Shown here one piece after another: positions 1 through 64,000 of a stretch of 64,000 nucleotides of DNA (positions within the stretch are counted from its first letter, which is position 1; every line of letters begins with the position of its first letter). Origin of the DNA: Candidatus Shapirobacteria bacterium (lineage in GTDB: Bacteria > Patescibacteriota > Microgenomatia > UBA12405); contig JBAYIT010000002.1 in the NCBI GenBank assembly GCA_041665485.1, positions 5,867 to 69,866 on the forward strand, given 5' to 3'. Position numbers and translations under genes: made by a program. The notes under the pieces are model-generated. The model had not been told where the DNA came from. It ran no database searches and saw only the letters and a list, made by a program, of their open reading frames with translations.

Positions 1-657
1 TCCGCTATTCTTGGTCTATTTCTTTATTTTAAAAACAATCGTCCTTCACGTTATTTTTGGTTAATACTTTCTTGGTGGATCCTGCCCCTATTGGCCGATT
101 GCGCCTTTACCAAAGTTTTTACCGCCCGCTATGTTCTTTACACTCTTCCTCCACTCCTTATCCTCATTGCTCTTGGTGTTAGCCAATTTAGTCGTTATCG
201 TTTGTTTCCCTTCCTGTTATTTATAATATTGATTCCTAATATTATCTGGATTAAAAACATGTCCTTTAGGCCATTTACTGCCGTAATTCCGCCTTCCGAA
301 TCCGGTTATCTTCGCGATTGGACTTCGGGGTGGGGGATTAGAGAAGCCTCTGTCTATTTTAAATCCAGGGCCAAAGAAGCCAACATTATCGTTGGTACTG
401 AAGGTTTTTTTGGTACTCTCCCCAATGGCCTGCAAATATATACTGACCACGTTAACCAACTTACTGTTATTGGTACCGGTGTTGATATTCATCAAGTGCC
501 TCCGGAGCTGATTAATGCCAAAAATTACGGTGATGAGGTCTATCTCCTCTTTAATGCCTCCCGTCTCAAGCTCACTCCAGATGATTTTTCCAAACTTAAA
601 CTAATCCAGTCATGGATCAAACCAGACGGCGACAGTTTATTATTGCTTCAGCTGTGA
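1..657 (+). CDS. C-terminal fragment of an ArnT/PMT-like GT-C membrane glycosyltransferase paralog (5' end lies outside the window)
   Basis: The frame is open from nt 1; the ORF track starts at a TTG at 91 but no stop lies upstream. The C-terminal domain resembles those of the other ArnT-like paralogs here ('GWGIREASVYF...IIVGTEGFFG'). Confidence 0.5.
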   Translation, partial: SAILGLFLYFKNNRPSRYFWLILSWWILPLLADCAFTKVFTARYVLYTLPPLLILIALGVSQFSRYRLFPFLLFIILIPNIIWIKNMSFRPFTAVIPPSESGYLRDWTSGWGIREASVYFKSRAKEANIIVGTEGFFGTLPNGLQIYTDHVNQLTVIGTGVDIHQVPPELINAKNYGDEVYLLFNASRLKLTPDDFSKLKLIQSWIKPDGDSLLLLQL

Positions 658-673
658 TCTGCTAAACTCAACT

Positions 674-1912
674 ATGTCAAAACCTTGGTTAATTTTCTTA
701 ATTACCATCGCCCTTTTCCTCCGTTTCTTTCTTATGGCTTTTTGTTACCACCCCGATCTTGCCGGCCAAAGCCTTTCCACCTACTTTTGGGGATTTAAAA
801 ATGTTACCAATGTTTACGACCATCTTCTTTCTTTACCTCCAACTCACCCTCTTGTCAAAAACTTTGGTATTAGTGACATTTTTATTTATCCGCCCTTAAC
901 CTACTTTACTCTCGGCACCTTCGAAAAAGTTTTTGGCTTCACTGGCCTTGGTCAATTTCTCGAAACTCTTATGTCTGGTGCCAATGTTTATCAAATTAGT
1001 AATCTTAATCTCTATCTTTTTCTTCTCAAATTACCTTATTTATTTTTTGATTTGGCTGTCGTTTACCTGCTTTATCGTTACTTTGATCAACCCCAAAATA
1101 AGCGCCTTTCCGCTCTCCTTTGGCTTTTTAATCCTGTCACTCTTTACGCCACTTTTGCCATGGGTGTTTTTGATATTATTCCTGTCTTTTTTACTGTTCT
1201 TTCGCTTTACCTTCTCAAGAATAAACATCTCCTTTGGGCTTCTTTATCAATCGGCTTCGGCATTGCCTTCAAAATGTACCCTATCTTTTTACTTCCCTTT
1301 CTCATTGCTCCGGCAAAAAATCTATCTACCAAAATCAAAATTATTGTCGTCGGGTTTCTGCCTCTCATTCTTACCAACCTCCCCTATATCTTCTCTTCTG
1401 CCTATCGCTATATGGTTTTTAGCCCCAAAAGCCAAAAAATGCTTTTTATGCAATGGCCACTTTCCGGCTCTGAAGGCATTTTTCCATTTATCTTTATCCT
1501 TACCTTCCTTTATCTTCTCGCTTCGTCACTTAAATCGTTTCGGCCCATCAAGGCCTATTATTTGGCTTTTTTTCTTATTCTCTTTTCTGTCACCCACTAT
1601 CATCCTCAGTGGTTTATCTGGGGAGCCCCTTTTTTAATCATCGAATTTATTAGTCATCGTCTTCGTCATCCTTGGTTATATCTTGGTTTGTTTTTGATTT
1701 ATGTTTTTATTGTTTTTACTTTCGAAAATTCTCTTTCCATCGGCCTTTTCGCTCCACTTAATCCCAGTCTTGCCCAATTTGTCGGCACCGCTAATTTGCT
1801 TTCCCAAAAAATTAATCTCGATCAAACCAAAAGTCTTTTTCGTAGTGTTTTTGCCGGTATTTCTCTTTATCTGACCTATGTCAATCTTAAAAAAATCGAT
1901 GTTCAAAAATAA
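674..1912 (+). CDS. Polytopic integral membrane protein, candidate GT-C family glycosyltransferase (DUF2029/GT87-like topology)
   Basis: 412 aa with about 10 hydrophobic segments and an ATG start at 674. Short N-terminal loop reads 'CYHPDLAGQS'. The internal ORF 933..1637 is a same-strand shadow. Confidence 0.6.
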   Translation: MSKPWLIFLITIALFLRFFLMAFCYHPDLAGQSLSTYFWGFKNVTNVYDHLLSLPPTHPLVKNFGISDIFIYPPLTYFTLGTFEKVFGFTGLGQFLETLMSGANVYQISNLNLYLFLLKLPYLFFDLAVVYLLYRYFDQPQNKRLSALLWLFNPVTLYATFAMGVFDIIPVFFTVLSLYLLKNKHLLWASLSIGFGIAFKMYPIFLLPFLIAPAKNLSTKIKIIVVGFLPLILTNLPYIFSSAYRYMVFSPKSQKMLFMQWPLSGSEGIFPFIFILTFLYLLASSLKSFRPIKAYYLAFFLILFSVTHYHPQWFIWGAPFLIIEFISHRLRHPWLYLGLFLIYVFIVFTFENSLSIGLFAPLNPSLAQFVGTANLLSQKINLDQTKSLFRSVFAGISLYLTYVNLKKIDVQK

Positions 1913-3581
1913 ATTTTTTTTTCCTATTCTTCTCTTGCTTTTAGTCCTGCCAGCCACTAGGTTCTTTTTTCGGTCAGGAGACTATTGGAATATGCACGAT
2001 GATATGCAGGTTATTCGTCAGCTTGATTTTGAGAAATGTCTAACTGATGGCCAGATACCCTGTCGTTGGGTTCCAGATTTAGGTTATGGCTACGGCTATC
2101 CCTTGTTTAATTACTACCCCCCATTGCCCTACATTGTTGGTCAAGTCTGGCGAACTGTCGGAGCTTCGTTTACTGACACTGTCAAGTTTACCGCCCTTAC
2201 CCAAATCATTCTCGGAGCTTTTTTTATGTATCTTCTTGGCGCCTCTCTTACCAATAAATGGGGGGGCTTGATTTCCGCTCTCTTTTTTACCTATGCTCCC
2301 TATCACGCTGTCAATATTTACATTCGCGGTGCTATGAATGAAGCTTGGGCAGCCACCTTTTTCCCCCTGGTATTATATTTCATTAGGCGGGCTATCCTTG
2401 ACTCAAAAGTAAAATATTATCTCGGTATCTCCCTCTCTTTCGGTCTTATTCTTCTGTCTCACAACCCCATGGCTTTGATTTTCGCTCCCCTGGCCATTCT
2501 TTGGTCTCTTTACTGGCTTTTTATTTCCCAAAAACAATTTTTAAAAACAATTGTCTCTTTGGCCATGTCGGTTGTTCTTTCGCTTTTATTTTCTGCCTTT
2601 TACACCCTTCCTCTCTTGGTCGAAACCAAGCTTGTTCAAATTGAATCCATGTTTTCTGGCTATTACCACTATTCTGTTCACTTCGCCACTATAAAACAGC
2701 TCTTTATTAGTAATTTTTGGGGCGACGGTCCATCGGTTTGGGGCACGGAGGACAAAATGTCCTTTATGATTGGTTACCTCCATTGGATTTTGCCCATCTT
2801 TGTTTTTATTGCCTATCTTTTTAAATTTAAAAAAAGTCACAAATTTATAGACTTATTTCCTCCGGCTCTGGTTCTAATTGGTTTTTTCTCTGCTTTCATG
2901 TCTCATGAACGTTCCACTCCCTTTTGGCAAATATTTCCCGTTATTCAAAATGTTCAATTTCCTTGGCGCTTCCTCAATCTAACTACTTTTATCTTTTCCA
3001 CCAGTATTATCTTTCTTGTCAATCTTATTAAGAAGCCCATTTTCTATGTGTTGATTATTACCAGTCTTCTTATTCTTAATCTTGGTTATTTTTATCCGAT
3101 TCATTCCGGGCCGGTCACTGATTCGCAAAAGTTTAGTGGCCAAAGCTGGCGTCTTCTCATCACCGCCAGTATTTATGATTATCTCCCCAAGTCAGCTGAA
3201 ACGGCCCCCAAGTCGCCATCCGTCGGGCTTATTGATGAAATAATCCCGTCAGACATTTCCCTTACTATCAAGAACGAAAAACACGGCACCGATTGGTTCT
3301 TTGTAAACTTTAATCTCAATAGCGACGCTCAAATTATCTTTGGTCAGCTGGACTTTCCCAACTTTTTAATTCTTGACCAAGATCAACCAATTCCCCATTT
3401 TACTGAAAACAAGCTTGGTCGGATTGGAGTTAATCTTAAAGCCGGTAATCATCAGCTTTTTGCCAAGCTTCAAAATACTCCCATCCGGACTCTTGCCAAT
3501 CTACTTTCTCTTGTCTCTTGGATTAGTCTATTTATCTGTTTAATTCGCTATCTGTGGCTGAAATTAACACCTCGGAAATAA
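1878..3581 (+). CDS. Large polytopic membrane protein, GT-C-like family B (paralog of 26367..27872)
   Basis: 567 aa. After TM1 comes the conserved motif 'HDDMQVIRQLDFEKCLTDGQIPCRW...PLFNYYPPLPY', matching 'QDDMHVFRLQEFHQCLIDGQIPCRY...PIFNFYPPLSY' in the paralog. Many TM segments, then a soluble C-terminal domain. The start may instead be M8 at 1899. Confidence 0.65.
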   Translation: MSILKKSMFKNKFFFPILLLLLVLPATRFFFRSGDYWNMHDDMQVIRQLDFEKCLTDGQIPCRWVPDLGYGYGYPLFNYYPPLPYIVGQVWRTVGASFTDTVKFTALTQIILGAFFMYLLGASLTNKWGGLISALFFTYAPYHAVNIYIRGAMNEAWAATFFPLVLYFIRRAILDSKVKYYLGISLSFGLILLSHNPMALIFAPLAILWSLYWLFISQKQFLKTIVSLAMSVVLSLLFSAFYTLPLLVETKLVQIESMFSGYYHYSVHFATIKQLFISNFWGDGPSVWGTEDKMSFMIGYLHWILPIFVFIAYLFKFKKSHKFIDLFPPALVLIGFFSAFMSHERSTPFWQIFPVIQNVQFPWRFLNLTTFIFSTSIIFLVNLIKKPIFYVLIITSLLILNLGYFYPIHSGPVTDSQKFSGQSWRLLITASIYDYLPKSAETAPKSPSVGLIDEIIPSDISLTIKNEKHGTDWFFVNFNLNSDAQIIFGQLDFPNFLILDQDQPIPHFTENKLGRIGVNLKAGNHQLFAKLQNTPIRTLANLLSLVSWISLFICLIRYLWLKLTPRK

Positions 3582-5011
3582 CCCGAAAAGCTACTTCGTC
3601 AGTAATTTTTTTATCATTACGTAACTTTGGCCTCCAGGCTGTTTCTCTGGTTGGTTTTTTTATTCTCACTCTTCTCCTTGGCACCGGAGAGGTTGGTCTT
3701 TTTGCTATAGTTGCCGAATCAGTTGCAATTTTTGCCTATTTTTCAGATGTCGGTCTGGCCTCAGCCCTAATTCAACAAAAAAAACCAATTTCTCAAATTC
3801 AATTAAGAACTACTTTTTTTATCCAACAAAGTCTGGTAATTATTGCTCTTTTGATAGTTCTCTATTCTTATCCTAAATTGGCTGTCGCCAAAAATTATGG
3901 TCTGCCCGAAACTCTGATCTTAACTGCTCTCTGTTTTTCTTTTTTGACTGCCTCTCTTAAAACCATCCCTTCAGTTTTACTTGAGCGTCATCTCAATTTT
4001 AAAACCATTTCTCTGGTAGATATCGTCGAAAATGTCAGCTTTTATCTTGTCGCCGTTATTTTTGCCCTACTAGGTTTTGGGGTTTATTCATATGCTATCG
4101 CTACTGTTGTCAGAAGTGCTCTTGGTCTTTTTCTTATTTACCATTATCAGCCTTGGCCCATCGGTATCTCATTTTCTCTTCACACTGCTAAAAAACTCTT
4201 TCGTTATGGTATTCCCTTTCAATTCAATTCTCTGATCGCTATGGCCAAGGACCGGTTATCAACCATTGTTGTTGCCGGTATCTTAGGCCGAGTTGAGTTC
4301 GGCTTTCTCTCTTGGTCTCAAAAGGGTCCGAGAATTCCCCTAAGCTTCATGGATGCCGTCATGCGGGTTACTTTTCCTGCCTTCTCCCGCCTCCGCCAAC
4401 AGCCGGAGCTACTTAAACGATCTTTAGAAAAAAGTGTTTTTTTTATTGCCTATTTTGTTTTTCCTCTTATGTCGCTTTTAGTTTTAGTCGCCCCTCATTT
4501 TATTGATCTCATTCCCAAATACAACAAGTGGCAACCAGCTCTGTTGCCGATGTATCTTTTCTGCCTAAACTACAGTATCGCCGCCATTACTACTCCCATA
4601 ACTAACGCCTTTAATGCCACTGGTAAAATTTTTCTTACTTCAAAATTTATGATCATGTGGACTGTTCTCACTTGGATTTTTTATCCTCTTCTTACCGCTA
4701 AGTTTGGTTTCGTTGGCACAGCCATTGCTGCTTTGATTGTCTCTTCAAGTTCTTTTATAGTTTGGTATTTTGCCGATAAAATCTACTCCGTTAATCTCTA
4801 TCTTGTTGTTGGTCACCCTTTCATTGCTTCTGTTTTGGCTCTATCTATCGGTTTATATATTCTTGATACCTATCCCCAAAACCCATTGATGTCAATTATC
4901 ACCGGTTCGTTGATTTTTACCGCTTTTTACCTTAGTTATAGTTACCTTTTTCTCAAGTCGCATCTTCTTTGGTTTATTAATCAACTAAAAAAAAGTTTTA
5001 ATGTCACTTAA
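3554..5011 (+). CDS. wzx: Wzx-type oligosaccharide flippase (MOP superfamily, 'polysaccharide biosynthesis protein')
   Basis: 485 aa with about 12-14 TM segments. The N-terminus 'SSVIFLSLRNFGLQAVSLVGFFILTLLLGTGEVGLFAIV...' is typical of O-antigen/teichoic acid flippases. Confidence 0.65.
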   Translation: MAEINTSEITRKATSSVIFLSLRNFGLQAVSLVGFFILTLLLGTGEVGLFAIVAESVAIFAYFSDVGLASALIQQKKPISQIQLRTTFFIQQSLVIIALLIVLYSYPKLAVAKNYGLPETLILTALCFSFLTASLKTIPSVLLERHLNFKTISLVDIVENVSFYLVAVIFALLGFGVYSYAIATVVRSALGLFLIYHYQPWPIGISFSLHTAKKLFRYGIPFQFNSLIAMAKDRLSTIVVAGILGRVEFGFLSWSQKGPRIPLSFMDAVMRVTFPAFSRLRQQPELLKRSLEKSVFFIAYFVFPLMSLLVLVAPHFIDLIPKYNKWQPALLPMYLFCLNYSIAAITTPITNAFNATGKIFLTSKFMIMWTVLTWIFYPLLTAKFGFVGTAIAALIVSSSSFIVWYFADKIYSVNLYLVVGHPFIASVLALSIGLYILDTYPQNPLMSIITGSLIFTAFYLSYSYLFLKSHLLWFINQLKKSFNVT

Positions 5012-6644
5012 GCATCTATTAGTCTTAGTTGCCGGTTCCATCCTCCTTTCTGTCACCATGATTCGTAGTGGTAGTCTTTACTCTTATGGTTTTGGTTATT
5101 GGGGTCCAAACGGTCACGACGCCATCTGGCATCTGGCCGTAATTGAACAGTCGAGGCTGGCTATCCCCCCTCAAAACCCTATTTTTTCCGGGGCAGAACT
5201 TACCAATTATCACTGGGGTTACGATCTTTTTGCTAGCTTTATTAGCTCTCTCACCGCTCTTAATGTTCAAACCATTTATTTTAAAATTATTCCGTTTTTA
5301 ACTGCTTTTTTTTATGGTTTATTTGCCTATCTATTTTTTTTCGAACTTACCAGAAACAAAATTGGTGCTCTAATTTTTATTGGCCTTAACTTTTTCGCCG
5401 GCTCTTTAGGCTGGCTAATTACTCTATTCCAAAACGGATCCTTGGGTGGTGAGTCGCTTTTTTGGTCGATGCAAGGAGCCTCCACTCTCATTAACCCGCC
5501 TTTTGCCTTATCTCTGGTTTTCCTGTTTCTGGGTTTATGGCTAACACTCAAAAAGTTTAATCCGTTTTTAGTTGGAGCAATTTTTGGCTTGCTGGCTCTA
5601 ATTAAAATCTATTCCGCCATCCTCTTTGGTCTTTCTCTCTTTCTTTATCTTATTGTAGATATTAAAAACAAAACATATTATCTTAGGCTTTTTGGAGCCT
5701 TTTCACTCTTAACCATTATTGTTGCTTTATTTCTCGGTTATCTAAACTCCGGCTCCCTTGTTGTTTGGCAACCTTTTTGGTTTGTTCATTCCTTAATTGA
5801 ATCAACTGACAAATTGTATTGGCCCTCCCTTGCCTCCTACCGTCAAAGTTTATCTCAAAATTTGTCTTTAATTAAACTTCCGCTTTTCATTATTATTGAA
5901 ACTTTCCTAGCTGTAGTTTTTCTTTTGGGTAATTTTGGCACCCGAGTTTTTGGTGTATTTTCCATTAAAACAAAATTAGAAATATCTTTAATCCTCAAAA
6001 CTATCATTTTCTTATCAATTTTATTTCCTCTCTTTTTTATCCAAAAAGGCACAGCTTGGAATACTATTCAGTTTCTTTACTATGGCCTTATTTTTTCCAA
6101 TATTTATTTTGCTATCTTTTTGTCGAAACTCATTCAAACTAAGCGTTTGGCTATTTTTTCAATACTATTTTTAGTTACTGCCCTGACTTCTCTTGGAACT
6201 CTTAAAGACTATTTTGGCAATCCTCCGCCGTCGTCCTTACCCATAGCAGAGATCCAAGCTCTGTCTTTTCTGAAACACCAACCATCCGGTATTGTTTTAA
6301 GCTATCCCTATGATCCTTATCTTAAATCTGGCCTAACTACTCCCATTCCCTTGTATCTTTATGAAACTACCGCTTACGTCTCGGCTTTCTCTGGTAAGGT
6401 AAGTTTTTTGGCTGACGAGATGAACGCCGATATCTTAGGTCTTAATTGGCGTTCTCGCCGAAAAGATATCACCGACTTTTTTCTAACCAAAGATAAGTTT
6501 TTCGCCCGTGGCTTTCTTCTAAACAATCGAATTGACTATATCTATCTTCTCTCTGGCCAACATCTTCCACTTTCGTTAGTCGAGTTAGAAATTGATCAGA
6601 TTTACAACCAAAGCGGTATAACGATTTACCGTGTCAGAAGGTGA
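5001..6644 (+). CDS. Polytopic membrane protein with C-terminal soluble domain; possible Wzy-like polymerase/ligase or another GT-C
   Basis: 547 aa with more than 10 TM segments followed by a hydrophilic tail of about 150 aa. Lies directly downstream of the flippase. No diagnostic motif recognised. Confidence 0.5.
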   Translation: MSLKHLLVLVAGSILLSVTMIRSGSLYSYGFGYWGPNGHDAIWHLAVIEQSRLAIPPQNPIFSGAELTNYHWGYDLFASFISSLTALNVQTIYFKIIPFLTAFFYGLFAYLFFFELTRNKIGALIFIGLNFFAGSLGWLITLFQNGSLGGESLFWSMQGASTLINPPFALSLVFLFLGLWLTLKKFNPFLVGAIFGLLALIKIYSAILFGLSLFLYLIVDIKNKTYYLRLFGAFSLLTIIVALFLGYLNSGSLVVWQPFWFVHSLIESTDKLYWPSLASYRQSLSQNLSLIKLPLFIIIETFLAVVFLLGNFGTRVFGVFSIKTKLEISLILKTIIFLSILFPLFFIQKGTAWNTIQFLYYGLIFSNIYFAIFLSKLIQTKRLAIFSILFLVTALTSLGTLKDYFGNPPPSSLPIAEIQALSFLKHQPSGIVLSYPYDPYLKSGLTTPIPLYLYETTAYVSAFSGKVSFLADEMNADILGLNWRSRRKDITDFFLTKDKFFARGFLLNNRIDYIYLLSGQHLPLSLVELEIDQIYNQSGITIYRVRR

Positions 6645-7599
6645 TAAACTTATACTTATTATGACCAAGAACAAACCATTAATTTCTGCCGTTATTAATA
6701 TTCACAATGAAGTCAAGACACTCGAGAAATGTCTTCGCTCAATCCGTGGTTTTGCCGACGAAATAATTATTATTGATATGGAGTCAACCGATAATGGTGC
6801 AGAAATTGCCAAGAATTTTAATGCCAAGGTTATTTCTCATCGTTTTGTTAAATATGTTGAACCGGTAAGAAATTTTGCCCTTTCTAAAACTACCGGCAAA
6901 TGGGTATTGATACTTGACCCGGATGAATATCTCAACACTACCCTTAAGAAAGAACTTTTGCGTGTTACTCAAAGAAAAGACGTTGACTTTGTTCGTATCC
7001 CCAGAAAAAATTTAGTTTTCGGGCGCTGGTTACGTCATTCCAACATGTGGCCTGACTATCTTGTTCGTTTTTTTAAAAATGGCCATGTTTCCTGGAAAAA
7101 AGAGATCCATTCTCAGCCAACAACTAAAGGTAATGGTCTTAACCTTCTTGACTCTGAAAAGTTGGCTATTCGTCATCAAAACTATCCTTCCATTAATAGT
7201 TTCATTCAACGAGCTGTTCGCTATTCTTCCGTTCAGGCCGAAGAGCTTATGTCTACCGACTACAAGCTCAAGACCAGTGATTTTATTCTCAAACCAATTC
7301 AAGAGTTTAATAGTCGTTTTTTTCGTGGTGAAGGTTTTAAAGATGGGCTTCATGGCTTAATATTTTGTTTGCTTCAGGCTTTCGCGATCTGTCTCATTTA
7401 TATTCGTCTATGGGAAAAAACAGGTAGCCCAGATAAGCCACTTGCCAAAGACTCTTTCGTTTCTGCTGCCCAAGAGGCCAATTTCGAATTCAACCATTGG
7501 TTTAGCTGGTACTACATTAAGGAAAACAATCAAAATTTCTTTAAAAATTTCTTTATTCGTTTTCGTCAGTTCATTAATCGTCTTACTAAAAATCTCTAA
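6631..7599 (+). CDS. GT2 glycosyltransferase with C-terminal TM helices (ArnC/GtrB-like; candidate polyprenyl-phosphate sugar synthase)
   Basis: 'ISAVINIHNE...ADEIIIIDMESTDNG' GT-A N-terminal region and 'DPDEY' DXD motif. C-terminus has the hydrophobic segment 'LIFCLLQAFAICLIYIRLW'. The likely true start is M11 at 6661. Confidence 0.7.
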   Translation: MSEGDKLILIMTKNKPLISAVINIHNEVKTLEKCLRSIRGFADEIIIIDMESTDNGAEIAKNFNAKVISHRFVKYVEPVRNFALSKTTGKWVLILDPDEYLNTTLKKELLRVTQRKDVDFVRIPRKNLVFGRWLRHSNMWPDYLVRFFKNGHVSWKKEIHSQPTTKGNGLNLLDSEKLAIRHQNYPSINSFIQRAVRYSSVQAEELMSTDYKLKTSDFILKPIQEFNSRFFRGEGFKDGLHGLIFCLLQAFAICLIYIRLWEKTGSPDKPLAKDSFVSAAQEANFEFNHWFSWYYIKENNQNFFKNFFIRFRQFINRLTKNL

Positions 7600-7602
7600 T
7601 TA

Positions 7603-8523
7603 ATGACTAGAGTCAATATTGTTATTCTTAACTGGAACCAACTCCAATTAACCCTCGATACTATTGCTTCGGTTAAGAAAATAAGTCATAAATATTTCCA
7701 TTACCGAATTACTCTGGTTGATAACGGCTCCACCGACAACTGTCAAGCCGAACTTAATAAAGCTTTTTATGTTGACTCCCAAGTTAATCTTATTTTCCAT
7801 CGTCAAAATCTTGGCTATGTTGACGGCAATAATTCAGGTATAAAACTTGGGCTAAGTGGCAACTTCGACTATACTCTGATTCTTAACAATGATGTTCAAG
7901 TCGACCCAGATTTTCTCGACAACCTAATAAAATTTTCGGAAAGTAATCCTCAATATTCTATCCTTGGTCCTAAAATTTATTTTGCTCCCGGCCATGAGTT
8001 TCACTTATCCCGTTATCAAAAAAAAGACCTCGGCCGGGTTATTTGGTCTGCCGGCGGTCATATCGACTGGGGCAATGTTATTGGTAGTAATGTCGGAGTC
8101 GATGAAGTTGACACCGGCCAATACAATTCGATTAACGATACTGTCGATTTTATTTCCGGTTGCGCTATTTTAGTTAAAAACCAGGTTTTTCAAAAAATCG
8201 GTCTTTTTGATTCCTGCTATTTTCTTTATCTTGAAGATGCTGACTTTTGTCAAAGGGCTCTTCGCGCCGGTTTCAAAATGGCTTGTGTTCCTAATTCAAT
8301 CATTTGGCATATTAATGCCGGATCTTCCAGTAGTGGTGGTAATCTTCATCATTATTTCTTGAGCCGCAATCGTCTGGTCTTTGGTTTCCGCTACGCCAAT
8401 TTCAAAACTAAACTAGCCCTACTCCGTCAGTCTATCGCCATTCTTTTTAATCCGCCATCCTCTTGGCACCGTCGTGGAGTTATTGATTATTTTTTAAATA
8501 AACTTAACCGTGGTAGTTGGTAA
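7603..8523 (+). CDS. GT2 family glycosyltransferase
   Basis: 'VNIVILNWNQ...VDNGSTDN', then 'NNDVQVDPDF' and 'FCQRA' motifs typical of GT-A/GT2 enzymes. Confidence 0.75.
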   Translation: MTRVNIVILNWNQLQLTLDTIASVKKISHKYFHYRITLVDNGSTDNCQAELNKAFYVDSQVNLIFHRQNLGYVDGNNSGIKLGLSGNFDYTLILNNDVQVDPDFLDNLIKFSESNPQYSILGPKIYFAPGHEFHLSRYQKKDLGRVIWSAGGHIDWGNVIGSNVGVDEVDTGQYNSINDTVDFISGCAILVKNQVFQKIGLFDSCYFLYLEDADFCQRALRAGFKMACVPNSIIWHINAGSSSSGGNLHHYFLSRNRLVFGFRYANFKTKLALLRQSIAILFNPPSSWHRRGVIDYFLNKLNRGSW

Positions 8524-9292
8524 TAGTTTAAGTGTTATTATCGTTGCCGGCAATGAAGAAAAGATGATTGCCGATTGTCTTAAAAGTTGCGCTTTTGCTG
8601 ACGAAGTCATCATTTGCCACAACTCAACCGACAACACCATTAAATTGGCCAAACAAATTTATCCTAAAGTTATAATTAAAGAGAACAAACTTAACCAACA
8701 AAAATTTGATTTTGCCGTCGCTAGAAACATCGGCTTTAAAGAAGCTCGTTCATCTTGGGTTTTGTATTTAGACTGTGATGAGAGAATTACCTTGGCCCTA
8801 TCCAAAGAAATTATTAAAATAACTAAGTCCAAAGAAGTTCCCTTTACTAACTACGACATCCCCCGAGCCAATTACTTTTTGGGTCAGCGGGTTAGATATG
8901 GTGGTACTTATCCAGATTACGTTAAAAGGCTCTTCTTGAGAAGTAGTTTTTCCGGTTACGTCGGTTCACTTCATGAACAGCCTCAAATTTCTGGTCCTAG
9001 CTCTGTTTTAAAAAACGACTTAATTCATTTAACCCACCGCGATCTGACTTCAATGTTGGAGAAAAGCATAAAGTGGACTGTTATTGAAGCCGAAATGCTT
9101 CACGATTCCGGTCATCCACCGGTAGTTTGGTGGCGATTTCCTCGGATGATGTTCACTAAATTTTGGCAAAGATTTGTAAAGGAACAAATGTGGCGCGACG
9201 GTATCGTTGGTCTTATTTCCGTCATTTTTGAAGTCTTCGACACCTTTATAATTTATGCCAGATTATGGGAAATACAACAAAAAAGGAATTAA
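8510..9292 (+). CDS. GT2 glycosyltransferase with C-terminal TM helix (ArnC-like)
   Basis: 'LSVIIVAGNEEKMIADCLKSC..DEVIICHNSTDNT' and a 'DCDE' DXD motif. C-terminal hydrophobic segment 'GLISVIFEVFDTFIIYARLWE'. Confidence 0.7.
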   Translation: MVVGNSLSVIIVAGNEEKMIADCLKSCAFADEVIICHNSTDNTIKLAKQIYPKVIIKENKLNQQKFDFAVARNIGFKEARSSWVLYLDCDERITLALSKEIIKITKSKEVPFTNYDIPRANYFLGQRVRYGGTYPDYVKRLFLRSSFSGYVGSLHEQPQISGPSSVLKNDLIHLTHRDLTSMLEKSIKWTVIEAEMLHDSGHPPVVWWRFPRMMFTKFWQRFVKEQMWRDGIVGLISVIFEVFDTFIIYARLWEIQQKRN

Positions 9293-10452
9293 GAGCCGGT
9301 ATATACGACCCCTATCTTGACACTCTTGGAGGAGGGGAGAGATATTGTCTTACTGTTGCCGAGATTTTACTCAAACAGGGATATACTGTCGATCTCTTTT
9401 GGTCAGGAAACAAAGAAGTAATCGCCAAAGCTAAAGATAGGTTTTCTCTTGATCTCGACGACATGAATTTGGTTTCCGACATCTTCTCTTCTCCTGCTAA
9501 TTTAACTGACATTGCCGACAATCCCGAAATCATTAGAATGCTTCTTGCTAATCCCACCCATCGTAAAATGGCCAGTCTTTGGCAAAGATTCAAAACCACC
9601 TCCAAGTACGACCTCTTCTTCTATCTTTCTGATGGTAGTTTGCCTTTTCTATTTTCCAAAAAAAATCTCTTACACCTTCAAGTTCCGTTTAACTATTTAC
9701 CAAACCAATGGCAGAAAGTCAGCAATTATCTTAAGTTAAAACTCATCAATAAAGTTATCTGCAATTCCCGTTTTACTAGTCGTTTTATTTCCAAGTTACT
9801 TTCAAAAAAGCCGTCTGTTCTTTACCCTCCCGTCGACGTTGATCGTTTTAGTCCAAGTCCTGTCAAAGAAAACATAATTCTCTCTGTTGGTCGATTTGAC
9901 AATATCCTTAACGCCAAAAGGCAAGATATATTAATAGATATTTTTAAAGAATTAATTACTAAAAACAGCCTTCCTGGTTGGAAATTAGTTTTAGCCGGTG
10001 GTAGCCACCAAAAAAGTCAAGACAATAAATATCTTAATCTCCTTATTGATCAAGCAAAGGGTTATCCGATTGAATTTCTCGTCGATCCTCCCTTTGCTGA
10101 TCTTGTCAATCTCTATTCAAAAAGTAAAATCTATTGGCATGCCGCCGGATTTGGTGTTGATGAGAATCAAGAACCTCAAAAAACTGAACATTTTGGAATA
10201 GTTGCTGTCGAGGCTATGGCCAGTGGTTGTGTGCCGGTGGTAATTAATAAAGGTGGTCTTCCCGAAATTATTAACCCCGGTATTAATGGTTACCTTTGGT
10301 CTGATTTTCCTCAAGCAATCGAATCAACTATGAAATTAATTAATGATCGCGGTCTATTAGAAAAGCTATCTCATAGGGCTTTAGGTGATTCAAAAAAGTT
10401 TTCTAAAAGTAACTTTGAGTCTGACCTTTTATCCATTTTACAAAACAAATGA
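9265..10452 (+). CDS. GT4 (GT-B fold) glycosyltransferase
   Basis: The C-terminal half carries the EX7E-type donor-binding motif 'EHFGIVAVEAMASGCVPVVINKGGLPEII'. Confidence 0.75.
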   Translation: MGNTTKKELRAGIYDPYLDTLGGGERYCLTVAEILLKQGYTVDLFWSGNKEVIAKAKDRFSLDLDDMNLVSDIFSSPANLTDIADNPEIIRMLLANPTHRKMASLWQRFKTTSKYDLFFYLSDGSLPFLFSKKNLLHLQVPFNYLPNQWQKVSNYLKLKLINKVICNSRFTSRFISKLLSKKPSVLYPPVDVDRFSPSPVKENIILSVGRFDNILNAKRQDILIDIFKELITKNSLPGWKLVLAGGSHQKSQDNKYLNLLIDQAKGYPIEFLVDPPFADLVNLYSKSKIYWHAAGFGVDENQEPQKTEHFGIVAVEAMASGCVPVVINKGGLPEIINPGINGYLWSDFPQAIESTMKLINDRGLLEKLSHRALGDSKKFSKSNFESDLLSILQNK

Positions 10453-11321
10453 AAATATCGGCCATTATTACCAGCTGGAACGGCAAAAAATTACTCCGAA
10501 AAAACCTTCTCATTGTTATTAAAAATTCTCCTGAGGTTTCCGAGTTTATTGTTGCCGATGACGCTTCAACTGATTCAAGTATTGCATACTTAAAAAAAAT
10601 CAAGAAACGGTATCCTCAACTTCGTATTTTAACTACCCCCCATAATCTCGGTTTTTCTGCTAATAGCAACCGTGCCGTTCGCCTTGCCAAAGGCGACCTG
10701 GTTGTTCTTTTAAATAATGATATTTCCCCCCATCCGGGCTTTCTTAAAGCATCTCTAAAACACTTTTCCGACTCGAAAGTTCTTGGGGTTGGTTTTTGCG
10801 AATTAGGCAACGAAAATTGGGCAAAAATTTTTTGGAGTGGAGGTTACATTCAACACGAATCCGGAAGTCCTGTTGACAAACCCCACCCCACCGCCTGGGT
10901 TTCCGGCGGGGGTTGTATCGTCAGACGTCAATGTTTTCTAAAACTAGGCGGTTTTGATCCTGCCTTTGAACCTTTTTATTATGAGGACGCCGATCTTGGC
11001 CTCCGCACTTGGGAGCAGGGCTATAAATTAATCTGGGAGCCAAAATCTATCATCGAACATCGTCATGAAAGCACCATGTCCCGCTTTCCTAAGCGCCACC
11101 TGGATTATGTTAAAGAGCGTAACCGCCTTCTTCTTACCTGGCGCCATATTACCGACAAAAAGTTAATTTGGCAAAATAAATTAGCTATGGTCGGTCGTGT
11201 TATATCTGGCCCCAATTATATTAAAATCATCCGCGCCGCCAAACGCCAAATGGCCAAATATCCGATTAATACTCACCATCACCGAATCGATGTTCAAGGC
11301 TTAATCAAGATGTTTTCATAA
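10449..11321 (+). CDS. GT2 family glycosyltransferase
   Basis: 'ISAIITSWNGKKLL...FIVADDASTDSS' and 'YEDADLGLR'. The ATGA start overlaps the upstream stop. Confidence 0.75.
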   Translation: MKISAIITSWNGKKLLRKNLLIVIKNSPEVSEFIVADDASTDSSIAYLKKIKKRYPQLRILTTPHNLGFSANSNRAVRLAKGDLVVLLNNDISPHPGFLKASLKHFSDSKVLGVGFCELGNENWAKIFWSGGYIQHESGSPVDKPHPTAWVSGGGCIVRRQCFLKLGGFDPAFEPFYYEDADLGLRTWEQGYKLIWEPKSIIEHRHESTMSRFPKRHLDYVKERNRLLLTWRHITDKKLIWQNKLAMVGRVISGPNYIKIIRAAKRQMAKYPINTHHHRIDVQGLIKMFS

Positions 11322-12638
11322 ACTTTTTACTCTCAAACTATCGTTTTTAATCAAACTCCAACAAAACCAAACATATAAACCCGCATTAACCAAAGATAAA
11401 GGCAATCCAGCCCAGTAATTACCCGCGGTTAGTGCCCACCTAACCGGCCACAAGAATCCGGGATACCACCAATGTCGGAATAGGTTTAACCAAAAAATAA
11501 GACTCATCAGTAGCCACGGTCGGAATAACTTCGGATTCCAAATGGTTATAATTAGTCCTGTAACTACACCCATGTAATAATATCTCTCCAACATATTCGT
11601 CAAAAAAAGCCACCCGCCGGCACTTACTATAAACAAAGCACTAAAGATCGCTTCTTGACTAATCCCTTTCTTTAATTTTTTAATTGCCAAAAAATAACAG
11701 CCAGCAAACAACATTAATCCCCACAATTTTCCCGATACACCAAAAAATAACTGATTTTGATTGTAGGCCTTATCTAGAGTAAAAATATGCCAAAAATTAT
11801 AGGAGTTAGTTGTTAGTCTAAATTCTGCTCGATAAAAAACCTTTTTAACAACTGTTTCCATCGAATATTGTAAAGGGTTTTGTTTGGCTGAAAACGGTAT
11901 CACATAGGCTAAAGTTAGTCCTGTCACCAAAACCGCCCCCATCAAAAAACTTTTTAGTTTTAAACCTACCATTGGCCAAATAACTAAAAAAAGTGGCACC
12001 ACTAATACTGCCGTTGGTTTTAATGACACCGCCAACCACAAAGAAAGCAACGAACCCCAAAAATTTTTTGGTATCAGTAAAAAAGATGTCAAAACAAAAA
12101 GATACGCCAACGAATCCGTTTGTCCCCATAAACTACTAACATACCAACTAAAAGGGGAGAGCCAATAAACCAACGGCCAAGCTAGCGGTTTTTTAGTTTT
12201 TTTCTTTGCTATGGAGTAAAGCAAAACCCCAATCAACATGTCAGCCAAAATAGATAATAACTTCATCGTAAATAAGTATCCCTGTTCAAATGGAATTTCA
12301 GGCGACACTAACGCCTCAAAATTAGTTCCCCAAACGTAAAATCCTCGAAAAATCTCTAGCGGAAATACTGTATACAATCCATTTGCTAAGCGGGGAATCA
12401 CCCATATCAATTGCCAATAAAGCCACTTTTCAGCTCCATACATCAAGCTCATTAATGGTGGGTGATTCGGCCAAGAAAAAATCCACACCGGATTCTCATA
12501 AAAACCAGTTCCTCCATTACTATAAATATAATTTCCCCAACCCGCCTGACATAATATATCCGAGTGAAACACCACCGTTGAGACTAACAATCTTCCTAGT
12601 AATACTAATCCTAACAGCAAATACACTCCTTTCTGCAT
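11316..12638 (-). CDS. Polytopic integral membrane protein, candidate GT-C family glycosyltransferase
   Basis: 440 aa with more than 10 TM segments, a short N-terminal loop after TM1 and Trp-rich loops. Convergent with 10449..11321 and overlaps it by 6 nt. Confidence 0.55.
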   Translation of the reverse strand: MQKGVYLLLGLVLLGRLLVSTVVFHSDILCQAGWGNYIYSNGGTGFYENPVWIFSWPNHPPLMSLMYGAEKWLYWQLIWVIPRLANGLYTVFPLEIFRGFYVWGTNFEALVSPEIPFEQGYLFTMKLLSILADMLIGVLLYSIAKKKTKKPLAWPLVYWLSPFSWYVSSLWGQTDSLAYLFVLTSFLLIPKNFWGSLLSLWLAVSLKPTAVLVVPLFLVIWPMVGLKLKSFLMGAVLVTGLTLAYVIPFSAKQNPLQYSMETVVKKVFYRAEFRLTTNSYNFWHIFTLDKAYNQNQLFFGVSGKLWGLMLFAGCYFLAIKKLKKGISQEAIFSALFIVSAGGWLFLTNMLERYYYMGVVTGLIITIWNPKLFRPWLLMSLIFWLNLFRHWWYPGFLWPVRWALTAGNYWAGLPLSLVNAGLYVWFCWSLIKNDSLRVKSL

Positions 12639-12752
12639 CCACCATTAGTCTAACATTTTACTGCCACCAATAAAAACGAAATCCAGCATCTCTCTGGACG
12701 GATATTCTACTCTTTTACGCTTAAAAATTGATACACTTACTCAAGGTAAGAT
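12639..12752. promoter_or_regulatory. Divergent intergenic/promoter region between minus-strand 11316..12638 and plus-strand 12753..13409
   Basis: The largest non-coding gap in the window (114 nt), AT-rich. A TTGATA hexamer lies upstream of a TAAGAT-like element, but the spacing is poor and no confident -35/-10 can be called. Confidence 0.25.
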
Positions 12753-13409
12753 ATGTTGTTCAAATTTGTTTATCTCATTTTCATTATTAGTCCCTTTTTT
12801 GTTGGCAAGATTTACCCGTTTTGGGTTTATTTACTCATCATCTTCGCCTACATTGCCTCCTCCAAATCAAAGTTATTCATACTTCCAGTCATTTTTGTAC
12901 TATTCTTTGTCAATCTTCATGTTAACAGTCTTTTTGGTCTAAGTCGTCAGTTAAAACCAGATTTCAATCTAGAAAAAATAAACATCACCAGTCCAATTAG
13001 TATTCAAAAAGTAGCCCAATATTACTACGACGACGTCTATACACCCTATCGAATCCGCCACTTTCTTTATAGCCAATGGCTCACCGTTTTTGTTTGGATC
13101 AGTTCTGTTTTAAAATTATTGTCACCGATATTTTGGGTAAGGTTAATGGGTTTTAGTGGTAGTATCCTTATTTTTTTAGGTGTTATCGAATACATTAAAA
13201 ATGATTTTTCACCAAGATATTGGTTCTGGTGGTTTTTTATAATAATTTTTAGTTCCGGGCTCGGAATTAATCTTGACACCAGGAATTCTATTTTTCTCTC
13301 CCTACCCATACTAATAAATTTGGTAATCCTGGGTTTCAAGTCTAAACTATTTATTTCTATCCAAAAATATTGGTGGCTATTACTTTTTGTTGACTTCATC
13401 TTAAAATGA
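12753..13409 (+). CDS. Small integral membrane protein (about 6 TM), unknown function
   Basis: 218 aa and very hydrophobic. First gene after the divergent intergenic region 12639..12752. Confidence 0.45.
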   Translation: MLFKFVYLIFIISPFFVGKIYPFWVYLLIIFAYIASSKSKLFILPVIFVLFFVNLHVNSLFGLSRQLKPDFNLEKINITSPISIQKVAQYYYDDVYTPYRIRHFLYSQWLTVFVWISSVLKLLSPIFWVRLMGFSGSILIFLGVIEYIKNDFSPRYWFWWFFIIIFSSGLGINLDTRNSIFLSLPILINLVILGFKSKLFISIQKYWWLLLFVDFILK

Positions 13410-15001
13410 GTAATAAACACTTTGTCCTATTTTTAATTTTAATTTCCGTGTTCGGTTTTTACTTACGAACCAAAAACATAGCCACTAACCCGCCGCACTT
13501 GGGCAATGACGAAATCTCTATTGCCTTTGACAGCTATTCGATTAGAACCGTTGGCAAAGATGAACATGGTAGATCTTGGCCGTTATCTTTCATGTCCCAC
13601 CGAAGCTATAAGGCTCCTCTTTACGCCTATCTTAACACCCCGTTCAATTATATTTTTGGTAATAACGAGTATGGCATCAGAATGTTGTCAGCCATTTCCG
13701 GCACCTTACTAATACTTATTATTGGACTTCTCGGAAAAACTTCATCCAACACTTCCATCGGTATCTTAAGTGCCATTATTATTGCTATTACTCCAAAAGC
13801 AATTATGGCTTCCAGAATAGGCTATGAGGCTAATTTGGCCTTAACCATCATGTCTTTTGGCGTTTTAGCTATGATTTATTATCGATTTGCCAAAAAAACC
13901 ATTTGGCTCATTGTCGCCGGGGTGTTTTTGGGATTATCTGTCTGGGGTTACCATACTCAATGGGGTCTGGCTCCAATGTTAGCTTTCTGTTTACCGATGC
14001 TCTTTAGACCTAAAATCAAATTTACCAAATGGTGGCCAACGTGGATATTGTTAGTGGTCATTGTTTTTCCGATTTATCTTGATTTTTACCAAACCCAGCT
14101 TTCTGACTCACACAATCGGGCCAGCTCGCAAATTTGGTATCAAGATGGTCAACTTAATGACTATCTCAAAAATTCTCCAGACAATAAAGTTAAAAAAATC
14201 GCCGTCTTACTTATTTCTCCGATCAATAATTATATTGAGCATTTCAGCTTTGACACCCTTTTTGGTGACGGTTTGGGTATGTTCGAACGAACCTCACCGC
14301 TTGAATTTGGCTGGTTTTTACTTCCCTGTTTACCATTGCTAATTGTCGGGCTAATCAAAGTTAACACAATCTTTGGTGATAATAAAAATTGGCTTCTATT
14401 ATGGATGGCTTTGTCCCCAATTATCCCTGCCACCACTTACGGTGGGGTTGCTGCCGTCAGAAATCTCTCAATTATGGTGCCACTATCGATCATCACAGCT
14501 GGTGGCTGGTGGTATCTGAAAAAACACAAACCAATAATTTTTCTTTTAACCTCGTCTTTACTTCTTCTCCATCTTTTAATTTTTCTCCCCACCATCTTCG
14601 TTCATTTTCAAAAAAGTTCTGGCAATTATTTTCAGTTCGGATACAAGCAATCATGGGAAAAGATAAAACCAGTGGTCAAAAACTACCAACATGTTATTGT
14701 TGAGTCGAGATTCGGTCGCTTTGGTCAATTCGTCGGTGTGCCACACTTGTACTTTGGCTATTTTGGTGCTTTTCCAGTCGAGGCCATGCAATCCAAAACC
14801 AACGAAAACGGTCGAATGAAAATTGACAAATTCGAATTTGGTCACGTTGATTGGATGGTAGAAGAAATTCAGCCTAAATCGATCTATGTTGTTTCCACCA
14901 TTAATCCCATTGTTGCTAATGCTATTGGTAAACTAAATCAAATTGAAGAAATAATAACTCCCGATAATCAATCTCAATTTTTAATCTATGCCACCAAATA
15001 A
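13406..15001 (+). CDS. ArnT/PMT-like GT-C membrane glycosyltransferase (paralog 1)
   Basis: N-terminal TM helix then 'NPPHLGNDEISIAFDSYSI...GRSWPLSF'. The D-E loop motif is characteristic of the PMT_2/ArnT family. Conserved C-terminal domain 'FGYKQSWEKIKPVVKNYQHVIV...YFGYF'. Confidence 0.7.
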   Translation: MSNKHFVLFLILISVFGFYLRTKNIATNPPHLGNDEISIAFDSYSIRTVGKDEHGRSWPLSFMSHRSYKAPLYAYLNTPFNYIFGNNEYGIRMLSAISGTLLILIIGLLGKTSSNTSIGILSAIIIAITPKAIMASRIGYEANLALTIMSFGVLAMIYYRFAKKTIWLIVAGVFLGLSVWGYHTQWGLAPMLAFCLPMLFRPKIKFTKWWPTWILLVVIVFPIYLDFYQTQLSDSHNRASSQIWYQDGQLNDYLKNSPDNKVKKIAVLLISPINNYIEHFSFDTLFGDGLGMFERTSPLEFGWFLLPCLPLLIVGLIKVNTIFGDNKNWLLLWMALSPIIPATTYGGVAAVRNLSIMVPLSIITAGGWWYLKKHKPIIFLLTSSLLLLHLLIFLPTIFVHFQKSSGNYFQFGYKQSWEKIKPVVKNYQHVIVESRFGRFGQFVGVPHLYFGYFGAFPVEAMQSKTNENGRMKIDKFEFGHVDWMVEEIQPKSIYVVSTINPIVANAIGKLNQIEEIITPDNQSQFLIYATK

Positions 15002-15800
15002 AACATCTCTCTCCATCATCATCCCCACCTGGAACACTGCCGAAATCACCCTTCGTTGTGTCAATAGTATTGTCAAACATCTTGGTAAGTTAGTCGAAAT
15101 AATTGTCGTTGATAACGGCTCTACCGATAGTACCCAAGATGTTTTAAAAAAAACTACCGTTAAATATGTTAAGTTAGACAAAAATTACGGTTATGCCACT
15201 GCCTGCAATGCCGGCGCTAAAGTAGCCACTTCCGAATATCTTCTATTTTTAAATTCAGATATGGAACTTATCGACAAGGAAGTTTTGGCCATGGTCAATT
15301 TTTACAAAAAAAATATTAATTGCGGTCTAGTCGGCCCACAATTTTTCAACCCTGACCTCTCTCCCCAAGGCTCTGTCTTCCCACCCCAAACTCCACTCAA
15401 TGCATTTAGGGAATTTTGGTTACACCAAAAAACCTTCTCTAAGTATTTCCCAAAAACCGATAAACCGGAAAAAGTCTGGGCCATTTCCGGTGGTGCTGTT
15501 TTAATTTCTAAAAAAAATTACCAAAGTGTTGGCGGTTGGAGCCAAAAATATCACATGTACTACGAAGATTTGGACCTTTGTCGCCAAACCAGAAATAGGG
15601 GATTCTCAATCTATTATTTTCCAAGTTGCCGCTTTATCCATCGTCATGGTGCTAGTGGTGCCAATATCGCCAATGCCAATAACCAATGGCGTCGCCTAAT
15701 TAATGGCTCAAAAATCTATCATGGTCTATTTTTGCATTACCTCATTAACCTAATTATATGGTCGGGCCAAAAATGGCAGAAAACTTTTTTAAAAACTTAA
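14988..15800 (+). CDS. GT2 family glycosyltransferase
   Basis: 'LSIIIPTWNTAEITLRCVNSI...IIVVDNGSTDST' and 'YYEDLDLC'. Confidence 0.75.
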   Translation: MPPNKTSLSIIIPTWNTAEITLRCVNSIVKHLGKLVEIIVVDNGSTDSTQDVLKKTTVKYVKLDKNYGYATACNAGAKVATSEYLLFLNSDMELIDKEVLAMVNFYKKNINCGLVGPQFFNPDLSPQGSVFPPQTPLNAFREFWLHQKTFSKYFPKTDKPEKVWAISGGAVLISKKNYQSVGGWSQKYHMYYEDLDLCRQTRNRGFSIYYFPSCRFIHRHGASGANIANANNQWRRLINGSKIYHGLFLHYLINLIIWSGQKWQKTFLKT

Positions 15801-17119
15801 CCTTAACTAAAATTATTTTAACTGCCTTAATTATAAGGCTCCTATTGCTACCTTGGGTCTATCATGGTGATGTTACTGTTACTTATTGGTGGGGAAAATT
15901 TGCCTCTGAATTTGGTTGGCGGGGCTATTACGACTGGCTTAATTTTGGTGGCTATGGTCGACCTGATCAACCAATGCTAAACATTTATTATGATTGGAGT
16001 GTTAGACAAATCTATTTATTTTTCTATGACATCTTTTGGTTTCTTAACACACATATCAGCTTATTCCCATCAAAATTTATGCAATGGTACTTCATCAATG
16101 GTAATCAAATCCTACTCAAACTGCCAATGGTTTTTTCAGACATCTTCCTTATTTTTTTAAGCTACAAATTTTTTTTAAAGATTTTTAACAGCCAAAAAGC
16201 AAAAATAATTGCCATTGTTTTAACTTTTTATCTTCCTCTTATCTACAATAGCGCTGTCTGGGGTAGCGGCGACAGCATCATTAATTTATTTGGTCTGCTC
16301 TGTGTGTACCTTGTTTGGCAAAAAAAATACATTTCCAGCGCATTATTTTTTCTTCTATCAATTTTATACAAGTCCTCGCTTTTAATTTGGATTCCCATAA
16401 TAATAGTTTCACTTATAAAAAATAATATAAAACGAACAGAAATATGTAAAGCTACGATATTTTTCCTATTATTTATATCTTTAGTTAGCTTCCCATTTAC
16501 TCCATTAGGAATAAACCCATTGATTTGGTTTTTTCAAACGATGCTCACTAAGATTTTACCCGGTGCCATGCCTCAACTTACTGCCAACGCCTTTAATTTT
16601 TGGGCTCTACTATACGGTCTTAAGCCTCAACTTGACGAGATTATCTTGTTTGGTGGTTTTTCCGCCAGAATGATTTCTATCGTTTTATGCTTTATTGGTT
16701 ATCTTATTATCTGTCGTAAACTATACCTAAATTATAATCTTAAAAATCTCCTGTTATCTCTGGTAAACATTTCCCTTGTCACTTTTGTTTTTATGACCAG
16801 AATGCATGAACGCTACACCTTTCCTGCCCTAATTCCTCTCCTCATCCTTTGTTTTTACGACAAAAAATTCATCAAATATTTTGTTGTTTTAACAATCACT
16901 CATCTTTTAAATGTTTACAACTGGTGGTGGGTTCCAACCATCCATCCTCTAGAAGATTTTTTGTCTAATAATATTGTTATCAAAACAATTAGCCTAACTA
17001 ATCTCTGTATCACTCTATTACTATTATTTTTTAATTTTTCAATACCTATCGAAGCGGATAATTCTCCAATTCGATCCAGAAACGGTCTGATCAAATCTAA
17101 TAACTCCCGTATTAAATAG
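15758..17119 (+). CDS. Polytopic integral membrane protein, candidate GT-C family glycosyltransferase
   Basis: 453 aa with many TM segments. First loop reads 'LPWVYHGDVTVTYWW'. The 3' end overlaps the convergent gene 17039..18406 by 81 nt. The start may be M6 at 15773. Confidence 0.55.
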   Translation: MVGPKMAENFFKNLTLTKIILTALIIRLLLLPWVYHGDVTVTYWWGKFASEFGWRGYYDWLNFGGYGRPDQPMLNIYYDWSVRQIYLFFYDIFWFLNTHISLFPSKFMQWYFINGNQILLKLPMVFSDIFLIFLSYKFFLKIFNSQKAKIIAIVLTFYLPLIYNSAVWGSGDSIINLFGLLCVYLVWQKKYISSALFFLLSILYKSSLLIWIPIIIVSLIKNNIKRTEICKATIFFLLFISLVSFPFTPLGINPLIWFFQTMLTKILPGAMPQLTANAFNFWALLYGLKPQLDEIILFGGFSARMISIVLCFIGYLIICRKLYLNYNLKNLLLSLVNISLVTFVFMTRMHERYTFPALIPLLILCFYDKKFIKYFVVLTITHLLNVYNWWWVPTIHPLEDFLSNNIVIKTISLTNLCITLLLLFFNFSIPIEADNSPIRSRNGLIKSNNSRIK

Positions 17120-18406
17120 CCTCATTTGTACCGATGGGTCACCCCTTAATAATTTATCATCACCCTCCTGAGTAATTACATATAAATTGTCAGAAACAGA
17201 GTATTCGTCTATTGATCTTATTCTAACGTCATTCACCAACAATATGTCCCGATATTTTACTCCAAAACTATTTATATCATTACTTTGTAAAACAGCTAAA
17301 TTTGGATTCTTAAGTTCATTATCAATAATGTCTTGAGCAATTATATTGGTTATGCGCTTGGCAAAATAAGCACTGTCATCCGGTATCTTCCCAAATAGGT
17401 AATTTAAAGAGACGGGAAGATTGATGACAACCATCAGAAAGAATATAATTGGTTGAACCCATCGCCATATTTTTTCTCTTGGTAAAATCAGCCACAGATA
17501 CCAAGGGATCAGCGCTCCAATAAAATAGTGGCCCTGAGGCGATTTTATAAAACCAACGGCAATAAACAACGACAATACTGGTGTCAATAATAGTAAGTTT
17601 TTCCTATTAAAACGAATATCATTTACCAACAAAGGCAAACAACAGATCAATATCCAGGCTCTTGTTAACAAGAATTTCAAACCAACCGATAAAGCCTCAA
17701 AATTAAAATCAAGAGTGGCTGAAGATTGTTTGTATAGTATTGTTCGAGACAAAAACAAGCCTGGTGGGTGAAAAAAATCGAAGGTTAAGAAAATTAATAT
17801 CGGTATAGAAAATCCTAAGATAAATAGAATTTTGTTTTTTGCTGAAAACAAAAACAAGGCCGATGGTATGATTGCCAAATAGTGCAGGTGTGACGTAAAA
17901 CCAAATAAAACACCTGCCAGTAAAGTTAACAGATTTTTTTTAGACATTAATAAAAAATAGCCCCCTGCCATCAATGCCGGAATTAGATTAGGATTCCACG
18001 CCCATCTTGACGACAACAAATATGGGTACCAAATAACTAACAATAGACAAGCCAAATATGTTAGTCGTTTGTTTGTTAAGTACGTAGTTATAATCAATAT
18101 CAATAGGCCCACAATACTTATAAATGCATTACCTATAGTTGGTGATACCGGCGTGAAATTAAATAAAAGGGCAAAAGGCATTATCAAGTAGTAACTTAAA
18201 CTACTGTAAACCATATTGCCATCTTCTGACATTGGACCTATCAACGTAATATCTTTATCAACCCAATACTGGTGAATTTTAACTAAATCAGAACTCTCAT
18301 CTCTGTTAAAACGTAACTGCTTTTCCAGGTTATAAAATCTGGTAAATAAAACCAACGCAAACACCATGATAACAAGTCCATATCGATTTATACTGTTAGA
18401 CTTCAT
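17039..18406 (-). CDS. Polytopic integral membrane protein, candidate GT-C family glycosyltransferase
   Basis: 455 aa. TM1 is followed by 'NLEKQLRFNRDESSDLV' (an acidic D-E loop), then multiple TM segments and a soluble C-terminus. Last gene of the minus-strand operon 24655->17039. Confidence 0.55.
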   Translation of the reverse strand: MKSNSINRYGLVIMVFALVLFTRFYNLEKQLRFNRDESSDLVKIHQYWVDKDITLIGPMSEDGNMVYSSLSYYLIMPFALLFNFTPVSPTIGNAFISIVGLLILIITTYLTNKRLTYLACLLLVIWYPYLLSSRWAWNPNLIPALMAGGYFLLMSKKNLLTLLAGVLFGFTSHLHYLAIIPSALFLFSAKNKILFILGFSIPILIFLTFDFFHPPGLFLSRTILYKQSSATLDFNFEALSVGLKFLLTRAWILICCLPLLVNDIRFNRKNLLLLTPVLSLFIAVGFIKSPQGHYFIGALIPWYLWLILPREKIWRWVQPIIFFLMVVINLPVSLNYLFGKIPDDSAYFAKRITNIIAQDIIDNELKNPNLAVLQSNDINSFGVKYRDILLVNDVRIRSIDEYSVSDNLYVITQEGDDKLLRGDPSVQMRLFNTGVIRFDQTVSGSNWRIIRFDRY

Positions 18407-19980
18407 TTATGACCTAAATAAAATATAGGGTTAGCATAGGTATTTAATATCACTTTTTCTATTTTGATGCCCTCCGGTTGATCGTAGCCATTTCTTTCAT
18501 ATGCTACCAAATACAGAGTATTACTTTCGGCCAAATTTGGGTTGAACCTGTCTCCAAAATTAACAAAACAATATCTCTTTTCCAGGCAAAAATCACCTTG
18601 ATCGTCTATTCCAAAGACCAATCTTGGATCATATTTATTCCAAAACAGAAACCTAACTAGTGTCGGCTCATAGGTATTGTCCATAATAATCTTCCTATAT
18701 TTATCTTTGTTTAGTAAAACATAACTCATTGCTTCTTTGTAGCCACTGTGCCACCATCGCCACGATTCGTTTCGATAATGGTTCCAATAATAAAATTGGT
18801 AATTTATTAGTTCAGTGAATAATAATAATACAACAAAAATCTTGGCTATTTTATTAATTTTGACAAAACCATATCCAGTCAACCAAACCAGGGGAAAAAC
18901 CATTAAAAATAATCTCGAAGCGTGGTTGTAACCATCGATTGTCAATGCCGATGCTACTGGTGAAATCAACAACAGACCAATTAACCATCGAGCCCAACTT
19001 TCCCTGGCTCTTATTAAATAAGCCACCCCATAAACCAATAATGGCAATGTTATCCAAAACATATTACCAACTTGATGCAGTGAATGTCTAAATGTAATAT
19101 CTCCTTGTCCAAACAAAAAGGCAGAACTAAAAGCGTTTGTGTAGTTGAACAATATTTTTTTTGTCGATAACGTAAATTTATTGTAAAAAATTTTACCCAG
19201 AAGCTTGTTCTCCGTTGCATTTCTATATTTTTCCACTTCAGCGACAATCTCTTTATTGCTAATCACCGACATTGTTTTAAATCTATCAGCACCGTGTCCT
19301 TGGATAATGTGATAGGCGATTGGCAAGCTGGTCAGAACAACAACCAACAACAATAAAGCAGTTTTTGAACGATTAATCCTGATAAATCCAACTGTTAGTA
19401 AAATTATTAATGGAGACAGGACATTGGCAATGCTGTAAACATAAAAAGAAAGACCAAACAATATCCCAGCTAGAATAAGGCAACGGGTGTTATTTGTAAC
19501 TTTAGACATAATCAAATAGTGAATACCGGCAAATAGTACTGTCATTAATAGAGTAAGTTCAAACCCAGATCGACTATACTGAATATGCCAAGGGGTAATG
19601 GCCAGTAAAAAGATACTAATTAATTTGACTTTTTTGTCTACCCCAATTAATCCCAATACTAAATAAAAAAACAAAATACTTGTCATCCCAAAAAAAACCG
19701 AGGTCATCCTTACCCCCCACTCATTTAATCCGAATAACTTAATGAAGGGAATCATCGCGTATATCAGACCTGGGGCTCGCCATTCCGAAAAACTATGAAT
19801 ATACGTTGGCAATAAATTTCCCTTATAGTCTCGCCCAGTTGTTAGCAACGAATAAGACTGATATCCAGCATCGACTTCGTCACCAAATAGCTCAAGGTAG
19901 TCTAGCCTATAAACCCTCAGTAAAAAGGCTAATAATAATGTGAAAATTAATACCCAATTCCTAGCCAATATTTTTACCAT
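18403..19980 (-). CDS. ArnT/PMT-like GT-C membrane glycosyltransferase (paralog 2)
   Basis: 'LELFGDEVDAGYQSYSL...GNLLPTYIHSF' D-E loop. C-terminal domain 'WHSGYKEAMSYVL...RFLFWNKYDP'. The ORF extends to 20064, but M29 at 19980 abuts the upstream gene's stop and gives an N-terminal length like the paralogs. Confidence 0.65.
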   Translation of the reverse strand: MVKILARNWVLIFTLLLAFLLRVYRLDYLELFGDEVDAGYQSYSLLTTGRDYKGNLLPTYIHSFSEWRAPGLIYAMIPFIKLFGLNEWGVRMTSVFFGMTSILFFYLVLGLIGVDKKVKLISIFLLAITPWHIQYSRSGFELTLLMTVLFAGIHYLIMSKVTNNTRCLILAGILFGLSFYVYSIANVLSPLIILLTVGFIRINRSKTALLLLVVVLTSLPIAYHIIQGHGADRFKTMSVISNKEIVAEVEKYRNATENKLLGKIFYNKFTLSTKKILFNYTNAFSSAFLFGQGDITFRHSLHQVGNMFWITLPLLVYGVAYLIRARESWARWLIGLLLISPVASALTIDGYNHASRLFLMVFPLVWLTGYGFVKINKIAKIFVVLLLFTELINYQFYYWNHYRNESWRWWHSGYKEAMSYVLLNKDKYRKIIMDNTYEPTLVRFLFWNKYDPRLVFGIDDQGDFCLEKRYCFVNFGDRFNPNLAESNTLYLVAYERNGYDQPEGIKIEKVILNTYANPIFYLGHK

Positions 19981-20552
19981 ACCAAAAACCCAACCAATAA
20001 CACAGGGAGTATTATTATTGACTTTTGCATTAGTTGGCCAGTCTTTGATAAAGCGTATTGCCAATCACCACCCCACTTATAGTAAATTACCATATCAAGC
20101 TTTTGTCCCCTAGTCCCGAAAGCCAATTTTCCATCAACTATTTTGGTAGGCAAAATTTCAACTATGTATCTTCTGTCTTTGGAATTAGTAATTGTTTGAA
20201 AATCAAGCCGAGCTCGACTAGTATCACCAAAGTTGAATCCGCTAAATAACTGACGATAAATCTCCAAACCACCACTCTCTCTGATTACAATCTCGAGTTG
20301 ATCTCTACTTTCCAAGTTTGGGTTCTTAAACAATACGTCAACCCGATTTAAATTGTCATAACTTGACACAAATTCCGATTTGAACAATGACATATCAGCC
20401 AGCCTAATAAAAGTCAATTCTAAATTACTATTATCAGCAATCGCCAACTTTGACGGTATCAGATTAACCAAAAAGAAAACCCCAAAGTAAGAAACCAAGA
20501 TCAACAGCCAACCAATGATAACTTGCTTTGATTTACTTTTTAAATTTTGCAC
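19974..20552 (-). CDS. Small membrane-anchored protein (N-terminal TM helix plus a soluble domain of about 150 aa), unknown function
   Basis: 192 aa. N-terminal 'VIIGWLLILVSYFGVFFLVNLI' is the only hydrophobic segment. Embedded between GT-C genes in one operon. Confidence 0.5.
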   Translation of the reverse strand: MQNLKSKSKQVIIGWLLILVSYFGVFFLVNLIPSKLAIADNSNLELTFIRLADMSLFKSEFVSSYDNLNRVDVLFKNPNLESRDQLEIVIRESGGLEIYRQLFSGFNFGDTSRARLDFQTITNSKDRRYIVEILPTKIVDGKLAFGTRGQKLDMVIYYKWGGDWQYALSKTGQLMQKSIIILPVLLVGFLVW

Positions 20553-21747
20553 ATAAATATAACCAATAAACTGAAGTCAAGCTTAGGAACAACTTTAAAC
20601 AGCTATCAAGCCAGTGCACGTTTACTTTATGTTTAACCAATATTTCAGAAATAAATGGCATATTAATTAAGTTGTTATTGATCGGCGTTAACAGCCCCCA
20701 ATATAGATATTTATCATCGAATAATAGTGTAATACCAACGAACAAAATCAATATCAATAAAAAATTCCTGTAACCTCCACGCAACACCAGTAGTATGGAT
20801 ATGAATGGCATAAACCATATTAACCATTGTGGGTTGAAGTTCGAAAAACCAAGTAGCATTAGATTAATGGTTACAAGCAAAATGCTCAATCCAACTAAAT
20901 TTATACCCATTTTATTTTTAATGGCAAACAAAGTTGTAACTGTTAGCAACGCCGGTACTAGGGGCACCATCGTTATTGATCCAATATTAATTACATTTTC
21001 AAACATTCTCATTGCTAAACCGGAACGCATGACATCATTTACAAAATAGTCATACTTGATAAACGGCAAAATTGTAATCGCATAAACAAAAAAGCCCAAT
21101 GCAAATAGTCCGATTTTTTTAAGCCAACTTTTTGTTGGGTAAACACCCGCCAATGCCAAAGTCCAAATTAGTGGAAAACTTTTTATACTAGAAGCCAACC
21201 CAAAAATCATAAAAGCAACTAAAGGCTTATCGTAATAAAAATAAAGGCCCAAAATAAAAGGGAAAATTGCCAGAATGTCATTCTGGCCCATTATGACACC
21301 GCTAAAAATCGTAATCGGATTTAAATACCAAATCAAAGTTGCTAGTTTGGCCTGGTTTTTTTTATATCCAGCTTTCAAAACTATCTTGTACACCAAAAAA
21401 CCAGTTAATAAAATCAATAACAATATCGGTGTTTTGCTGGCCAAATTATATAAAAAGATGTTCTCATCTAAAAAAGCAATATTGCTCCCCGTACCAAGCC
21501 AACCAACAATTTCTTTACCAGCTATTAATTTCACTAGCGGTAGCTCTGCTTTTACTATCCAGTAATTTGCTGGAGGGTAGTGAAACTTTGGTGCATTATC
21601 ATGATGTTCATCAAGATATTTATATATGTTCCAAACTTTCTCATTGCCCAATGTTGCGTAATACAAAACTAGTTTGGTGTCCGGATGATAGGTAATCGGA
21701 GCAATAAACAAATAAACTGTCAGGGTCAATAATATTATTTTTCGCAT
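20533..21747 (-). CDS. Polytopic integral membrane protein, candidate GT-C family glycosyltransferase
   Basis: 404 aa. N-terminal loop 'ITYHPDTKLVLYYA' after TM1 and about 10 TM segments. Confidence 0.55.
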   Translation of the reverse strand: MRKIILLTLTVYLFIAPITYHPDTKLVLYYATLGNEKVWNIYKYLDEHHDNAPKFHYPPANYWIVKAELPLVKLIAGKEIVGWLGTGSNIAFLDENIFLYNLASKTPILLLILLTGFLVYKIVLKAGYKKNQAKLATLIWYLNPITIFSGVIMGQNDILAIFPFILGLYFYYDKPLVAFMIFGLASSIKSFPLIWTLALAGVYPTKSWLKKIGLFALGFFVYAITILPFIKYDYFVNDVMRSGLAMRMFENVINIGSITMVPLVPALLTVTTLFAIKNKMGINLVGLSILLVTINLMLLGFSNFNPQWLIWFMPFISILLVLRGGYRNFLLILILFVGITLLFDDKYLYWGLLTPINNNLINMPFISEILVKHKVNVHWLDSCLKLFLSLTSVYWLYLCAKFKK

Positions 21748-21749
21748 TT

Positions 21750-23396
21750 TTATTTTGTGGTAATTATTTTTGCCGTTTCATAAAGAATGTTTGACACCTT
21801 CATTTCAATTTTTGCCCCGTCAACTCTCAGTATTTCTTCATCGGTTATATCTGGTCTTGTCCAAAAGAGAGTATTTGTTAGCTTACTATCCACTGGCCAA
21901 TCAACCTTTCTAAACTCGTATTTATTAAAATTAAAGTTCAAATTCCCTTCTATTCCCGGCTTCGGTCTTAAATAAGCATAAGATTGAACCAACTCTGGTT
22001 TTATTTGGCCGTAAAAAAGGAAAAATATATAATTTTGGGCATGAGGTGAATCAATGATTACGTGGTGATAATCTTTAATTAAACCGGCAAAATACGGCAT
22101 CCCTTCCTTAAACCCCCCCGGCTGATACTCACCGTAATTTAAATAGGGGCTATATCTTAATTCGTTGTTTACGTTAAAGACCAAGGACACTCCTAATACC
22201 ATTGAAAACACAAATTTCCAGCCATATTTCAGTAATCTAGTTTTTATTTTACTGTCTATATAGTTAATGCTGACAACAATTCCTAAGCCAGATAGTATTT
22301 CCAAAGCTGGAAATATGTTTAACGATCTAAAGGGATGAAACCACGTCCACGTTGAAGCCGCCGGTGCAATTCCCGCCACCAACCAATAGATAATTATTCT
22401 CGTCGGCTTTGAGTTTTCAAATCTCTTGATTAAATAAACAACACCAAAAAGCACCATTATTCCCTCAATCCAACCCAACATGCTCATCCCTGGAATATAT
22501 TGGGGCGAACCTCTTACCCAATGAAAAATTCTGTTGTTTAGGTTAATGGGGGATATGTAGGCGCTAACGTTTCCCACCAATCTCCCAATTAGAAAATAAG
22601 CCATACTACCATTAATATCCAATAGTTCCTTCGGAGCATAAGGATAGAACTTATTAAACACGTTCTCCTGTCTGAATCTAGTCAGTACTAGTTGGCTATT
22701 GTTAGCGATTAATATTGGTAGGCAAATTACAACCAAAAGTGTCAGATAAAGCAATCTAGAAAATTTCAAACTAATTTTCTTTTTTTTAATCCAGCTTAAC
22801 GGGTCTAGTGCCCACAGAAGTAATAGCGCCGGCCCGGCAAGTCTAGCTGAGTGGTAAGAATAGGCGGATAAACCCAAAAACAGTACTGATAACAACACCC
22901 TGAATCTCGTCTTGGCCAAAATTAATAGCCATGTAGCTATTAAGAAAAAGCTGGCTGATAAGTTAGTCTCAAGAGCGTTTCTGGAAAAATGCAATCTCCA
23001 AGGTTGAAAAGCTATTAAAATGAATATCCCCAATAATAAATATTTATTTTTAATAAATATTTTTAACAACAGGAAACTAAATATTAGAGAAACAGTTCCG
23101 GCCACTGCCGAAGGTAAACGGACAGCCTGATCACTAACGCCAAAAATTTTATAAAAAGGAATGATCAAATATGCGTACAAAGCTGGTTTATAGTCATTAA
23201 ATGATCTTAATGTCAGAGGTAACTTGTTTCCACATTCATCCTTACCTGTTTCCATTAATGAATAGGCGTTGTATCCCAAAGCCGCTTCGTCAAAACCTAA
23301 AGATGGTGGAGATTTGTCCAGTCCCACAACCCTAACAAAAAAACCGGCCAAAATTACTAAAACCACAAGTATCGGCCAAATTATCTTCTTATTCAT
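21750..23396 (-). CDS. ArnT/PMT-like GT-C membrane glycosyltransferase (paralog 3)
   Basis: 'KSPPSLGFDEAALGYNAYSLMETGKDECGNKLPLTLRSF' D-E loop. C-terminal domain 'GFKEGMPYFAGLIKDYHHVII...YIFFLFYGQ'. Confidence 0.7.
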   Translation of the reverse strand: MNKKIIWPILVVLVILAGFFVRVVGLDKSPPSLGFDEAALGYNAYSLMETGKDECGNKLPLTLRSFNDYKPALYAYLIIPFYKIFGVSDQAVRLPSAVAGTVSLIFSFLLLKIFIKNKYLLLGIFILIAFQPWRLHFSRNALETNLSASFFLIATWLLILAKTRFRVLLSVLFLGLSAYSYHSARLAGPALLLLWALDPLSWIKKKKISLKFSRLLYLTLLVVICLPILIANNSQLVLTRFRQENVFNKFYPYAPKELLDINGSMAYFLIGRLVGNVSAYISPINLNNRIFHWVRGSPQYIPGMSMLGWIEGIMVLFGVVYLIKRFENSKPTRIIIYWLVAGIAPAASTWTWFHPFRSLNIFPALEILSGLGIVVSINYIDSKIKTRLLKYGWKFVFSMVLGVSLVFNVNNELRYSPYLNYGEYQPGGFKEGMPYFAGLIKDYHHVIIDSPHAQNYIFFLFYGQIKPELVQSYAYLRPKPGIEGNLNFNFNKYEFRKVDWPVDSKLTNTLFWTRPDITDEEILRVDGAKIEMKVSNILYETAKIITTK

Positions 23397-24655
23397 TCTA
23401 TCTCAGCCAAACCAATATCTTCACCAAACCGAAATGCTACAGAATCCCTGACACTGCTCTTTGCTAGTATCTTTATACCAGTTTCTTGAACCTTATCTAC
23501 CCAATTGTTTGGAAAACGATTATCCTCTCGGCTACCCGCAAATTCACCCACAAAACCAGCCAATAATGTATTTTTCTCTATCTCATCTTTAGGAACCTCA
23601 AAACTTTCAAAAATAAAATTATATTTTTTGCACTTTTCACCAAGGTAATAAAAGCAATAACCTTTACCATTTCCCACCCGGCCACTAACTCTAATGGTTT
23701 TATATTTACTTAAGTCAAGTTTATCAATATTTTCAAACCAAAACTGATAAACCAATGGTCGATTGTCAAACCAGTACTCGCTTCTCCTACTAAGATTGCT
23801 GGCGTTAATCAGAATCCCGTATACGATCAATAAACTCAAAGGTATGGCAATGTATTTCGATATATTTACCAACCCAGTAGCCAATATTAGAGAAATAGGC
23901 CACATGGCGCCAATCAATCTTAAATTAGTTGGACCGGAACTGAAAACAAAGCCTAACCAAACTATCAATCCGCTAATCAATAAAAAATGGTTAATTTCTT
24001 TGTTTTTTTGTTTGGTCAAATAATACAAACCAAGAACTAATAAGAATATTTCCGTCCAATAAAACATAACTATCGATTTTTGTTCAGTTGGGTTTATCTC
24101 TCCAAAAAATAGGCTTTCTAGATCAAAAAAAGGTAATGTCTCTGTCACAATCTCTTTGTAATCAAAAAATATTTTATTGCCCGATAATCTCCTAAACCAA
24201 AGAGGTGTTTCTATTTTTTCTCTCAAACTGTCTTCAGCATAAAAATGGTTATTTACCTTTTCCTGAATCTCCTCAAAACCAATTTTTGACAATACGGTCG
24301 GATGATTTCCAATCAGCAGGACGTTTAATATTGGTAAAACAATTACCCCAATATAAAAAAATCTATAGTTCAAATTAAGAACCAAACTTAAACAAAATAG
24401 CATCAACGCAGTTAGAGGATAAGCCAGTGCGACAACCCAAAGTGTCGGCGAAATTATCAGCAAACAAACAGTCACCAGTGCCACTATCCGGCTAGTTCTA
24501 GCAGCAATAGTTTTTGCCAACAAGAACAAAGAAAAAGCTAGTAACAAGGTTGCAACAACTCTCAAAACGATCAACCAATTTTCTCCATATAGCCCAACCC
24601 ATCCCATGATCTTTACTTGTTCCTCTGTTGGTGGATAGGCCAATATGTTAAACAT
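23393..24655 (-). CDS. Polytopic integral membrane protein, unknown; first gene of the minus-strand GT-C operon
   Basis: 420 aa. N-terminal half is hydrophobic (about 8 TM) and the C-terminal half is soluble. The stop overlaps the downstream gene (ATGA-type). Confidence 0.5.
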   Translation of the reverse strand: MFNILAYPPTEEQVKIMGWVGLYGENWLIVLRVVATLLLAFSLFLLAKTIAARTSRIVALVTVCLLIISPTLWVVALAYPLTALMLFCLSLVLNLNYRFFYIGVIVLPILNVLLIGNHPTVLSKIGFEEIQEKVNNHFYAEDSLREKIETPLWFRRLSGNKIFFDYKEIVTETLPFFDLESLFFGEINPTEQKSIVMFYWTEIFLLVLGLYYLTKQKNKEINHFLLISGLIVWLGFVFSSGPTNLRLIGAMWPISLILATGLVNISKYIAIPLSLLIVYGILINASNLSRRSEYWFDNRPLVYQFWFENIDKLDLSKYKTIRVSGRVGNGKGYCFYYLGEKCKKYNFIFESFEVPKDEIEKNTLLAGFVGEFAGSREDNRFPNNWVDKVQETGIKILAKSSVRDSVAFRFGEDIGLAEIE

Positions 24656-24712
24656 CTTACACAGTATAAAACAACTTAGGACTCAATTTTGGTATAAAAT
24701 ATATAAGTTCCA
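24656..24712 (+). promoter_or_regulatory. Divergent intergenic region with candidate extended -10 element (tgGTATAAAAT) for the plus-strand block starting at 24713
   Basis: Only 57 nt between divergently transcribed operons. 'TGgTATAAAAT' lies about 18 nt upstream of the ATG with no SD, so a short or leaderless 5'UTR is implied. Confidence 0.3.
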
Positions 24713-26377
24713 ATGAAATTCAAGCTTATTCTAACATTCTTTACTCTTCTTATTGGCCTGCTTTTAGGTTACACCCGCTTTACTAATCTCAATTCTCTCC
24801 CCCCATCCCTTTTTTCCGACGAAGTCGACGCCCAATACCAAGCTTTTGTCTTTAATCACCTTAAAACCGATTACTTTGGCAACCGTTTCCCCGTCCATTT
24901 CCATTCTTTCGCCGATTGGCGTACCCCGCTTACTATCTACGTTACCGCTCTTATTCAATCAGCATTCCCCGATTTTACCGATATTTCCGTCAGATTGTCT
25001 TCGGCTATTTTTGGTATTGGCTTTGTTCTTGTCATGTCATTTTTTATCTATAAAGCCGTTTCTCCTATTTCCGGAGTAGTCTCCTTTCTTTTTCTTAGCT
25101 TCTCTCCCTGGTTAATCCACTATAGCCGAACTGGCTTTGAGGCCACCGGCATGCTTTTTTGTCTAAGTCTTAATTTACTATTTTTTTACTACTACACAAA
25201 AAAACATCGTCTCCTTTTCTTAACTTTTTCGATCGTTTTTTTAATTCTTTCTACCTACTTTTACAGTACTGCTAAGCTTTTTGCCGTTTTTATCATTGTT
25301 TCGGAGTTCTTTTTTTGGCGCTCCGATATTATTAAAATCAAAACCAGAGATATGTTCAAGGTTCTTATCATCTCTCTTATTGTTGCTCTACCGCTTATTC
25401 GAGACACCCTACTAAACCGCACCGGCTTCCGTTTCTCTTACATTAGTATTTTTTCTAATCCCCAAATAAGCAAAGAAGTAGATTTTTCCCGTTATCAGGA
25501 TATCCTCATCGACCACCCCCAAGAAATCGGTGTAGTCACCCCCTTCTCCTCTAAGATATTTCATAATCGCCTCCAATATCTCTGGCAAAATTTTTATCAA
25601 AACTACATCTCCTCTTTTTCCACCGATTTTCTTCTCCTAAAAGGGGACACCAATCTTCGTCAAGGCTTTGCTGATACCAGCCTCCTTTATCCTCTAGACC
25701 TAATCCTTTTACTTTTGGGAATTTATATTTCTTTTCGAAAATCCAAAAATAATTTAAACAAGTTTTTTCTTATTCTGCTTCTACTTTCTCCCATCCCTTT
25801 TTCTCTTACCCGTGACTCCCTCGGGCCCCACGCCACCCGTTTAATTCTTTTTTTACTTCCCTTTACCTATTTTATTTCCCAAGTCGGTCTTGTAATTAAC
25901 AAACGGCTTTTAATTCCTCTTACTGCCATTTATTTTATCTTTTTTCTAAATTTCTGGCATTACTATTCCCTTCATTATCCTCAAATTTCGGCTAGATTCT
26001 GGCACACTGGCATTAAAGAAACCGTTCTCCAAGTCGGTCTTTACCCCAACACCGATATCTACTTTAGTAATAATCCCGAGCCAATTCTCCCTTTCTTTTT
26101 ATTTTATTCCCGGTATCTTCCCCAAAATACTTCTATTACCCAAAATATAAAAAATATCTCTACTGATTTTTTTGATGGCGCCCGTCTTGGAGAACACTAC
26201 TATTTTGGCCATCTTAATTGGTCAAGTCCGCCGCCATCAGGATTGGTTGTTACTACCCAGGAAGAAGTTAAAAACAACTTCGATTTTGCCACTAATTATA
26301 AAATAATTCTAACTTTTGATAAAAAATACATCGAAGAGCCAACCTATCTTCTTGCCAAACCCATTAATGAAAACTAA
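24713..26377 (+). CDS. ArnT/PMT-like GT-C membrane glycosyltransferase (paralog 4)
   Basis: 'SLPPSLFSDEVDAQYQAFVF...GNRFPVHFHSF' D-E loop. C-terminal domain 'WHTGIKETVLQVG...PFFLFYSRY'. Confidence 0.7.
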   Translation: MKFKLILTFFTLLIGLLLGYTRFTNLNSLPPSLFSDEVDAQYQAFVFNHLKTDYFGNRFPVHFHSFADWRTPLTIYVTALIQSAFPDFTDISVRLSSAIFGIGFVLVMSFFIYKAVSPISGVVSFLFLSFSPWLIHYSRTGFEATGMLFCLSLNLLFFYYYTKKHRLLFLTFSIVFLILSTYFYSTAKLFAVFIIVSEFFFWRSDIIKIKTRDMFKVLIISLIVALPLIRDTLLNRTGFRFSYISIFSNPQISKEVDFSRYQDILIDHPQEIGVVTPFSSKIFHNRLQYLWQNFYQNYISSFSTDFLLLKGDTNLRQGFADTSLLYPLDLILLLLGIYISFRKSKNNLNKFFLILLLLSPIPFSLTRDSLGPHATRLILFLLPFTYFISQVGLVINKRLLIPLTAIYFIFFLNFWHYYSLHYPQISARFWHTGIKETVLQVGLYPNTDIYFSNNPEPILPFFLFYSRYLPQNTSITQNIKNISTDFFDGARLGEHYYFGHLNWSSPPPSGLVVTTQEEVKNNFDFATNYKIILTFDKKYIEEPTYLLAKPINEN

Positions 26378-27872
26378 ACGTCGGCTTATCCCAATCGTCT
26401 TAATAATCTGCCTCTCTCTTCTCTCCGTTTACCGGTTGTTGCGTCCTGGTTTTCTTTCTCTTCAAGACGATATGCATGTTTTTCGCTTACAGGAATTCCA
26501 CCAGTGTCTTATTGACGGCCAAATTCCCTGCCGTTATTCCACTACTGCCTCTTTCAATTACGGCTCACCCATTTTTAATTTCTACCCACCTCTTTCCTAT
26601 ATTATTCCCGAATTATTTCATCTTCTTGGTTTTTCTCTTGCCGACAGCATTAAACTCCTTCTCATTTTTTCTGCTGTTATCCGTGGTTTAGGCATGTACT
26701 TTCTTGCCGGTCCAGTTGCTGCCATTCTTTATATTTTCGCCCCTTACCAAGCCCTAAACACCTTTGTTCGTGGCGCTATTGCCGAAAACCTAGCCCTAAG
26801 CCTTCTGCCTTGGCTAATTCTGAGTTTAAAATATAAAAGATTTGCTTCCGCCACTCTCTTTTCAACTCTGCTCCTATTAACTCATCAACTTTCTATCATC
26901 GCCTTTCTGCCAATAATTGCCGGATTTTGCCTAATCGAAAAAATATCTTTTAAAAAATTAATAACTATTTCAACTCTTTCTCTTGGTCTTTCTTCGTTTT
27001 TTTTATTGCCCTCTATTTTCGAAAGGGGATTCACTACTAATAGCACTATGTTTACCGACTATTTTGATTATCATCTCCACTTTGTCAGTCTTTATCAAAT
27101 TTTTATCTCTCGCTTTTGGGGTTATGGTGCTTCCAATTGGGGAATAGGCGATGGCATGGGTTTTACTATTGGCCAAATTCAATTTATCATCCCATTTTTA
27201 CTTTTTTTATTTTCTCCAAAAAAGATTAAACTCAAAATTATCCCCTTACTTGGTCTTGCTCTTTTCTTTCTTTTCCTCACTCACCAACGTTCTACTTTTA
27301 TTTGGCAAGCCATACCTTTTTTGGCCTTTTTCCAATTTCCCTGGCGTTTTATTGGTCCAGCCGTTTTTCTGTTCTCTTATGCTTCAGGTTTAATCAAAAT
27401 TAATCGGTTGTTTATCATCCTCATTGCCGTCTTGGCCATCACCTCCAATATAAATTTCTTTCATGAAGACTTGTGGTATAAAAATCCAGATTTTCTCACT
27501 CAAAAATCAGAATCAGGTTTTCGTGATTTTTGGCCAAAATCCGGTAATCAATTTCCAGACAAACCCGCTCCTGCCACCACTGATGTTTCTAATTTCTCCA
27601 AAACCTCAAACCAAATAAATTTCACCTCCAATTTTGACAAGCCAACACTTACCGAATTGCCCTTAGTCTATTTTCCCGGCTGGAAAGCCACCATCAACCT
27701 TAGGCCCGCTAGTATTATCGTCAACCCTGATCTTGGCCAGATAAACCTTGATATTCCTGCCGGTAAAAACCAAATAAATTTAACTTTTGCCGATACTCCA
27801 ATTAGAAAAGCAGGTAACATTATTTCTTTGGGAACACTAGTTATTATATTAATAACCCTCCTACCACTATGA
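26367..27872 (+). CDS. Large polytopic membrane protein, GT-C-like family B (paralog of 1878..3581)
   Basis: 'LQDDMHVFRLQEFHQCLIDGQIPCRY...PIFNFYPPLSY' matches the motif of 1878..3581. The ATG at 26367 (MKTKRR) is preferred over the 26316 ORF start, which would overlap the upstream gene by 62 nt. Confidence 0.65.
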   Translation: MKTKRRLIPIVLIICLSLLSVYRLLRPGFLSLQDDMHVFRLQEFHQCLIDGQIPCRYSTTASFNYGSPIFNFYPPLSYIIPELFHLLGFSLADSIKLLLIFSAVIRGLGMYFLAGPVAAILYIFAPYQALNTFVRGAIAENLALSLLPWLILSLKYKRFASATLFSTLLLLTHQLSIIAFLPIIAGFCLIEKISFKKLITISTLSLGLSSFFLLPSIFERGFTTNSTMFTDYFDYHLHFVSLYQIFISRFWGYGASNWGIGDGMGFTIGQIQFIIPFLLFLFSPKKIKLKIIPLLGLALFFLFLTHQRSTFIWQAIPFLAFFQFPWRFIGPAVFLFSYASGLIKINRLFIILIAVLAITSNINFFHEDLWYKNPDFLTQKSESGFRDFWPKSGNQFPDKPAPATTDVSNFSKTSNQINFTSNFDKPTLTELPLVYFPGWKATINLRPASIIVNPDLGQINLDIPAGKNQINLTFADTPIRKAGNIISLGTLVIILITLLPL

Positions 27873-29464
27873 AAAAGTGGCCAAAATTTCTATTTGTCGT
27901 TATTCTTCTTCTATCCGCGTTTATCCGCTTCTATCAGTTAGATCATTTCCCTCCCAGCCCCAATTGGGACGAAGTTAGTCACGGTGTTAATGCTCAAAGT
28001 ATCTTAGAAACGGGAGCCGATCAATGGGGCCAAAAATTTCCTCTCTTCAATTTTCGTGCTTACGGCGATTATCCAACTGTCGCCAACATGTATTTCACTA
28101 TCCCTTTTATTAAAATCCTTGGTCTCAACACTTTATCTATTAGATTACCTTCGGCCATCTTTGGTTTTCTTTTCGTTCCTTTAATTTTCTTTTTATGTCA
28201 GATTTTGTTTGGCCAAACCAGAATCTCTCTCATCGCGATGTTTATTACTGCCATTGCCCCTTGGTCCTTTTTCCCTTCCCGCGCTGTTTTTCAATCAACT
28301 ACCGCCATTACTTTTCTTATCGCCGCCATTACTTTCTTTTTTTATTTTTATTATCATCATAAATCTTATCTCATATTTCTTAGTTCTCTCTTCTTAGGCT
28401 TATCCATGTACGCCTACCACAACACCAGGCTAATCGCCCCTTTGATCTTTGTCTATCTTTTTTGGTCAATCAAAAAATCATTTAAAAAAGTAGTTTTCCC
28501 TATCCTGTTATTTTTATTTTTTGCCGTCCCTTCTTTAATTAATCTTCTTTCTCCTGAATCCCGGGCCCGTGGTTATTGGGTTTCTTTAATTAACCCCAGT
28601 GCCATCAATTTAATCAACGAACAACGTCGGCTTTATGAAGGCCCACCAATTCTAAATTTGATCCTTCACAATAAAGTTACTTACGCCGTCCCTCAAATTA
28701 CCCTTAATTTCTTGAATTTTTTCAACCCCATTCCTTTATTTTTTACTGGTACCGGCCAATATCAATTCAATGTTGCCGGAAAGGGTCTCCTCTTTCCCGT
28801 TTGGCTTCCGTTTTTCTATCTTGGATTGTTATCTCTTTGGCGTCATCGCCAAAAACCATCTTATCGGTTTTTAATCTTTTGGCTTATTGTCGGCTTATTT
28901 CCTGCCATTATTACCTCCGGTGATTTTGCTTCCATCCGCGCCACCACTGCCATGCCTGTTTACCTTATTCTCACTGCCCTAGGCATCAATCAGTTTCTTT
29001 CCTCCCTTCCAATAATTCTTATCATTATTGCTTCACTTTTATCTTTTTCTAATTATCTTTATCTTTACATCACCTCTTACGCTCAAAATTACTCCCAATC
29101 TTGGCAATTTGGCTACCAAGAAGCCATAGAAATCATCAAACCCATCTACTCTAAGTACGACCATATCTATTTTACTAAAAAATACGGCGAACCCCATGAA
29201 TTCATTCTCTTCTTTTGGCCTTGGAGTCTCAAAAGCTTTCAGAATGATCCTAATTTAGGTTGGGACTATCATGCTTATTGGTATTGGGTCAACTCCTTTG
29301 ATAAATTTATATTCCTCAATGATTGGGAGATAACCAAATATTCTTTCCCCCCCAATAGTCTTTTGGTAACCTCTCCCCAAAATTATTCTGGCAAACCGGT
29401 TAAAATATCAGCAGTTAAGTTTCTTGATCAGTCGGTCGCTTTTGACATTGTCGGCTATGAATAA
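27869..29464 (+). CDS. ArnT/PMT-like GT-C membrane glycosyltransferase (paralog 5; first of three tandem copies)
   Basis: 'FPPSPNWDEVSHGVNAQSILETGADQWGQKFPLFNFRAYGDY' D-E loop. C-terminal domain 'WQFGYQEAIEIIKPIYSKYDHIYF...FILFFW'. Confidence 0.7.
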   Translation: MKKWPKFLFVVILLLSAFIRFYQLDHFPPSPNWDEVSHGVNAQSILETGADQWGQKFPLFNFRAYGDYPTVANMYFTIPFIKILGLNTLSIRLPSAIFGFLFVPLIFFLCQILFGQTRISLIAMFITAIAPWSFFPSRAVFQSTTAITFLIAAITFFFYFYYHHKSYLIFLSSLFLGLSMYAYHNTRLIAPLIFVYLFWSIKKSFKKVVFPILLFLFFAVPSLINLLSPESRARGYWVSLINPSAINLINEQRRLYEGPPILNLILHNKVTYAVPQITLNFLNFFNPIPLFFTGTGQYQFNVAGKGLLFPVWLPFFYLGLLSLWRHRQKPSYRFLIFWLIVGLFPAIITSGDFASIRATTAMPVYLILTALGINQFLSSLPIILIIIASLLSFSNYLYLYITSYAQNYSQSWQFGYQEAIEIIKPIYSKYDHIYFTKKYGEPHEFILFFWPWSLKSFQNDPNLGWDYHAYWYWVNSFDKFIFLNDWEITKYSFPPNSLLVTSPQNYSGKPVKISAVKFLDQSVAFDIVGYE

Positions 29465-31034
29465 AACAAAAATAATTTTATTCTTAATTGTTCTACTTGG
29501 TTTTCTCCTAAGATTCTACCGAATAGGGGAGTATCCTCCGCTTCTTTGGGACGAAGCCGCTCTCGGTTACAATGCTTATTCACTTCTTCAAACCGGAAGG
29601 GACGAACATGGTGCCTTTTTTCCATTAATTCTCAAATCTTTTGGCGATTACAAACCGGCCATTTATTCTTATCTTTCTATTCCCTTTGTCTTCCTTTTTG
29701 GTCTTAATGAAACATCTGTCAGGCTGGTTTCTATTATTGCCGGCTGTCTTTCCCCTTTGTTTTTGTACTTTCTTATTAATAAAATCGATTCAAAAAAACA
29801 GAAAGTCGCCTTACTATCAGCTTTAGTATTGGCTGTCACTCCTTTTGCTATCCACTTTTCCCGTGGCGCTTGGGAAACTAACCTATTGGTTTTTGAAATT
29901 ATTGTTAGCCTCTATTTCTTCTTTTCCCAAAAGTTTTTTCTTTCCGCTTTTATTCTTTCTCTTTCACTTTACACCTATCAGTCAGCCAAAATGCTTGTTC
30001 CCTTTATCTTCTTACCTCTGATTCTACAATCTCTGAAACAACACCCAAAAATTATCTTTACCAAGTTCCTCATCCCAATTCTTATCTTTTCTCTCCCGCT
30101 CCTATGTGGTCTTCTGTTTTCTCAAGACTCGGGTCGTCTTAAAGTCGTTAGTCTCTTTTCCTATCCTCAAAGCCAGGAAGAGATATCAGTTATCAAAAAC
30201 GAAACGGGAAACTTTGATTATTTGCTCTTCCACAATAAATATCTAAATTTTGGCCGCCAGTTTTTAACCCGTTACTTTAATCACTTTTCTCCCCGTTTCT
30301 TATTCTTTGATGGCGATTGGCAATCTCCCCGCCATAGCGCCCCTTACATCGGCGTCCTCCTCCTCCCCTCTACCTTGTTCCTAATTTTAGGACTGATTAC
30401 TAATTACCGTTTACCAATTACCAAATTATTCCTCTACTGGCTTCTTATCGCCCCCATTCCTTCTTCTCTCACCCGCGATCTCCTTTCCGGCGTCCGCTCC
30501 CTCTTTCTTGTCATCCCTCTCACTTATTTCACTGCCCTCGGTATCCGCCGGATTACGGATCACCGTTCACGATTCACGTATCTAGTTACTAGTATCATGT
30601 TTCTAGTATCTTTAATCTATTACTCCGATCTCTACTACAGCCATATGGTCAAAAAGTCACCTTTCGATTTTCTTTATGGTAATAAGGAAGTTGCCCAATT
30701 TGTCATTAACAACCAACAAAATTACGATCGTATTTATTATTCCGACTTTTATGGCCAACCTTACATCTTCTATCTTTTCTACTCCCAATATTCCCCCAAG
30801 AAATACCAAGCCAAAAATCATTTAAGTTTATCCGGGCCAGACATTGGACATGTTGAAAAAATCGACAATATTCTTTTTGCTTCACCCGATTTCAATTTCA
30901 TTAGAAATCAACCTCAAAAAATTTTAGCCATTTTTAGTTTTGACGAAGTAGAGAGGCAGGGGATAGATAAAAAATTATTAACCCCTATTTCTACTATTGG
31001 CAATATTACCACCTACTATGCCTACTCTAATTAA
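29457..31034 (+). CDS. ArnT/PMT-like GT-C membrane glycosyltransferase (paralog 6)
   Basis: 'YPPLLWDEAALGYNAYSLLQTGRDEHGAFFPLILKSFGDYKP'. C-terminal domain 'YGNKEVAQFV...YIFYLFYSQY'. The ORF begins at 29424, but M12 at 29457 (MNKTKIILF) is the likely start. Confidence 0.7.
   Translation: MNKTKIILFLIVLLGFLLRFYRIGEYPPLLWDEAALGYNAYSLLQTGRDEHGAFFPLILKSFGDYKPAIYSYLSIPFVFLFGLNETSVRLVSIIAGCLSPLFLYFLINKIDSKKQKVALLSALVLAVTPFAIHFSRGAWETNLLVFEIIVSLYFFFSQKFFLSAFILSLSLYTYQSAKMLVPFIFLPLILQSLKQHPKIIFTKFLIPILIFSLPLLCGLLFSQDSGRLKVVSLFSYPQSQEEISVIKNETGNFDYLLFHNKYLNFGRQFLTRYFNHFSPRFLFFDGDWQSPRHSAPYIGVLLLPSTLFLILGLITNYRLPITKLFLYWLLIAPIPSSLTRDLLSGVRSLFLVIPLTYFTALGIRRITDHRSRFTYLVTSIMFLVSLIYYSDLYYSHMVKKSPFDFLYGNKEVAQFVINNQQNYDRIYYSDFYGQPYIFYLFYSQYSPKKYQAKNHLSLSGPDIGHVEKIDNILFASPDFNFIRNQPQKILAIFSFDEVERQGIDKKLLTPISTIGNITTYYAYSN
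30551..30620 (+). repeat. Degenerate 7-nt periodic array at the homologous position of paralog 29457..31034
   Basis: gattacg gatcacc gttcacg attcacg tatctag ttactag tatcatg tttctag tatcttt aatctat. Confidence 0.6.
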
Positions 31035-32607
31035 AAACAATTTTTGGTTACTACTCATTATTTTTTTGGCCGCCGTCTTGCGGTTCTACAATATTGGTAA
31101 TTATCCTACTCTTAATCCCGACGAAGCCGCTCTTGGTTACAATGCTTACTCTTTAATTCAAACCGGTAAAGACGAACACGGCGCTTCCTGGCCTCTCCAT
31201 TTTAAATCATTTGGCGACTTTAAACCCGGAGGTTACGTCTATTTAGCTATCCCTTTTATTGCCACCTTTGGTCTTACTCCACTGGCCGTTCGTCTCCCTA
31301 ATCTTCTGCTTTCGCTTTTAACCATACTTTATTTCTATAAAATAGCTTTTTTGTTCACCAAATCGCGACAAATTTCTTTGATTTCAGCTTTGTTTTTAGC
31401 CATTAACCCCTGGCATCTCCATTTTTCCCGTGGCGCTTGGGAATCATCTTCTGCTCTGGCTTTTTTAGTTATTGGTAGCTACTACTTTCTTGTTCGTCGT
31501 TATTTTCTTTTTGTTCTCACTTTTGTCGCCTCTCTCTATCTCTACCACTCTGCCCGTATCGTTGCCCCACTTCTGGCCTTGTCATATCTTTTTATTCATA
31601 AATCATATTTCATAAATCATAAATCAAAATTAATTTTCCCAATACTTATCGGTATTCTCCTCACTTTCCCCGTTCTTTTCTCATTTCTTAAAAACGGTGG
31701 TACTACCCGTTTTGGCGGTGTTGGTTTAACTGCCGACACCGGCCCGTTATCCCGTTCTGAAGAACTTCTTAATCACCACATGAGTACCGCCCTGCCTTTA
31801 AGAATTCTTCATAATCGTCGGGTACTTTATCTTATGTCTTGGGGGCAAAAATATTTTTCCCACTTTGATCTCAATTTTCTTTTTATTAATGGTGATGAAG
31901 TTCCCCGTTCCAAAGTTCCCGATATGGGCCAACTTTACCTTCTTCAACTTCCGTTTCTTCTATATGGTATTTATATTTTCTTTCAATCTAAGATCTATCA
32001 TCTAAAATCTAAGATCTTTGTATTGTCTTGGCTTTTAATCTCCCCCCTTGCCTCTTCTTTCACTTTTCAAGCCCCCTCTGCCCTCCGCGCCCTACCCCTG
32101 GTTATCCCCCTCACTTTTCTCTCCGCCCTCGGCTTTTATTGGTTTACGTATCACCTATCACGTACCTTGTACCTTGTACCTTGTACCTTGTACCTAGTCT
32201 CTTGTCTCTTCTATCTTGATTCTTATCACAATCATTATCAAAAACGCTATCCCTTTGCCTGGAATTATGGCTTTAGTCAAGTTATTCCTTACCTTAATTC
32301 CCAAAAAGACAACTATCAAAATATCTATTTTACTAACAAATACGATCAGCCCTATATTCTCTATCTCTTCTTTTCAAAGTATCCTCCGCAAAAAATTCAA
32401 TCGCAAATAAAACTCACCCCGCCCGATAAATTCGGTTTTTCCACTGTATCCCAAATCGACAACATCTACTTTGGTAAAATTGAGTGGGACAAAATTTCAA
32501 CTAACTCATTAATTATTTCTTCTCCAGACGAAAAAGCCCCAATTCCACCAATTAAAACAATTGAAGTTCAACCCAACAAAGCTGTTTTCAATATTTATCA
32601 AAAATAA
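31018..32607 (+). CDS. ArnT/PMT-like GT-C membrane glycosyltransferase (paralog 7); contains three heptanucleotide-periodic arrays
   Basis: 'YPTLNPDEAALGYNAYSLIQTGKDEHGASWPLHFKSFGDFKP'. C-terminal domain 'WNYGFSQVIPYL...YILYLFFSKY'. The ORF begins at 30997; M8 at 31018 is likely. Confidence 0.7.
   Translation: MPTLIKNNFWLLLIIFLAAVLRFYNIGNYPTLNPDEAALGYNAYSLIQTGKDEHGASWPLHFKSFGDFKPGGYVYLAIPFIATFGLTPLAVRLPNLLLSLLTILYFYKIAFLFTKSRQISLISALFLAINPWHLHFSRGAWESSSALAFLVIGSYYFLVRRYFLFVLTFVASLYLYHSARIVAPLLALSYLFIHKSYFINHKSKLIFPILIGILLTFPVLFSFLKNGGTTRFGGVGLTADTGPLSRSEELLNHHMSTALPLRILHNRRVLYLMSWGQKYFSHFDLNFLFINGDEVPRSKVPDMGQLYLLQLPFLLYGIYIFFQSKIYHLKSKIFVLSWLLISPLASSFTFQAPSALRALPLVIPLTFLSALGFYWFTYHLSRTLYLVPCTLYLVSCLFYLDSYHNHYQKRYPFAWNYGFSQVIPYLNSQKDNYQNIYFTNKYDQPYILYLFFSKYPPQKIQSQIKLTPPDKFGFSTVSQIDNIYFGKIEWDKISTNSLIISSPDEKAPIPPIKTIEVQPNKAVFNIYQK
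31596..31637 (+). repeat. Degenerate heptamer array (TCATAAA-like x6)
   Basis: tcataaa tcatatt tcataaa tcataaa tcaaaat taatttt, inside 31018..32607 (encodes 'FIHKSYFINHKSKLI'). Confidence 0.65.
31987..32021 (+). repeat. Degenerate heptamer array (ATCTAAG-like x5)
   Basis: atctaag atctatc atctaaa atctaag atctttg, inside 31018..32607 (encodes 'QSKIYHLKSKIF'). Confidence 0.65.
32149..32217 (+). repeat. Heptanucleotide-periodic tandem array including perfect (GTACCTT)x4
   Basis: tatcacc tatcacg gtacctt x4 gtaccta gtctctt gtctctt ctatctt, inside the ArnT-like paralog 31018..32607 (translated '...YHLSRTLYLVPCTLYLVSCLFYL'). Confidence 0.85.
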
Positions 32608-33390
32608 ATGAAAAAACCAACAATTTCCATTGCCATCGCCACCTACAATGAAGCTGACAACATTAAACAATGCCTCAAAGCTGTTGTCGATTGGGCTGAT
32701 GAAATCGTCATTTACGATGCTGAATCCATTGACGATACCGTCAAAATCATTAATACTTTCCCCAAAACCAAACTAATCACTGGCCCCAACCATCCTATCT
32801 TTCATATTAATAAGCAACGAGCTATTGACGTTTGTAAATCTGATTGGATTCTCCAGCTTGATGCTGATGAGATTGTCACTCCAGAGCTTAAGTCAGAAAT
32901 TTTGACCACCATTTCAAATAACCCTTCAGAAAATGGTTTTTGGATCGACCGTAAAAATTATTTTCTTGGACGATTCTTAACCAAAGGTGGCGTTTACCCA
33001 GATCCAACTATCCGTCTTTATCGTCGCAATAAAGGCAAATTACCATGTAAAGATGTTCACGAACAGGCAAGAATAATTGGTAGTGTTGGCCATCTTAAAT
33101 CCGACCTTCTCCACTATGCTGACCCTTCTTTTCAACGTTACTTAATGCGCAACAATCGCTACACTGGCCTAATTGCCACCGAATTAGAATCCCAAAAAGT
33201 TCCTCTTAATTTATTCTTCGGCCTAAATTATTTTCTTCTCAAGCCTATTATTAACTTTTTTTCTACTTATTTTCGCCACAAGGGTTTTGCTGATGGTTTT
33301 CCCGGGTTTATCTTTTCTTGGTATTCGTCTCTTCGCTTTCCTATTTCTTTTATCAAATATTGGGAATTAAAAAATGGCAAAACAGATTAA
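32608..33390 (+). CDS. GT2 glycosyltransferase with C-terminal hydrophobic segment (ArnC-like)
   Basis: 'ISIAIATYNEADNIKQCL...DEIVIYDAESIDDT' and 'DADE' DXD. C-terminal 'LFFGLNYFLLKPIINFF'. Confidence 0.7.
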   Translation: MKKPTISIAIATYNEADNIKQCLKAVVDWADEIVIYDAESIDDTVKIINTFPKTKLITGPNHPIFHINKQRAIDVCKSDWILQLDADEIVTPELKSEILTTISNNPSENGFWIDRKNYFLGRFLTKGGVYPDPTIRLYRRNKGKLPCKDVHEQARIIGSVGHLKSDLLHYADPSFQRYLMRNNRYTGLIATELESQKVPLNLFFGLNYFLLKPIINFFSTYFRHKGFADGFPGFIFSWYSSLRFPISFIKYWELKNGKTD

Positions 33391-34447
33391 AGTTGCTCTT
33401 GACATATCTCCCCTCAAAGATGGCAACGCCAACCGTGGCATGGGCTATTATGTCCGCAACTTACTCACCGCCATGCAATCACAAATCTCCTCCAACCCCA
33501 ACTTCAAAAACTTTAAAATTTCAGAAGTTAGAAATTGGAAATTAGAAATTGGAAATTTTGATTTACTCCATATTCCTTACTTCAACCCTTTCTCCCCCTC
33601 CTATCCTATTCATCTCCAAATACCCACAGTCATTACTGTCCCTGACTTAATTCCTATCGCTTACAAAAAACATTACACAGTTGGCATCAAAGGCACACTC
33701 AATTGGTGGCGACAAAAACTATTTCTCAAAAATATTCCCTATATTATCACTATCGCTCACTCTCAAAAATATATCATTCATAAAATTACTGGCTATCCGC
33801 TTGATCGCATTTACGTCACATGGCTAGCTGCCGCCAGCCACTTCAAGCCGGAAACTTCAAAAATAAAACTAAATCAAATTAAGAAAAAATATAATCTGCC
33901 AGACAAATTTGTTCTCTATGTTGGTGATATTAACTGGAATAAAAACATTCCTCGTCTTGTTAGTAGTTGCCTCGATTTAAAATATCCATTAGTTATTGTC
34001 GGTAGCTCCGCCACTAGAAAAAATATTACCGATCATCCTTGGAATCAAGATTTACTTTGGGTCCAATCTCACTCCAATCAAATCACTTTAACTGGTTTTG
34101 TCCCCGACGAAGATATACCTGTCATTTATTCTTTGGCCACTATTTACTGTCAACCATCATATTCCGAAGGTTTTGGTCTACCCTTAGTTGAAGCCATGAA
34201 AACCGGCTGTCCTGTCAGCTATAGTCAAGAGCCAACTTGTCAGGAAATTATGGATTATCACGGTGATTTTTTTGATCCTAACTCTACTGCCGGTCTTAAA
34301 GATTCTCTTAAGAGGCTCTGGTCAGATCCTGAACTTAGGAAAAAGTTAGCAATCGAGGGATTAAAACATTCGCAAATCTTCGACTGGAAACTAACAGCCA
34401 TTCAAACTCTCACTCTTTATTCCCAAATCTACCATGAAAATCACTGA
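33374..34447 (+). CDS. GT4 (GT-B fold) glycosyltransferase
   Basis: 'CQPSYSEGFGLPLVEAMKTGCPVSYS' EX7E region. Carries a GG(A/T)AATT heptamer array at 33523..33557. Confidence 0.7.
   Translation: MAKQIKVALDISPLKDGNANRGMGYYVRNLLTAMQSQISSNPNFKNFKISEVRNWKLEIGNFDLLHIPYFNPFSPSYPIHLQIPTVITVPDLIPIAYKKHYTVGIKGTLNWWRQKLFLKNIPYIITIAHSQKYIIHKITGYPLDRIYVTWLAAASHFKPETSKIKLNQIKKKYNLPDKFVLYVGDINWNKNIPRLVSSCLDLKYPLVIVGSSATRKNITDHPWNQDLLWVQSHSNQITLTGFVPDEDIPVIYSLATIYCQPSYSEGFGLPLVEAMKTGCPVSYSQEPTCQEIMDYHGDFFDPNSTAGLKDSLKRLWSDPELRKKLAIEGLKHSQIFDWKLTAIQTLTLYSQIYHENH
33523..33557 (+). repeat. Heptamer array (AGAAATT/GGAAATT) x5, with a perfect 14-mer x2
   Basis: agaagtt agaaatt ggaaatt agaaatt ggaaatt, inside GT4 33374..34447 (encodes 'EVRNWKLEIGNF'). 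Confidence 0.8.
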
Positions 34448-35237
34448 GCACTTCCTTTCAGTCATCATCCCTATCTATAAACAAGAGAAAACTATTTTGA
34501 CCGATATTACCAATATTCAAAAAACTCTTGATCAAATCCGCTACGATTACGAAATTATCGCCGTAGTTGACGGTAAAAATATCGATCGATCTTATCAAAT
34601 TCTTAAGAAAGCCAAAATTCCCAAAGTTAAAATTTACGGTTACCCCAACAATTATGGTAAAGGTTACGCTGTCCGTTTTGGTATGGCCAAAACTAAGGGC
34701 GACTATGTTGCCTTTATTGATGCCGGTATGGAAATCGACCCTAACGGCATTTCCATGATTCTCGAGCACATGGAGTGGTACAACGCCGATATTATTGTTG
34801 CCTCAAAAAGGCACCCCGCCTCTCAAGTTAAATACCCGTTAGATCGCCAAATTGTTAGTTTCGGCGCCCATCTTATCGCCAGATTTTTGCTCGGCATTAA
34901 TGTTCACGACACTCAAGCCGGTCTTAAAATATTCAAAAGATCAGTTTTGGTAAAGGTTCTTCCTCGACTTTTGGTAAAAAATTATGCTTTTGATTTAGAA
35001 ATATTATCAGTTTCTAATCGCCTTGGTTTTAATCGTATCTTCGAGGCCCCCATTAAACTTAGTTATGCCTTTGATAGTCTAACTCACGCCGGTAGTTACA
35101 AAACTATTATTAGATGTTTTATTGAATCTCTAGCTGTTTTTTATCGTCTAAATATCATTAAATTTTATGATGACAACAACAAGCGACAATGGGTGTTTAA
35201 TAAAGACCTACAAATGAGAATTAATACCGGCCGATGA
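34434..35237 (+). CDS. GT2 glycosyltransferase, DPM1/GtrB-like (candidate polyprenyl-phosphate hexose synthase)
   Basis: 'LSVIIPIYKQE...YEIIAVVDGKNIDRS...YGYPNNYGKGYAVRFGMAKTKGDYVAFIDAGMEIDP' is the typical DPM1/GtrB-like GT2 core. Confidence 0.65.
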   Translation: MKITEHFLSVIIPIYKQEKTILTDITNIQKTLDQIRYDYEIIAVVDGKNIDRSYQILKKAKIPKVKIYGYPNNYGKGYAVRFGMAKTKGDYVAFIDAGMEIDPNGISMILEHMEWYNADIIVASKRHPASQVKYPLDRQIVSFGAHLIARFLLGINVHDTQAGLKIFKRSVLVKVLPRLLVKNYAFDLEILSVSNRLGFNRIFEAPIKLSYAFDSLTHAGSYKTIIRCFIESLAVFYRLNIIKFYDDNNKRQWVFNKDLQMRINTGR

Positions 35238-36151
35238 AACCCCTATTCTCTGTAATTATTCCCGTTCGTCATCCTACCGACTATCTTGAAGAGACAGTCA
35301 GGGCCCTCGACAAGCAGTCTCTTAACAACTTTGAACTCCTAGTTATTACCGACAAAATAGCCGGTAATGTCTCACCGGCAATTAAGCGTAATCTTGGTGC
35401 CAAGATGGCCAAAGGAGAATATCTTGCCTTTCTCGACGACGATTCTTATCCTTCTTCTGATTGGCTCAAAAACGCCCGAAAACACTTTTCCAAAAATATC
35501 ACTGCCGTCTGTGGCCCTTGTTTAACACCTCCAAGTGATGATGTTTTTCGCCAAGCGTCTGGTCTCGTTTGGTCTAGTTTTCTTGGCAGTGGTGGGGCAG
35601 GGGAGTATCGTAATAATATTGCCAAACCTCGATTTGTCGACGATTTTCCTTCTGTCAATTTGATAGTCAAAAAAAGTGATTTTTTAGAAGTTAAAGGCTT
35701 TAATACTCATCACTGGCCGGGAGAAGACACTATTCTTTGTTTAGATCTGACCCACAAACTTCATAAAAAAATCTTCTATCATCCTAGCGTTCAAGTTTTC
35801 CATCACCGCCGAAAAGTTATAATCCCCCATCTTCAACAAATCACCCGCTACGCTATTCATCGTGGTCTTTTTGCTAAAATCTACCCCCAAACTAGCCTTC
35901 GAATTGGTTACATTCTCCCCTCCCTCTTTATTATATATTTATTATTATTGCCGTTATTGCCAAAGACATTTTTAATTCCACTATTTATCTATCTGCTTCT
36001 ACTTCTATTTACTTTTTTCAATTTTATTTTAAAAAATAGCCTTATCGTTTCTCTTTTGGCTACTATCACCATTCCCATTACTCACCTTTATTATGGTATA
36101 TTTTTCATCCGTGGTTTATTCAAAAATGAACTAAAGTTTATCCCCCTATGA
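35234..36151 (+). CDS. GT2 glycosyltransferase with C-terminal TM helices
   Basis: 'LFSVIIPVRHPTDYLEETVRALDKQSL..FELLVITD' and 'FLDDDSYP' DXD. The C-terminal approx. 90 aa are strongly hydrophobic. Confidence 0.7.
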   Translation: MKPLFSVIIPVRHPTDYLEETVRALDKQSLNNFELLVITDKIAGNVSPAIKRNLGAKMAKGEYLAFLDDDSYPSSDWLKNARKHFSKNITAVCGPCLTPPSDDVFRQASGLVWSSFLGSGGAGEYRNNIAKPRFVDDFPSVNLIVKKSDFLEVKGFNTHHWPGEDTILCLDLTHKLHKKIFYHPSVQVFHHRRKVIIPHLQQITRYAIHRGLFAKIYPQTSLRIGYILPSLFIIYLLLLPLLPKTFLIPLFIYLLLLLFTFFNFILKNSLIVSLLATITIPITHLYYGIFFIRGLFKNELKFIPL

Positions 36152-37578
36152 AAATAGCTATTTCATATCCGCCGTTAGATTCATCAAAGGGCTCTGCCTT
36201 TCTTTCTCAAAATCGCCAGTTTCAGTGGACAAACACCGGTAATATTATTTATCCGGTTATCGCTGCTTATGCCGCTACTCTCCTCCAAAAACTTGGCCAT
36301 CAAGTATTTTGGGACGATGCCATTGTTCAAAAACTTGACTATCAAACCTGGCTTAATCGTCTTATCAGACAAAAACCAGATCTCATCGTTATTGAATCCA
36401 AAACTCCGGTTATTAAACTCCATTGGCAAATCATTAAAGACCTAAAAAGAAGGAATTTGGAAATTGGTAATTGGAAATTGGTTATTTGTTTAATTGGCGA
36501 TCATGTTTCCGCTCTCCCTGAAGAATCAATTAAAAATTCCCCCGTCGACTTCGTTTTAGTCGGCGGTGACTACGATTTCTTGCTTGAAAAACTAGTTAAT
36601 CTCTTGTCCAAAAATAAAATACCAAAAAACAAAATTATAAAAGTTAGCCCAACACACAATCTTGATTCGCTCCCCATAATCGACCGAAAACTAACCCAAT
36701 GGCATCTTTATGCCTACAACAACACCAACTATAAATATAAGCCTGGAGCCTACATCATGTCTGGTCGTGACTGCTGGTGGGGGAGTTGTACTTTCTGTTC
36801 TTGGACATCTCTTTTTCCCGGAAAAACATTCCGTAAATTCAGCGTCGACCACACTATCTCTGAAATCGAAAACTTAGTTAACAATTTTGGTGTCAAAGAA
36901 ATTTTTGATGACTCCGGCACTCTTCCCACTGGCCAATGGCTTGAAAACTTATGTCATCAATTAATTGATAAAAAGTTAAGTCAAAAAGTTAAACTCGGTT
37001 GCAATATGCGTTTTGGTGCTTTGAACCAAGAACAATACTATCTAATGAAACAAGCCGGCTTTCGTTTAGTGCTTTATGGCCTTGAATCGGCTAATCAAAA
37101 AACACTTGACTTAATTAATAAAAATGAAAAGACTTCTGATGCTATTAAAACCTTGCAAATGGCCAAAAAGGCCGGCCTTGAACCACATATCACCGTCATG
37201 ATCGGCTATCCTTGGGAAACTGAATCGGATGCCATCAAAACTCTCAATCTTGCTCGTAAAATTTTTCGAGAAGGGTTGGCCGATAGTATCCAAGCCACCC
37301 GAATTATTCCCTATCCGGGCACGGTTCTCTTTAATCAATCCCTCAAAAATAATTGGCTTTTATCTAAAGATTGGCAGGATTATGACATGCGCCAAAGTAT
37401 CATCAAATCACCCATCAGCTCTGCAAAACAAGAAAAACTAATACTTAGCCTTTTTAAGGGTGTTCTCACTCCTAATTTTCTTATTCGCAAAATCCTTTCC
37501 GTTCGGTCTCTTTATGATATTAAGTTTCTTACTGGCTATGCCATCAAATACCTCCAAAAAATCAGGGATTTTAAATAA
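36148..37578 (+). CDS. B12-binding-domain radical SAM enzyme (class B rSAM)
   Basis: N-terminal cobalamin-binding-like domain ('DFVLVGGDYDF') followed by 'SGRDCWWGSCTFCSW' (CxxxCxxC). 476 aa. Carries a GG(A/T)AATT heptamer array at 36453..36487. Confidence 0.7.
   Translation: MKIAISYPPLDSSKGSAFLSQNRQFQWTNTGNIIYPVIAAYAATLLQKLGHQVFWDDAIVQKLDYQTWLNRLIRQKPDLIVIESKTPVIKLHWQIIKDLKRRNLEIGNWKLVICLIGDHVSALPEESIKNSPVDFVLVGGDYDFLLEKLVNLLSKNKIPKNKIIKVSPTHNLDSLPIIDRKLTQWHLYAYNNTNYKYKPGAYIMSGRDCWWGSCTFCSWTSLFPGKTFRKFSVDHTISEIENLVNNFGVKEIFDDSGTLPTGQWLENLCHQLIDKKLSQKVKLGCNMRFGALNQEQYYLMKQAGFRLVLYGLESANQKTLDLINKNEKTSDAIKTLQMAKKAGLEPHITVMIGYPWETESDAIKTLNLARKIFREGLADSIQATRIIPYPGTVLFNQSLKNNWLLSKDWQDYDMRQSIIKSPISSAKQEKLILSLFKGVLTPNFLIRKILSVRSLYDIKFLTGYAIKYLQKIRDFK
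36453..36487 (+). repeat. Heptamer array GG(A/T)AATT x5
   Basis: ggaattt ggaaatt ggtaatt ggaaatt ggttatt, inside the rSAM gene 36148..37578 (encodes 'RNLEIGNWKLVI'). Same unit as 33523..33557. Confidence 0.75.
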
Positions 37579-38266
37579 ACTAGATACTGCAATATTATTG
37601 AAACAGCTTCATTTTAATGATTTCCAGTATCAATCCTCCGTTTTGTCCCACACCAATCATCGCTTAAATATTATGCTTCAGTTCTCTGGAAACAATCAAA
37701 GAGTATTGGATTTAGGTTGTGGTATCGGATATTTTATGGAAATGTTACAAACCAAACATTCAAAAGTGTTTGGAGTAGACATATCAAAAAAGGCTTTATT
37801 AACCGCCAAAAGAAAGGGGCTAAACGTCATCCAATCAAACTTCGAATCAAAACTCCCATTTGACGATAATCAGTTTGATGTTGTAACCGCCGGCGAAATA
37901 ATTGAACACCTCTATAACACCTCTTTATTTTTAGCCGAAATTAGACGAATTTTAAAGAAAAACGGAACGCTTATTATGTCTACTCCAAATGTCGCTTCTT
38001 TAGGTAGAAGATTAATGTTATTATTCGGCGTTAGTCCTTTTCTGGAAACAGAATTATCAAAAACTGATGCTGGCCATGTTCGCTACTTCACTAAAAAGTC
38101 ATTGCTTTCTTTATTGACTAAAAACAAATTTAAACCAGTCCGCCACACATCGGATTCAATCAACTTTAACAACAAACTAGATAGTAAATTAAGATCAAAA
38201 ACATTAGCCAAAGTTTTTCCGACTCTAGGCGCCAGCATTATTGTTGCCTGTATTAACCAGAAATGA
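37460..38266 (+). CDS. Class I SAM-dependent methyltransferase
   Basis: 'RVLDLGCGIGYFMEML' motif I, 'FDVVTAGEIIEHL' and 'LKKNGTLIMSTPN'. The start is uncertain because the ORF overlaps the rSAM gene by 119 nt; the real start is probably downstream (e.g. 37538 or 37673). Confidence 0.65.
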   Translation: MFSLLIFLFAKSFPFGLFMILSFLLAMPSNTSKKSGILNKLDTAILLKQLHFNDFQYQSSVLSHTNHRLNIMLQFSGNNQRVLDLGCGIGYFMEMLQTKHSKVFGVDISKKALLTAKRKGLNVIQSNFESKLPFDDNQFDVVTAGEIIEHLYNTSLFLAEIRRILKKNGTLIMSTPNVASLGRRLMLLFGVSPFLETELSKTDAGHVRYFTKKSLLSLLTKNKFKPVRHTSDSINFNNKLDSKLRSKTLAKVFPTLGASIIVACINQK

Positions 38267-38270
38267 ACCC

Positions 38271-39461
38271 ATGAAACTCAATATCCTTTTTATAATTAAC
38301 GGTCTTGGTTTTTCAAAAAATACCGGTATTGGTGGGTCTGATAAAAGAGCCATTGAGATTGTTAGAAATGCAAAGTTGCTTTATCCAAGCTCTAATTTCG
38401 ATATTATGACCACTGAATCCGGTTATGCCATCTTCTCCCAACAAGAAAAACTAGAAACCAACTATAACATTATTAAAAGACCTAAATGGTGGCCGAGAAT
38501 TTTTGAAAAAACCCTATTGGGAAGATTATTTTCCTACTTTTACTGCACCATTTTCGCCACACACAAGATTATTAACCTTAAAAAATACGATATCGTTTTT
38601 TCCACCAGTGATTTTTTCTTCGATATTATCCCAGCAACCATCTCTAAAACAGTCAACCACCAAAAAATCGTAGCAATGATTCATCATCACATCGCCAGCC
38701 CCTTAAAGCGAAAAGGCGACTTATTGGTCAATATTTTTAATTTCTTATCTCAACAGTTTAGTTATTGGTGGATTAAAAACAATTTTGATTCTGTTTTTTT
38801 ATACAACACTCAAGAAGGTAGACACATCTCCCACTTACTTCTTGGTAGTAAAAAGATCACATTTTATTTTACCGAAAACGGTATAGATAGAGAAAAAATT
38901 GACAACGTTAAAAGTAAATTTAAAAAATACGACGCCTGCTTTGTTGGTGGAATAAGATATAGCAAAGGAATTTTGGACATATTGAACATATGGGAAATAG
39001 TCATTAAAAATTTTCCAAAATCAAAGATCGCCATTGTTGGTGGCGGAAGCAATGAAATAATTAAAAAGTTCAAATCAGAAATTATAATACGAAACTTGAC
39101 CAAAAACGTCTATTTGACTGGACCTCAAAGTAATCAAGAAACAATCTCAATAATGAAACAAAGCAAAATATTTCTCTTTCCCAGCCATGAAGAAGGGTGG
39201 GGGATTGCCCTGAATGAGGCATTGTACTGTGGTCTTCCGACAGTCTGTTACAATCTTCCTGCCTTTTCCATATTTAAGAAATTTCTTTACACTTCAAAAA
39301 TTGGTCACTGGCAAAAATTAGCATCTCACATGATTAAACTTCTCAATTCCAATGTCAATAAATCCAAATCCACTCAATCAATAAAATTTGCCAGTAAGTT
39401 TAACTGGAAGAGTATTACCGTCAAAGACATTAATTTTATTAATTCAATTAATCGTGGATAA
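38271..39461 (+). CDS. GT4 (GT-B fold) glycosyltransferase
   Basis: 'IFLFPSHEEGWGIALNEALYCGLPTVCYNLPAF' EX7E region. The ORF begins at 38241; M11 at 38271 (MKLNILFI) is likely. Confidence 0.7.
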   Translation: MKLNILFIINGLGFSKNTGIGGSDKRAIEIVRNAKLLYPSSNFDIMTTESGYAIFSQQEKLETNYNIIKRPKWWPRIFEKTLLGRLFSYFYCTIFATHKIINLKKYDIVFSTSDFFFDIIPATISKTVNHQKIVAMIHHHIASPLKRKGDLLVNIFNFLSQQFSYWWIKNNFDSVFLYNTQEGRHISHLLLGSKKITFYFTENGIDREKIDNVKSKFKKYDACFVGGIRYSKGILDILNIWEIVIKNFPKSKIAIVGGGSNEIIKKFKSEIIIRNLTKNVYLTGPQSNQETISIMKQSKIFLFPSHEEGWGIALNEALYCGLPTVCYNLPAFSIFKKFLYTSKIGHWQKLASHMIKLLNSNVNKSKSTQSIKFASKFNWKSITVKDINFINSINRG

Positions 39462-40182
39462 TAAAAAGTTTGAATACGACTATTTCCACAAAGAAACTCA
39501 CAGTAACTACCGTGGTTATCACTATCGAGATGTCTATCCCGCCTTCAATTCATATGCCCATATTCTCGTTGGTATGTTAAACCCTAAAAAGATGCTTGAT
39601 ATTGGTTGTGCTAAAGGATACCTGGTTCTCGCTTTCCATAGATTGAAGGTCGATGCCTACGGAGTCGATATCTCTCGTTATGCTATAACCCATGGCCATC
39701 CTGCTATTAAATCCAAAATTAGGGTTCACAATATCGAAACAAAAAAATTACCCTATCCTGATGGTTATTTTGACCTTGTAACCTCATGTGAAGTAATTGA
39801 GCATGTTGTTAAACACAAGCTTGTTTTTAAGGAAATAAAGCGAGTCTTATCTCCCAACGGCATTGTTTTTTTAACTACTCCAGTTAAAAATATTTTAAAT
39901 AAAGACGGTGTCCCAGCCGACAAAACCCACGTCAGTGTTTTTCCCAGAAAAAAATGGCTAAAAATGTTTGATCAAATTTCATTGAAATCAATCAGTGGAC
40001 TTCGCTATCTCAAACTATCTCTAAATCTCACCAATACTATGTATCAAAACCCTGCCAAAAGCAATCTCGGCCAATTTTTGGAAAAATTGGGAGTAATTGG
40101 CCGAAAATTAAGATTTCTAATCCTATTTTATGATGTTTTTTTTCATTATCAAACTGATGTCTTTCTTCTTAAAAAAAGCTAA
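39388..40182 (+). CDS. Class I SAM-dependent methyltransferase (paralog of 37460..38266)
   Basis: 'KMLDIGCAKGYLVLAF', 'FDLVTSCEVIEHV', 'LSPNGIVFLTTP'. The N-terminus overlaps the upstream GT4 by about 70 nt in another frame, so the true start is probably later or non-ATG. Confidence 0.6.
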   Translation: MPVSLTGRVLPSKTLILLIQLIVDNKKFEYDYFHKETHSNYRGYHYRDVYPAFNSYAHILVGMLNPKKMLDIGCAKGYLVLAFHRLKVDAYGVDISRYAITHGHPAIKSKIRVHNIETKKLPYPDGYFDLVTSCEVIEHVVKHKLVFKEIKRVLSPNGIVFLTTPVKNILNKDGVPADKTHVSVFPRKKWLKMFDQISLKSISGLRYLKLSLNLTNTMYQNPAKSNLGQFLEKLGVIGRKLRFLILFYDVFFHYQTDVFLLKKS

Positions 40183-41324
40183 TTGCCCACCACCTTTTTA
40201 TAGACTTCCAGAGTTTGTTCAGCAAACCTTTGCCAAGAGAAACATTTCGCTCTTTTGATACTTTTTTTTATCATCTCTCTTCTTTTTTCTCCTTTTAAAT
40301 TAAGGATTTTATTCAATTCTTCCGCCATTTGGTTAGTGTCGTTTGGATCAACTAAAACAGCGGCATCCTTTACGACCTCTTTCATTGCCCCACAGTTACT
40401 TGTTATTACCGGACAACCACATGCCATCGATTCAACCAGAGGAAGTCCAAAACCTTCTTCAAATGAAGGGAAAAACATCACATCAGCCGCCGAATAATAT
40501 TTTGCCACTTCTTTTTCGGAAAAACTCTCTCGGTAAATAACTTTATTGTTCAAACGATGCTTCTTAAGCATGTTACCAATTTCACTAGTTTTATTTCCTA
40601 AACGGATTAAAACAACTTCATCATCCAGATCATATTTTTTCTTTAATATCGCCAATGCCTCAACCACACCAAGCACATTTTTTCTCGCCAATTCATTGCC
40701 AACATGAAGCACAATTTTCTTGCTTTTTGCTAGTTTCAATTCATCTCTAGCTCTATTTTTTGGATATGGCTTAAAAATCTCATGATTAACTCCGCTATAT
40801 ACAACACTTATCTTTTTCGGGTCAACACTTAATATTTTTATAGCTTCGCACTTGGTATATTCCGACACGCAAATAACTGCGTCCGCCTTTTTCAAGCGAA
40901 GAATACTCATTCTTATTAACCGACCATAAATTCCATCAAGAAATTTGTTACCTAACTTATCATGATATTTAAACTGTAGCACGTCAAACAAGGTCACCAC
41001 ATTGGGTCGATAATAATCGACCAAAAACCCCAACATCTGATTAGTAATATGATAAACATCATATCCCTTAGGAAGCCTAAATCTATCCACAAAATAAATT
41101 AAAAACCGGGAGATATTCGGGTGATCAAAATAGGCAAACTTTTGTAAAAAGTTAACCCCTTTATTTTCCACCCAGCCTAGCTCCCCCTTTTTTATTACAT
41201 GCGTACAAAATAAGTCAGCCTTCACTTTATCTATTTTTTTAAACATCATCCATAAAGCATAGGCGTTTCTTCCTGCACCGGAATATGGGGGAAAATTATT
41301 AATCAAGCACACTTTCATAATCAA
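40179..41324 (-). CDS. GT4 (GT-B fold) glycosyltransferase
   Basis: 'MFFPSFEEGFGLPLVESMACGCPVITSNCGAMKEVV' EX7E region. Convergent with the methyltransferase and overlaps it by 4 nt. Confidence 0.75.
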   Translation of the reverse strand: MIMKVCLINNFPPYSGAGRNAYALWMMFKKIDKVKADLFCTHVIKKGELGWVENKGVNFLQKFAYFDHPNISRFLIYFVDRFRLPKGYDVYHITNQMLGFLVDYYRPNVVTLFDVLQFKYHDKLGNKFLDGIYGRLIRMSILRLKKADAVICVSEYTKCEAIKILSVDPKKISVVYSGVNHEIFKPYPKNRARDELKLAKSKKIVLHVGNELARKNVLGVVEALAILKKKYDLDDEVVLIRLGNKTSEIGNMLKKHRLNNKVIYRESFSEKEVAKYYSAADVMFFPSFEEGFGLPLVESMACGCPVITSNCGAMKEVVKDAAVLVDPNDTNQMAEELNKILNLKGEKRREMIKKSIKRAKCFSWQRFAEQTLEVYKKVVGN

Positions 41325-42757
41325 AGATTGAGCCTTAACTTTAACTTCAATAAAACAAAATTAATCAAACGCTTAATCGGTCCAATTTTTATCATCCTAA
41401 AAATAACCTTAGTTAAAAAAGTTTTGTATATCAACCAAGACAGCAAAAAAGCTATTGCCAAACCGCCCAGCTTTCTCGTCATATCCCTTCTTTTTAATTC
41501 CATATTTACCCAACTTCCCAAAACTAATGCCTTTTTCCTCTCTTCGGCAGTAAAATCCTTTGTTTCAAAAATAGGCACAAATTCCAAATGGGCAATTGTG
41601 TTCAAATAATTATTCGGTTGTAATATAAATAGGCCATTATCTGTCACCCATTTAAACAATTCTGTCCCGGGAAATGGAATAAGATTATAAAAAGTTGCCG
41701 TACTTATTGGATATTTCAGCGCAAAGTCGATTGACTTTTTAAATGTTTTCGTCGTTTCTCCGGGCAAACCGACTATAAAAAACAACGATACCTCTAAGCC
41801 GACTTTCAACGCCATCTTAACCGCTTTTTCAATCTGCTTGTTCGTTTCACCCTTCTTAACTCTTACTAACACTTCTGAATCGAAAGTCTCCACTCCAAAG
41901 GCAATCGCTTTAAAGCCAACGTCTTTCATTCTCTTTAATAATTCCTCGGTAGACAAATCAGCCCTAATCCCATTACCGCATTGCATAAACAAGTCTTTCA
42001 TTTTAGCCTTTTCAATCAAATCAAAAAGTCTGTAGACTCTTTCTTTATTTACGGTAAAATTGTCGTCCTGAAAGTCAAAATCTCTATAACCAATGTCATA
42101 CCAGTATTTCAATTCGGAAAAAATATTTTCTGCAGAACGAAAACGATACCGTTTTCCCATAACCGTCGAAATTGGACAAAATATACACTGATAGGGGCAT
42201 CCTCGCGAAGAAATTATTGGCACCCTTTTCCGGGTATACTGGCTCATATCTACATTTTTATATTTTGGAAACGGGATTAAATCAAGTTCCTCGATAATCA
42301 TCGGCTGATTTATCTTCAATTTCTTATTCTGTCTATAAATTAGGCCATCAATCTGTTTTAGTGGTTTGCCTTTACAAAATTCAACTAAAGAGATTTCTGC
42401 CTCATTCATAAATCCATAGTCAGCCCCACTTTCTTTTACTGCCACTTCTTTTAAGGTCGAAACATGAGGACCACCAACAGCAATGGGTTTATCAAATTGT
42501 TTAAGAAAACCAACTATTTCATACGCTAAATTATGATAATAGGTCATCACCGTCACCCCAAATAAATCTGGTTTAAACTCTTCAATTGTTCTTCTCAGTA
42601 TTTCATAGCCATTACCCAATCGGAAATCCACCACTCGACTTTCAATTCCATTAACCTCAAGACTCTGTGATAAATAACCGATACCAGTATGAGGATGTGT
42701 CGGTAATCCATACCTATTTGGAAACGGTGGTATACAAAATAGAACTTTCTTAATCAT
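41321..42757 (-). CDS. B12-binding-domain radical SAM enzyme (class B rSAM; second copy)
   Basis: N-terminal B12-binding-like domain ('DLFGVTVMTYY...IAVGGPH') followed by 'SSRGCPYQCIFCPIS' (CxxxCxxC). 478 aa. Confidence 0.7.
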   Translation of the reverse strand: MIKKVLFCIPPFPNRYGLPTHPHTGIGYLSQSLEVNGIESRVVDFRLGNGYEILRRTIEEFKPDLFGVTVMTYYHNLAYEIVGFLKQFDKPIAVGGPHVSTLKEVAVKESGADYGFMNEAEISLVEFCKGKPLKQIDGLIYRQNKKLKINQPMIIEELDLIPFPKYKNVDMSQYTRKRVPIISSRGCPYQCIFCPISTVMGKRYRFRSAENIFSELKYWYDIGYRDFDFQDDNFTVNKERVYRLFDLIEKAKMKDLFMQCGNGIRADLSTEELLKRMKDVGFKAIAFGVETFDSEVLVRVKKGETNKQIEKAVKMALKVGLEVSLFFIVGLPGETTKTFKKSIDFALKYPISTATFYNLIPFPGTELFKWVTDNGLFILQPNNYLNTIAHLEFVPIFETKDFTAEERKKALVLGSWVNMELKRRDMTRKLGGLAIAFLLSWLIYKTFLTKVIFRMIKIGPIKRLINFVLLKLKLRLNL

Positions 42758-43868
42758 TTTTAATCACCTCTAAATATTCTTTTTCATACAATCTAATTTG
42801 TTTTTCCCAATCAAACATCAAAGATCTTTTCTTTGAATTGTTTGCCAATGTTTTTCTTAAATTACCATCACCAACAACCTCAATTAACTTATTTGTCAGA
42901 TCAACACTATCGCTCTTTCTAAAAAATAATCCGCTGTCAGCCACAACTTCCGGGCAAGCATCAACATCTGTTGCCACTATCGGCAATCCCGCCGCCATCG
43001 CTTCAATAAAAACTATTCCAAACCACTCTTCTTTACTGGTCAATAAAAAAAGATTGGCAACGCCATAGTAATACGGCAGTTCATCATCAGTCACGAAACC
43101 TAACATCTTTACGGTCGATCTCAATTTCCTTTTTTTAATTTCTATCTCGATCTCCCCCTTTGATATCCCGGTTCCCGCAATCATAAACTTTATCTTTCCA
43201 TTAATTTTTCTAATTCGATCGGCCGCTTTTATTAGGGTTAAAAGGTCCTTTCTCGGTTCGAGTCGGCAAACCGTTAAAATCATAAATTCGCCCTTCTTAA
43301 CCAACTTTGATCTTAAAGTCCCCAATCTCTCTTTATCTAAAACAAATTTTTTAAAATCAATCCCGATATAAATCAGTTTTGAAACTAAACCGTGCCTTTG
43401 TTTGTAAATCATAGCTTCATACTTTGAAATAGCGATTCTTTGATTGGCAAATTTCGCCGCTTGAGCCTCCATCGGTGTATACCCCTCTAATATAAAGATA
43501 AATGGCACACCAAATAACCATCGATAAAGCCTTGCTATTACAGCTTCTGTAACAAAATGAACTGAAATAACATCATATCTTTCACCGCCTAGTTTCAATT
43601 TTAACAGCATAATCATCGATTTAAACATGAAAAGTAAAGTATAAAAATATACCCGCCAGTCGTTATATGAATGATCTGTTTCCCTATAACTTTTACTAAT
43701 TCTTATAACTTTGATTGCCTTATCTAAGTCAGTCAACCTCTCGCCCTCTCTCGTCAATATTGTTATTGTATGCCCTAATTGACTAAAACGCTTTGCTAAC
43801 TCCAACAGATGCGTTTCTGTACCGCCACCATGAACCCCCACCCAACGATGAAAAAATAGAACTTTCAT
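42750..43868 (-). CDS. GT4 (GT-B fold) glycosyltransferase
   Basis: 'LLTSKEEWFGIVFIEAMAAGLPIVATDVDACPEVV'. Confidence 0.75.
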   Translation of the reverse strand: MKVLFFHRWVGVHGGGTETHLLELAKRFSQLGHTITILTREGERLTDLDKAIKVIRISKSYRETDHSYNDWRVYFYTLLFMFKSMIMLLKLKLGGERYDVISVHFVTEAVIARLYRWLFGVPFIFILEGYTPMEAQAAKFANQRIAISKYEAMIYKQRHGLVSKLIYIGIDFKKFVLDKERLGTLRSKLVKKGEFMILTVCRLEPRKDLLTLIKAADRIRKINGKIKFMIAGTGISKGEIEIEIKKRKLRSTVKMLGFVTDDELPYYYGVANLFLLTSKEEWFGIVFIEAMAAGLPIVATDVDACPEVVADSGLFFRKSDSVDLTNKLIEVVGDGNLRKTLANNSKKRSLMFDWEKQIRLYEKEYLEVIKND

Positions 43869-44827
43869 GTTTTAAATATTCCCTCCACATATCCGGTAAT
43901 ACCTTTAAGTTGTGAAACATCTTTTTTAGACACAGCCGAATACATCCAATAAACATTAAGCACTAAAATATTCAAGACAGCTCCCAATAAAGATCTTAAA
44001 CTTTTTGGTCGTAAATGCTTTCGGTGAAATATGCCGGTGTCTTTACCTATGTAATAGGCGTTTCTTGATGGTCCGATTCTTACCATATGTTTTACTTTTA
44101 TTTTAGGAGAAAAAATGAGCTTGTATTCAGCTTGCTTAATTCTCAAGAACAAATCTCCGTCAGCATGGTTAAAATTATATATCTCATCAAAGCCGCCAAG
44201 CTCATCTAACACCTCTCTTTTAATTCCCATGCTTGTCGTTGTCAATAAATCTATTTCAGCTCGAGAAAAATTAATCGATTCTGGCAAGGCTGTCCCAAAC
44301 GAATACGCTCCACTACCAAAGTACTTTCCCGGTACCGTAGGACAATTTTCCATTGCTAGATAAATATACGGACCAATAAACATTTTTCCCAGTACACTGG
44401 ATCTCATTTTTAAATATAAACTATGCATTTCACCGGTTGGGTAACAACTAGAAATTACTGGCCCACTAACAGCTGCAATTCTCTCATTCTTATCTAATTC
44501 AATCTTGATATTTTTTAACCAATCTTTGTCAGCCACTGCATCATCAGCCAAAAAAGCAACATATTCAGTTTTTACTTCCTTCCATCCTATGTTGAACAAA
44601 ACTGATAATCTTTTTATCGAGCAGACCACCACTTTCACCTCAATTTTATTCAAAAACAATTTAACAATCTTCTCAACACCAATCTGATTAACATTATTTT
44701 CAACCAAAACCACTTTAAAATTCCGATAACTCTGTTGCGCCAATGAATCCAGACATTTTTCCAAGTCAACACCTCTATAATTGTGTGGATAGGTATTAAC
44801 CACTACGGTAATCATTTCTTTAGTCAT
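43865..44827 (-). CDS. GT2 family glycosyltransferase
   Basis: 'ITVVVNTYPHNYRG..LEKCLDSLAQQSY.NFKVVLVEN' and 'LADDAVADKDW' are a GT-A-like N-terminal domain. Confidence 0.6.
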   Translation of the reverse strand: MTKEMITVVVNTYPHNYRGVDLEKCLDSLAQQSYRNFKVVLVENNVNQIGVEKIVKLFLNKIEVKVVVCSIKRLSVLFNIGWKEVKTEYVAFLADDAVADKDWLKNIKIELDKNERIAAVSGPVISSCYPTGEMHSLYLKMRSSVLGKMFIGPYIYLAMENCPTVPGKYFGSGAYSFGTALPESINFSRAEIDLLTTTSMGIKREVLDELGGFDEIYNFNHADGDLFLRIKQAEYKLIFSPKIKVKHMVRIGPSRNAYYIGKDTGIFHRKHLRPKSLRSLLGAVLNILVLNVYWMYSAVSKKDVSQLKGITGYVEGIFKT

Positions 44828-45980
44828 TTTTTAAGGCCTTTTGATACACGTCAACAGTTTTCTGTCCGACTACTTGCCAACCTCTTTTCCTAGCCGTTTT
44901 CAATGCCCCATTCTCTAGTTTCTCTTTCAACCCTTTCTCCAACACTAAACGATTCATTACGTTGGTTAAACTTTCTATGTTTCCAGATTGGCAATACAGA
45001 CCACTAACACCATCTTCAATCTCTTCCGACAACGTTCCGATCTTAGCTACCACCACCGCCTTCCCAAAACCCAATGCTATTGACAGAGGCAAGCTCGAAG
45101 AGATTGATCGCGTATATGGGAAAACTACAAAATTGGCCTTTTCGTAAAATTTATCTATTTCTTTCTGGCTCAAAAAACCGGTAAAGACAACTTTGTTCTT
45201 TAACTTTAACCTCGCCACCACCATTCTAAGATGCTTCATGTAGTCCTCATAACCACTTAAAACTCCGCCAGCAATTACTAATCGGGCCCTCGGACTGATT
45301 TTCAAATGTTTCTCGAAAGCAATTATAAGTTCATCCAAACCTTTTCTTTCCAGTACATAGCCAAAAAATAAAACCAAATGATTTTTAATTTTACCGCATT
45401 TTCTTTCTTCTATTCCTATTGTTACAACACTGACGCGACTTCTCATCCCATAGTCTCTTTGGCAAACCTCTTTCGTATAGTTCGAGTGGACAATAACCAT
45501 ATTTGATAATCTCCAAACCAATCCAAAAAAAACCCTGAAACTCAAGCCAACCACCACAGGATTACCTTTAATTTTCATCATTTTTAAAAAATCAGCATCA
45601 ATTTCCCTTATCGATGGAATAGCGTGAATTGTCACCACCACTTTTTTGCCAGAAATTCTTAATAACAAAATTGCCATAGGAAGAGTAAACAAACCAAGAA
45701 GTCTGCCGTACATATTAAATTCGTGTTGAAAATGAACCAGCTCGACTTTTTCTTCTAATGCTTTCTTCAAAATTAAAAACGGAAACAAAAAATTGTTTTG
45801 CCAAAAAACAACGATCTTTTTATCCTTTTCCTTCTTTGCGTAGTCAACATTTTCTAGGCAGTAATCAACCCATAACCGAGGATTACTTCCACTATCTACC
45901 AATCCCTTATACAAATATCTTGTATAGTGAGTTTCCGGTTGAATCGTCGAAACAATCGCAACTTTTACCTCTTTTTTCAT
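44820..45980 (-). CDS. GT4-like (GT-B fold) glycosyltransferase
   Basis: 'VVFPYTRSISSSLPLSIALGFGKAVVVAKIGTLSEEIEDGVSGL' C-terminal donor-binding-like region. Confidence 0.6.
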   Translation of the reverse strand: MKKEVKVAIVSTIQPETHYTRYLYKGLVDSGSNPRLWVDYCLENVDYAKKEKDKKIVVFWQNNFLFPFLILKKALEEKVELVHFQHEFNMYGRLLGLFTLPMAILLLRISGKKVVVTIHAIPSIREIDADFLKMMKIKGNPVVVGLSFRVFFGLVWRLSNMVIVHSNYTKEVCQRDYGMRSRVSVVTIGIEERKCGKIKNHLVLFFGYVLERKGLDELIIAFEKHLKISPRARLVIAGGVLSGYEDYMKHLRMVVARLKLKNKVVFTGFLSQKEIDKFYEKANFVVFPYTRSISSSLPLSIALGFGKAVVVAKIGTLSEEIEDGVSGLYCQSGNIESLTNVMNRLVLEKGLKEKLENGALKTARKRGWQVVGQKTVDVYQKALKND

Positions 45981-47674
45981 AATTTATTGAGCGCTTCTCT
46001 GGCCGGAGAATAGTTTGGCACTGCTTGCAATATATAGTTAAAAATCTTTTTAGCTTCTTCATTGTTGCCTGCCTCCGCCTGAACTACCCCCATTACATAA
46101 ATTGCCTGTAAACTATTTGGTTGTAATTCTACTATTTTTTTGGCATGAACTAAAGCTAAATCAATCCTTTTTTCCGTCAAATCAATTTGAGTTAATGATA
46201 AATATGTTTGAAACATTGCCGGATTAAGGCTCAAAGCTGTTTGATAACTCTCTCTGGCCAAGTCTAATCTTCCGGTTTTAAAAAATATATTCGCTCGATT
46301 GTGATATGCATCAGCATAATTTGGTTTAACCAATACCGATTGAGTAAAACCCCTAACAGCATTGTCATATTGCCCTAATTTGTCGTAGTCATCACCGATG
46401 TTATTCCATGCATTGTGAGAGTTTGGAGACACCTGACAGGTATTAACCCAAAGGTTGTGGTTAGTTTGCCAATCAATATTTCGATAGAAGGTTCTAATGC
46501 TATAAACAGACAGTATAACTACCAAAAAAAAGGGGCCCAACTTTACAAAACCATCTATAATCGAATCAAACAGATACCCCAACAACAAAGCTACTCCGGT
46601 CGACCCAAGAAAAATGTATCTTTCCGCCACCAACCAACTGACTTTTATTGGTGCCATTGAAGAAGCTGTTGCCGCAAAAATGAAAGCTAAACAAAAAAAT
46701 ATTTTTTTGTTCTTCCAGAAAAAATACACCAAAGACACCAAGTAAGTAATTAATATGGACCAGTTTAACCAAACTGGAAAAATATACATTGTATGATAAA
46801 GCGTTAAATCAGCCGGAAACAAAGCAATTTGGAGATACTTAGCTGCAGCCGTCGGATATTGAAAAAGCGGATTATAAAAAATTTCACCAGAACCGTTAGT
46901 TCCTGAATTAACTTCGTTTATTCTATTAAAAATGTCATTTTTCAGCATTAGAAAAAGAATCGACCCAACTAAAAAGATCAAGATCAAGTACCACTTAATA
47001 AACAATCCTTTACTAATATTTTTTGACAAGGTCAAGACGTATATTGGCAAAATCAAGAATATGGCCAAGGAACGAACCGGTTCAAAATATGTTGCCACAG
47101 GAAGAAAGGCAAAAAAGTAATAAAGGTATTTCTTATTCTTTGTTGCATCATAAGCAGCAAAGAATAACAATAAAGCAAACATCCCAATCGCATTTAGCAA
47201 ATACGGTTTGCCTGAAATCCAAGAAACAGCTTCTACATGAACAGGTAAAACAGAAAACATTAAAACAGATATTTTTGCCACGTTTTTTCCGAAAGAAATA
47301 TTGGCAAAAATAAAAAACAGTAAAATCGACAATAAATACAAAGCAGTATTAGCAAAGTGAAAAGGGAAACTACTACCAACACCAAAAATCATAGCGATAA
47401 TGGCGTTTATTACTGATGGAGAACTTCTAAAACTTGAAAAAAGAATTGACAAATCTTTCACGTTTGAATTCTGAGTTATCGCCGCATAATCATCCGACAC
47501 AAAGTTGCCATTCAGCGAATTAAAATACAGTAAAAACACACCAACACACAAAGCCAACAAAAACTTCCAGTTTTCTTTAATAATCCCTCTAATTCCTAAA
47601 AAAGATTCGACCGGTCTGTCCACAATTTTTAAAACTTCTGCTCTTTTTATTCGTTTCAACCTCTTCTGTGACAT
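45977..47674 (-). CDS. Membrane protein with N-terminal polytopic (GT-C/O-antigen-ligase-like) domain and C-terminal TPR repeats (TMTC-like architecture)
   Basis: About 10 TM segments in the first roughly 390 aa, then TPR repeats ('AWNNIGDDYDKLGQYDNAVRGFTQSV...PNYADAYHNRANIFFKTGRLDLARESYQTALSLNP...'). Confidence 0.65.
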   Translation of the reverse strand: MSQKRLKRIKRAEVLKIVDRPVESFLGIRGIIKENWKFLLALCVGVFLLYFNSLNGNFVSDDYAAITQNSNVKDLSILFSSFRSSPSVINAIIAMIFGVGSSFPFHFANTALYLLSILLFFIFANISFGKNVAKISVLMFSVLPVHVEAVSWISGKPYLLNAIGMFALLLFFAAYDATKNKKYLYYFFAFLPVATYFEPVRSLAIFLILPIYVLTLSKNISKGLFIKWYLILIFLVGSILFLMLKNDIFNRINEVNSGTNGSGEIFYNPLFQYPTAAAKYLQIALFPADLTLYHTMYIFPVWLNWSILITYLVSLVYFFWKNKKIFFCLAFIFAATASSMAPIKVSWLVAERYIFLGSTGVALLLGYLFDSIIDGFVKLGPFFLVVILSVYSIRTFYRNIDWQTNHNLWVNTCQVSPNSHNAWNNIGDDYDKLGQYDNAVRGFTQSVLVKPNYADAYHNRANIFFKTGRLDLARESYQTALSLNPAMFQTYLSLTQIDLTEKRIDLALVHAKKIVELQPNSLQAIYVMGVVQAEAGNNEEAKKIFNYILQAVPNYSPAREALNKL

Positions 47675-47693
47675 ATCAAAATTCTATCATCTC

Positions 47694-48683
47694 CTAGCCG
47701 CCTACAACCACCTTAATCAGTGACAATCTCTTCAACATGAGAACCAATAATACCGATAACCCCCAGGCCATTAACCATTGGCTAACAATCCACCAAAAAG
47801 TCATTCCAACTCCCATAAAAGAATTTTTCTGTTTTAAAACCAAATCAGTTATCAATGGGTGAATTAAGTAAACCCCAAACGAAACTTCACCCAACACCTT
47901 AACTAGTCGGCCAAGTTTATTCTTTTTCAAATTTTTAATTGCTAAAAACACCGCCACTGCCTGCAATCCAACCCATGGCCAAAGTCTATCGAAGGCTATC
48001 TGGCCCCCATCAGTTGCCCCATGCAAATATAAAGCATGACTATTCACTGCAAACATTAACAAACCTAGAGCAACTACCACCAACAAATATATTTTTCTTA
48101 TCTTTATCTTTTCCAATAAATTGCCAAGTAAATAATATCCAATATAAGGCACAAAAATTACTATCGGCCAATCAGCTTTTCGCCACCAGGCCAAATAATA
48201 TCCAAGAATATAAATAAAACAAAACGTTAACGACACCACTAAAGCAAATTTTTTGTTTTTAATTATTCTTAAGATTGGCGTCACTGCATACAATCCCAAC
48301 GCCACCATCAAATAATATAAATGGTAATAAGTTTGCGAATACTTCCAAAAAGTTTCTAATCCAGACACTAAACTTCCTCGGTTAAAAACTAGAAAATAAA
48401 ATATATTCCAAAAAATCAATGCCGGCAATATTCTCCCCATCCTTTTTCTTAAAAACACCTTACCACCTTCCCACCTGTAGCTTTTTCCCAAAAATATTGC
48501 CCCCGAAATCATGATAAACAATGGCACCACAAAGCGCGTCATTGATGAAACCAACAGCCCCATTAGTACTGATCCTCTGTCTGAAAATTGATAGTTATTA
48601 ATCACCTTGGCGCAGATGTGCAATAGCACCGCTGCCCCACTTGCCACCACCCTCAACCAATCATAATTTTCTCTCTCTTCCAT
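47694..48683 (-). CDS. Acyltransferase family 3 (OatA/WecH-like) O-acyltransferase
   Basis: N-terminus 'ENYDWLRVVASGAAVLLHI' matches the acyltransferase-3 signature (R..F(D/W).LR..A...V...H). About 10 TM segments, 329 aa. Confidence 0.65.
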   Translation of the reverse strand: MEERENYDWLRVVASGAAVLLHICAKVINNYQFSDRGSVLMGLLVSSMTRFVVPLFIMISGAIFLGKSYRWEGGKVFLRKRMGRILPALIFWNIFYFLVFNRGSLVSGLETFWKYSQTYYHLYYLMVALGLYAVTPILRIIKNKKFALVVSLTFCFIYILGYYLAWWRKADWPIVIFVPYIGYYLLGNLLEKIKIRKIYLLVVVALGLLMFAVNSHALYLHGATDGGQIAFDRLWPWVGLQAVAVFLAIKNLKKNKLGRLVKVLGEVSFGVYLIHPLITDLVLKQKNSFMGVGMTFWWIVSQWLMAWGLSVLLVLMLKRLSLIKVVVGG

Positions 48684-48705
48684 CCCAAAATGCTATCATA
48701 CAAAA

Positions 48706-49506
48706 GTGCTTGATCTAATTTCTGAAATCAAAAACATTTTTAAGTGGCGCGAACTTCTCTTTCAAATGGTTGGCCGGGAAGTCAAAGCCCGCTACAAACA
48801 ATCAATTCTCGGCTACTTTTGGGTAGTCCTCAATCCATTAGCTCAAATGCTGGTCATGAGCTTTGCTTTTTCTCTAATTTTACGCATTCCTACCAACGCC
48901 GCTTCAAATATTCCCTACAGCATTTTTCTTTTTGTTGCCCTTCTTCCCTGGAATCTCTTTGCCAACTCTTTATCTTCTTCAGCCCGATCTCTAGTCGACG
49001 CATCCTCGCTTATTACCAAGATATATTTTCCTCGAACCATTCTAGTTGTTGCCGCCATTGTTGCAAAAATCGTCGACTTTCTTTTCGCCTTGATTATCCT
49101 CATTGGTTACATGGTTATTTATCAAATTCCCATCAATACAAATATCCTATGGGTCTTTCCAATCTTTGTAATCCAACAAATCTTTACCATCGGGCTTTCC
49201 TTTTTCTTCGCCGCCGCCAATCTTCTCTATCGTGATATTCAATATCTTCTCACTCTCCTTCTAACTCTCTGGATGTATCTTACCCCCATTATCTATCCGG
49301 CCGACATTGTCCCTCCACAATATAAAATTTTCTTCCAACTCAACCCTCTCTCGGTAATTGTTAATGCCTACCGTCAAGTAGTTTTAGGTGGTTCTCCACC
49401 AAATTACACCAGTCTCTTTATTGCCCTTTCTTTGTCTTTACTAACTTTCACATTAGGACTTTCTTATTTTAAATCCCGCGAAAAAATCTTCGCTGATAAT
49501 ATCTAA
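48706..49506 (+). CDS. wzm: ABC-2 type polysaccharide/teichoic-acid export permease (Wzm/TagG-like)
   Basis: 'ELLFQMVGREVKARYKQSILGYFWVVLNPLAQMLVMSFAF' is the typical ABC-2 N-terminus. 6 TM segments, 266 aa. The ORF 48744..49235 is an out-of-frame shadow. Confidence 0.75.
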   Translation: MLDLISEIKNIFKWRELLFQMVGREVKARYKQSILGYFWVVLNPLAQMLVMSFAFSLILRIPTNAASNIPYSIFLFVALLPWNLFANSLSSSARSLVDASSLITKIYFPRTILVVAAIVAKIVDFLFALIILIGYMVIYQIPINTNILWVFPIFVIQQIFTIGLSFFFAAANLLYRDIQYLLTLLLTLWMYLTPIIYPADIVPPQYKIFFQLNPLSVIVNAYRQVVLGGSPPNYTSLFIALSLSLLTFTLGLSYFKSREKIFADNI

Positions 49507-49507
49507 T

Positions 49508-50236
49508 ATGACAAAATCTATTATTGAGTTTGTTAATGTCCAAAAAGACTTTAATCTTACCTCTCAAAAAACTTTCAAAGAGTTTTTGCCGGCTCTATTT
49601 CTTGGTGAAAAAACTCACGATTCTTTCACCGCTCTTAGTGACGTTTCTTTTACTATTAATGCCGGAGAAACCATTGGCATTATCGGCCCTAATGGTTCAG
49701 GCAAATCAACTATTCTAAAACTTGTCGCCAAAGTTATGTCTCCAACCTTCGGCAAAGTTGAAGTTCACGGTAAAGTATCGCCTCTTATCGAACTTGGTGC
49801 TGGTTTTCACCCTGAACTTACCGGTAAAGAAAATGTCTATTTAAGTGGTGCCATCTTAGGACTCAAAAAAAGACAGATCGACGAACATTTTAAATCAATT
49901 GTTGACTTTGCCGGGCTTGAAGAATTTATTAATCAGCCCATCAAACACTTTAGCTCCGGCATGTATATGCGCCTAGCTTTCGCCGTTGCCGTTCACGTTG
50001 ACCCAGAAATTCTTATTGTTGACGAAATTTTGGCTGTTGGTGACGCTCCTTTTCAGGCTAAATGCTTCACTAAAATGGAAGAATTCAAAAAGAAGGGAGT
50101 CACTATTCTTTTTGTCTCCCACTCTCTCAATACCATTCAATCTTTTTGCACTCGCGTGCTCTACATCAAACAAGGAAAGCTAATCGCCGATGGCCCCAGT
50201 TCTCAAGTCTGTCAGCAATATCAAAATGACCAATAA
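49508..50236 (+). CDS. wzt: ABC transporter ATP-binding protein (Wzt/TagH-like, short form without a C-terminal carbohydrate-binding domain)
   Basis: Walker A 'GIIGPNGSGKST', signature 'FSSGMYMRLAFA', Walker B 'ILIVDEILAVGD'. Translationally coupled to the permease (2-nt gap). Confidence 0.8.
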   Translation: MTKSIIEFVNVQKDFNLTSQKTFKEFLPALFLGEKTHDSFTALSDVSFTINAGETIGIIGPNGSGKSTILKLVAKVMSPTFGKVEVHGKVSPLIELGAGFHPELTGKENVYLSGAILGLKKRQIDEHFKSIVDFAGLEEFINQPIKHFSSGMYMRLAFAVAVHVDPEILIVDEILAVGDAPFQAKCFTKMEEFKKKGVTILFVSHSLNTIQSFCTRVLYIKQGKLIADGPSSQVCQQYQNDQ

Positions 50237-50436
50237 AATTTCGAGCTATTTTTCGCCAAACCAAATTCCATACTCAACTGCCAATTCATCAGTACTTTCT
50301 GAAGCAATGTCTACCGCCTCTTCCAAATCCTTTCCTTTTCCTAAATCGCTAATAACGCTATCATCGCTGGCACACATCAACTTTACCTCAAAATTCTTCC
50401 TATTAATAAATATGTAATTATCAGCACTCATACCCT

Positions 50437-51426
50437 ATGATACCGAAAAAACGGAAAAAATCAAATAAATCAAAAATTAATCAACCAACTGGAATATCGA
50501 TCGTCATTCCCAATTGGAACGGCCAAGCCTTCTTGCCCTCCTGCCTTAACTCTCTATTAACCTCCATCAAAAAAACCAAAAACATATTGTTTGAAATAAT
50601 CCTTGTCGACAACGCCTCCACCGACAAATCTGTCTCTATCTTTAAATCCAGCGTACCAGCTTACCAGCGTACTAAGGTATTGCGACTCCGTCGCAATACC
50701 GGCTTCGTCTACGCCGTCAACAGAGGCATTGAAGCTTCCCAATTCGATTACGTTTGCATTTGCAACAACGACCTTACTGTTGATCAAAATTGGTTTACCG
50801 AAATCGTCAAAGCCATCCAGCGCACCAGCGAACCAGCGAACCATCGCACCAGCGAACCAATCACCACTTTCTCCGGTCTAGTTCTCAACAAAGATGGCAC
50901 TAAAATCGAGAGCAGGGGGTTAAGATTCTACCCATATGGCAAAGCCGAAAACATCGCCAACGGCCTCCCTTTTTCAAAAACTAACATCCATCATCTAAGT
51001 TCTAAGAACTATCTGATTTGGGGTTCTTCCGCCTCCATAGTCATCTACCACAAACCGACTATTTTAAAAGTTGGTCTCTTTGATGAACGTTTCTTTGCCT
51101 ACGAAGAAGATGTTGACCTCGCCTACCGCCTTAACAAATCCGGCTTCAAAACCCTCTTTGTTCCCACCGCCATCTCTTATCATCTTGGTGGCGGTACTTC
51201 TTCTAAAATGGGCAACTTCCGCCAACAGATGGATTTCAAAAATTGGATTTTATTAATTGCCAAAAACTATAGTTTCAGGGAAATCCTTGCCAATTCTCCA
51301 GTCATTTTCATCGAACGCCTTAGAAACCTCTCCGGTGTTGTTAAATCCACCCCCCTCCCCAAACTCCCTCAAACCCTCTTTTCCGTCTTCTCCCAAACCC
51401 TCTCTGCCCTTATTCAAAAAAAATAA
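50437..51426 (+). CDS. GT2 family glycosyltransferase carrying in-frame octamer-repeat insertions
   Basis: 'ISIVIPNWNGQAFLPSCL...IILVDNASTDKS' and 'ICNNDLTVDQNWF'. Octamer arrays CCAGCG(A/T)A at 50649..50672 and 50818..50865 encode 'PAYQRTK' and 'QRTSEPANHRTSEP'. Confidence 0.7.
   Translation: MIPKKRKKSNKSKINQPTGISIVIPNWNGQAFLPSCLNSLLTSIKKTKNILFEIILVDNASTDKSVSIFKSSVPAYQRTKVLRLRRNTGFVYAVNRGIEASQFDYVCICNNDLTVDQNWFTEIVKAIQRTSEPANHRTSEPITTFSGLVLNKDGTKIESRGLRFYPYGKAENIANGLPFSKTNIHHLSSKNYLIWGSSASIVIYHKPTILKVGLFDERFFAYEEDVDLAYRLNKSGFKTLFVPTAISYHLGGGTSSKMGNFRQQMDFKNWILLIAKNYSFREILANSPVIFIERLRNLSGVVKSTPLPKLPQTLFSVFSQTLSALIQKK
50649..50672 (+). repeat. Octamer array CCAGCG(T)TA x3
   Basis: ccagcgta ccagctta ccagcgta, inside GT2 50437..51426. 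Confidence 0.8.
50818..50865 (+). repeat. Octamer array CCAGCG(A/C)A x6 (degenerate)
   Basis: ccagcgca ccagcgaa ccagcgaa ccatcgca ccagcgaa ccaatcac. 48 nt, in frame, encoding 'QRTSEPANHRTSEPIT'. Confidence 0.8.
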
Positions 51427-51449
51427 TTTCCTATAAAATAGTATAAATC

Positions 51450-51794
51450 ATGTCAATTTTAAAAATAGACCACATCCCAAGCCCTGAAGATGTTATCGCT
51501 CTAACACAAGAATTTCCCGAATATATAAAACTCTCTGCTGATTTAAACAAGCAAATATTGTATGGTGGAAGCCGTCTGCATCATGATTGTGAACAAAAAT
51601 TAATTAATCAAGAGTCTTCAGAAAATAAACATATTTGGAGTAGGGGAGTCAATCTCGCCACTAAAAAAATAGATTACGAGGCCGTAGCTAACATCAAACC
51701 ATCGATGGGTAATCCCAGTTCTGAAATTTTAGATCCGGAAAAACGGCGAAAATTTAAGGATTTAGTTAAAATCTATTTTCCCGACTATGAATAA
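51450..51794 (+). CDS. Small hypothetical protein (114 aa), possibly a DUF5674-type protein
   Basis: Soluble and acidic. 'GGSRLHHDCEQKLINQESSENKHIWSRGVNL...SEILDPEKRRK' recalls a small conserved CPR/Firmicutes protein family from memory; low certainty. Confidence 0.4.
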   Translation: MSILKIDHIPSPEDVIALTQEFPEYIKLSADLNKQILYGGSRLHHDCEQKLINQESSENKHIWSRGVNLATKKIDYEAVANIKPSMGNPSSEILDPEKRRKFKDLVKIYFPDYE

Positions 51795-52059
51795 CAACCA
51801 ATATCTTGAATATATGAATTTAACCACCGACGCCAAGCGAGCTGTCTACGAACTAGTAAGTCCAGAAATAGGAAACAACAGCTACTTCCTCCGTCAATAT
51901 TTGTTTGGTATTTCTCAATACTTTTCCCACTTAAAAAACTTTCGCCAGTCTTTTAACCTCGACTTACTTGAATCCTCAAACACCAATCCAAAAATCAAGG
52001 CAGAATATTTACTCGACAACAACCGAATAATTTTGAATTTTATTAAAAAATCTTCTTAA
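51787..52059 (+). CDS. Small hypothetical protein (90 aa)
   Basis: ORF overlapping the upstream stop by 8 nt. No recognisable motif. Confidence 0.35.
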   Translation: MNNNQYLEYMNLTTDAKRAVYELVSPEIGNNSYFLRQYLFGISQYFSHLKNFRQSFNLDLLESSNTNPKIKAEYLLDNNRIILNFIKKSS

Positions 52060-53020
52060 ACAGCCTCGTCAACTTTTCTTCGCTATGCCTTAGTCGCATA
52101 TTTTTTTCCTCAATCATCGCCACATCTTCAACTATCGTTTTAACCTTTGCTTTTTGGCATATTTTTAGCAATTCTGAATGCTCTAGGCGGTAAAAATCCA
52201 TCACCTTTTTTAATTTTCTTGTTGGTAATATCCCCAAATCAGCCATAACCACCAAGTCAAACGGTTTCTTCATTTTTATATATTTTTCAAACACCTCAAC
52301 AATTTCTTCTTGACTAAACCCTTTATTTTCAAAAGCCGTTGTCATTAAATTTGTCAGCAATATCTTCTTGGCCCTCGATCTTCTATAAGCTTGGGCCACC
52401 CCCTCCACTAAAAAATTAATCACCACCGATCCATACATACTTCCCGGGCAAACAATAATCACCTCTGCCTTACCTAAAGCCTCAATCACCTCACAATTTA
52501 TTGCCACTTTAGGCTTTAGCCATACGTCTTTAACCTGATCATCAGACATTCTTAGCTCATCCAGCCTGTGTTCTCCCTCATAACTTCTTCCACTTCTTGT
52601 TTTAAAACAAACATTACTTGGCTCCAAAGACACCGGTATCACTCTCCCGCAAATCTTAGCCCCGGTTAGTTGAGAAAATAAAGTGTCCACACGGCTCAAG
52701 TTTCCTACTTTTTCCGCCATAAATTGAAAAAATATGTTGCCAAAATTTCTATCTCTGCCATCTCTAAATTTGAGCATTTCCTCCCAAATCTCTTTTTGTT
52801 TCCCATTTTTCCATAAAGATATCATCGATCGCCAATAGTCAGAAAACGCCAAGATGTTTCCTCTCTCATCAGTCCGAATTCTGCCGCTATCTCCTCCGCT
52901 ATCAAACGGCGTTACTATCGAATCAATGTTCTCAAACCCGGCCCGAATCAATGCCCGATTGACAATCGGCATCCCCGACCCTCCGCCAATTGTGCAAATT
53001 CTTTTCCCCAAAGTCATCAT
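52043..53020 (-). CDS. YvcK/GlmR/CofD-family protein (UPF0052; 2-phospho-L-lactate transferase-like, UDP-sugar-binding gluconeogenesis factor family)
   Basis: N-terminal 'ICTIGGGSGMPIVNRALIRAGF...IVTPFDSGGDSGRIR' matches the GGGTG...L..L..../DDGGSSG signature of the YvcK/CofD family. Confidence 0.65.
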   Translation of the reverse strand: MMTLGKRICTIGGGSGMPIVNRALIRAGFENIDSIVTPFDSGGDSGRIRTDERGNILAFSDYWRSMISLWKNGKQKEIWEEMLKFRDGRDRNFGNIFFQFMAEKVGNLSRVDTLFSQLTGAKICGRVIPVSLEPSNVCFKTRSGRSYEGEHRLDELRMSDDQVKDVWLKPKVAINCEVIEALGKAEVIIVCPGSMYGSVVINFLVEGVAQAYRRSRAKKILLTNLMTTAFENKGFSQEEIVEVFEKYIKMKKPFDLVVMADLGILPTRKLKKVMDFYRLEHSELLKICQKAKVKTIVEDVAMIEEKNMRLRHSEEKLTRLFKKIF

Positions 53021-53943
53021 TTATCCCTCCGATTGCCATTATTGGCATGATAGGCCTCGACATAATTTGAACGGGTCAAGACTTTATCGATCCATCTCAC
53101 CTTTAGCTTTTCACTAAGTTGCTTGATAAAGCCGTAATCCCCACACATATTATTTGTCCAATTAGACTTATCTTTATGTTTAGAATGAAATATAAAGCCA
53201 GTTCCAGTAACATCTCCACGAACTATTTTTTTCCCAAAGCTTAGGGAGGGAACAGTTTTGTTAGGAAACCACACTTTCCACACATATAACGTATTCTCAT
53301 CCAGCAAGTAAGTTGCCAACTTTTCCAAGGAATATTTATTTACCAACATATCATCGTCGTCAAGGTACATCACCCACCCCTCTTTCACTTCTTTAATTAA
53401 TCTATTTAAATATAAATTATAAGGAAAATCTGCCTCTTTTTTTCTCTTCAATCTTGGATACTCAATAATATCTCTTTTGTTTATTCCACCAAGATAATCC
53501 ATTGACTTTTTATCATCAATTCCAATTATTTGCCTAACATTTACATAAGTTTGATTAACTACCGATTGCCGGCACTCTTTAAAAAACACCGGTCTACCTG
53601 CCGTTCTAGTTAAAATATTAATTAACGGCTTCTCTTTCATCAATATTCCTTTTATTTTCTCTCCGATACTTAATCCCTCATTTTCTATTTTTTTCAGATG
53701 TCTGATATTGGCCTCAACTATTCTCTTTAAGTCAGTTTCGTTCGCACCTCTTCTCTCCATCTTCCCAAAATTTCGATAATGCTCACAGGCTTTTCTTTCA
53801 TCGTCAATCCCCGCTGGAACCAAATCAGGATAAAATTTTACATACCACTCCCAATCAAAATCGCTTTTATTCACTCTCATATAATACAATATCCTAGTGC
53901 CTCGACTCCTAGACAAGCTCATCCAAAAAAAACTTCTCCTCAA
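53017..53943 (-). CDS. Putative glycosyltransferase with 'YLDDDD' motif and N-terminal 'FDWEWYVKFYPDL...HY..FG..E.R' motif
   Basis: 'INILTRTAGRPVFFKECRQSVVNQTY' and 'WVMYLDDDDMLVN' (DXD-like). The N-terminal motif recurs in polysaccharide-biosynthesis proteins. The true start is probably M22 at 53880. Confidence 0.55.
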   Translation of the reverse strand: MRRSFFWMSLSRSRGTRILYYMRVNKSDFDWEWYVKFYPDLVPAGIDDERKACEHYRNFGKMERRGANETDLKRIVEANIRHLKKIENEGLSIGEKIKGILMKEKPLINILTRTAGRPVFFKECRQSVVNQTYVNVRQIIGIDDKKSMDYLGGINKRDIIEYPRLKRKKEADFPYNLYLNRLIKEVKEGWVMYLDDDDMLVNKYSLEKLATYLLDENTLYVWKVWFPNKTVPSLSFGKKIVRGDVTGTGFIFHSKHKDKSNWTNNMCGDYGFIKQLSEKLKVRWIDKVLTRSNYVEAYHANNGNRRDK

Positions 53944-55507
53944 AACTAATTTTGACTATTTTTTTTGGTTCCAAAAAAAAACATCAATCAAAAAAGAACT
54001 CCCCATTTTAAAGTACCAACCCCTAATTAGCATTATAGTTCCAGTTTACGACCCTCCTGAAAATTTCTTCAAAAAATGCCTCGACTCAGTTCTTAATCAA
54101 ACTTATCAAAACTGGCAACTTTGCCTAGTTGACGACTGTTCTCCCAATTCAAATATTAGAAAAATAATTTCTGATTATGCCAAAAAGGACTCCCGTATCA
54201 AATACTCTTTTAGAAAAGTAAACGGCCATATTTCTCAAGCCAGCAACGACGCCATTACCCTGGCTACCGGCGAATTTATTGCTCTCCTTGACCACGACGA
54301 TGAAATTGCTCCCCACGCCTTATCCAGTATCGTCCTGCTCCTCAACAAATCTCCTAAAACCGATCTTATCTATTCTGATGAAGACAAAATAAACAGGTGG
54401 GGGATTCACTGCGATCCTTCATTTAAATCAGATTTTGCCCTCGATCGTTTTTTGTCTAATAACTATATTTGCCACCTGTCAGTCATCCGCAAATCACTCA
54501 TCAATAAAATTGGCGGATTTCGCCCTGGATATGAGGGCTCTCAAGACTACGATTTGATTTTAAGAGTTATTGAAAACACCAAAAATATCGCCCATATTCC
54601 AGATATTCTCTATCACTGGCGAAAAACTCCAAATTCTACTGCCTCTGTTTATTCAATCAAAAGCTACGCCAACCAAGCCTCTACCAATGCTCTAACCGAC
54701 CATTTTAAACGCCAGAAAATCAAGGCTACAGTTCAAAATGGGCTTAAACTTGGTACTTTTCGCGTCTCTTATTCCATTTTAAAAAAACCTTTAGTCTCGA
54801 TTATTATTCCCTCCAATAATGCTAGTCTTCTAACCAACTGTCTTCAAACTATCATCGATAATACTACTTATCAAAATTACGAAATAACCACTGTCAATAA
54901 TGGCTCTGAAAAATTTAACTATTCTGCCGTCAATAATTTTGGGGTAACCAAGTCAACGGGGGATTATCTTTTATTTTTAAACAACGATATTGAAATTATT
55001 ACCCCAGAATGGATTGAAAACATGCTTGAGCATGCCCAAAGGCCAGATATTGGCGCTGTTGGCGCCAAATTACTTTACAAAAACGGCCAAGTCCAACACG
55101 CCGGAGTCATCTTGGGGGTCGGCGGTGTTGCCAACCACAACTTTTATCGTCTTCCAGATAGCATAAGTCAGCCATTCCCCCTTCTCAACGCCAAAGACAT
55201 TGTTAACAACTTTTCCGCCGTCACCGGCGCTTGTCTAATGGTTGCCAAAAGTAAATTTGGTAAAGTTGGCGGCTTTGATGAGTCCCTTTCTATTGCCTAC
55301 AACGACGTCGACCTTTGTTTGAAACTAAATAATCTGGGCTTTCGCACCCTCTACACCCCCTACGCCGTCGCCTACCACCTCGAGTCGACCTCTATTTCCC
55401 CCAATCGCGATCAGGTCCAGTTTGCCCGCGAACAAGAACTCTTCCGTTCCAAATGGTCAAAGCTAATTGAAAACGACCCTTTCTACAATCCTAATTTACC
55501 TCGCTAG
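53897..55507 (+). CDS. Two-domain GT2 glycosyltransferase (tandem GT-A domains)
   Basis: Domain 1 'ISIIVPVYDPPENFFKKCLDSVLNQTYQNWQLCLVDDCS...LDHDDE'. Domain 2 'VSIIIPSNNASLLTNCLQTIIDNTTYQNYEITTVNNGS...FLNNDIE'. The N-terminal approx. 30 aa are A/T homopolymer-rich and may be non-coding. Confidence 0.7.
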   Translation: MPRLLDKLIQKKLLLKTNFDYFFWFQKKTSIKKELPILKYQPLISIIVPVYDPPENFFKKCLDSVLNQTYQNWQLCLVDDCSPNSNIRKIISDYAKKDSRIKYSFRKVNGHISQASNDAITLATGEFIALLDHDDEIAPHALSSIVLLLNKSPKTDLIYSDEDKINRWGIHCDPSFKSDFALDRFLSNNYICHLSVIRKSLINKIGGFRPGYEGSQDYDLILRVIENTKNIAHIPDILYHWRKTPNSTASVYSIKSYANQASTNALTDHFKRQKIKATVQNGLKLGTFRVSYSILKKPLVSIIIPSNNASLLTNCLQTIIDNTTYQNYEITTVNNGSEKFNYSAVNNFGVTKSTGDYLLFLNNDIEIITPEWIENMLEHAQRPDIGAVGAKLLYKNGQVQHAGVILGVGGVANHNFYRLPDSISQPFPLLNAKDIVNNFSAVTGACLMVAKSKFGKVGGFDESLSIAYNDVDLCLKLNNLGFRTLYTPYAVAYHLESTSISPNRDQVQFAREQELFRSKWSKLIENDPFYNPNLPR

Positions 55508-57185
55508 ATAAGAACAACAACCGTACCATCGGCTCGTCCCACGACTGGACATAGTCAAAATATTTTTCCTTGTCATTCACCACTATCGGCTCAATTTCCA
55601 AACAAACATCACCCCAATCTCTCTCAAGTCTTTCAATTTTTTGCAAATACACCTTTTCTTTGCCAATTTTTTCCAAATCCAAATAGCCCCACCTCATTTC
55701 CTTTTTACATTCGGCATCCTTTATGGCAAAGCGGTAGGGGACCCGTATTAAATCATCATTACTCTTATTTATCACCATCTCAAAACCGCCAATCACATCA
55801 CCGTCCGAGGTGTGAAACATTTTTATTAACTTGCTTTTGGAACTTAAGTAACTTGGTTCCTCAACTTCTTTTAAAAATTCATCTTTATTTCTAAAATTTG
55901 TTGAAAGGTCGTAATAGCGCTTATTTATTTTGTCAACCACCCCCAAAACCAACACCAAAGCCACCAGTCCAAAAACCATCAAGTTTGCCCATTTCTTCCC
56001 CACCAATAGCCAAAATTGGCTAACCCAAAACAATAATAACGGCACCAACGGCAACAAATACCTCCCCTGCACCCCCTCAACTACGGTCGACCCCACCACT
56101 GTCCATTGTATTAAAAATGCCATCTCGATCAAGGTGTAGGTTAAGAAAATTATACTTCCAATCGAGACAAAACCAACCCAACCAATTATAGGTTTTTTTA
56201 GCTTACGAATAGTCACCACCAAAAAAGTTAATACAATCCCTACAACAATAAAGAATTGGTACAAATCAAATTCATAATCAAGCCAGCCAAAATAGCCAAG
56301 CACACCCTTAAAGTAAAAATCTCTCTTCGCCACCCACGTATCCGCCAATATTCGTCCTGCTTGCCATGGATCATGCTTAATTATTTCTAGTTGATACACG
56401 CCATTTATCAAACCAGAAGTTCCGCCACTTATATTATTTGTAAAATATTCAATAAATGCCAAAACCACCGGCACACAAGCCAGCACCACTGGCGCCACAA
56501 TCCATGGTTTTCTAATTACCACCTCTTTATACTTAGCCCAAAGAACTGCCGGTAATAGCAAAACCATTGGATAATACCCAGGCTTTACAAAAATAAACAG
56601 CGCCATCAAAATCGCTAGCAAAACCAAATTTTTCTTCAAAAAGACTGCCAATATCAAAGGCGCCAAGCACAACAAAAATACGTCGTGATTAACCCCCGTC
56701 ACCTGATGAATTACCATTGGAATCATGGCATAAGCCATAACCAGGTCCGCATATTTATCTGGAATTATCCTCAACGACAACCACACACAAATTAAAAACA
56801 ATATTAATCCAGCCATTCTCCCCAAATAAAACGATAATGCCGGATAAACCGAAAAAGATCCCGCCCACACCCCAACCTCAACTGGAAAATAACTAATATA
56901 ACTTCTCCAATCAGGCAAATAACCAAAAGTCACCATCTCCTTACTAAAATCTTTCTCCCACACCCTTTTACCGTCAAATTTTTTCTCATATCTAAAGGCC
57001 ACATCAATCACTTTAAGTTTTTCTGGTAATTTGATAAATCGAACTTGAGCTTCCCAAGGCCTTCCGCTAACTATTGCTGCCGTGTTCTGGAAATGAATCA
57101 CCTCATCAGCCTTTTGAAACGGCGGTACCAACCACACCATCACCAACCCCAGCACCACCAAATACAGCCAAAATATTTTTTTCAC
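55491..57185 (-). CDS. Polytopic integral membrane protein, candidate GT-C glycosyltransferase (DUF2142-like; loop D-E motif)
   Basis: TM1 then 'VPPFQKADEVIHFQNTAAIVSGRPW', then more than 10 TM segments and a C-terminal soluble domain of about 150 aa. 564 aa. Confidence 0.55.
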   Translation of the reverse strand: MKKIFWLYLVVLGLVMVWLVPPFQKADEVIHFQNTAAIVSGRPWEAQVRFIKLPEKLKVIDVAFRYEKKFDGKRVWEKDFSKEMVTFGYLPDWRSYISYFPVEVGVWAGSFSVYPALSFYLGRMAGLILFLICVWLSLRIIPDKYADLVMAYAMIPMVIHQVTGVNHDVFLLCLAPLILAVFLKKNLVLLAILMALFIFVKPGYYPMVLLLPAVLWAKYKEVVIRKPWIVAPVVLACVPVVLAFIEYFTNNISGGTSGLINGVYQLEIIKHDPWQAGRILADTWVAKRDFYFKGVLGYFGWLDYEFDLYQFFIVVGIVLTFLVVTIRKLKKPIIGWVGFVSIGSIIFLTYTLIEMAFLIQWTVVGSTVVEGVQGRYLLPLVPLLLFWVSQFWLLVGKKWANLMVFGLVALVLVLGVVDKINKRYYDLSTNFRNKDEFLKEVEEPSYLSSKSKLIKMFHTSDGDVIGGFEMVINKSNDDLIRVPYRFAIKDAECKKEMRWGYLDLEKIGKEKVYLQKIERLERDWGDVCLEIEPIVVNDKEKYFDYVQSWDEPMVRLLFLSSEVN

Positions 57186-57229
57186 GCCTAATTATAACCA
57201 AATTAATAACAGAGAAAACCTACAAAAGA

Positions 57230-58222
57230 TTATTCACCATCTTTACAAGATAAATTATTTGCCCATTCACGATTATCAAGATACCATTCCACACAATTTT
57301 TAATTCCCTGATCAAAATCAACAGACGGTTCCCAACCAAACAATTTTTTTGCTTTGTTACCATTTGCCAAAGTGTCTTTTATATCTGCCTTCGAAAATTC
57401 TCGATACTCAATAACTGCTTTTTTATCAGAATATCTTTGAATTAAGTCAATCAGATATTTGAGCGAGTAAGAGGCTAAGCCACCACCCAAGTTGACAATT
57501 TCATAACCCAAAGGTTTCAAAGCCATAATCGTACCTTTGGCAATGTCATCAACATAAGTAAAATCCCGAGTTTGAGTTCCGTCACCATTTATATAAATCG
57601 GTTTTCCCTCAATGATATTTTTAATAAACTTAAAAATAACCATGTCCGGTCTACCCGCTGGTCCATAAACAGTAAAATATCTAACAATACTAATATCCAA
57701 CCCATAAAGATAATGATACGTGTAAGCCATAACCTCAGCCGATTTTTTGGATGCCGCATATGGAGAAATTGGTGAATTGACTGGCAGTGTTTCCAAAAAC
57801 GGCATCGGCTGACCTGCATATAAAGAAGAGGTTGAAGCCAACACCATTTTCTTAACCCCATACACCTTCATTAACTCCATCAAATTTAAAGTACCCATCG
57901 CATTTGTTCTCATATAAACAAAAGGATTCTCCATACTATATCTCACCCCAGCTCTAGCCGCCAAATTAATAACTCCGTCAAATTGATTTTTTCTAAATAG
58001 ACCTTCTAAATCATCAAAGTTTTCAATATCAATTTTTTTAAAACTAAAATTTTTATTTTTTGTCAATAAACCTAATCGGTATTCTTTTAATCTCACATCA
58101 TAATAGTCATTCATATTATCTACCCCTACTACACTGTCACCTCGCTCTAGCAGTTGTTGACAAACTTTTTGGCCAATAAACCCAGATGACCCAGTTACCA
58201 ATATGTTCATTTTCATATTCAA
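57230..58222 (-). CDS. NAD-dependent epimerase/dehydratase (extended SDR; UDP-sugar 4-epimerase, GalE/UDP-glucuronate 4-epimerase-like)
   Basis: Rossmann 'ILVTGSSGFIGQKV', 'VDNMNDYYDVRLK', catalytic 'YAASKKSAEVMAYTY' (YxxxK). 330 aa. Confidence 0.8.
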   Translation of the reverse strand: MNMKMNILVTGSSGFIGQKVCQQLLERGDSVVGVDNMNDYYDVRLKEYRLGLLTKNKNFSFKKIDIENFDDLEGLFRKNQFDGVINLAARAGVRYSMENPFVYMRTNAMGTLNLMELMKVYGVKKMVLASTSSLYAGQPMPFLETLPVNSPISPYAASKKSAEVMAYTYHYLYGLDISIVRYFTVYGPAGRPDMVIFKFIKNIIEGKPIYINGDGTQTRDFTYVDDIAKGTIMALKPLGYEIVNLGGGLASYSLKYLIDLIQRYSDKKAVIEYREFSKADIKDTLANGNKAKKLFGWEPSVDFDQGIKNCVEWYLDNREWANNLSCKDGE

Positions 58223-58254
58223 TTATAACCAAAATAATAATGTAAAATAACAAA

Positions 58255-59028
58255 GTGAAATTCAGCATTGTTACTCCTTCATACAACCAAGGCCAATATA
58301 TCGAAGAAACTATCAATAGCGTTATTAGTCAAAAGGGTGATTTTGATATCGAATATTTCATCATGGACGGCAGCTCAACCGACAACACTGTTGCGATCCT
58401 AAAAAAATATTCCAAGAATTTATCCAAAAATCCGCGTATATCTTTTTATTGGCAATCTAAGAAAGACAGTGGCCAAGTTGACGCTCTTAACCAGGGCCTA
58501 GCCAAAACCAACGGCGATGTTATCGCCTACATTAACTCCGACGACTATTATCTCCCCAACGCCTTTAATACTGTTGCCAAATATTTCGAAAGCCACCCCA
58601 AAAGCCTCTGGCTAGTTGGCAATTGTCAAGTCTCCAACCCTCGTCTCGCCTGGACGTTTTTCCTTAAACATCTTTGGCCAATCCAATGTTTCAAAGACGC
58701 CTTATATGTCTTTAATACCATCAACCAACCATCCGTCTTTCTAAAAAAACCACTAGTTGATAAGGTTGGTAAGTTTAACTCCGATTACCACTACGCCTTT
58801 GATTATGATTATTGGCTCAGATGTTTGAAATTTGGCTTACCAAGTAGAATTTTTAACGGTCTTTCCGTTTTCCGCATTCACGAAAAGTCAAAAGGTAATA
58901 CAGGTTTCATCGCCCAATTTACTGAAGACAGAATAATATTAAATAACTACTATCCAAATATTATTGAAAGAAAACTTCATGATTTCGGTAAATATTTGGT
59001 TAGTCATATTTACAAAAAAATAAAATAA
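58255..59028 (+). CDS. GT2 family glycosyltransferase
   Basis: 'KFSIVTPSYNQGQYIEETINSVISQ...YFIMDGSSTDNT' and 'INSDDYY'. Confidence 0.75.
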   Translation: MKFSIVTPSYNQGQYIEETINSVISQKGDFDIEYFIMDGSSTDNTVAILKKYSKNLSKNPRISFYWQSKKDSGQVDALNQGLAKTNGDVIAYINSDDYYLPNAFNTVAKYFESHPKSLWLVGNCQVSNPRLAWTFFLKHLWPIQCFKDALYVFNTINQPSVFLKKPLVDKVGKFNSDYHYAFDYDYWLRCLKFGLPSRIFNGLSVFRIHEKSKGNTGFIAQFTEDRIILNNYYPNIIERKLHDFGKYLVSHIYKKIK

Positions 59029-60162
59029 ATGCTCAAGTCTTCTTTTAAAAGAATCGGAATTAACCTGCTCTTTTTATTTCCAGGTAAAGTCGGCGGTACT
59101 GAAATATTTGCGAGAAAATTACTTGAAATAGTCGACAAAACATTTGCCAAAGAAAACCTAGTTGTCGTTTATTGCCAAAAGGAATTTGCCAACACGGTAA
59201 ATTACCAAAACATTAAGATTTCCGTCTGTCCGATTTTTTTCTCTAACAAAATGTCTCGATTATTCTACGAGTTATTAATTCTTCCATTTGTCTTGCTTCG
59301 AGACAAAATCGATTTATTACATTCGATGGGATATACCTCGCCAATTATTACTAACTGTCCCAAAATCGTTACTATTTTTGACACGCAATATATTAGCTTT
59401 CCCAATACTATTTCTAAATTTTACAGAACCATCTATTTAATTCTAATTCCATTAATTGCCAAAACATGCGATAAAATAATTACTGTTTCAACTTTTTCAA
59501 AAAATGAAATCATCAAAAACTTAAAAGTCGATCCTGGGAAAATACAAGTAATTTATGGAGGGGTTAGTCAGATAGTCAACAAACCTGTCTCGGATCTTGA
59601 TAGAGGAAACTACATTATGACTTCTGCCGCAACTCATCCCCATAAAAATATCTTAAATTTAGTTAAAGCATTTAATACTTTAATAACAGATGAAAAATTT
59701 AAAAAATTCAAATTGATCATCTCCGGATTTCCCTCAATTGGACAAAATGATATTACCAATTTCTTAATAAAAAACAAACTTACCAACCAGGTAAAGTTTC
59801 TTGGCTGGCTAGACCACTCAAAAAACTTAGAAAAAATGTCTAAAGCCAGATTGTTTGTTTTTCCATCTTTGTACGAAGGTTTTGGCCTTCCCGCTTTGGA
59901 ATCATTGTCACTTGGAACCCCACTGGTTGTTTCCAATTCCGCCTCTTTACCAGAAGTTGTCGGTAATTCAGCCGTAATCATAAATGCTCAAAAAAGTAGA
60001 AACATCCTCCTTGGTATAAAAAAAGTTTTAACAAACCAAATCCTCCGAAACAATAATGTTAAAAACGGTCTTCAAAGAGCCAAACTGTTTGGCTGGAAAA
60101 AATCAGCTGACAAAACAATTGTTTTATATAAGTCATTTCTAAACTATGGACAATTATCTTAA
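59029..60162 (+). CDS. GT4 (GT-B fold) glycosyltransferase
   Basis: 'LFVFPSLYEGFGLPALESLSLGTPLVVSNSASLPEVVG'. Confidence 0.75.
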   Translation: MLKSSFKRIGINLLFLFPGKVGGTEIFARKLLEIVDKTFAKENLVVVYCQKEFANTVNYQNIKISVCPIFFSNKMSRLFYELLILPFVLLRDKIDLLHSMGYTSPIITNCPKIVTIFDTQYISFPNTISKFYRTIYLILIPLIAKTCDKIITVSTFSKNEIIKNLKVDPGKIQVIYGGVSQIVNKPVSDLDRGNYIMTSAATHPHKNILNLVKAFNTLITDEKFKKFKLIISGFPSIGQNDITNFLIKNKLTNQVKFLGWLDHSKNLEKMSKARLFVFPSLYEGFGLPALESLSLGTPLVVSNSASLPEVVGNSAVIINAQKSRNILLGIKKVLTNQILRNNNVKNGLQRAKLFGWKKSADKTIVLYKSFLNYGQLS

Positions 60163-60841
60163 GTATCTTCAAAAAATCCAAAGCTCTAAAAATTTTCGCA
60201 GGAAAGTTGATTACATCGAGTACAATTTTTCTAAATATTTCAATAACAATAATATTTCCGTTTTAGAAATCGGACCAGGTTTAGGAGAATTTATCTATTA
60301 TTTAAATAAACTGAATATTAATACAATCGACATAATTGACCAAGATAAATATATCCTCAAAAATATTCAACAAAAATATAAAGTTCGCCAAATATGTTGT
60401 TCTGATATTTTAACTTCTGTAATCGAAAAACAATACGATATTATTTTTCTTTTACAAGTACTCGAACACATTCCAAAAAATAATTATCAAAAATTATTAA
60501 ATAACCTATTCAAACATCTAAATAAAAACGGAAAAATAATAATTACAGTTCCAAACGGAGGAAATCCATTCAACATTGTCGAAAGATATTCTGACCTAAC
60601 TCACGAAATATTGTTCACTGAAAACTCATTAAAAGAGTTGCCTAATTATTGCAATTTACCAAGTAATACTATCACAGAGGTCCAACCTTACAACATTCCC
60701 ACTTATTCATTAATTAATCAAACTAGAATTATATTCCAAAAACTAACTCACCTAATCATACTTTTTACATCAATATCTAACGGTGGAGTCTTTTCCAGAA
60801 TCCTAACCCCAAACATCTCCCTAATAATCACCAAAAAATAA
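60146..60841 (+). CDS. Class I SAM-dependent methyltransferase
   Basis: 'ISVLEIGPGLGEFIYYL' motif I, 'YDIIFLLQVLEHI' and 'LNKNGKIIITVPN'. Confidence 0.65.
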   Translation: MDNYLKYLQKIQSSKNFRRKVDYIEYNFSKYFNNNNISVLEIGPGLGEFIYYLNKLNINTIDIIDQDKYILKNIQQKYKVRQICCSDILTSVIEKQYDIIFLLQVLEHIPKNNYQKLLNNLFKHLNKNGKIIITVPNGGNPFNIVERYSDLTHEILFTENSLKELPNYCNLPSNTITEVQPYNIPTYSLINQTRIIFQKLTHLIILFTSISNGGVFSRILTPNISLIITKK

Positions 60842-61753
60842 ATGAATTTCGATACCCCCATCCTTTTCATTATCTTTAATCGTCCCGACACCACCAAGCG
60901 GGTTTTTGAAGCCATCCGTAAACTTAAACCATTATATTTGTATGTAGCAGCCGATGGTCCTCGTTTGTCACGCCCAAGCGAAAAAGATTTATGTCAACAG
61001 ACAAGAAACATCATTAAACTTGTAGACTGGCCCTGTAAAGTAAACACCCTTTTCCAAGATAACAATCTCGGATGTAAAATGGCTGTGTGTACAGCCATAA
61101 CCTGGTTTTTTAACAATGTGAAACAGGGGATAGTTCTTGAAGACGACTGTCTCCCCAACCCCTCATTCTTTCCTTACTGCAGCCAACTTCTAGACAAGTA
61201 TGCCAACGATAAAAAGATTATGACTATCAGTGGTGACAATTTTCAAATAGAAAAAAGCCATGACAGTTATTATTTTTCTAAATACTCCCACATTTGGGGG
61301 TGGGCCTCATGGGCCAGAGCCTGGAAACACTATGACGTAAAAATATCAACTTGGCCAGAAACAAGAAAAAAGGATCTTTTTAAAAAAATTTTACCAAACA
61401 TGATAGTAAAATTTTATTGGTACCAAATTTTTGACCTTGTCCACAACAATAAAATAAATACTTGGGATTATCAATGGTTATATTGTATTTGGAAAAACAA
61501 TGGGATTACCATCATACCTTCTGTTAACCTTATCTCAAATATTGGGTTTGGTAATAATCCCACTCACACTTACAACAAACACTCCTCCTTTGCCAATATG
61601 GAAACCTATAAAATGACTTTTCCTTTACTTCATCCCAAAAATCAAAAAATAAACATCAAATATGATAATTTTACCGAAAAACATCATTTCAAAATAAATC
61701 TATCCCGCTACCTTTTCATGGCTGTATATCATCGTATTTTTTCTATATTATGA
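60842..61753 (+). CDS. HlpA-like nucleotide-diphospho-sugar transferase (GT-A fold, GT13/GnT-I-related family)
   Basis: 'PILFIIFNRPDTTKRVFEAIRKLKPLYLYVAADGPR' matches the N-terminus of 'hemolytic protein HlpA-like' GT-A proteins. 'LEDDCLP' DXD. Confidence 0.55.
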   Translation: MNFDTPILFIIFNRPDTTKRVFEAIRKLKPLYLYVAADGPRLSRPSEKDLCQQTRNIIKLVDWPCKVNTLFQDNNLGCKMAVCTAITWFFNNVKQGIVLEDDCLPNPSFFPYCSQLLDKYANDKKIMTISGDNFQIEKSHDSYYFSKYSHIWGWASWARAWKHYDVKISTWPETRKKDLFKKILPNMIVKFYWYQIFDLVHNNKINTWDYQWLYCIWKNNGITIIPSVNLISNIGFGNNPTHTYNKHSSFANMETYKMTFPLLHPKNQKINIKYDNFTEKHHFKINLSRYLFMAVYHRIFSIL

Positions 61754-62535
61754 GTAAACGTGAACTCTTTTTTACCATCATCACCTGTTCTAAGAATTCA
61801 TCAAGTACTATTATCAACACCATTAACTCTGTTAAAAAACAATCTTTTACTGATTATCAACATATTTTTATCGACGGTAACTCCACCGACAACACCGTAA
61901 ATATTATTAATAAATACAAATGCAACAATCAAGATAAAGTTAAACTTTTTCAATTTCCCTCCAAAGGCATTTCAGATGCTATGAATATTGGAATCGACAA
62001 ATCTAAGGGCAAGTATCTTATTCACCTTCACAGTGACGACTCGTTTTTCTCATCAAAAGTACTTAAAGACGTTCATGATTATTTGCTAAAAAATCCAAAC
62101 CTTGACTGGGTTTACGGAAAAATTAATATTATTGACCAAGATATAAATCAAAATATCGGAACTTTCCCCAATCGTAAGATATTCCAAATTGCCTCTCAAT
62201 TCCTTTTGGAACTGTTCAACTTTATTCCCCACCAAGCCGTCTTTATAAAAAAATCAGTCTTTAAAAAATTTGGATTATTCGACACTAACTTTAAGATTGC
62301 CATGGATTATGATTTTTGGATGAAGATTCATCAAGTAACTAGGTGGAAATTTACCAATATTATCGTTTCAAATTATGGAATTAGCCAAAACAGCACCTCA
62401 TCAAAGATATCAAATCGCTCCAGAGGAATTTTCGAATATCACCAAATCCATAAAAAATATTTAAGTTACCCCATGTACCTTCTCTCAGAATTTGTCCTTT
62501 TCATAATCAATAAATTTAATAAAACATACCGATGA
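61750..62535 (+). CDS. GT2 family glycosyltransferase
   Basis: 'LFFTIITCSKNSSSTIINTINSVKKQSF.DYQHIFIDGNSTDNT' and 'HSDDSF'. Confidence 0.75.
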   Translation: MSKRELFFTIITCSKNSSSTIINTINSVKKQSFTDYQHIFIDGNSTDNTVNIINKYKCNNQDKVKLFQFPSKGISDAMNIGIDKSKGKYLIHLHSDDSFFSSKVLKDVHDYLLKNPNLDWVYGKINIIDQDINQNIGTFPNRKIFQIASQFLLELFNFIPHQAVFIKKSVFKKFGLFDTNFKIAMDYDFWMKIHQVTRWKFTNIIVSNYGISQNSTSSKISNRSRGIFEYHQIHKKYLSYPMYLLSEFVLFIINKFNKTYR

Positions 62536-64000
62536 TAGAAATTATCTTTACTTTTACTCCACTAATTATCTTTGTTTTTCTGAGTTATTTTCTCTTCTCT
62601 CCAATTCAAAAGGTCATTGACAATAAACTATTATCGTTTTTTACCTCTCTTCTAGTCTCCCCGCTATTTATCTCTCTTTTTTACCACTTATTGATATATA
62701 TATTCCCCAATCATCAAGATATATTTTATATATTAGCCTTAGTTACATTTACCTTCCTTATCTCCATTATTTCATTGAAATTTTTTGGGAAACCCACCTT
62801 ACAGATACCAAAAGGATTGTCCCTGCCATCCTCCCCAACCAACAAACTGTTAATCCTTATCAATCTAATTATTATTTCAACCACAATTGTTAGAACCGTC
62901 TTTTGGCCCATCAACTGGGATGATCAAATACTCTATTTGCGTCAGTCATATGTCTATCACCAGACACAATCGGCTCACACTTTATATCAACTCATCCCTT
63001 ACAAAGACAACCAAATCGAATATCAAATGAACGCTTCGATTAGACCAGCTCTTCCAATAATATTTTCCCTTGGATTCTTTTTTTCCAACTCCATCAGAAC
63101 TGTTCAATATTATTGCCAATTTATGATTGTCTGGTTTTTTATTTCTCTTCTTGGTATCACTTACAGTATTGCCAAATCTATCTTTTCGCCTAACAGAACT
63201 ATTCCACAGCTTACTCTGTTTCTTATCTTAACTTGTTACTACCTTATCAATTTTACTATCTATGGTTTCAAGGAGCCATCTCTCATGGCTTTAACCTTAC
63301 TATCCCTCTATCTCATATATTATTTCAATTCAATAAAAACCCTTTCAATCATCCAACCAGTAATCCTTGGGATTACTACTGGCCTAGTTTGCTTCATCAA
63401 CTATTCCGGGTCAGTTTTATCTTCGATTATTATTATCATCTACTTCCTCTACGTCCATAAAAATTTGCTTATTAAAATTAAGTATGTCTCAGTATTAATT
63501 ATCAGCCTGATGCTTTTTAGTTTCTGTGAACCAATAATTTTCCTCTCCTGGGTAGTAGCCGGAATCATACCAAAAAGCGACACTCAAATTATCAACGAAT
63601 CAAATTTACCGCCTCAATCAAATTATCAAGAAATCTCTCGAGAAACTCACTATTTTATTTCCCAAATGACAACAGCCATCATCGATGGTCAAAAATCTAA
63701 GAACACAGAGTCGTCTGGATACAAAATACTTCAAGATAGTAACTTTGATTATTTAATCAAAGGCAAACTTCAAGGCTTATTTCAAATTCAATTCTATGGA
63801 CCTGTGATTATATTTTTCCTTATAGTTTTACTTATTAATTTTAAATCTGTTGTCTCCATTTCTTTCAACCGCCTGCTACTTATATTTTTATTATTGTATT
63901 GCACCATTTTTTTCGACCCGTTCAACCTAAACCCAAATCGATATTCTTATGTTCTCAACATCAGTCCCAAATATACCATCATGCTTATCCCTATACTAGC
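62532..64000 (+). CDS. Polytopic integral membrane protein (3' end outside the window), candidate GT-C glycosyltransferase
   Basis: ATG at 62532 overlaps the upstream stop (ATGA). The frame stays open to the window end (about 490 aa seen). Many TM segments, and the loop 'WPINWDDQILYL' carries an acidic pair. Absent from the ORF track only because it has no stop. Confidence 0.55.
   Translation, partial: MIEIIFTFTPLIIFVFLSYFLFSPIQKVIDNKLLSFFTSLLVSPLFISLFYHLLIYIFPNHQDIFYILALVTFTFLISIISLKFFGKPTLQIPKGLSLPSSPTNKLLILINLIIISTTIVRTVFWPINWDDQILYLRQSYVYHQTQSAHTLYQLIPYKDNQIEYQMNASIRPALPIIFSLGFFFSNSIRTVQYYCQFMIVWFFISLLGITYSIAKSIFSPNRTIPQLTLFLILTCYYLINFTIYGFKEPSLMALTLLSLYLIYYFNSIKTLSIIQPVILGITTGLVCFINYSGSVLSSIIIIIYFLYVHKNLLIKIKYVSVLIISLMLFSFCEPIIFLSWVVAGIIPKSDTQIINESNLPPQSNYQEISRETHYFISQMTTAIIDGQKSKNTESSGYKILQDSNFDYLIKGKLQGLFQIQFYGPVIIFFLIVLLINFKSVVSISFNRLLLIFLLLYCTIFFDPFNLNPNRYSYVLNISPKYTIMLIPIL

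What the first reader, a model, noticed from the sequence alone, without database searches (positions are those of the whole stretch)
33523..36487. The same GG(A/T)AATT heptamer array embedded in two unrelated genes (a GT4 and a radical SAM), both encoding an 'EIGNWKL' peptide
33523..33557 lies in GT4 33374..34447 and 36453..36487 lies in rSAM 36148..37578. Each is five tandem 7-nt units of GGAAATT/AGAAATT/GGTAATT. They are translated in frame as 'NWKLEIGNF' and 'NLEIGNWKLVI'. Finding the same short repeat family in two functionally unrelated ORFs about 3 kb apart points to a mobile or slippage-generated mini-insertion rather than conserved protein sequence. A host-tolerated insertion site, a recombination target or a regulatory RNA motif are all possibilities.
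Basis: seen in the sequence. Interest (0 to 1): 0.65.

Follow-up and report, generated by a model that had tools for sequence, protein, structure and literature searches.

The report
In-frame heptanucleotide repeats inside genes
The two matching 'EIGNWKL' segments are short tandem 7-base DNA repeats that arose on the spot inside loop-coding parts of two enzymes; such repeats turn out to be common, and to arise repeatedly, in genes of this group of uncultivated bacteria, including essential genes.

Summary
Both sites are five-unit arrays of GGAAATT-type heptamers, and the shared peptide follows automatically from the shared 7-nt unit. They are two of seven period-7 arrays, all lying in 30.4-36.5 kb of this Candidatus Shapirobacteria glycosylation cluster. 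No other period behaves this way. Across 80 related species the same gene positions are 7-periodic, but with different units in different lineages, and close relatives differ at the same positions of every unit (concerted change). Codon choice is more periodic than the peptide requires. GT4 shows no length change, so its array is not an insertion. The rSAM array matches other "+4 aa" forms in length.

A metagenome scan found at least 120 perfect (GGAAATT)4 blocks. Of the 80 examined, 73 lie inside ORFs of at least 100 aa, in either orientation, and all three frames are used. Hosts include LeuRS, TsaD and TrmD of other CPR lineages. In LeuRS the array overwrites 18 nt without changing length, and its distribution among relatives is patchy.

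Perfect runs measure 7n plus 2-6 nt, which is a microhomology signature. I found no frameshifted alleles. The best reading is heptanucleotide microsatellites made in situ by out-of-register copying and tolerated in protein loops. They do not look like a mobile element, a switch or a binding site.

The parts
33523..33557 (+). Heptamer array in the GT4 gene: AGAAGTT AGAAATT GGAAATT AGAAATT GGAAATT. It encodes aa 51-62 (EVRNWKLEIGNF). The stretch TTAGAAATTGGAAATTAGAAATTGGAAATT is TT(GGAAATT)4 with two G>A changes.
   Evidence: Synonymous null P=0.0055. In the AlphaFold model the peptide is the coil between strands 47-52 and 64-67, with local pLDDT 72.
36452..36486 (+). Heptamer array in the radical SAM gene: GGAATTT GGAAATT GGTAATT GGAAATT GGTTATT. 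It encodes aa 102-114 (RNLEIGNWKLVIC) and is anchored on the conserved Trp codon.
   Evidence: Synonymous null P=0.003. In the model it spans the end of helix 89-105, the loop 106-111 and the start of strand 112-116.
33374..34447 (+). Host gene 1: GT4-type glycosyltransferase, 357 aa.
   Evidence: Pfam Glycos_transf_1 2e-24. Identical to an NCBI/JGI protein of a Candidatus Shapirobacteria MAG.
36148..37578 (+). Host gene 2: radical SAM protein with an N-terminal B12-binding-like Rossmann domain, 476 aa.
   Evidence: Pfam Radical_SAM 1.7e-14. Homologues also carry PF02310.
30389..30427 (+). Heptamer array (ATTACTA ATTACCG TTTACCA ATTACCA) in GT-C/PMT-like gene 29424..31034. The unit is the reverse-complement rotation of GGTAATT.
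   Evidence: Synonymous null P=0.002.
30548..30611 (+). Two adjoining 7/14-nt periodic stretches in the same GT-C gene: ATTACGG ATCACCG TTCACGA TTCACGT, then GTATCTA GTTACTA GTATCAT.
   Evidence: Synonymous null P=0.0015.
31589..31637 (+). Heptamer array (TTCATAA ATCATAT TTCATAA ATCATAA ATCAAAA) in GT-C gene 30997..32607.
   Evidence: P=0.0005. Conserved in the 76%-identical relative L082.
31982..32021 (+). Heptamer array (AATCTAA GATCTAT CATCTAA AATCTAA GATC) in the same GT-C gene. In relative L082 the same site carries TCATAAA units.
   Evidence: P=0.002.
32141..32224 (+). The longest array, about 12 units: TATCACC TATCACG, then a perfect (GTACCTT)x4.9 run (32162-32195), then GTCTCTT x2. It lies in a predicted hydrophobic segment of the GT-C gene.
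   Evidence: TRF 100% matches. Lag-7 score 0.96. None of 2000 synonymous resamples reached it. Relative L082 has different units over the same length.

Best explanation
Both segments are heptanucleotide simple-sequence repeats that formed in place, inside DNA that codes for structurally permissive loops.

Proposed mechanism. A local seed holds one unit plus a 2-6 nt repeat of its own start (for example AATTGGAAATT, from Asn-Trp-Lys-Leu codons). During replication or repair this seed lets the growing strand re-pair 7 nt out of register and copy the unit again. Only products that keep the reading frame and an acceptable loop length survive. The result is usually about four units (about 30 nt), often with no net change in length. 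Further out-of-register copying then keeps the units alike, so whole arrays change in concert. Point mutations erode them.

Why GGAAATT recurs. It is one of few A/T-rich heptamers with no stop codon in any of the six frames, and it encodes loop-compatible residues. That is why the same unit appears in both genes.

What is shown: the repeats are real, DNA-level, site-specific, recurrent, concerted and length-neutral, and their run lengths carry a microhomology signature. What is inferred: the enzymatic step (slippage or template switching), the reason for the number 7, and the absence of function.
For: 1. Period 7 is specific. In the window, 7 arrays occur at lag 7 and at most 2 at any other lag not a multiple of 7, from 4 to 21 (lags 14 and 21 re-detect the same arrays). 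In 1.18 Mb from 80 related species, 68 arrays occur at lag 7 (about 8 of these are runs of N) against 8-30 at other lags, the 30 being lag 14. In 0.52 Mb of metagenome loci the counts are 164 against at most 24 at any lag other than 14.

2. The arrays are site-specific. At GT4 aa 46-66 the best lag is 7 in 43 of 79 species, and at rSAM aa 96-118 in 14 of 59. Array density is 34.8 per 100 kb in GT4 and 0 in the neighbouring GT2 gene. It is about 3 per 100 kb outside the cluster genes, mostly at their junctions.

3. The signal is at the DNA level. See the synonymous-codon nulls.

4. Change is concerted. L082 (76% nt identity) has ATCACGA/ATTACGA where the window has AGAAATT/GGAAATT, over the same length. 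L020 and L021 are 96.1% identical without gaps, yet inside the array they differ at 188/189, 195/196, 202/203, 209/210 and 216/217.

5. Origin is in situ and length-neutral. GT4 shows no indel. For LeuRS, 72 of 111 homologues have the loop EFPIxGREEKIKVF, the same length as KFPISNFQFPIEVF. The seed AATTTCCAAT pre-exists and 18 nt are overwritten. The nearest relatives (81% and 79% identity) lack the array, while more distant ones have it or decayed copies.

6. Microhomology signature. Over 2.08 Mb, perfect period-7 runs measure 7n+e with e=2-6 and almost never 0-1. Counts at 16-20 nt are 52, 47, 36, 29, 32; at 21-22 nt, 5 and 1; at 23-27 nt, 5, 6, 7, 8, 5; at 28-29 nt, 1 and 1; at 30-34 nt, 4, 5, 5, 3, 3. 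Periods 5, 6, 8, 9 and 10 show no such pattern.

7. The unit is favoured. GGAAATT ranks 30th of 1608 stop-free classes under the window's codon usage. It is one of 39 classes with at least 5 A/T that are stop-free in all six frames.

8. The peptides sit in loops.

9. Literature. Heptanucleotide repeats were reported as the most abundant long SSR class in most prokaryote genomes, and polymerase slippage was proposed as the cause (Mrazek 2007, as summarised in PMC4692102 and PMC4679880).
Against: No copy-number variation was seen. The only second assembly of this strain is identical, and 15 strain-level variants of one array-bearing LeuRS all have the same array length.

Ordinary slippage adds or removes units, so it does not by itself explain length-neutral overwriting. 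That needs either a compensating loss or a template switch that rejoins in register, and neither is shown.

Four-unit arrays are commoner than a smooth decline predicts. The counts for 2, 3, 4 and 5 units are 196, 31, 20 and 0. This is only partly explained.

Four LeuRS genes whose flanking synonymous sites are scrambled carry a 100% identical block of about 30 nt. That would also fit selection on the DNA itself.

Within a genome, different sites share units more often than expected (identical unit in 12.8% of pairs against 2.3%; P=7e-4). This could indicate exchange between arrays or a shared template. Shared ancestry and base composition are possible confounders.
Confidence: 0.65

Rival explanations
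1. Contingency loci. The heptamer tracts would be slippage-prone ON/OFF switches (7 is not a multiple of 3) that let the population vary its surface glycosylation, as in phase-variable glycosyltransferases and the neuO heptanucleotide tract of E. coli K1.
For: The window arrays all lie in a glycosylation cluster. The unit length is frameshifting. One tract is a perfect (GTACCTT)x4.9. Some arrays sit just upstream of the GT4 start in other species. Two independent assemblies of a relative (L085, L086) both begin inside a perfect (GGAAATT)n GT4 array, as expected for a long or polymorphic tract. Concerted change at constant length would follow from repeated loss and regain of one unit.
Against: No frameshifted allele was found at any array among 80 species and about 6 sites. 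All split genes were explained by N runs, unrelated deletions or large insertions. The two arrays in question are imperfect and only 4-5 units long. The same kind of array, including perfect (GGAAATT)4, lies in essential genes such as LeuRS, TsaD, TrmD and SecA, where switching off would be lethal. Array length is invariant in 15 strain-level LeuRS variants. Array length at the GT4 site is nearly constant across species.
Confidence: 0.12
2. A tiny mobile or templated element. A block of about 30 nt, TT(GGAAATT)4, would be copied from a donor (DNA or RNA template) into tolerant sites of many genes, in either orientation.
For: There are at least 120 perfect copies in metagenome contigs of 28-63% GC. 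Of 80 examined, 74 have exactly 4 units, always preceded by TT and with a sharp right edge. Both orientations and all three frames are used. The block is identical in LeuRS genes with divergent flanks, even in a 55% GC genome. Units are shared between sites within a genome. GC-rich palindromes are inserted at the very same GT4 and rSAM loop sites in other species.
Against: There is no net insertion in GT4 or LeuRS. The arrays are in register with pre-existing local codons: the Trp codon in rSAM, Phe-Pro-Ile in LeuRS, and the Leu codons flanking the GT4 loop. Many different units occur at the same orthologous site. The 'fixed ends' follow from the general 7n+e rule, which holds for every unit. 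There are no target duplications, no terminal inverted repeats and no candidate enzyme.
Confidence: 0.08
3. A functional nucleic-acid signal. The arrays would be binding sites for a protein that reads 7-nt steps on DNA or mRNA, such as cold-shock-domain proteins or ribbon-helix-helix repressors of the omega type, or an RNA element that affects translation.
For: Periodicity is conserved at orthologous sites while the sequence drifts. Synonymous positions are constrained. Arrays are identical across divergent LeuRS genes. CspB is reported to bind one heptamer per protein with weak sequence specificity (PMC4679880).
Against: Units differ widely between sites in one genome: GGAAATT, TTCATAA, AATCTAA, GTACCTT, ATTACCA. 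Either strand can be the coding strand (25 sense, 48 antisense). The arrays sit in protein loops, not at fixed positions relative to starts or stops. Half or more of the species lack the periodicity at each site. Rfam gave no hit. A binding model does not predict the 7n+e length rule.
Confidence: 0.05
4. Coincidental low complexity. A/T-rich codon usage plus Lys/Asn/Glu/Ile/Leu-rich loop peptides would give 7-nt periodicity by chance.
For: K-L-K-I-K-N written in A/T-rich codons (AAA TTA AAA ATT AAA AAT) is itself 7-periodic. The window is 32-41% GC. GGAAATT ranks high under the window's codon usage.
Against: Markov and dinucleotide-preserving controls argue against it. No comparable excess appears at any other period. 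Synonymous resampling of the actual peptides rarely reaches the observed score. Arrays with non-A/T-rich units (GTACCTT, ATCACGA, AAGAGCT) occur at the same sites. Perfect blocks occur in 55-63% GC contigs.
Confidence: 0.02

Closest known systems
Long simple-sequence repeats of prokaryotes with heptanucleotide units (Mrazek, Guo and Shah 2007, as summarised in PMC4692102 and PMC4679880)
   Same: These are tandem head-to-tail 7-nt units, far in excess over other unit lengths. Polymerase slippage is the proposed cause, and arrays turn over quickly between relatives.
   Different: Those surveys stress intergenic repeats and note that units divisible by three are the ones favoured inside genes. 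Here, units not divisible by three sit in frame inside conserved genes, some of them essential. They usually have about four units, often cause no length change, and recur at the same protein loops across a radiation.
neuO heptanucleotide tract (AAGACTC)n of E. coli K1. PMC13001214 appeared in my search but was not opened; every detail here is from my own knowledge.
   Same: A heptanucleotide repeat is translated inside the coding region of an enzyme that modifies a surface polysaccharide. The peptide is a by-product of the DNA repeat.
   Different: The neuO tract is long, perfect and variable in number, and it switches the gene on and off. The arrays here are short and mostly imperfect, no OFF alleles were found, and the same kind of array occurs in essential genes.
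Dispersed heptamer repeat families: cyanobacterial STRR, TAACTGA of Beggiatoaceae (PMC4679880), GGGAATC of Xanthomonas and GGGGA(C/T)T of Nostoc (PMC4692102)
   Same: One favoured heptamer recurs in short tandem sets (2-6 copies) at many places in a genome and across lineages, with no known mechanism of spread.
   Different: Those families are mainly intergenic, close to gene ends, with one dominant unit per genome, and regulatory or G-quadruplex roles have been proposed. Here the arrays are intragenic and translated, and many units coexist in one genome.
Rickettsia palindromic elements: selfish DNA inserted in frame into protein-coding genes (Ogata et al. 2000; from my own knowledge)
   Same: Repeated DNA is tolerated in frame in surface loops of conserved proteins, including housekeeping enzymes.
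   Different: Those elements are 100-150 nt palindromic insertions with a net gain in length and a common origin. The arrays here are about 30 nt of direct tandem repeats, grown from local sequence and often length-neutral.

Membership tests
Heptanucleotide simple-sequence repeat (prokaryotic long SSR) | Head-to-tail copies of one short unit, more than chance gives | tested here: met
   TRF, shuffles, and the lag scan against Markov simulations.
Heptanucleotide simple-sequence repeat (prokaryotic long SSR) | The repeat exists at the DNA level and is not a consequence of a repeated or constrained peptide | tested here: met
   Synonymous-codon resampling gives P<=0.0055 at all 7 window arrays. 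40% of species have P<=0.05 at the GT4 site, against 5% at a control segment.
Heptanucleotide simple-sequence repeat (prokaryotic long SSR) | Signature of slippage or misaligned copying | tested here: met
   Perfect run lengths are 7n+e with e=2-6 and almost never 0-1. Relatives show concerted changes at the same position of every unit.
Heptanucleotide simple-sequence repeat (prokaryotic long SSR) | Copy number varies between closely related strains | tested here: inconclusive
   The only other assembly of this strain is identical. 15 strain-level LeuRS variants show no length change. Contigs of one relative break inside the array. No read data were available.
Phase-variable contingency locus (neuO type) | Repeat unit not divisible by three, lying inside the reading frame or promoter | tested here: met
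   7-nt units lie inside the ORFs.
Phase-variable contingency locus (neuO type) | Both in-frame and out-of-frame alleles are found among genomes or strains | tested here: not met
   No frameshift was found at any array in 80 species.
Phase-variable contingency locus (neuO type) | A long, perfect tract able to slip at high rate | tested here: not met
   The two arrays are 86-95% matched and 4-5 units long. Only 32162-32195 is perfect, at 4.9 units.
Phase-variable contingency locus (neuO type) | Confined to dispensable, environment-facing functions | tested here: not met
   True for the window. However, the same arrays occur in LeuRS, TsaD, TrmD, SecA and other core genes elsewhere.
Mobile mini-insertion in coding DNA (RPE-like or small dispersed repeat) | Net insertion relative to orthologues that lack it | tested here: not met
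   GT4 has the same length. LeuRS has the same length in 72 of 111 homologues, confirmed at the DNA level. rSAM is +4 aa against one group only.
Mobile mini-insertion in coding DNA (RPE-like or small dispersed repeat) | The same sequence with defined ends at many unrelated sites | tested here: inconclusive
   TT(GGAAATT)4 with uniform ends is found in at least 120 places. The ends follow the general 7n+e rule, and other units behave alike.
Mobile mini-insertion in coding DNA (RPE-like or small dispersed repeat) | Terminal structure (hairpin or inverted repeat), target duplication, or an associated enzyme | tested here: not met
   The sequence is direct repeats only. The flanks show no conserved features.
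Operator or centromere arrays of contiguous heptads (omega / ribbon-helix-helix type) | One consensus heptad shared by all sites of a genome, located in promoter regions | tested here: not met
   At least five unrelated units occur within 6 kb, all intragenic.

The most novel reading that the evidence does not exclude
CPR bacteria (Patescibacteria) may have a distinctive mutational process: out-of-register templated copying with a 7-nt step. It would repeatedly overwrite about 20-30 nt of loop-coding DNA without changing its length. Unrelated lineages would then independently acquire identical nucleotide blocks and identical decapeptides (FPISNFQFPI, LEIGNWKLEI) in essential proteins such as LeuRS, TsaD and TrmD. 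This would be a previously undescribed, deterministic source of parallel protein-sequence change. It would also be a genomic footprint of the replication or repair machinery of these organisms.
Probability: 0.3. Interest if true: 0.75.

Novelty: new variant of a known kind. Interest (0 to 1): 0.55.

Why it matters
If the reading is right, it has four consequences.

1. Annotators and phylogeneticists should expect short stretches in CPR proteins that are identical by parallel mutation and not by descent. Such stretches can mislead alignments, trees and inferences of recombination.

2. The 7n+e length rule and the dominance of period 7 give a measurable footprint of the replication or repair enzymes of organisms that cannot be grown. 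This makes the old proposal that 7 nt reflects the polymerase's grip on DNA testable in a new lineage.

3. It shows how repeats whose unit is not a multiple of three can persist inside essential genes.

4. For this window specifically, it removes the need to invoke a mobile element, a regulatory RNA or a recombination site.

Tried and rejected
- **Strain-level variation.** The second contig carrying the GT4 protein (L081) is the same sequence apart from scaffold Ns. The protein collection holds no 90-99% relatives. No copy-number data could be obtained.
- **OFF alleles.** Every split gene in 80 loci was inspected. All were N runs, two unrelated deletions, or 1.2-kb insertions.
- **Length variants in the LeuRS cluster.** Members of 961 and 962 aa looked promising, but the differences from the 947-aa form lie in the C-terminal part of the protein, not in the array.
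- **Rfam.** The only match is a sub-threshold plant miRNA family, which is a chance hit.
- **Literature search by sequence.** No paper contains GGAAATTGGAAATT, its complement or the peptides. Searches for CPR heptanucleotide repeats found nothing specific.
- **A common YTNNNAN consensus.** I considered a consensus phased on the Leu codons of the GT4 loop. I did not pursue it, because rotating A/T-rich units makes such a fit easy.
- **Ribosomal hopping or frameshifting** linked to the reported lack of ribosomal protein bL9 in Microgenomates. I considered this but had no way to test it, and nothing in the data called for it.
- **Long-range pairing** between the ATTACCA array (30389-30427) and the complementary GGTAATT units at 36452-36486. 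I set this aside as a by-product of the limited set of units in use.
- **Frame lock.** The idea that arrays can only gain three units at once is weakened by the abundance of 2- and 3-unit runs.

Full report
**1. The observation**

The window is a contig of a Candidatus Shapirobacteria MAG (Microgenomates, CPR); the GT4 and rSAM proteins are identical to deposited proteins with that name.

At 33523-33557 the sequence reads AGAAGTT AGAAATT GGAAATT AGAAATT GGAAATT. It lies inside a GT4-type glycosyltransferase gene (33374..34447). At 36452-36486 it reads GGAATTT GGAAATT GGTAATT GGAAATT GGTTATT, inside a radical SAM gene (36148..37578).

Tandem Repeats Finder reports both arrays. The 14-mer GGAAATTGGAAATT with up to two mismatches occurs nine times against 3.3 expected, and seven of those nine are in these arrays.

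The shared 'EIGNWKL' peptide adds nothing independent. Because 7 and 3 are coprime, all three frames of (GGAAATT)n give the same cyclic heptapeptide GNWKLEI.

**2. The two arrays belong to a cluster**

A sliding autocorrelation scan (28-nt window, at least 70% matches) finds seven arrays at lag 7. All lie between 30.4 and 36.5 kb. Any other lag from 4 to 21 that is not a multiple of 7 gives at most two; lags 14 and 21 re-detect the same arrays. First-order Markov simulations of the window gave no array in 16 runs and one in 4.

The five other arrays lie in two tandem GT-C (PMT-like) paralogues:
- ATTACCA at 30389-30427
- ATTACGG/ATCACCG followed by GTATCTA at 30548-30611
- TTCATAA at 31589-31637
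- AATCTAA at 31982-32021
- a 12-unit stretch at 32141-32224 that contains a perfect (GTACCTT)x4.9

The region is a conserved block: five GT-C genes, then GT2, GT4, GT2, GT2, rSAM and a methyltransferase.

**3. The repeats are a DNA-level feature**

I kept each peptide fixed and redrew synonymous codons from the cluster's own usage. The resampled sequences reached the observed lag-7 score in 0 to 0.55% of 2000 trials at each of the seven sites.

Across species, 40% of 78 GT4 orthologues have P<=0.05 at this site, and 28% have P<=0.01. A control segment of the same gene gives 5% and 1%. For rSAM the figures are 20% and 10%, against 3% and 0%.

**4. Orthologues**

I fetched the locus from 80 species, with 10 kb on each side. 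Over 1.18 Mb, lag 7 gives 68 arrays (about 8 of these are runs of N). Other lags give 8-30, the highest being lag 14.

The arrays pile up at fixed protein positions: GT4 aa ~59, rSAM aa ~108, one GT-C gene at aa ~173 and ~334, and one GT2 gene at aa ~245. At GT4 aa 46-66 the best lag is 7 in 43 of 79 species, and no other lag is best in more than 7.

Array density is 34.8 per 100 kb in GT4 and 0 in the adjacent GT2 gene. It is about 3 per 100 kb in the 405 kb not covered by cluster genes, and most of those arrays sit at the gene junctions of the cluster. This is therefore not a genome-wide compositional effect.

At one orthologous site the unit differs between lineages: TTrGAAA, CTGAnAT, CTAAnAG, CTCGTAA, TTACCAr, ATCACGr. 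The segment length stays at 42 or 45 nt between two conserved Leu codons. GT4 has no indel there, so the array is not an insertion.

In rSAM about half of the orthologues have a form that is 4 aa shorter (KKEC-KWKPI). Non-repeat forms of the same length as the array form also exist (KSAKYKRWQPKIVL). The array is in register with the conserved Trp codon.

**5. Concerted change**

The closest relative with the whole locus (L082, 76% nt identity) has arrays at the same places and of the same length, but with other units. In GT4 it reads ATTACAG ATCACGG ATCACGA ATTACGA ATTACGA.

L020 and L021 are 96.1% identical over 2768 nt without gaps. Yet 28 of their 108 differences fall in 90 nt at the array. 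Inside the array they fall at 188/189, 195/196, 202/203, 209/210 and 216/217, which are the same two positions of each unit. Independent point mutation cannot produce this pattern. Either the units are homogenised in place, or a divergent allele was imported; the divergent patch extends 50 nt upstream of the array.

Different sites within one genome share units more often than different genomes do. Identical units occur in 12.8% of pairs against 2.3%, with site-pair-controlled Wilcoxon P=7e-4. Shared ancestry and base composition could contribute to this.

**6. No sign of switching**

Every gene split in the 80 loci was inspected. All are N runs, two unrelated deletions, or large insertions in rSAM. 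None is a frameshift at an array.

The only other assembly of this strain is identical. One hint points the other way. Two assemblies of a relative from different samples both begin inside a perfect (GGAAATT)n GT4 array, and their rSAM array is a perfect (GGAAATT)3.

**7. The same block elsewhere**

I examined 80 loci, with contig GC from 28 to 63%.

- 73 of the 80 lie inside ORFs of at least 100 aa: 25 in the sense orientation (GNWKLEI) and 48 antisense (NFQFPIS). All three frames are used in both orientations.
- The hosts are mostly housekeeping genes: LeuRS and other class I synthetases (6), TsaD (5), TrmD (5), SecA, SecD/F, TGT, RsmH and GatA. There are also three GT4 and two GT2 genes.
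- Two hosts could be named, as Parcubacteria and Candidatus Kaiserbacteria.
- The same contigs hold 84 further lag-7 arrays with many different units.

Arrays in essential genes cannot be ON/OFF switches.

**8. The LeuRS test**

Four divergent LeuRS genes carry the identical block in the loop between 'SEGAxIxF' and 'VFTTRPDT'.

Among 111 homologues, 72 have a loop of exactly the same length that reads EFPIxGREEKIKVF. The nearest relatives (81% and 79% identity) lack the array. More distant ones (72-73%) have it or decayed copies of it: FPISNFQFSI, FLISNSQFSI, FSIPNSQLSI.

At the DNA level:
- Non-array form: GAA TTT CCA ATC TCT GGT CGG GAG GAG AAA ATC AAA
- Array form: AAA TTT CCA ATT TCC AAT TTC CAA TTT CCA ATT GAG

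Eighteen nucleotides are overwritten, the length is unchanged, and the seed AATTTCCAAT is already present. The block is identical in all four genes although their flanking synonymous sites are scrambled.

The simplest reading is repeated, parallel, deterministic formation from a conserved seed, followed by decay. Fifteen strain-level variants of one such LeuRS show no change in array length.

**9. A length rule**

I measured perfect period-7 runs over all 2.08 Mb held, excluding the searched-for blocks.

| Run length (nt) | Counts |
|---|---|
| 16-20 | 52, 47, 36, 29, 32 |
| 21-22 | 5, 1 |
| 23-27 | 5, 6, 7, 8, 5 |
| 28-29 | 1, 1 |
| 30-34 | 4, 5, 5, 3, 3 |
| 35-47 | none |

Periods 5, 6, 8, 9 and 10 show no such tail or modulation.

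Runs are therefore 7n+e with e=2-6. The searched-for blocks follow the same rule: e=2 in 29, 3 in 14, 4 in 9, 5 in 13 and 6 in 5, with only one at e<2. A partial extra unit of at least 2 nt is what copying between short direct repeats 7 nt apart leaves behind. This explains the apparently fixed ends of TT(GGAAATT)4 without invoking a mobile element.

Arrays of four units are somewhat commoner than a smooth decline predicts. The counts for 2, 3, 4 and 5 units are 196, 31, 20 and 0. This may reflect the in-frame class of three added units, but I do not consider it settled.

**10. Why GGAAATT appears in both genes**

Under the window's codon usage GGAAATT ranks 30th of 1608 stop-free heptamer classes, and it is among the few hydrophilic ones near the top. 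It is one of only 39 strand-collapsed classes with at least five A/T that are free of stop codons in all six frames.

Units that contain a stop in one frame (AGAAATT, AATCTAA, TCATAAA) appear only as imperfect arrays, in which the offending position alternates.

At the rSAM site every array in every species is of the [AG][AG]AAATT type, and at the GT4 site about half are. Finding this unit at both sites in one genome is therefore the commonest state, not a coincidence that needs a special link.

**11. Structure**

In the AlphaFold model of GT4 (pLDDT 89.4), R53-D63 is the coil between strands 47-52 and 64-67 of the N-terminal Rossmann domain. It is the least confident part of that domain, with local pLDDT 72.

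In the rSAM model (pLDDT 81.3), aa 102-114 cover the end of helix 89-105, the loop 106-111 and the start of strand 112-116 of the B12-binding-like domain. Both are connecting segments that vary among homologues.

**12. Comparison with what is known**

Heptanucleotide repeats were reported as the most abundant long SSR class in most prokaryote genomes. The suggested reason was that 7 nt matches the stretch of DNA held by the polymerase. The same work noted that units divisible by three are the ones favoured in coding DNA (Mrazek 2007, as summarised in PMC4692102 and PMC4679880).

Known heptamer families are mainly intergenic: STRR, TAACTGA and GGGAATC. The neuO tract is coding but is a long variable switch (from my own knowledge; PMC13001214 turned up but was not opened).

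What is described here belongs to that kind, with unusual properties. The arrays are in frame inside conserved and essential genes. They are short, often length-neutral and confined to protein loops. They recur in parallel across CPR lineages and evolve in concert. I found no description of this.

**13. Verdict**

The segments are slippage-type DNA repeats in tolerant sites, not conserved protein sequence. They are neither insertions nor mobile, and there is no evidence for a regulatory or recombination role.

Confidence in in-situ heptanucleotide SSR formation is 0.65. Phase variation of the glycosylation genes remains a minor possibility (0.12), and read-level data would settle it.

Noticed in passing
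window 50648-50672 and 50817-50859 (GT2-like ORF 50437..51426): Two tandem arrays of period 8 lie inside a coding region: CCAGCGTA x3, and CCAGCGCA CCAGCGAA CCAGCGAA CCATCGCA CCAGCGAA. These are the only strong repeats in the window with a period other than 7.
   Followed up: partly
L037 3508-3591, L072 10136-10219, L060 10136-10228 (GT4 loop); L073 4057-4146 and L060 13311-13472 (rSAM loop): In other species the same two loop sites carry in-frame GC-rich insertions in otherwise A/T-rich genes, and those of L037, L072 and L073 contain inverted repeats. Examples are a 42-nt perfect palindrome, AATCTTTCCGCCAAAGGCGGA|TCCGCCTTTGGCGGAAAGATT, and CCTGCCTGCCGGCAGGCAGG. This looks like a second, different kind of small insertion that uses the same permissive sites.
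   Followed up: no
L018 13577-14793 and L057 5862-7093: In two species the rSAM orthologue is interrupted by about 1.2 kb between aa ~170 and ~246. This could be an intron, an intein or an inserted gene.
   Followed up: no
L085 and L086, position 1: Two Logan assemblies from different runs both start at the same base inside a perfect (GGAAATT)n array of the GT4 gene. This suggests the tract is long or polymorphic enough to break a k=31 assembly.
   Followed up: partly
window 24713-32607: Five GT-C (PMT/PMT_2-like) membrane glycosyltransferase paralogues of 518-554 aa lie in tandem on one strand. Several have overlapping ends and TTG starts. The arrays in the last two paralogues lie at homologous protein positions but use different units.
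   Followed up: partly
P0241 and its homologues (LeuRS of Candidatus Kaiserbacteria and relatives; L094, L207-L209): These CPR leucyl-tRNA synthetases carry a NUDIX domain (PF00293) inserted within the enzyme. A few homologues are also fused to an alpha/beta hydrolase domain. P0241 has a second heptad-like stretch, SKHEIRNKHEIEKY.
   Followed up: no
window 1-64000: GC skew is negative in every 2-kb bin (-0.06 to -0.41), so the cumulative skew falls steadily across the whole window with no turning point.
   Followed up: no
LeuRS loop of P0269, P0289, P0297, P0338, P0369, P0379: The same LeuRS loop holds another recurrent low-complexity motif, VRTSDVRTSDV, in several lineages. This is a 5-aa periodic peptide. 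It may come from a GC-richer repeat (ACGTCAG-like) and was not analysed at the DNA level.
   Followed up: no

What the first reader, a model, noticed from the sequence alone, without database searches (positions are those of the whole stretch)
36148..43868. Mirror-arranged module: two B12-binding radical SAM enzymes, two paralogous class I methyltransferases and three GT4 glycosyltransferases
Plus strand: rSAM 36148..37578 (CWWGSCTFC), MTase 37460..38266, GT4 38271..39461, MTase 39388..40182. Minus strand: GT4 40179..41324, rSAM 41321..42757 (CPYQCIFC), GT4 42750..43868. Both rSAMs have an N-terminal cobalamin-binding-type domain. Class B rSAMs typically catalyse radical C-methylation on unactivated carbons (GenK, Fom3) or ring rearrangements (HpnJ). 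Two of them next to SAM methyltransferases and GT-B transferases suggests a glycan that is heavily methylated or otherwise radical-modified, possibly with both C- and O-methyl sugars. Such a combination inside a protein or cell-wall glycosylation locus is, to my knowledge, not characterised.
Basis: partly seen in the sequence, partly recalled or inferred. Interest (0 to 1): 0.75.

Follow-up and report, generated by a model that had tools for sequence, protein, structure and literature searches.

The report
Radical SAM enzymes in variable glycan locus
Two cobalamin-type radical SAM enzymes sit among sugar-transferring and methylating enzymes in the strain-variable part of a large cell-surface glycan locus of an uncultivated Shapirobacteria (CPR) bacterium. 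Natural fusions of such enzymes to glycosyltransferases elsewhere show they work on the glycan, but the chemistry is still unknown.

Summary
All seven ORFs exist at the stated coordinates with the stated domains.

Three points need qualifying:
- The "mirror" is gene order only. The two rSAMs share 26% identity, there are no DNA inverted repeats, and relatives carry the same genes colinearly.
- rSAM1 has a non-canonical CX4CX2C cluster motif and a doubtful cobalamin site. rSAM2 has all three structural cobalamin motifs.
- The module is not a unit. rSAM1 ends a conserved Shapirobacteria block (GT-C x3-4, GT2, GT4, GT2, GT2, rSAM1). MT1 through GT4 44820-45980 form a cassette that differs even between close relatives and ends at a TPR membrane protein.

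The functional link between rSAM, GT and MT is strongly supported. The GT4-rSAM2-GT4 order persists down to about 40% identity. This rSAM clade is naturally fused to GT4-GT4 (at least 13 clusters), to GT2 (6) and to class I methyltransferases (2).

The chemistry is unresolved. It could be C-methylation, ring contraction or deoxygenation of a lipid-linked sugar. Neither enzyme reaches the cut-off of any curated family. I found no paper on such loci.

Verdict: a new variant of a known kind, of moderate interest.

The parts
24713..35237 (+). Conserved core upstream of rSAM1. It holds four to five PMT/PMT_2-like GT-C membrane glycosyltransferases (24713-32607), then GT2 (32608-33390), GT4 (33374-34447) and GT2 (34434-35237).
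   Evidence: Pfam. The same order, at 47-89% identity, is found in seven other Shapirobacteria loci.
35234..36151 (+). GT2 with C-terminal hydrophobic segments (residues 220-292), an architecture like polyprenyl-phosphate sugar synthases. Its stop overlaps the rSAM1 start by 4 nt.
   Evidence: Pfam PF00535 2e-13. Hydropathy. Always directly upstream of rSAM1 in relatives, at 58-76% identity.
36148..37578 (+). rSAM1: a class-B-architecture radical SAM enzyme with a CX4CX2C cluster motif (C209, C214, C217). It is the last gene of the conserved core.
   Evidence: Pfam and NCBIfam. Motif conservation. AF2 model and Foldseek. More than 120 homologue clusters at 63-82% identity; every source name shown reads Shapirobacteria, though most clusters are unnamed.
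37538..38266 (+). MT1: a class I SAM methyltransferase. The ORF opens at 37460; the likely start is 37538 or 37598.
   Evidence: Pfam Methyltransf_11 2e-22. A 49% homologue directly follows rSAM1 in L089, and a 44% homologue directly follows rSAM2 in L006. rSAM1::MT fusion P0138.
38271..39461 (+). GT4a: a GT-B/GT4 glycosyltransferase.
   Evidence: Pfam Glycos_transf_1 6e-22. It is the best window match, at only 28% identity, of the GT4 that follows rSAM2(-MT) in L004 and L006.
39388..40182 (+). MT2: a class I SAM methyltransferase. The likely start is GTG 39454. Its stop overlaps the stop of the convergent GT4b by 4 nt.
   Evidence: Pfam Methyltransf_11 3e-19. 29% identical to MT1. No orthologue in the ten compared loci.
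40179..41324 (-). GT4b: a GT4 glycosyltransferase downstream of rSAM2.
   Evidence: Pfam 1e-35. It is the closest window match (31-32% over about 290 aa) to the C-terminal GT4 of the 1239-aa rSAM::GT4::GT4 fusions.
41321..42757 (-). rSAM2: a class-B radical SAM enzyme with a canonical CPYQCIFC motif, all three cobalamin-domain motifs and a hydrophobic C-terminal helix (residues 430-453).
   Evidence: Pfam PF02310 47 bits and PF04055 100 bits. AF2 pLDDT 94.4, best fold hit TsrM. Motif positions. Hydropathy.
42750..43868 (-). GT4c: a GT4 glycosyltransferase directly upstream of rSAM2.
   Evidence: Pfam 7e-34. The orthologue keeps this position in L093 (77%), L004 (59%) and L006 (55%).
43865..45980 (-). 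GT2 (43865-44827) and GT4 (44820-45980).
   Evidence: Pfam. GT2 orthologues at 79%, 42% and 39% in L093, L006 and L004, upstream of GT4c-rSAM2.
45977..50236 (.). Conserved right anchor and export genes. It holds a multi-TM protein with C-terminal TPR repeats (45977-47674, -), an Acyl_transf_3 O-acyltransferase (47694-48683, -), and an ABC-2 permease plus ATPase (48706-50236, +).
   Evidence: Pfam. About 10 hydrophobic segments in the TPR protein. The TPR protein closes the variable cassette in L003, L089, L090, L092 and L093.

Best explanation
The region is the junction between the conserved core and a strain-variable tailoring cassette of a very large cell-envelope glycosylation locus. The host is a Candidatus Shapirobacteria (CPR/Microgenomates) bacterium.

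rSAM1 is a core enzyme. It is translationally coupled to a membrane-anchored GT2. I infer that it modifies the sugar of a lipid-linked (polyprenyl-phosphate) intermediate before the many GT-C enzymes use it.

rSAM2 is a cassette enzyme that works with its flanking GT4s. GT4c adds a sugar to a membrane-bound oligosaccharide. rSAM2, anchored by a C-terminal hydrophobic helix, modifies an unactivated carbon of that sugar by 5'-deoxyadenosyl-radical chemistry with cobalamin. GT4b or GT4a then extends the chain. MT1 and MT2 add conventional O- or N-methyl groups. The product would be exported by the adjacent ABC-2 transporter, or by the Wzx-like flippase at 3554-5011, and attached outside the membrane by GT-C/TPR proteins.

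Shown: the domain architectures, the conserved versus variable layout, and the physical and evolutionary coupling of rSAM to GT4, GT2 and MT.

Inferred: the lipid-linked substrate, the order of steps and the reaction type. My single best guess for rSAM2 is cobalamin-dependent C-methylation, at about 40%. For rSAM1 the reaction type is open.
For: Organism and family:
- Both proteins are 100% matches to a Shapirobacteria MAG, and rSAM1 has more than 120 homologue clusters at 63-82% identity.

Core versus cassette:
- GT-C x3-4, GT2, GT4, GT2, GT2, rSAM1 is conserved at 47-89% identity in L001, L003, L089-L092 and L095.
- The genes between rSAM1 and the TPR protein differ in every locus. This holds even at 82% rSAM1 identity (L095) and 83% rSAM2 identity (L093, where the GT4 after rSAM2 differs).
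- Cassette GC is 0.34-0.36 against 0.38-0.39 in the flanks.

Coupling of rSAM2 to GT4:
- GT4c-rSAM2-GT4 order in L093, L004, L005 and L006 at 58-83% identity, and GT4-rSAM-MT in L007 at 45%.
- L013, an archaeal MAG at 40% identity, has GT4-rSAM-GT4.
- All 6 of the closest genome loci have a GT within 3.5 kb, as do 25 of all 44 loci with adequate flanks.

Rosetta-stone fusions:
- B12-rSAM::GT4::GT4 of about 1240 aa in at least 13 clusters. The rSAM part is 42% identical to rSAM2 and the last GT4 is 31-32% identical to GT4b.
- B12-rSAM::GT2 in 6 clusters.
- B12-rSAM::MT in P0408 and P0138.

Class-B architecture:
- AF2 and Foldseek.
- The rSAM2 Cbl motifs G66-x-T68-x-M70, G94-G95 and A119-E120 (family consensus G-E) lie at the topological positions described in PMC9204698.

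No room for a peptide substrate:
- All genes from 35234 to 47674 abut or overlap.

Precedents for rSAMs acting on sugars or lipid-linked sugars:
- GenK, GenD1, Fms7, MoeK5, HpnJ and OxsB (PMC9204698, PMC4340712).
- Cds and HpnJ (PMC13459092).
- AprD4 (PDB 6fd2).
Against: - No curated family is reached. The best hit for both is HpnJ TIGR03471, at 132 and 155 bits against a cut-off of 577.6. Homology therefore does not fix the reaction.
- HpnJ, BchE and the ladderane enzyme, which are the top three hits of rSAM1, are non-methylases.
- rSAM1's best fold match is AprD4, which I recall to be cobalamin-independent. rSAM1 also lacks the G-x-S/T-x motif: V81-I-E83-S-K85 sits at the equivalent positions.
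- CPR bacteria are generally thought not to make cobalamin (my own knowledge). The window shows no uptake genes.
- The substrate and its carrier are inferred from context only.
- rSAM2's second-best NCBIfam hit is a RiPP enzyme, ApyD (120 bits, cut-off 750).
Confidence: 0.6

Rival explanations
1. One or both rSAMs are non-methylating radical rearrangement enzymes of the HpnJ, Cds or OxsB type. They would contract a lipid-linked pyranose to a carbocyclic cyclitol or a similar product, giving a glycosidase-resistant linkage.
For: - HpnJ is the top NCBIfam hit for both enzymes, with near full-length alignments.
- rSAM1's next hits, BchE and the ladderane rSAM, are also non-methylases.
- rSAM1 shares the rare CX4CX2C motif with OxsB.
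- HpnJ and Cds are both proposed to act on a hexose that a glycosyltransferase has attached to a lipid. This resembles the GT2-rSAM1 pair.
Against: - The scores are 4-5 fold below the HpnJ cut-off.
- HpnJ clusters with the C-methylases Fom3 and MoeK5 in the published similarity network, so being HpnJ-like does not discriminate.
- GenD1, a sugar C-methylase, also has CX4CX2C.
- No HpnK-like deacetylase is adjacent.
- rSAM2's best fold hits are methylases: TsrM, MgmA and CysS.
Confidence: 0.2
2. rSAM1 in particular is a cobalamin-independent enzyme that keeps a vestigial B12-like domain. Like AprD4, it would carry out dehydration/deoxygenation, or else epimerisation or oxidation, of a sugar.
For: - AprD4 is the best fold match of rSAM1, with TM 0.69-0.72 over the full length.
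- It is also the best PDB sequence match.
- The PF02310 score is below the gathering threshold.
- The downstream Cbl motif is missing, and the GG and GE motifs are changed to GD and GD.
- This would remove the need for cobalamin in a CPR organism.
Against: - AprD4 NF033070 scores 42.7 bits against a cut-off of 500.
- Several rSAM1 relatives do pass PF02310.
- No AprD3-like reductase partner is adjacent.
- Class-B enzymes vary widely at these motifs.
Confidence: 0.12
3. The rSAMs modify the lipid carrier, a membrane lipid or a peptide (RiPP-like), and their proximity to GTs is incidental.
For: - Weak NCBIfam hits to lipid enzymes (ladderane rSAM, HpnR) and RiPP enzymes (ApyD, rSAM_ocin_1).
- Relatives form tandem arrays of up to 7 rSAMs without nearby GTs in some genomes, for example L057 and L088. 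This is reminiscent of proteusin-type clusters.
Against: - Covalent fusions to GT4-GT4, GT2 and MT.
- GT4-rSAM-GT4 order is conserved across phyla.
- There is no intergenic space for a precursor peptide.
- There is no SPASM domain and no extra Cys motif.
- CPR bacteria are thought to lack de novo lipid synthesis (my own knowledge).
Confidence: 0.06

Closest known systems
GenK, GenD1 and Fms7 (aminoglycoside pathways) and MoeK5 (moenomycin): cobalamin-dependent rSAM C-methyltransferases acting on sugars
   Same: - Class-B architecture: an N-terminal Rossmann domain plus an rSAM barrel.
- A sugar substrate within a pathway rich in glycosyltransferases.
- Class I methyltransferases in the same pathway. 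In gentamicin biosynthesis, GenN and GenD1 act in the same four-step stretch.
- GenD1 shares the CX4CX2C motif with rSAM1.
- By my recollection, MoeK5 acts on a lipid-linked oligosaccharide.
   Different: - Those enzymes belong to secondary-metabolite clusters of actinomycetes. Here the setting is a cell-envelope glycan locus with GT-C enzymes, an ABC transporter and a hypervariable cassette.
- No sequence comparison with these proteins was possible, because no models or sequences were available in the tools.
- Fusions to GT4 or GT2 are not known for them.
HpnJ (hopanoid cyclitol ether formation; TIGR03471) and Cds (calditol synthase)
   Same: - HpnJ is the best curated-family hit for both rSAMs.
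- Both precedents are proposed to act on a hexose that a glycosyltransferase first attached to a lipid. This parallels GT2-rSAM1 and GT4c-rSAM2.
   Different: - The scores of 132 and 155 bits are far below the cut-off of 577.6.
- There are no hopanoid or GDGT genes here, and no deacetylase.
- The HpnJ and Cds reactions themselves are known from genetics only.
AprD4 (PDB 6fd2), the radical SAM 1,2-diol dehydratase of apramycin biosynthesis
   Same: - It is the best structural match of rSAM1 and a top match of rSAM2 (TM 0.69-0.77).
- It is of similar length, at about 455-478 aa.
- It acts on a sugar (paromamine).
   Different: - Identity is 16-18%, and NF033070 scores 43 and 85 bits against a cut-off of 500.
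- AprD4 does not use cobalamin, whereas rSAM2 keeps all three Cbl motifs.
O-antigen/capsule-type hypervariable glycan loci
   Same: - Conserved flanks with a variable central cassette of GTs and tailoring enzymes.
- Lower GC in the cassette.
- An ABC-2 transporter and a Wzx-like flippase nearby.
   Different: - The cassette repertoire is unusually rich in radical SAM enzymes. Across the eight cassettes seen there are 0-3 class-B and 0-3 SPASM rSAMs each.
- The host is a CPR bacterium whose envelope glycans are uncharacterised.

Membership tests
Radical SAM superfamily (PF04055) | Pfam score above the gathering cut-off, and a three-Cys [4Fe-4S] motif (CX3CX2C or a known variant) | tested here: met
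   rSAM1 scores 54.7 bits and rSAM2 100.5 bits against a cut-off of 29.5. rSAM2 has CPYQCIFC. rSAM1 has the CX4CX2C variant CWWGSCTFC, conserved in 119 of 120 homologues. OxsB and GenD1 are precedents for this variant.
Class B (cobalamin-dependent) radical SAM enzymes | An N-terminal Rossmann-type cobalamin-binding domain preceding the rSAM barrel | tested here: met
   The AF2 models show a five-stranded beta/alpha N-terminal domain. Full-length Foldseek hits are TsrM, MgmA, OxsB, TokK, CysS and AprD4. PF02310 is above cut-off for rSAM2 (47 bits) and below it for rSAM1 (18.6 against 32.1).
Class B (cobalamin-dependent) radical SAM enzymes | The cobalamin-contact motifs: G-x-S/T-x-X after beta3, Gly-Gly on beta4 and Gly-Glu at the start of alpha5 (PMC9204698) | tested here: inconclusive
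   rSAM2 has G66-V-T68-V-M70, invariant G94-G95 and A119-E120 (family consensus G-E), all at the expected positions in the model. rSAM1 has V81-I-E83-S-K85, G117-D118 and G140-D141. So the motifs are met for rSAM2 and doubtful for rSAM1.
Class B (cobalamin-dependent) radical SAM enzymes | Actual binding of cobalamin, and activity that depends on it | not testable with these tools
   This needs purified protein. The rest of the genome (uptake and salvage genes) lies outside the window.
HpnJ (TIGR03471 equivalog) | Whole-protein score at or above the curated cut-off of 577.6 bits | tested here: not met
   132.0 bits for rSAM1 and 154.9 bits for rSAM2. It is the best hit for both, but neither is a member.
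AprD4 family diol dehydratase (NF033070) | Score at or above the cut-off of 500 bits | tested here: not met
   42.7 and 85.3 bits. The resemblance is at fold level only.
BchE, PhpK, HpnR, MgmA (TIGR04014), TIGR04295 'B12_rSAM_oligo' and the ladderane rSAM | Score at or above each family's curated cut-off | tested here: not met
   All hits are 3-12 fold below their cut-offs.
SPASM/twitch radical SAM (peptide or sugar modifying) | A C-terminal Cys-rich auxiliary-cluster domain (PF13186) | tested here: not met
   Neither protein has a PF13186 hit. rSAM2 is the only ORF of 80 aa or more with a CX3CX2C motif, so no extra cluster motif of that spacing is present. SPASM rSAMs do occur in the cassettes of relatives L001, L092 and L095.
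GenK, GenD1, MoeK5 and Fom3-type C-methyltransferases | Phylogenetic or similarity-network co-clustering with the characterised enzymes | not tested
   No sequences or models of these enzymes were available in the tools. Only the shared CX4CX2C motif of GenD1 is known, from PMC4340712.
GT4 (GT-B) glycosyltransferases | PF00534 above its cut-off | tested here: met
   78, 123 and 117 bits against a cut-off of 26.4 for GT4a, GT4b and GT4c. None reaches any NCBIfam equivalog cut-off, including TIGR04157 'glyco_rSAM_CFB'.
Class I SAM-dependent methyltransferases (Methyltransf_11) | PF08241 above its cut-off | tested here: met
   80 and 70 bits against a cut-off of 21.2. No NCBIfam equivalog is reached, so the acceptor atom (O, N or C) is unknown.

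The most novel reading that the evidence does not exclude
CPR and other uncultivated lineages may diversify their surface glycans with a mix-and-match repertoire of radical SAM enzymes. These enzymes would work inside glycosyltransferase assemblies (GT4-rSAM-GT4, sometimes as one polypeptide) on lipid-linked oligosaccharides. They would install C-methyl, carbocyclic or deoxy sugars of kinds not yet seen in cell-envelope glycans. This would be a strain-variable 'radical glycan editing' system, and it would depend on scavenged cobalamin in organisms that cannot make it.
Probability: 0.3. Interest if true: 0.8.

Novelty: new variant of a known kind. Interest (0 to 1): 0.55.

Why it matters
Class-B radical SAM enzymes that tailor sugars are known from a handful of antibiotic and hopanoid pathways. 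Here a large, widespread and uncharacterised clade is tied to cell-surface glycan assembly by gene order and by repeated covalent fusions. The lineages involved (CPR, Omnitrophota, Chloroflexota, DPANN and other archaea) have essentially unknown envelopes.

If the chemistry is C-methylation or ring contraction on a lipid-linked oligosaccharide, three things follow:
- It would add a new class of glycan modification.
- It would imply a cobalamin dependence of surface structure in organisms thought not to make cobalamin.
- It would offer a tractable entry point, because the single-polypeptide rSAM::GT4::GT4 fusion brings the enzyme together with its likely substrate-forming GTs.

The hypervariable cassette also suggests selection, by phage or host recognition, on these modifications.

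Tried and rejected
I used the look-up of encoding contigs on individual homologues instead.
- A profile search of the rSAM1 alignment against PDB sequences aligned only the rSAM core. It could not place the N-terminal cobalamin motifs, so I used DSSP positions from the AF2 models.
- DNA-level inverted or direct repeats that could explain the mirror layout or an invertible segment: only short chance matches.
- Promoter and terminator scans showed no enrichment over shuffles and no terminator at the convergent junction at 40179-40182.
- Four literature searches for B12-rSAM in CPR, O-antigen, capsule or glycan contexts returned nothing relevant.
- I rejected recent duplication of the two rSAMs or the two MTs (26% and 29% identity).
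- I rejected a RiPP system: there is no precursor space and no SPASM domain, and the clade is fused to GTs.
- I rejected membership of HpnJ, BchE, AprD4 and the other curated families, because all scores are far below their cut-offs.

Full report
**1. Observation**

Pfam confirms the domain calls:
- Radical_SAM for both rSAMs, at 1.7e-14 and 1.4e-28.
- Methyltransf_11 for both MTs.
- Glycos_transf_1 for the three GT4s.

The B12-binding domain (PF02310) is above the gathering score for rSAM2 (47 bits). For rSAM1 it is not (18.6 against 32.1). The fold is nevertheless present in both:
- The rSAM1 AF2 model (pLDDT 85.4, pTM 0.89) has a five-stranded beta/alpha N-terminal domain. Its best full-length PDB matches are AprD4, TsrM, MgmA and OxsB.
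- The rSAM2 model (pLDDT 94.4) matches TsrM, MgmA, AprD4, CysS, OxsB and TokK.

rSAM1's CWWGSCTFC is CX4CX2C, not CX3CX2C. It is conserved as CWWGxCxFC in 119 of 120 homologues. The same variant is known in OxsB and GenD1. These are the only two rSAMs I found in the window: rSAM2 is the only ORF with a CX3CX2C motif, and Pfam gave Radical_SAM hits to no other ORF scanned.

**2. The "mirror" is not a unit**

- rSAM1 and rSAM2 share 26% identity.
- MT1 and MT2 share 29%.
- The region has only short chance repeats at DNA level.

In two related Microgenomates contigs (L004, L006) homologues of the cassette genes lie on one strand. The order is GT2 (like 43865-44827, 39-42%), GT4 (like GT4c, 55-59%), rSAM2 (58-64%), MT (44% to MT1, in L006 only), then a GT4 whose best window match is GT4a at only 28%. 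An rSAM1 homologue (46%) lies upstream. The convergent layout in the window is therefore a rearrangement of a colinear cassette.

All genes from 35234 to 47674 abut or overlap. The two convergent stop codons overlap at 40179-40182.

**3. Organism and wider context**

Both rSAMs are 100% identical to proteins of a Candidatus Shapirobacteria MAG, on a 335-kb contig.

The whole 64-kb window is a glycosylation super-locus. It holds:
- at least ten PMT/PMT_2/GT87-type GT-C membrane proteins;
- more than a dozen GT2s and seven GT4s;
- a Wzx-like flippase;
- an ABC-2 transporter;
- an O-acyltransferase;
- an NDP-sugar epimerase/dehydratase.

**4. Conserved core versus variable cassette**

I examined seven other Shapirobacteria loci: L001, L003, L089-L092 and L095. 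In all of them the block GT-C x3-4, GT2, GT4, GT2, GT2, rSAM1 is conserved in order and at 47-89% identity. Where the contig reaches it, a multi-TM/TPR protein on the opposite strand closes the region.

What lies between differs in every locus. The cassettes are mixtures of:
- GT2 and GT4;
- class I MTs (present in 8 of 8 cassettes);
- hexapeptide acyltransferases and carbamoyltransferase;
- an aminotransferase/TPP enzyme;
- 0-3 further class-B rSAMs and 0-3 SPASM rSAMs.

The cassette differs even at 82% rSAM1 identity (L095). At 83% rSAM2 identity (L093) the right half is shared, but the GT4 after rSAM2 is a different gene. Cassette GC is 0.34-0.36 against 0.38-0.39 in the flanks.

So rSAM1 belongs to the conserved core. 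It overlaps the stop of a GT2 that has C-terminal TM segments. rSAM2, MT1, MT2 and the GT4s belong to an O-antigen-like hypervariable cassette.

**5. Functional coupling**

The GT4-rSAM2-GT4 order persists from 83% down to about 40% identity, including in an archaeal MAG, L013.

I surveyed 44 species-representative genome loci of the rSAM2 family that have at least 3.5 kb on both sides:
- 25 have a GT within 3.5 kb, including all 6 of the closest.
- 12 have an MT.
- 19 have another class-B rSAM.

These are lower bounds, because the HMMs were built from window proteins only, and no genomic background was computed.

The strongest evidence is a set of natural fusions:
- A 1239-aa B12-binding + Radical_SAM + GT4 + GT4 protein in L009 and L010. 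The rSAM part is 42% identical to rSAM2, and the last GT4 is 31-32% identical to GT4b. It recurs in at least 13 protein clusters at 60-100% identity.
- B12-rSAM::GT2 in six clusters.
- B12-rSAM::MT in P0408.
- rSAM1::MT in P0138, seen on two contigs from two different samples.

MT1-type genes directly follow rSAM1 in L089 (49%) and rSAM2 in L006 (44%). These are the same three partner types as in the window.

**6. Cobalamin**

The review PMC9204698 defines three contact motifs in structurally solved class-B enzymes.

| Motif | Expected position | rSAM2 | rSAM1 |
|---|---|---|---|
| G-x-S/T-x-X | after beta3 | G66-V-T68-V-M70 | V81-I-E83-S-K85 |
| Gly-Gly | on beta4 | G94-G95 (invariant) | G117-D118 |
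| Gly-Glu | start of alpha5 | A119-E120 (family consensus G-E) | G140-D141 |

rSAM2 has all three at the predicted topological positions. rSAM1 does not. Together with AprD4, which I recall to be cobalamin-independent, as its best fold match, this leaves cobalamin use by rSAM1 doubtful. A one-residue shift would give I-E-S/T-K-T, so I call the rSAM1 result inconclusive.

**7. Reaction type**

No curated family is reached. The best hit for both is HpnJ, at 132 and 155 bits against a cut-off of 577.6.
- For rSAM1 the next hits are BchE and the ladderane rSAM.
- For rSAM2 they are ApyD, PhpK, Sden_1168 and MgmA-type families.

All are far below their cut-offs.

Precedents for this architecture acting on sugars span three chemistries:
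- C-methylation: GenK, GenD1, Fms7 and MoeK5.
- Ring contraction: HpnJ and OxsB, plus Cds (whose rSAM class I did not check). HpnJ and Cds are proposed to act on lipid-linked hexoses.
- Diol dehydration: AprD4.

My rough odds:
- rSAM2: C-methylation about 40%, rearrangement about 20%, other about 40%.
- rSAM1: open.

The hydrophobic C-terminal helix of rSAM2 (residues 430-453) and the membrane-anchored GT2 upstream of rSAM1 fit a membrane-bound, polyprenyl-linked substrate. This is inference only.

**8. Novelty**

Four full-text searches found no paper on class-B rSAMs in CPR or cell-surface glycan loci. Public annotations read only "radical SAM protein" or mis-assign BchE.

The kind of enzyme, a sugar-tailoring class-B rSAM, is known. 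Three things appear undescribed: its embedding in cell-envelope glycan assembly, the fusions to GTs, and the hypervariable rSAM-rich cassettes. I rate it a new variant of a known kind, with interest 0.55.

Noticed in passing
P0242, P0243, P0244, P0252, P0253 (relatives of rSAM1, window 36148-37578); also P0412, P0429, P0430, P0433: Several relatives of these rSAMs carry an intein, made of a Hint domain usually with a LAGLIDADG homing endonuclease. In the rSAM1 relatives the alignment to rSAM1 resumes at residues 205-215. The intein therefore appears to sit in or just before the CX4CX2C cluster-binding loop, with C214 a possible +1 nucleophile. The exact junction was not mapped.
   Followed up: partly
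L057, L088, L044 (genome-contig loci); P0306, P0313, P0321: Relatives of rSAM2 occur as tandem arrays of 5-7 class-B rSAM genes in Omnitrophota, Bathyarchaeia and unclassified MAGs. They also occur as giant single proteins of 1700-2100 aa that fuse 3-4 rSAM domains (B12-type, plus SPASM in two of the three). Their function is unknown, and some arrays have no nearby GT.
   Followed up: partly
L091:15692-20696; L004-L006 and L095: Other cassettes carry alternative sugar-tailoring chemistry beside class-B rSAMs. L091 has a TPP-dependent enzyme, a DegT aminotransferase and an epimerase, a set reminiscent of branched-chain sugar formation. L004-L006 and L095 have a carbamoyltransferase; in L004-L006 an SxtJ-like protein follows it.
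   Followed up: no
window 1-64000: GC skew on the + strand is negative in every 2-kb window (-0.06 to -0.41; cumulative -7.65). This holds whichever strand the genes are on, for example about -0.31 both at 28-34 kb (+ genes) and at 40-46 kb (- genes). It is weaker (-0.11 to -0.17) at 34-40 kb.
   Followed up: no
window 45977-47674 (-): The protein that closes the variable cassette has about 10 hydrophobic segments (residues 36-394) followed by TPR repeats (421-565). The membrane part has no Pfam or NCBIfam family. The architecture recalls GT-C/TMTC-type or ligase-like enzymes with a substrate-binding TPR domain.
   Followed up: partly
window 5001-6644, 11316-12638(-), 15758-17119, 17039-18406(-), 20533-21747(-), 23393-24655(-), 26316-27872: Seven ORFs of 400-550 aa inside the glycosylation locus have no or only marginal family hits. 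The best is NF046093, a 'cell surface glycopolymer formation protein', at 2e-8 for 15758-17119. They are probably further membrane glycosyltransferases or polymerases.
   Followed up: partly
window 52043-53020 (-) and L003, L092: A CofD-family (2-phospho-L-lactate transferase-like) gene lies beyond the TPR protein: next to it in L003 and L092, and about 4 kb away in the window. It is an unexpected family for a glycan locus in an organism not expected to make F420.
   Followed up: no
The search for related loci on metagenome contigs failed with 'unexpected contig name'.
   Followed up: no

Follow-up and report, generated by a model that had tools for sequence, protein, structure and literature searches.

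Does a bacterial gene for a polytopic membrane protein with C-terminal TPRs encode a true relative of the animal TMTC proteins or does it share only their layout, and what might such an enzyme glycosylate? The question is raised by a 565-aa protein encoded in the window (the whole 64-kb stretch of Candidatus Shapirobacteria DNA analysed here), which the initial annotation described as TMTC-like in architecture. Animal TMTC1-4 (CAZy GT105) are protein O-mannosyltransferases of the ER that act on cadherins and protocadherins, and TMTC defects in animals lead to brain malformation and hearing loss. To our knowledge, TMTC enzymes are experimentally known from animals only and no bacterial TMTC homologue has been characterised. 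The PDB searches that we ran returned no TMTC structure. That bacterial counterparts are essentially uncharacterised, as first noted for this gene, agrees with the literature, which holds a passing mention only (PMC7801869); we found no literature on TMTC-type enzymes in CPR bacteria.

A membrane-TPR gene in an island of GT-C genes

The gene occupies positions 45977..47674 of the minus strand (stop codon at 45977-45979), coordinates that were taken from the ORF list and checked by translation. It starts with an ATG in the ORF list, a choice settled by the N-terminal sequence MSQK..., invariant across 73 homologues; at its 3' end the gene runs 4 bp into the GT4 gene that follows (ATGA). ORF, hydropathy scan, model helices and Pfam agree on a minus-strand protein with a polytopic N-terminal part and C-terminal TPRs, as originally proposed. 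NCBI carries a 100% identical protein (P0001) labelled merely 'MAG: tetratricopeptide repeat protein [Candidatus Shapirobacteria bacterium]'; the membrane domain is missed by Pfam and NCBIfam, and residues 1-418 gave no sequence match in Pfam, NCBIfam or PDB. The window is an island with at least 10 further GT-C genes. Pfam matches in many of its ORFs (PMT_2, PMT, GT87, DUF2142 or PTPS_related; ORF starts at 674, 1878, 13406, 18403, 21750, 24713, 26316, 27869, 29424, 30997 and 55491) bear out its description as a locus full of GT-C enzymes.

The membrane domain is related to animal TMTC proteins

An AlphaFold2 model of the membrane domain only (pTM 0.82) was searched with Foldseek against PDB. 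The top 19 matches were all GT-C enzymes, namely STT3, PglB, AglB, ArnT and DPY19, followed by EmbA/B/C, with TM-scores of 0.41-0.52, probabilities of 0.94-1.0 and modest E-values (5e-3 or weaker), and no WaaL or Wzy structure was found among the matches. The fold is thus that of GT-C enzymes and not of Wzy or O-antigen ligases, the distinction on which the initial annotation had made its proposal depend. Sequence comparison was more specific. A family HMM built from the membrane domain only was scored on nine animal TMTC N-domains and on GT-C controls, and it gave 98-134 bits on all nine TMTC domains; ArnT, Pmt1 and PglB were undetected and the PMT/PMT_2 paralogues of the window reached at most 16 bits. 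The target sequence by itself scored up to 33 bits against TMTC N-domains, and alignment of the family with TMTC by hhalign gave a probability of 99.95% (E = 1.7e-38) over 361 columns. The proposed likeness therefore extends beyond layout to specific homology of the membrane domain, and these profile comparisons confirm the 565-aa protein as a true bacterial relative of animal TMTC and a member of the TMTC-type GT-C branch.

The family is large (5,720 clusters at 50% identity) and found mainly in CPR bacteria of the Microgenomates group; its members have ~565-620 aa and four TPRs. Several carry the JGI name 'protein O-mannosyl-transferase', which is an automatic annotation. Like animal TMTC1-4, the target has an 11-TM GT-C domain followed by non-cytoplasmic TPRs, and it shares with them the boxes Y.NSL.G.FV.DD..AI..N (motif M1), P.HL.N...H and LFAVHP.HTEAV, an aligned Glu in extracytoplasmic loop (EL) 3, the NP of EL4, VAER..Y (M7) and a terminal RT..RN. 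It differs from them in being a protein of a CPR bacterium encoded within a Wzm/Wzt glycan locus, in that its acceptor cannot be a cadherin, in that its donor would be carried by a bacterial polyprenyl phosphate and not by dolichyl phosphate, and in having only four TPRs. TMTCs have roughly eight to twelve. Full-length prokaryotic 'TMTC-like' homologues in which TPRs come after a TMTC-type sugar-transferase domain have been mentioned before, e.g. AMJ42_05695 of Deltaproteobacteria bacterium DG_8, a protein of ~770+ aa that is 24% identical with TMTC3 along ~690 residues (Eisenhaber et al. 2021, PMC7801869). The present family is of the same kind; AMJ42_05695 is, by its description, longer than the members of this family, and the span of its match implies a long TPR region.

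Other GT-C families were compared as well. ArnT (GT83), PMT (GT39) and PMT_2-type enzymes share with the target the GT-C fold and an acidic motif in loop 1, ArnT being among the structural matches, and by analogy a polyprenyl-phosphate monosaccharide donor may be a further likeness. Assignment to PMT or PMT_2 was rejected: the target has no Pfam match to them, lacks the MIR domain of PMT, and its family HMM scored the window paralogues as low as given above. A weak PMT_2 match was seen in 7 of 25 distant relatives. Human TMEM260 (DUF2723; PDB 9RQL), a GT-C O-mannosyltransferase, likewise has 11 TM helices, with its catalytic Asp in loop 1, and luminal TPRs, but it carries a luminal Rossmann-like domain before the TPRs, where the target has a 21-aa linker only, between the end of TM11 at ~398 and the TPR start at 420. 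With no Rossmann-like domain in the target and no DUF2723 in the 25 relatives, this assignment was rejected too.

Predicted topology and candidate catalytic residues

Hydropathy scan and AlphaFold2 model helices placed 11 transmembrane helices within residues 36-398 (46481..47569, minus strand); Foldseek, HMM and hhalign define this stretch as the GT-C catalytic domain, the TMTC N-domain alignments covering residues 37-400. It is preceded by a basic tail (residues 1-35; 47570..47674, minus strand) with 9 K/R within its first 30 residues. Across 118 sequences, K+R density is 0.44-0.47 in the predicted inside loops vs 0.06-0.07 in the outside loops. By this charge bias (positive-inside rule) the N-terminus is predicted to be cytoplasmic and the TPRs to lie outside the cell, i.e. 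not in the cytoplasm, the location on which the initial annotation had also staked its proposal.

Seven residues, D61, D62, W152, P287, R352, Y353 and R398, are invariant in the 118 sequences (mean identity 26%). The acidic pair D61-D62 (47489..47494, minus strand), putatively catalytic, directly follows TM1 in 'NSLNGNFVSDDYAAI'. It lies in EL1, aligns with FV(H/Y/F)DD of TMTC1-4 (motif M1) and is also invariant in 25 diverse relatives, so that the DD loop motif predicted for such an enzyme is present. At the outer end of TM3, LPVHVEAV (residues 143-150; 47225..47248, minus strand) is the counterpart of the TMTC 'HPIHTEAV' box and was aligned to TMTC 'LFAVHPIHTEAV'; its P144 is invariant and E148 nearly so. 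EL3 carries 'FEPVR' (residues 197-201; 47072..47086, minus strand), in which hhalign placed E198 opposite the Glu in KE(T/Q)xxT (TMTC motif M4); the Lys position of M4 is F197 in the target, and many relatives have S-E-K instead. EL5 (residues 341-357; 46604..46654, minus strand) holds E351-R352-Y353, aligned to TMTC 'VVAERVLY' (motif M7, ERxxY), with R352 and Y353 invariant and E351 nearly so. M7 reads E351-R352-x-x-F355 in the target, and the family consensus has Tyr at the last position. From its place in M7, R352 is predicted to bind the phosphate of the donor, and the invariance of DD, ER.Y and other outer-loop residues across the 118 sequences argues for catalysis.

Of the seven published TMTC motifs, which include M1, M4 and M7 (PMC7801869), three, M2 (SHKSYRP), M3 (RxD) and M5 (DW), are not conserved in the hhalign alignment. 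EL1 is shorter than in TMTC and is without SHKSYRP; TMTC 'GRAD' aligned with 'SGKPY' of the family, RxD being replaced by [KR]-P-Y; and the DW of M5 aligned with Y293-H294. The latter residues lie in the long outer loop EL4 (residues 251-300; 46775..46924, minus strand), which takes the position of the DUF1736 loop in TMTC and includes an amphipathic helix (residues 269-285). EL4 contains Y267-N268-P269 and L290-T-L-Y293-H294, which partly keep the TMTC 'DNP' and 'DW' aligned there, only NP being retained of 'DNP'. DUF1736 itself gave no Pfam match in the target or 25 relatives at E <= 1; the EL4 loop and helix are nonetheless in place. In TMTC models, M2 and M3 are mannose contacts, M5 is among the mannose/metal contacts and M4 provides metal/phosphate contacts (PMC7801869). 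Given that M2, M3 and M5 are replaced, handling of donor and metal may differ from TMTC and the sugar transferred could be one other than mannose, and with DUF1736 also undetected 'mannosyl' transfer is not established.

A conserved linker joins the membrane domain to four TPRs

Between TM11 and the TPRs lies a 21-aa linker (residues 399-419, NIDWQTNHNLWVNTCQVSPNS; 46418..46480, minus strand), which, with 94% mean identity to the target in 72 close homologues and many invariant columns, is better conserved than any other part of the sequence. Residues 420-565 (45980..46417, minus strand) form the TPR domain, predicted to be extracytoplasmic. Pfam TPR_1 matched at E = 2.2e-18 (65.7 bits vs a cut-off of 27.8 bits), and TPR_2, TPR_8 and others of a dozen further TPR models matched across residues ~420-565. 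In the AlphaFold2 model nine helices from 420 to 564 make up four TPR pairs and a capping helix, and the domain structurally matches consensus TPR proteins and the OGT TPR. Within the close subfamily, identity was 94% in the linker, 86% in EL5, 79% in TPR1, 72% in both EL4 and TPR2 and 49% in the TM core; TPR3 (49%) and TPR4 (35%) are variable while TPR1-2 are conserved.

The gene belongs to the core of a cell-surface glycan locus

Downstream, the minus-strand operon continues through 40179..45980 with genes that all overlap or abut and have no terminator-like site between them; Pfam identified them as GT4 (44820-45980), GT2 (43865-44827), GT4 (42750-43868), a B12-binding radical SAM protein (41321-42757) and GT4 (40179-41324). 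The upstream operon gene encodes an Acyl_transf_3 membrane acyltransferase (47694..48683, minus strand; Pfam E = 8e-31), which was found next to homologues in only 1 of 25 loci and hence is not conserved. Divergent from the target, on the plus strand, are genes for Wzm, an ABC-2 permease (48706-49506), and for a Wzt/TagH-like ATPase (49508-50236), assigned by Pfam and together forming a lipid-linked glycan exporter. Their best NCBIfam matches, both under the curated cut-offs, were the mycobacterial-type galactan exporter Wzm/RfbD and TagH/Wzt. A CofD-related/YvcK-like gene of the UDP-GlcNAc-binding protein family (52043..53020, minus strand; Pfam CofD, NCBIfam CofD_related/YvcK E = 4e-43) lies 4.4 kb from the target here and directly adjoins the homologue in most relatives.

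Synteny was counted in 25 species-representative loci of close relatives (Shapirobacteria, Woesebacteria). Wzm, Wzt (both within a few kb) and radical SAM genes were each near the homologue in 24 of these loci and YvcK in 20, at a median gap of ~41 bp; Wzm/Wzt and YvcK also stand by the homologue in loci L001 and L004. Cytoplasmic GT2/GT4 genes differ between species, while Wzm/Wzt, YvcK and radical SAM stay. In Shapirobacteria and Woesebacteria the enzyme thus counts among the conserved core components of a cell-surface glycan locus, together with Wzm/Wzt, the YvcK-like protein and B12-radical SAM enzymes, and this set is a concrete and testable module. In a distant branch of the family Wzm was found in 1 and Wzt in 4 of 25 loci; the link, not being family-wide, may be due in part to common descent of genomes that are closely related. 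None of the genes beside the target could be identified as a GtrB/DPM1/ArnC-type polyprenyl-phosphate sugar synthase, membrane-anchored GT2s being present in the island only at a distance, and no LCP, Wzy_C or WaaL candidate was found in the window. Together, the enzyme and its locus suggest that CPR bacteria, whose genomes are tiny but whose glycosylation islands are very large, use a TMTC-type enzyme to decorate proteins of the surface or polymers of the wall from outside; a compact bacterial TMTC would also lend itself well to structural and mechanistic work.

Proposed function and nature of the acceptor

We lean, with somewhat better than even confidence, towards a TMTC-type GT-C enzyme that transfers sugar at the outer face of the membrane, its most likely acceptor being Ser/Thr in a protein that is secreted or located at the surface. 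As donor it would use a polyprenyl-phosphate-linked sugar, as we infer from R352, the equivalent of the phosphate-binding Arg of TMTC, PglB and STT3. By analogy with ArnT, PMT, STT3/PglB and the TMTC models, it would be bound in the outer leaflet with R352 holding its phosphate; D61/D62 would activate the acceptor hydroxyl, and the linker and TPR1-2, which with EL5 and EL4 are the best conserved parts of the protein, would form a platform presenting the acceptor at the membrane surface, where the sugar would be moved onto it. That the acceptor is a protein, chosen by the TPRs, is suggested by homology with TMTC1-4 and by the TPR function of TMEM260, whose TPR domain by itself suffices for acceptor-peptide binding and so provides a functional precedent for acceptor selection. 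The protein-acceptor reading is weakened because M2, M3 and M5 are not conserved and the strongest link is to the Wzm/Wzt exporter. The undetected DUF1736, the lack of an assignable polyprenyl-phosphate sugar synthase beside the gene and a TPR domain of only four repeats also count against the proposal.

This exporter link in close relatives is no less compatible with a glycan acceptor than with a protein one. An enzyme of the same class could add or extend sugars on a polyprenyl-diphosphate-linked polymer or a cell-wall glycopolymer after Wzm/Wzt export, with the TPRs as a scaffold towards exporter or polymer, an alternative that we regard as unlikely though well worth weighing. Precedents exist for streptococcal rhamnan (GacL), mycobacterial galactan (AftA/EmbA/EmbB) and teichoic acids (YfhO/GtlB). 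The proximity of Wzm and Wzt in nearly all close relatives, the galactan-exporter and TagH models as best matches of the window pair, an operon shared with GT4, GT2 and acyltransferase genes of the sort usual in polysaccharide loci, a window without LCP or Wzy_C enzyme and the replaced mannose-contact motifs all fit this alternative. However, protein O-mannosyltransferases, and not Emb, ArnT or PMT_2-type enzymes, are closest by a wide margin; the enzyme is conserved though the cytoplasmic GTs next to it differ, and with them presumably the structure of the glycan, which is unusual for a side-chain-adding enzyme; and the Wzm/Wzt link is gone in the distant branch.

It is also conceivable, if doubtful, that the enzyme serves as the attachment enzyme of the Wzm/Wzt pathway, i.e. 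that a TMTC-type O-oligosaccharyltransferase in the role of Wzy_C-type enzymes (PglL, WsaB, WaaL) passes the completed polyprenyl-diphosphate-linked glycan as a single block to a surface protein, at Ser/Thr, or to another anchor. The enzyme stays in the conserved 'machinery' set with Wzm, Wzt and YvcK while glycan-building GTs vary, the island offers no other ligase of the kinds looked for, the en-bloc transferases STT3, PglB and AglB are among the best structural matches, and the M7 Arg is common to pyrophosphate-binding enzymes of the STT3, PglB and AglB type. Nevertheless, the characterised close relatives (TMTC, PMT, ArnT) all use monophosphate-linked single sugars, the Foldseek order among GT-C families is not discriminating at such scores, a ligase could lie elsewhere in the genome and the Wzm/Wzt link is subfamily-specific. 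That the Shapirobacteria/Woesebacteria enzyme supplies the missing Wzm/Wzt attachment step, with a protein acceptor recognised by the linker and TPR1-2 platform, we hold to be improbable; if true, eukaryotic TMTC would have a bacterial forerunner that draws on another class of donor, and the enzyme would represent a new type of protein-glycan ligase, separate from PglL, WsaB and WaaL.

That the membrane domain is of the Wzy/O-antigen-ligase type, or a non-catalytic anchor for a TPR scaffold, is most improbable: a weak Wzy_C match in 1 of 25 distant relatives (E = 0.0034) and the lack of a curated family match for the target membrane domain stand against Foldseek matches that are GT-C throughout, highly significant TMTC homology over the full domain and invariant DD, ER.Y and other outer-loop residues. 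The target has no Wzy_C match and no WaaL/Wzy structural match, and assignment to WaaL, PglL or WsaB was rejected. These ligases and O-oligosaccharyltransferases resemble it as polytopic outer-face enzymes in glycan loci with ABC exporters but are of another fold and family; some bacterial Wzy_C-type members also carry TPRs.

Sequence comparison places the membrane domain with TMTC enzymes

The ORF at 45977-47674 on the minus strand starts with ATG and encodes 565 aa, its N-terminus (MSQK...) being invariant across 73 homologues and its stop codon sharing 4 bp (ATGA) with the start of the next gene. In Pfam, a dozen TPR models match aa ~420-565, with TPR_1 (E = 2.2e-18) well over its gathering score; a hydropathy scan shows ~11 hydrophobic segments, and the N-terminal tail is very basic (9 K/R in 30 residues). 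ORF, TPR_1 match and hydrophobic segments together bear out the architecture proposed in the initial annotation, a membrane domain with C-terminal TPRs. Residues 1-418 gave no match in Pfam or NCBIfam, no model of either collection covers the catalytic domain of the protein or of its homologues, and the PDB returned no sequence matches, whether queried with the protein sequence alone or with a profile restricted to the membrane domain. Pfam misses the membrane domain because DUF1736, the sole model specific for TMTC (animal ER protein O-mannosyltransferases), spans only the divergent TM7-TM8 loop. Annotation differs by source: NCBI names the identical protein P0001, encoded on a 335-kb contig, 'MAG: tetratricopeptide repeat protein [Candidatus Shapirobacteria bacterium]', whereas JGI names several homologues 'protein O-mannosyl-transferase'.

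The full-length AlphaFold2 model is confident (mean pLDDT 86.3, pTM 0.83). When the full-length profile or model served as query, TPR proteins dominated the matches, a swamping that was overcome by restricting the searches to the membrane domain. The 'grand alignment' in the supplement to Eisenhaber et al. (PMC7801869) supplied TMTC N-terminal sequences and, aligned there with TMTC, comparison segments of ArnT, PglB, Pmt1 and STT3B. Twenty-five diverse membrane domains (alignment A3) were used to build a family HMM, which scored nine animal TMTC N-domains at 98-134 bits (E-values between 3e-37 and 2e-26, with the database size set nominally to 10^6) and did not detect the ArnT, Pmt1 and PglB segments. 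Aligning the family with TMTC by hhalign gave 99.95% probability (E = 1.7e-38) over 361 columns, covering residues 37 to 400. Corresponding boxes are readable by eye: 'LYFNSLNGNFVSDDYAAITQN' of the protein pairs with TMTC 'Y.NSL.G.FV.DD..AI..N', TMTC 'LFAVHPIHTEAV' with the family consensus 'LFAVHP..TE.V', and TMTC 'VVAERVLYMPS' with 'LVAERYIFLGS' of the protein. The HMM scores, the hhalign match and these boxes indicate at the sequence level that the membrane domain is of TMTC type and not a generic GT-C; for family, fold and topology alike we regard the TMTC-type GT-C assignment as very probable. The window's own PMT, PMT_2 and DUF2142 paralogues scored ≤16 bits with the family HMM, and on these scores we rejected a reading of the protein as one more of the island's PMT_2 paralogues. 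The initial annotation had named a Wzy or O-antigen-ligase fold as the case against its proposal; Pfam and structure searches reject a ligase, and such a domain, or a non-catalytic one, is contradicted by structure matches, TMTC homology and invariant residues.

Active-site motifs and predicted topology

We compared the published TMTC motifs (M1-M7, defined in PMC7801869) with the residues aligned to them by hhalign. The DD of M1 in extracytoplasmic loop 1 (EL1) is kept as D61-D62 and is invariant in 118 sequences. Also kept are P144, H146 and E148 of the HP.HTEAV box, the NP of 'DNP' in EL4 as N268-P269, and M7 (ERxxY, EL5) as E351-R352..F355, in which R352 and Y353 are invariant. At M4 (KE(T/Q)xxT, EL3), E198 aligns with the Glu, and the Lys is absent. 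Absent are M2 (SHKSYRP) from an EL1 that is shorter in the protein, M3 (RxD, EL2), where K156-P-Y158 stands instead, and M5 (DW, EL4), replaced by Y293-H294. Published TMTC models assign mannose contacts to M2 and M3 and a metal contact to M5. With these three motifs lacking, handling of donor sugar and metal may differ from that in TMTC, and the automatic name 'O-mannosyl-transferase' is therefore not secure.

The helices of the AlphaFold2 model define 11 TM segments, the plan also deduced for TMTC. With the basic N-terminal tail set inside, inside loops fall at aa 129-131, 179-182 (KNKK), 217-223, 320-324 (WKNKK) and 376-378, and outside lie EL1 (aa 56-102, bearing DD), EL2, EL3 (bearing E198), EL4 (aa 251-300), EL5 (aa 341-357, bearing ERY) and the C-terminal linker with the TPRs. 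K+R density among 118 relatives was 0.44 in predicted inside loops vs 0.07 in outside loops, and among the 73 close homologues 0.47 vs 0.06. Given the 11-TM layout, the inside excess of K+R and the match to the TMTC plan, the TPRs are predicted to be extracytoplasmic; the charge bias runs against a cytoplasmic TPR region, which had been put forward as the other objection to the TMTC-like proposal.

A conserved outer surface and its putative role

Among close homologues, mean identity to the protein was 94% in the TM11-TPR linker, 86% in EL5, 79% in TPR1, 72% in TPR2 and in EL4, 49% in the TM core and in TPR3, and 35% in TPR4. All of the best-conserved parts face outward, which points to active-site loops, linker and TPR1-2 forming one conserved functional surface, as would be expected of an acceptor-presenting platform. 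For TMEM260, another GT-C O-mannosyltransferase, it was shown experimentally that the TPR domain alone suffices for specific binding of acceptor peptide (TMEM260 preprint).

We lean towards the protein being an outer-face GT-C transferase that moves a sugar from polyprenyl phosphate to an acceptor on the linker and TPR1-2, protein Ser/Thr being the likeliest. The polyprenyl-phosphate donor would supply the sugar at the outer face, with R352 to hold the donor phosphate and D61/D62 to activate the acceptor; the sugar would then go onto the acceptor held by linker and TPR1-2, by homology most likely a protein Ser/Thr. No polyprenyl-phosphate sugar synthase could be assigned to the enzyme: a neighbouring GT2 in this role is unsupported, the NCBIfam and PDB matches of these GT2s being generic GT-A. 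Only the GT2 at 50437 has a GtrB/ArnC match, a marginal one; the GT2s adjoining the gene have no C-terminal membrane anchor, and such hydrophobic anchors occur in just three distant GT2s of the island.

Genomic neighbourhood and alternative acceptors

The gene is part of an operon on the minus strand with the order Acyl_transf_3, TMTC-like gene, GT4, GT2, GT4, B12-radical SAM, GT4, from which a Wzm/Wzt-type ABC exporter runs divergently. The GT-C-rich setting described initially was confirmed, with PMT_2, PMT, GT87, DUF2142 or PTPS_related in at least 10 other ORFs of the window. A YvcK/CofD-like gene (UDP-GlcNAc-binding protein family; 52043-53020, minus strand) lies 4.4 kb away, with an acyltransferase, Wzm, Wzt and a GT2 in between. 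The predicted starts of the divergent genes, 48683 on the minus strand for Acyl_transf_3 and a GTG at 48706 on the plus strand for Wzm, leave just 22 bp between them (48684-48705). Two promoters would not fit into this gap, so one of the starts may be wrongly placed, or transcripts may begin within a neighbouring gene.

Neighbours in the close subfamily (Shapirobacteria and Woesebacteria homologues) were counted in 25 species-representative loci with at least 8 kb on both sides. Wzm (median 75% identity), Wzt and B12-radical SAM were each present in 24/25 and YvcK in 20/25, where it immediately adjoins in most relatives (median gap ~41 bp); L001 and L004 exemplify this neighbourhood. Individual GT2, GT4 and acyltransferase genes were variable (0-13 of the 25). 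Since exporter, radical SAM and YvcK are near-constant while the glycan-building enzymes vary, the close-subfamily enzyme is counted as part of the conserved machinery of a surface-glycan locus.

The main rival reading, which we hold to be unlikely, takes as acceptor the glycan exported by Wzm/Wzt or a wall polymer, as with GacL, Aft/Emb and YfhO. The exporter is linked to the gene in 24/25 close loci, but among 25 distant-branch loci (21-35% identity) Wzm occurs in 1 and Wzt in 4, and its linkage was therefore rejected as a family-wide signature; YvcK was found in 2 and B12-radical SAM in 11 of these distant loci. That the exported glycan is ligated en bloc to protein is quite improbable. Among the four nearest neighbours in 23 distant loci (83 ORFs), the commonest Pfam families were GT2 (23), Radical_SAM (8), TPR (5) and GT4 (3). 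Within the 64-kb window no LCP or Wzy_C enzyme was found.

The window's B12-binding radical SAM genes lie at 41321-42757 (minus strand) and 36148-37578 (plus strand); their best NCBIfam matches, HpnJ, ApyD and PhpK, are far below cut-offs. In the 11/25 distant loci the median gap to the TMTC-like gene is ~0.5 kb, and L004 carries four B12-binding radical SAM genes in a row and a SPASM radical SAM.

Distribution of the family

Searched exhaustively with HMMER, the membrane domain by itself matched 5,720 representatives of 50% identity clusters at E ≤ 1e-3, of which 162 reached E ≤ 1e-30; almost all are 500-620 aa long. The close subfamily comprised 73 loci in the species-representative genome collection, essentially all from Shapirobacteria, Woesebacteria or unclassified Patescibacteria. 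Many contigs (L008-L010, L012-L014, L020, L041 and others; homologues 44-53% identical) bear the title 'uncultured Gammaproteobacteria', and 'Bacteroidales' and 'Candidatus Methanoperedens' occur as titles of individual contigs; because the distribution is otherwise exclusively CPR, these titles look like placeholder or mis-binned labels. Most of the distant members (25-35% identity; P0128-P0270; alignments A2, A3 and A5) have an extra cytoplasmic N-terminal segment of ~40-60 aa, reading 'MKLTKKQKKFIKKN..LS.EEIAK.L......V..YLKK', with weak matches to the helix-turn-helix models Sigma70_r4_2, HTH_28, UPF0122, HTH_40 and HTH_11; the protein itself lacks this HTH-like segment.

TMTC enzymes form CAZy family GT105 and are known from animals and protists. 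Our literature search on TMTC-like or TPR-GT-C enzymes of bacteria, CPR included, turned up only passing remarks and no experimental work on bacterial members, and nothing on TMTC-like enzymes in CPR. Because GT105 is known and bacterial members have been mentioned in passing, the protein represents a divergent, compact, CPR-centred subfamily of TMTC-type enzymes and not a new kind of system. The family offers a tractable bacterial model for TMTC and a concrete hypothesis on surface glycosylation in CPR bacteria.

Other features of the glycosylation island

The 64-kb window as a whole forms a single glycosylation island with about 14 GT2, 9 GT4 and 11 GT-C genes, several SAM methyltransferases, at least two radical SAM enzymes and Wzm/Wzt, and it holds a Wzx-like flippase (3554-5011) and an NDP-sugar epimerase/dehydratase (57230-58222). 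Five overlapping tandem GT-C-type genes on the plus strand (24713-26377, 26316-27872, 27869-29464, 29424-31034 and 30997-32607) resemble an array of paralogues. Six ORFs of 400-550 aa (5001-6644, 11316-12638, 15758-17119, 17039-18406, 20533-21747 and 23393-24655) have no Pfam match even at E ≤ 1, one of them showing a marginal Alg6_Alg8 match; since several interleave with PMT_2 genes, they may be further unrecognised membrane enzymes. The small GT2 at 32608-33390 (plus strand) has a single match within E ≤ 1e-12, to the N-terminal portion of the model for SunS family peptide S-glycosyltransferases (E = 1.6e-16, far short of the cut-off), probably generic GT-A similarity. GC skew is below zero in every 2-kb bin of the window, and cumulative skew drops monotonically to -7.65 whatever the gene strand.
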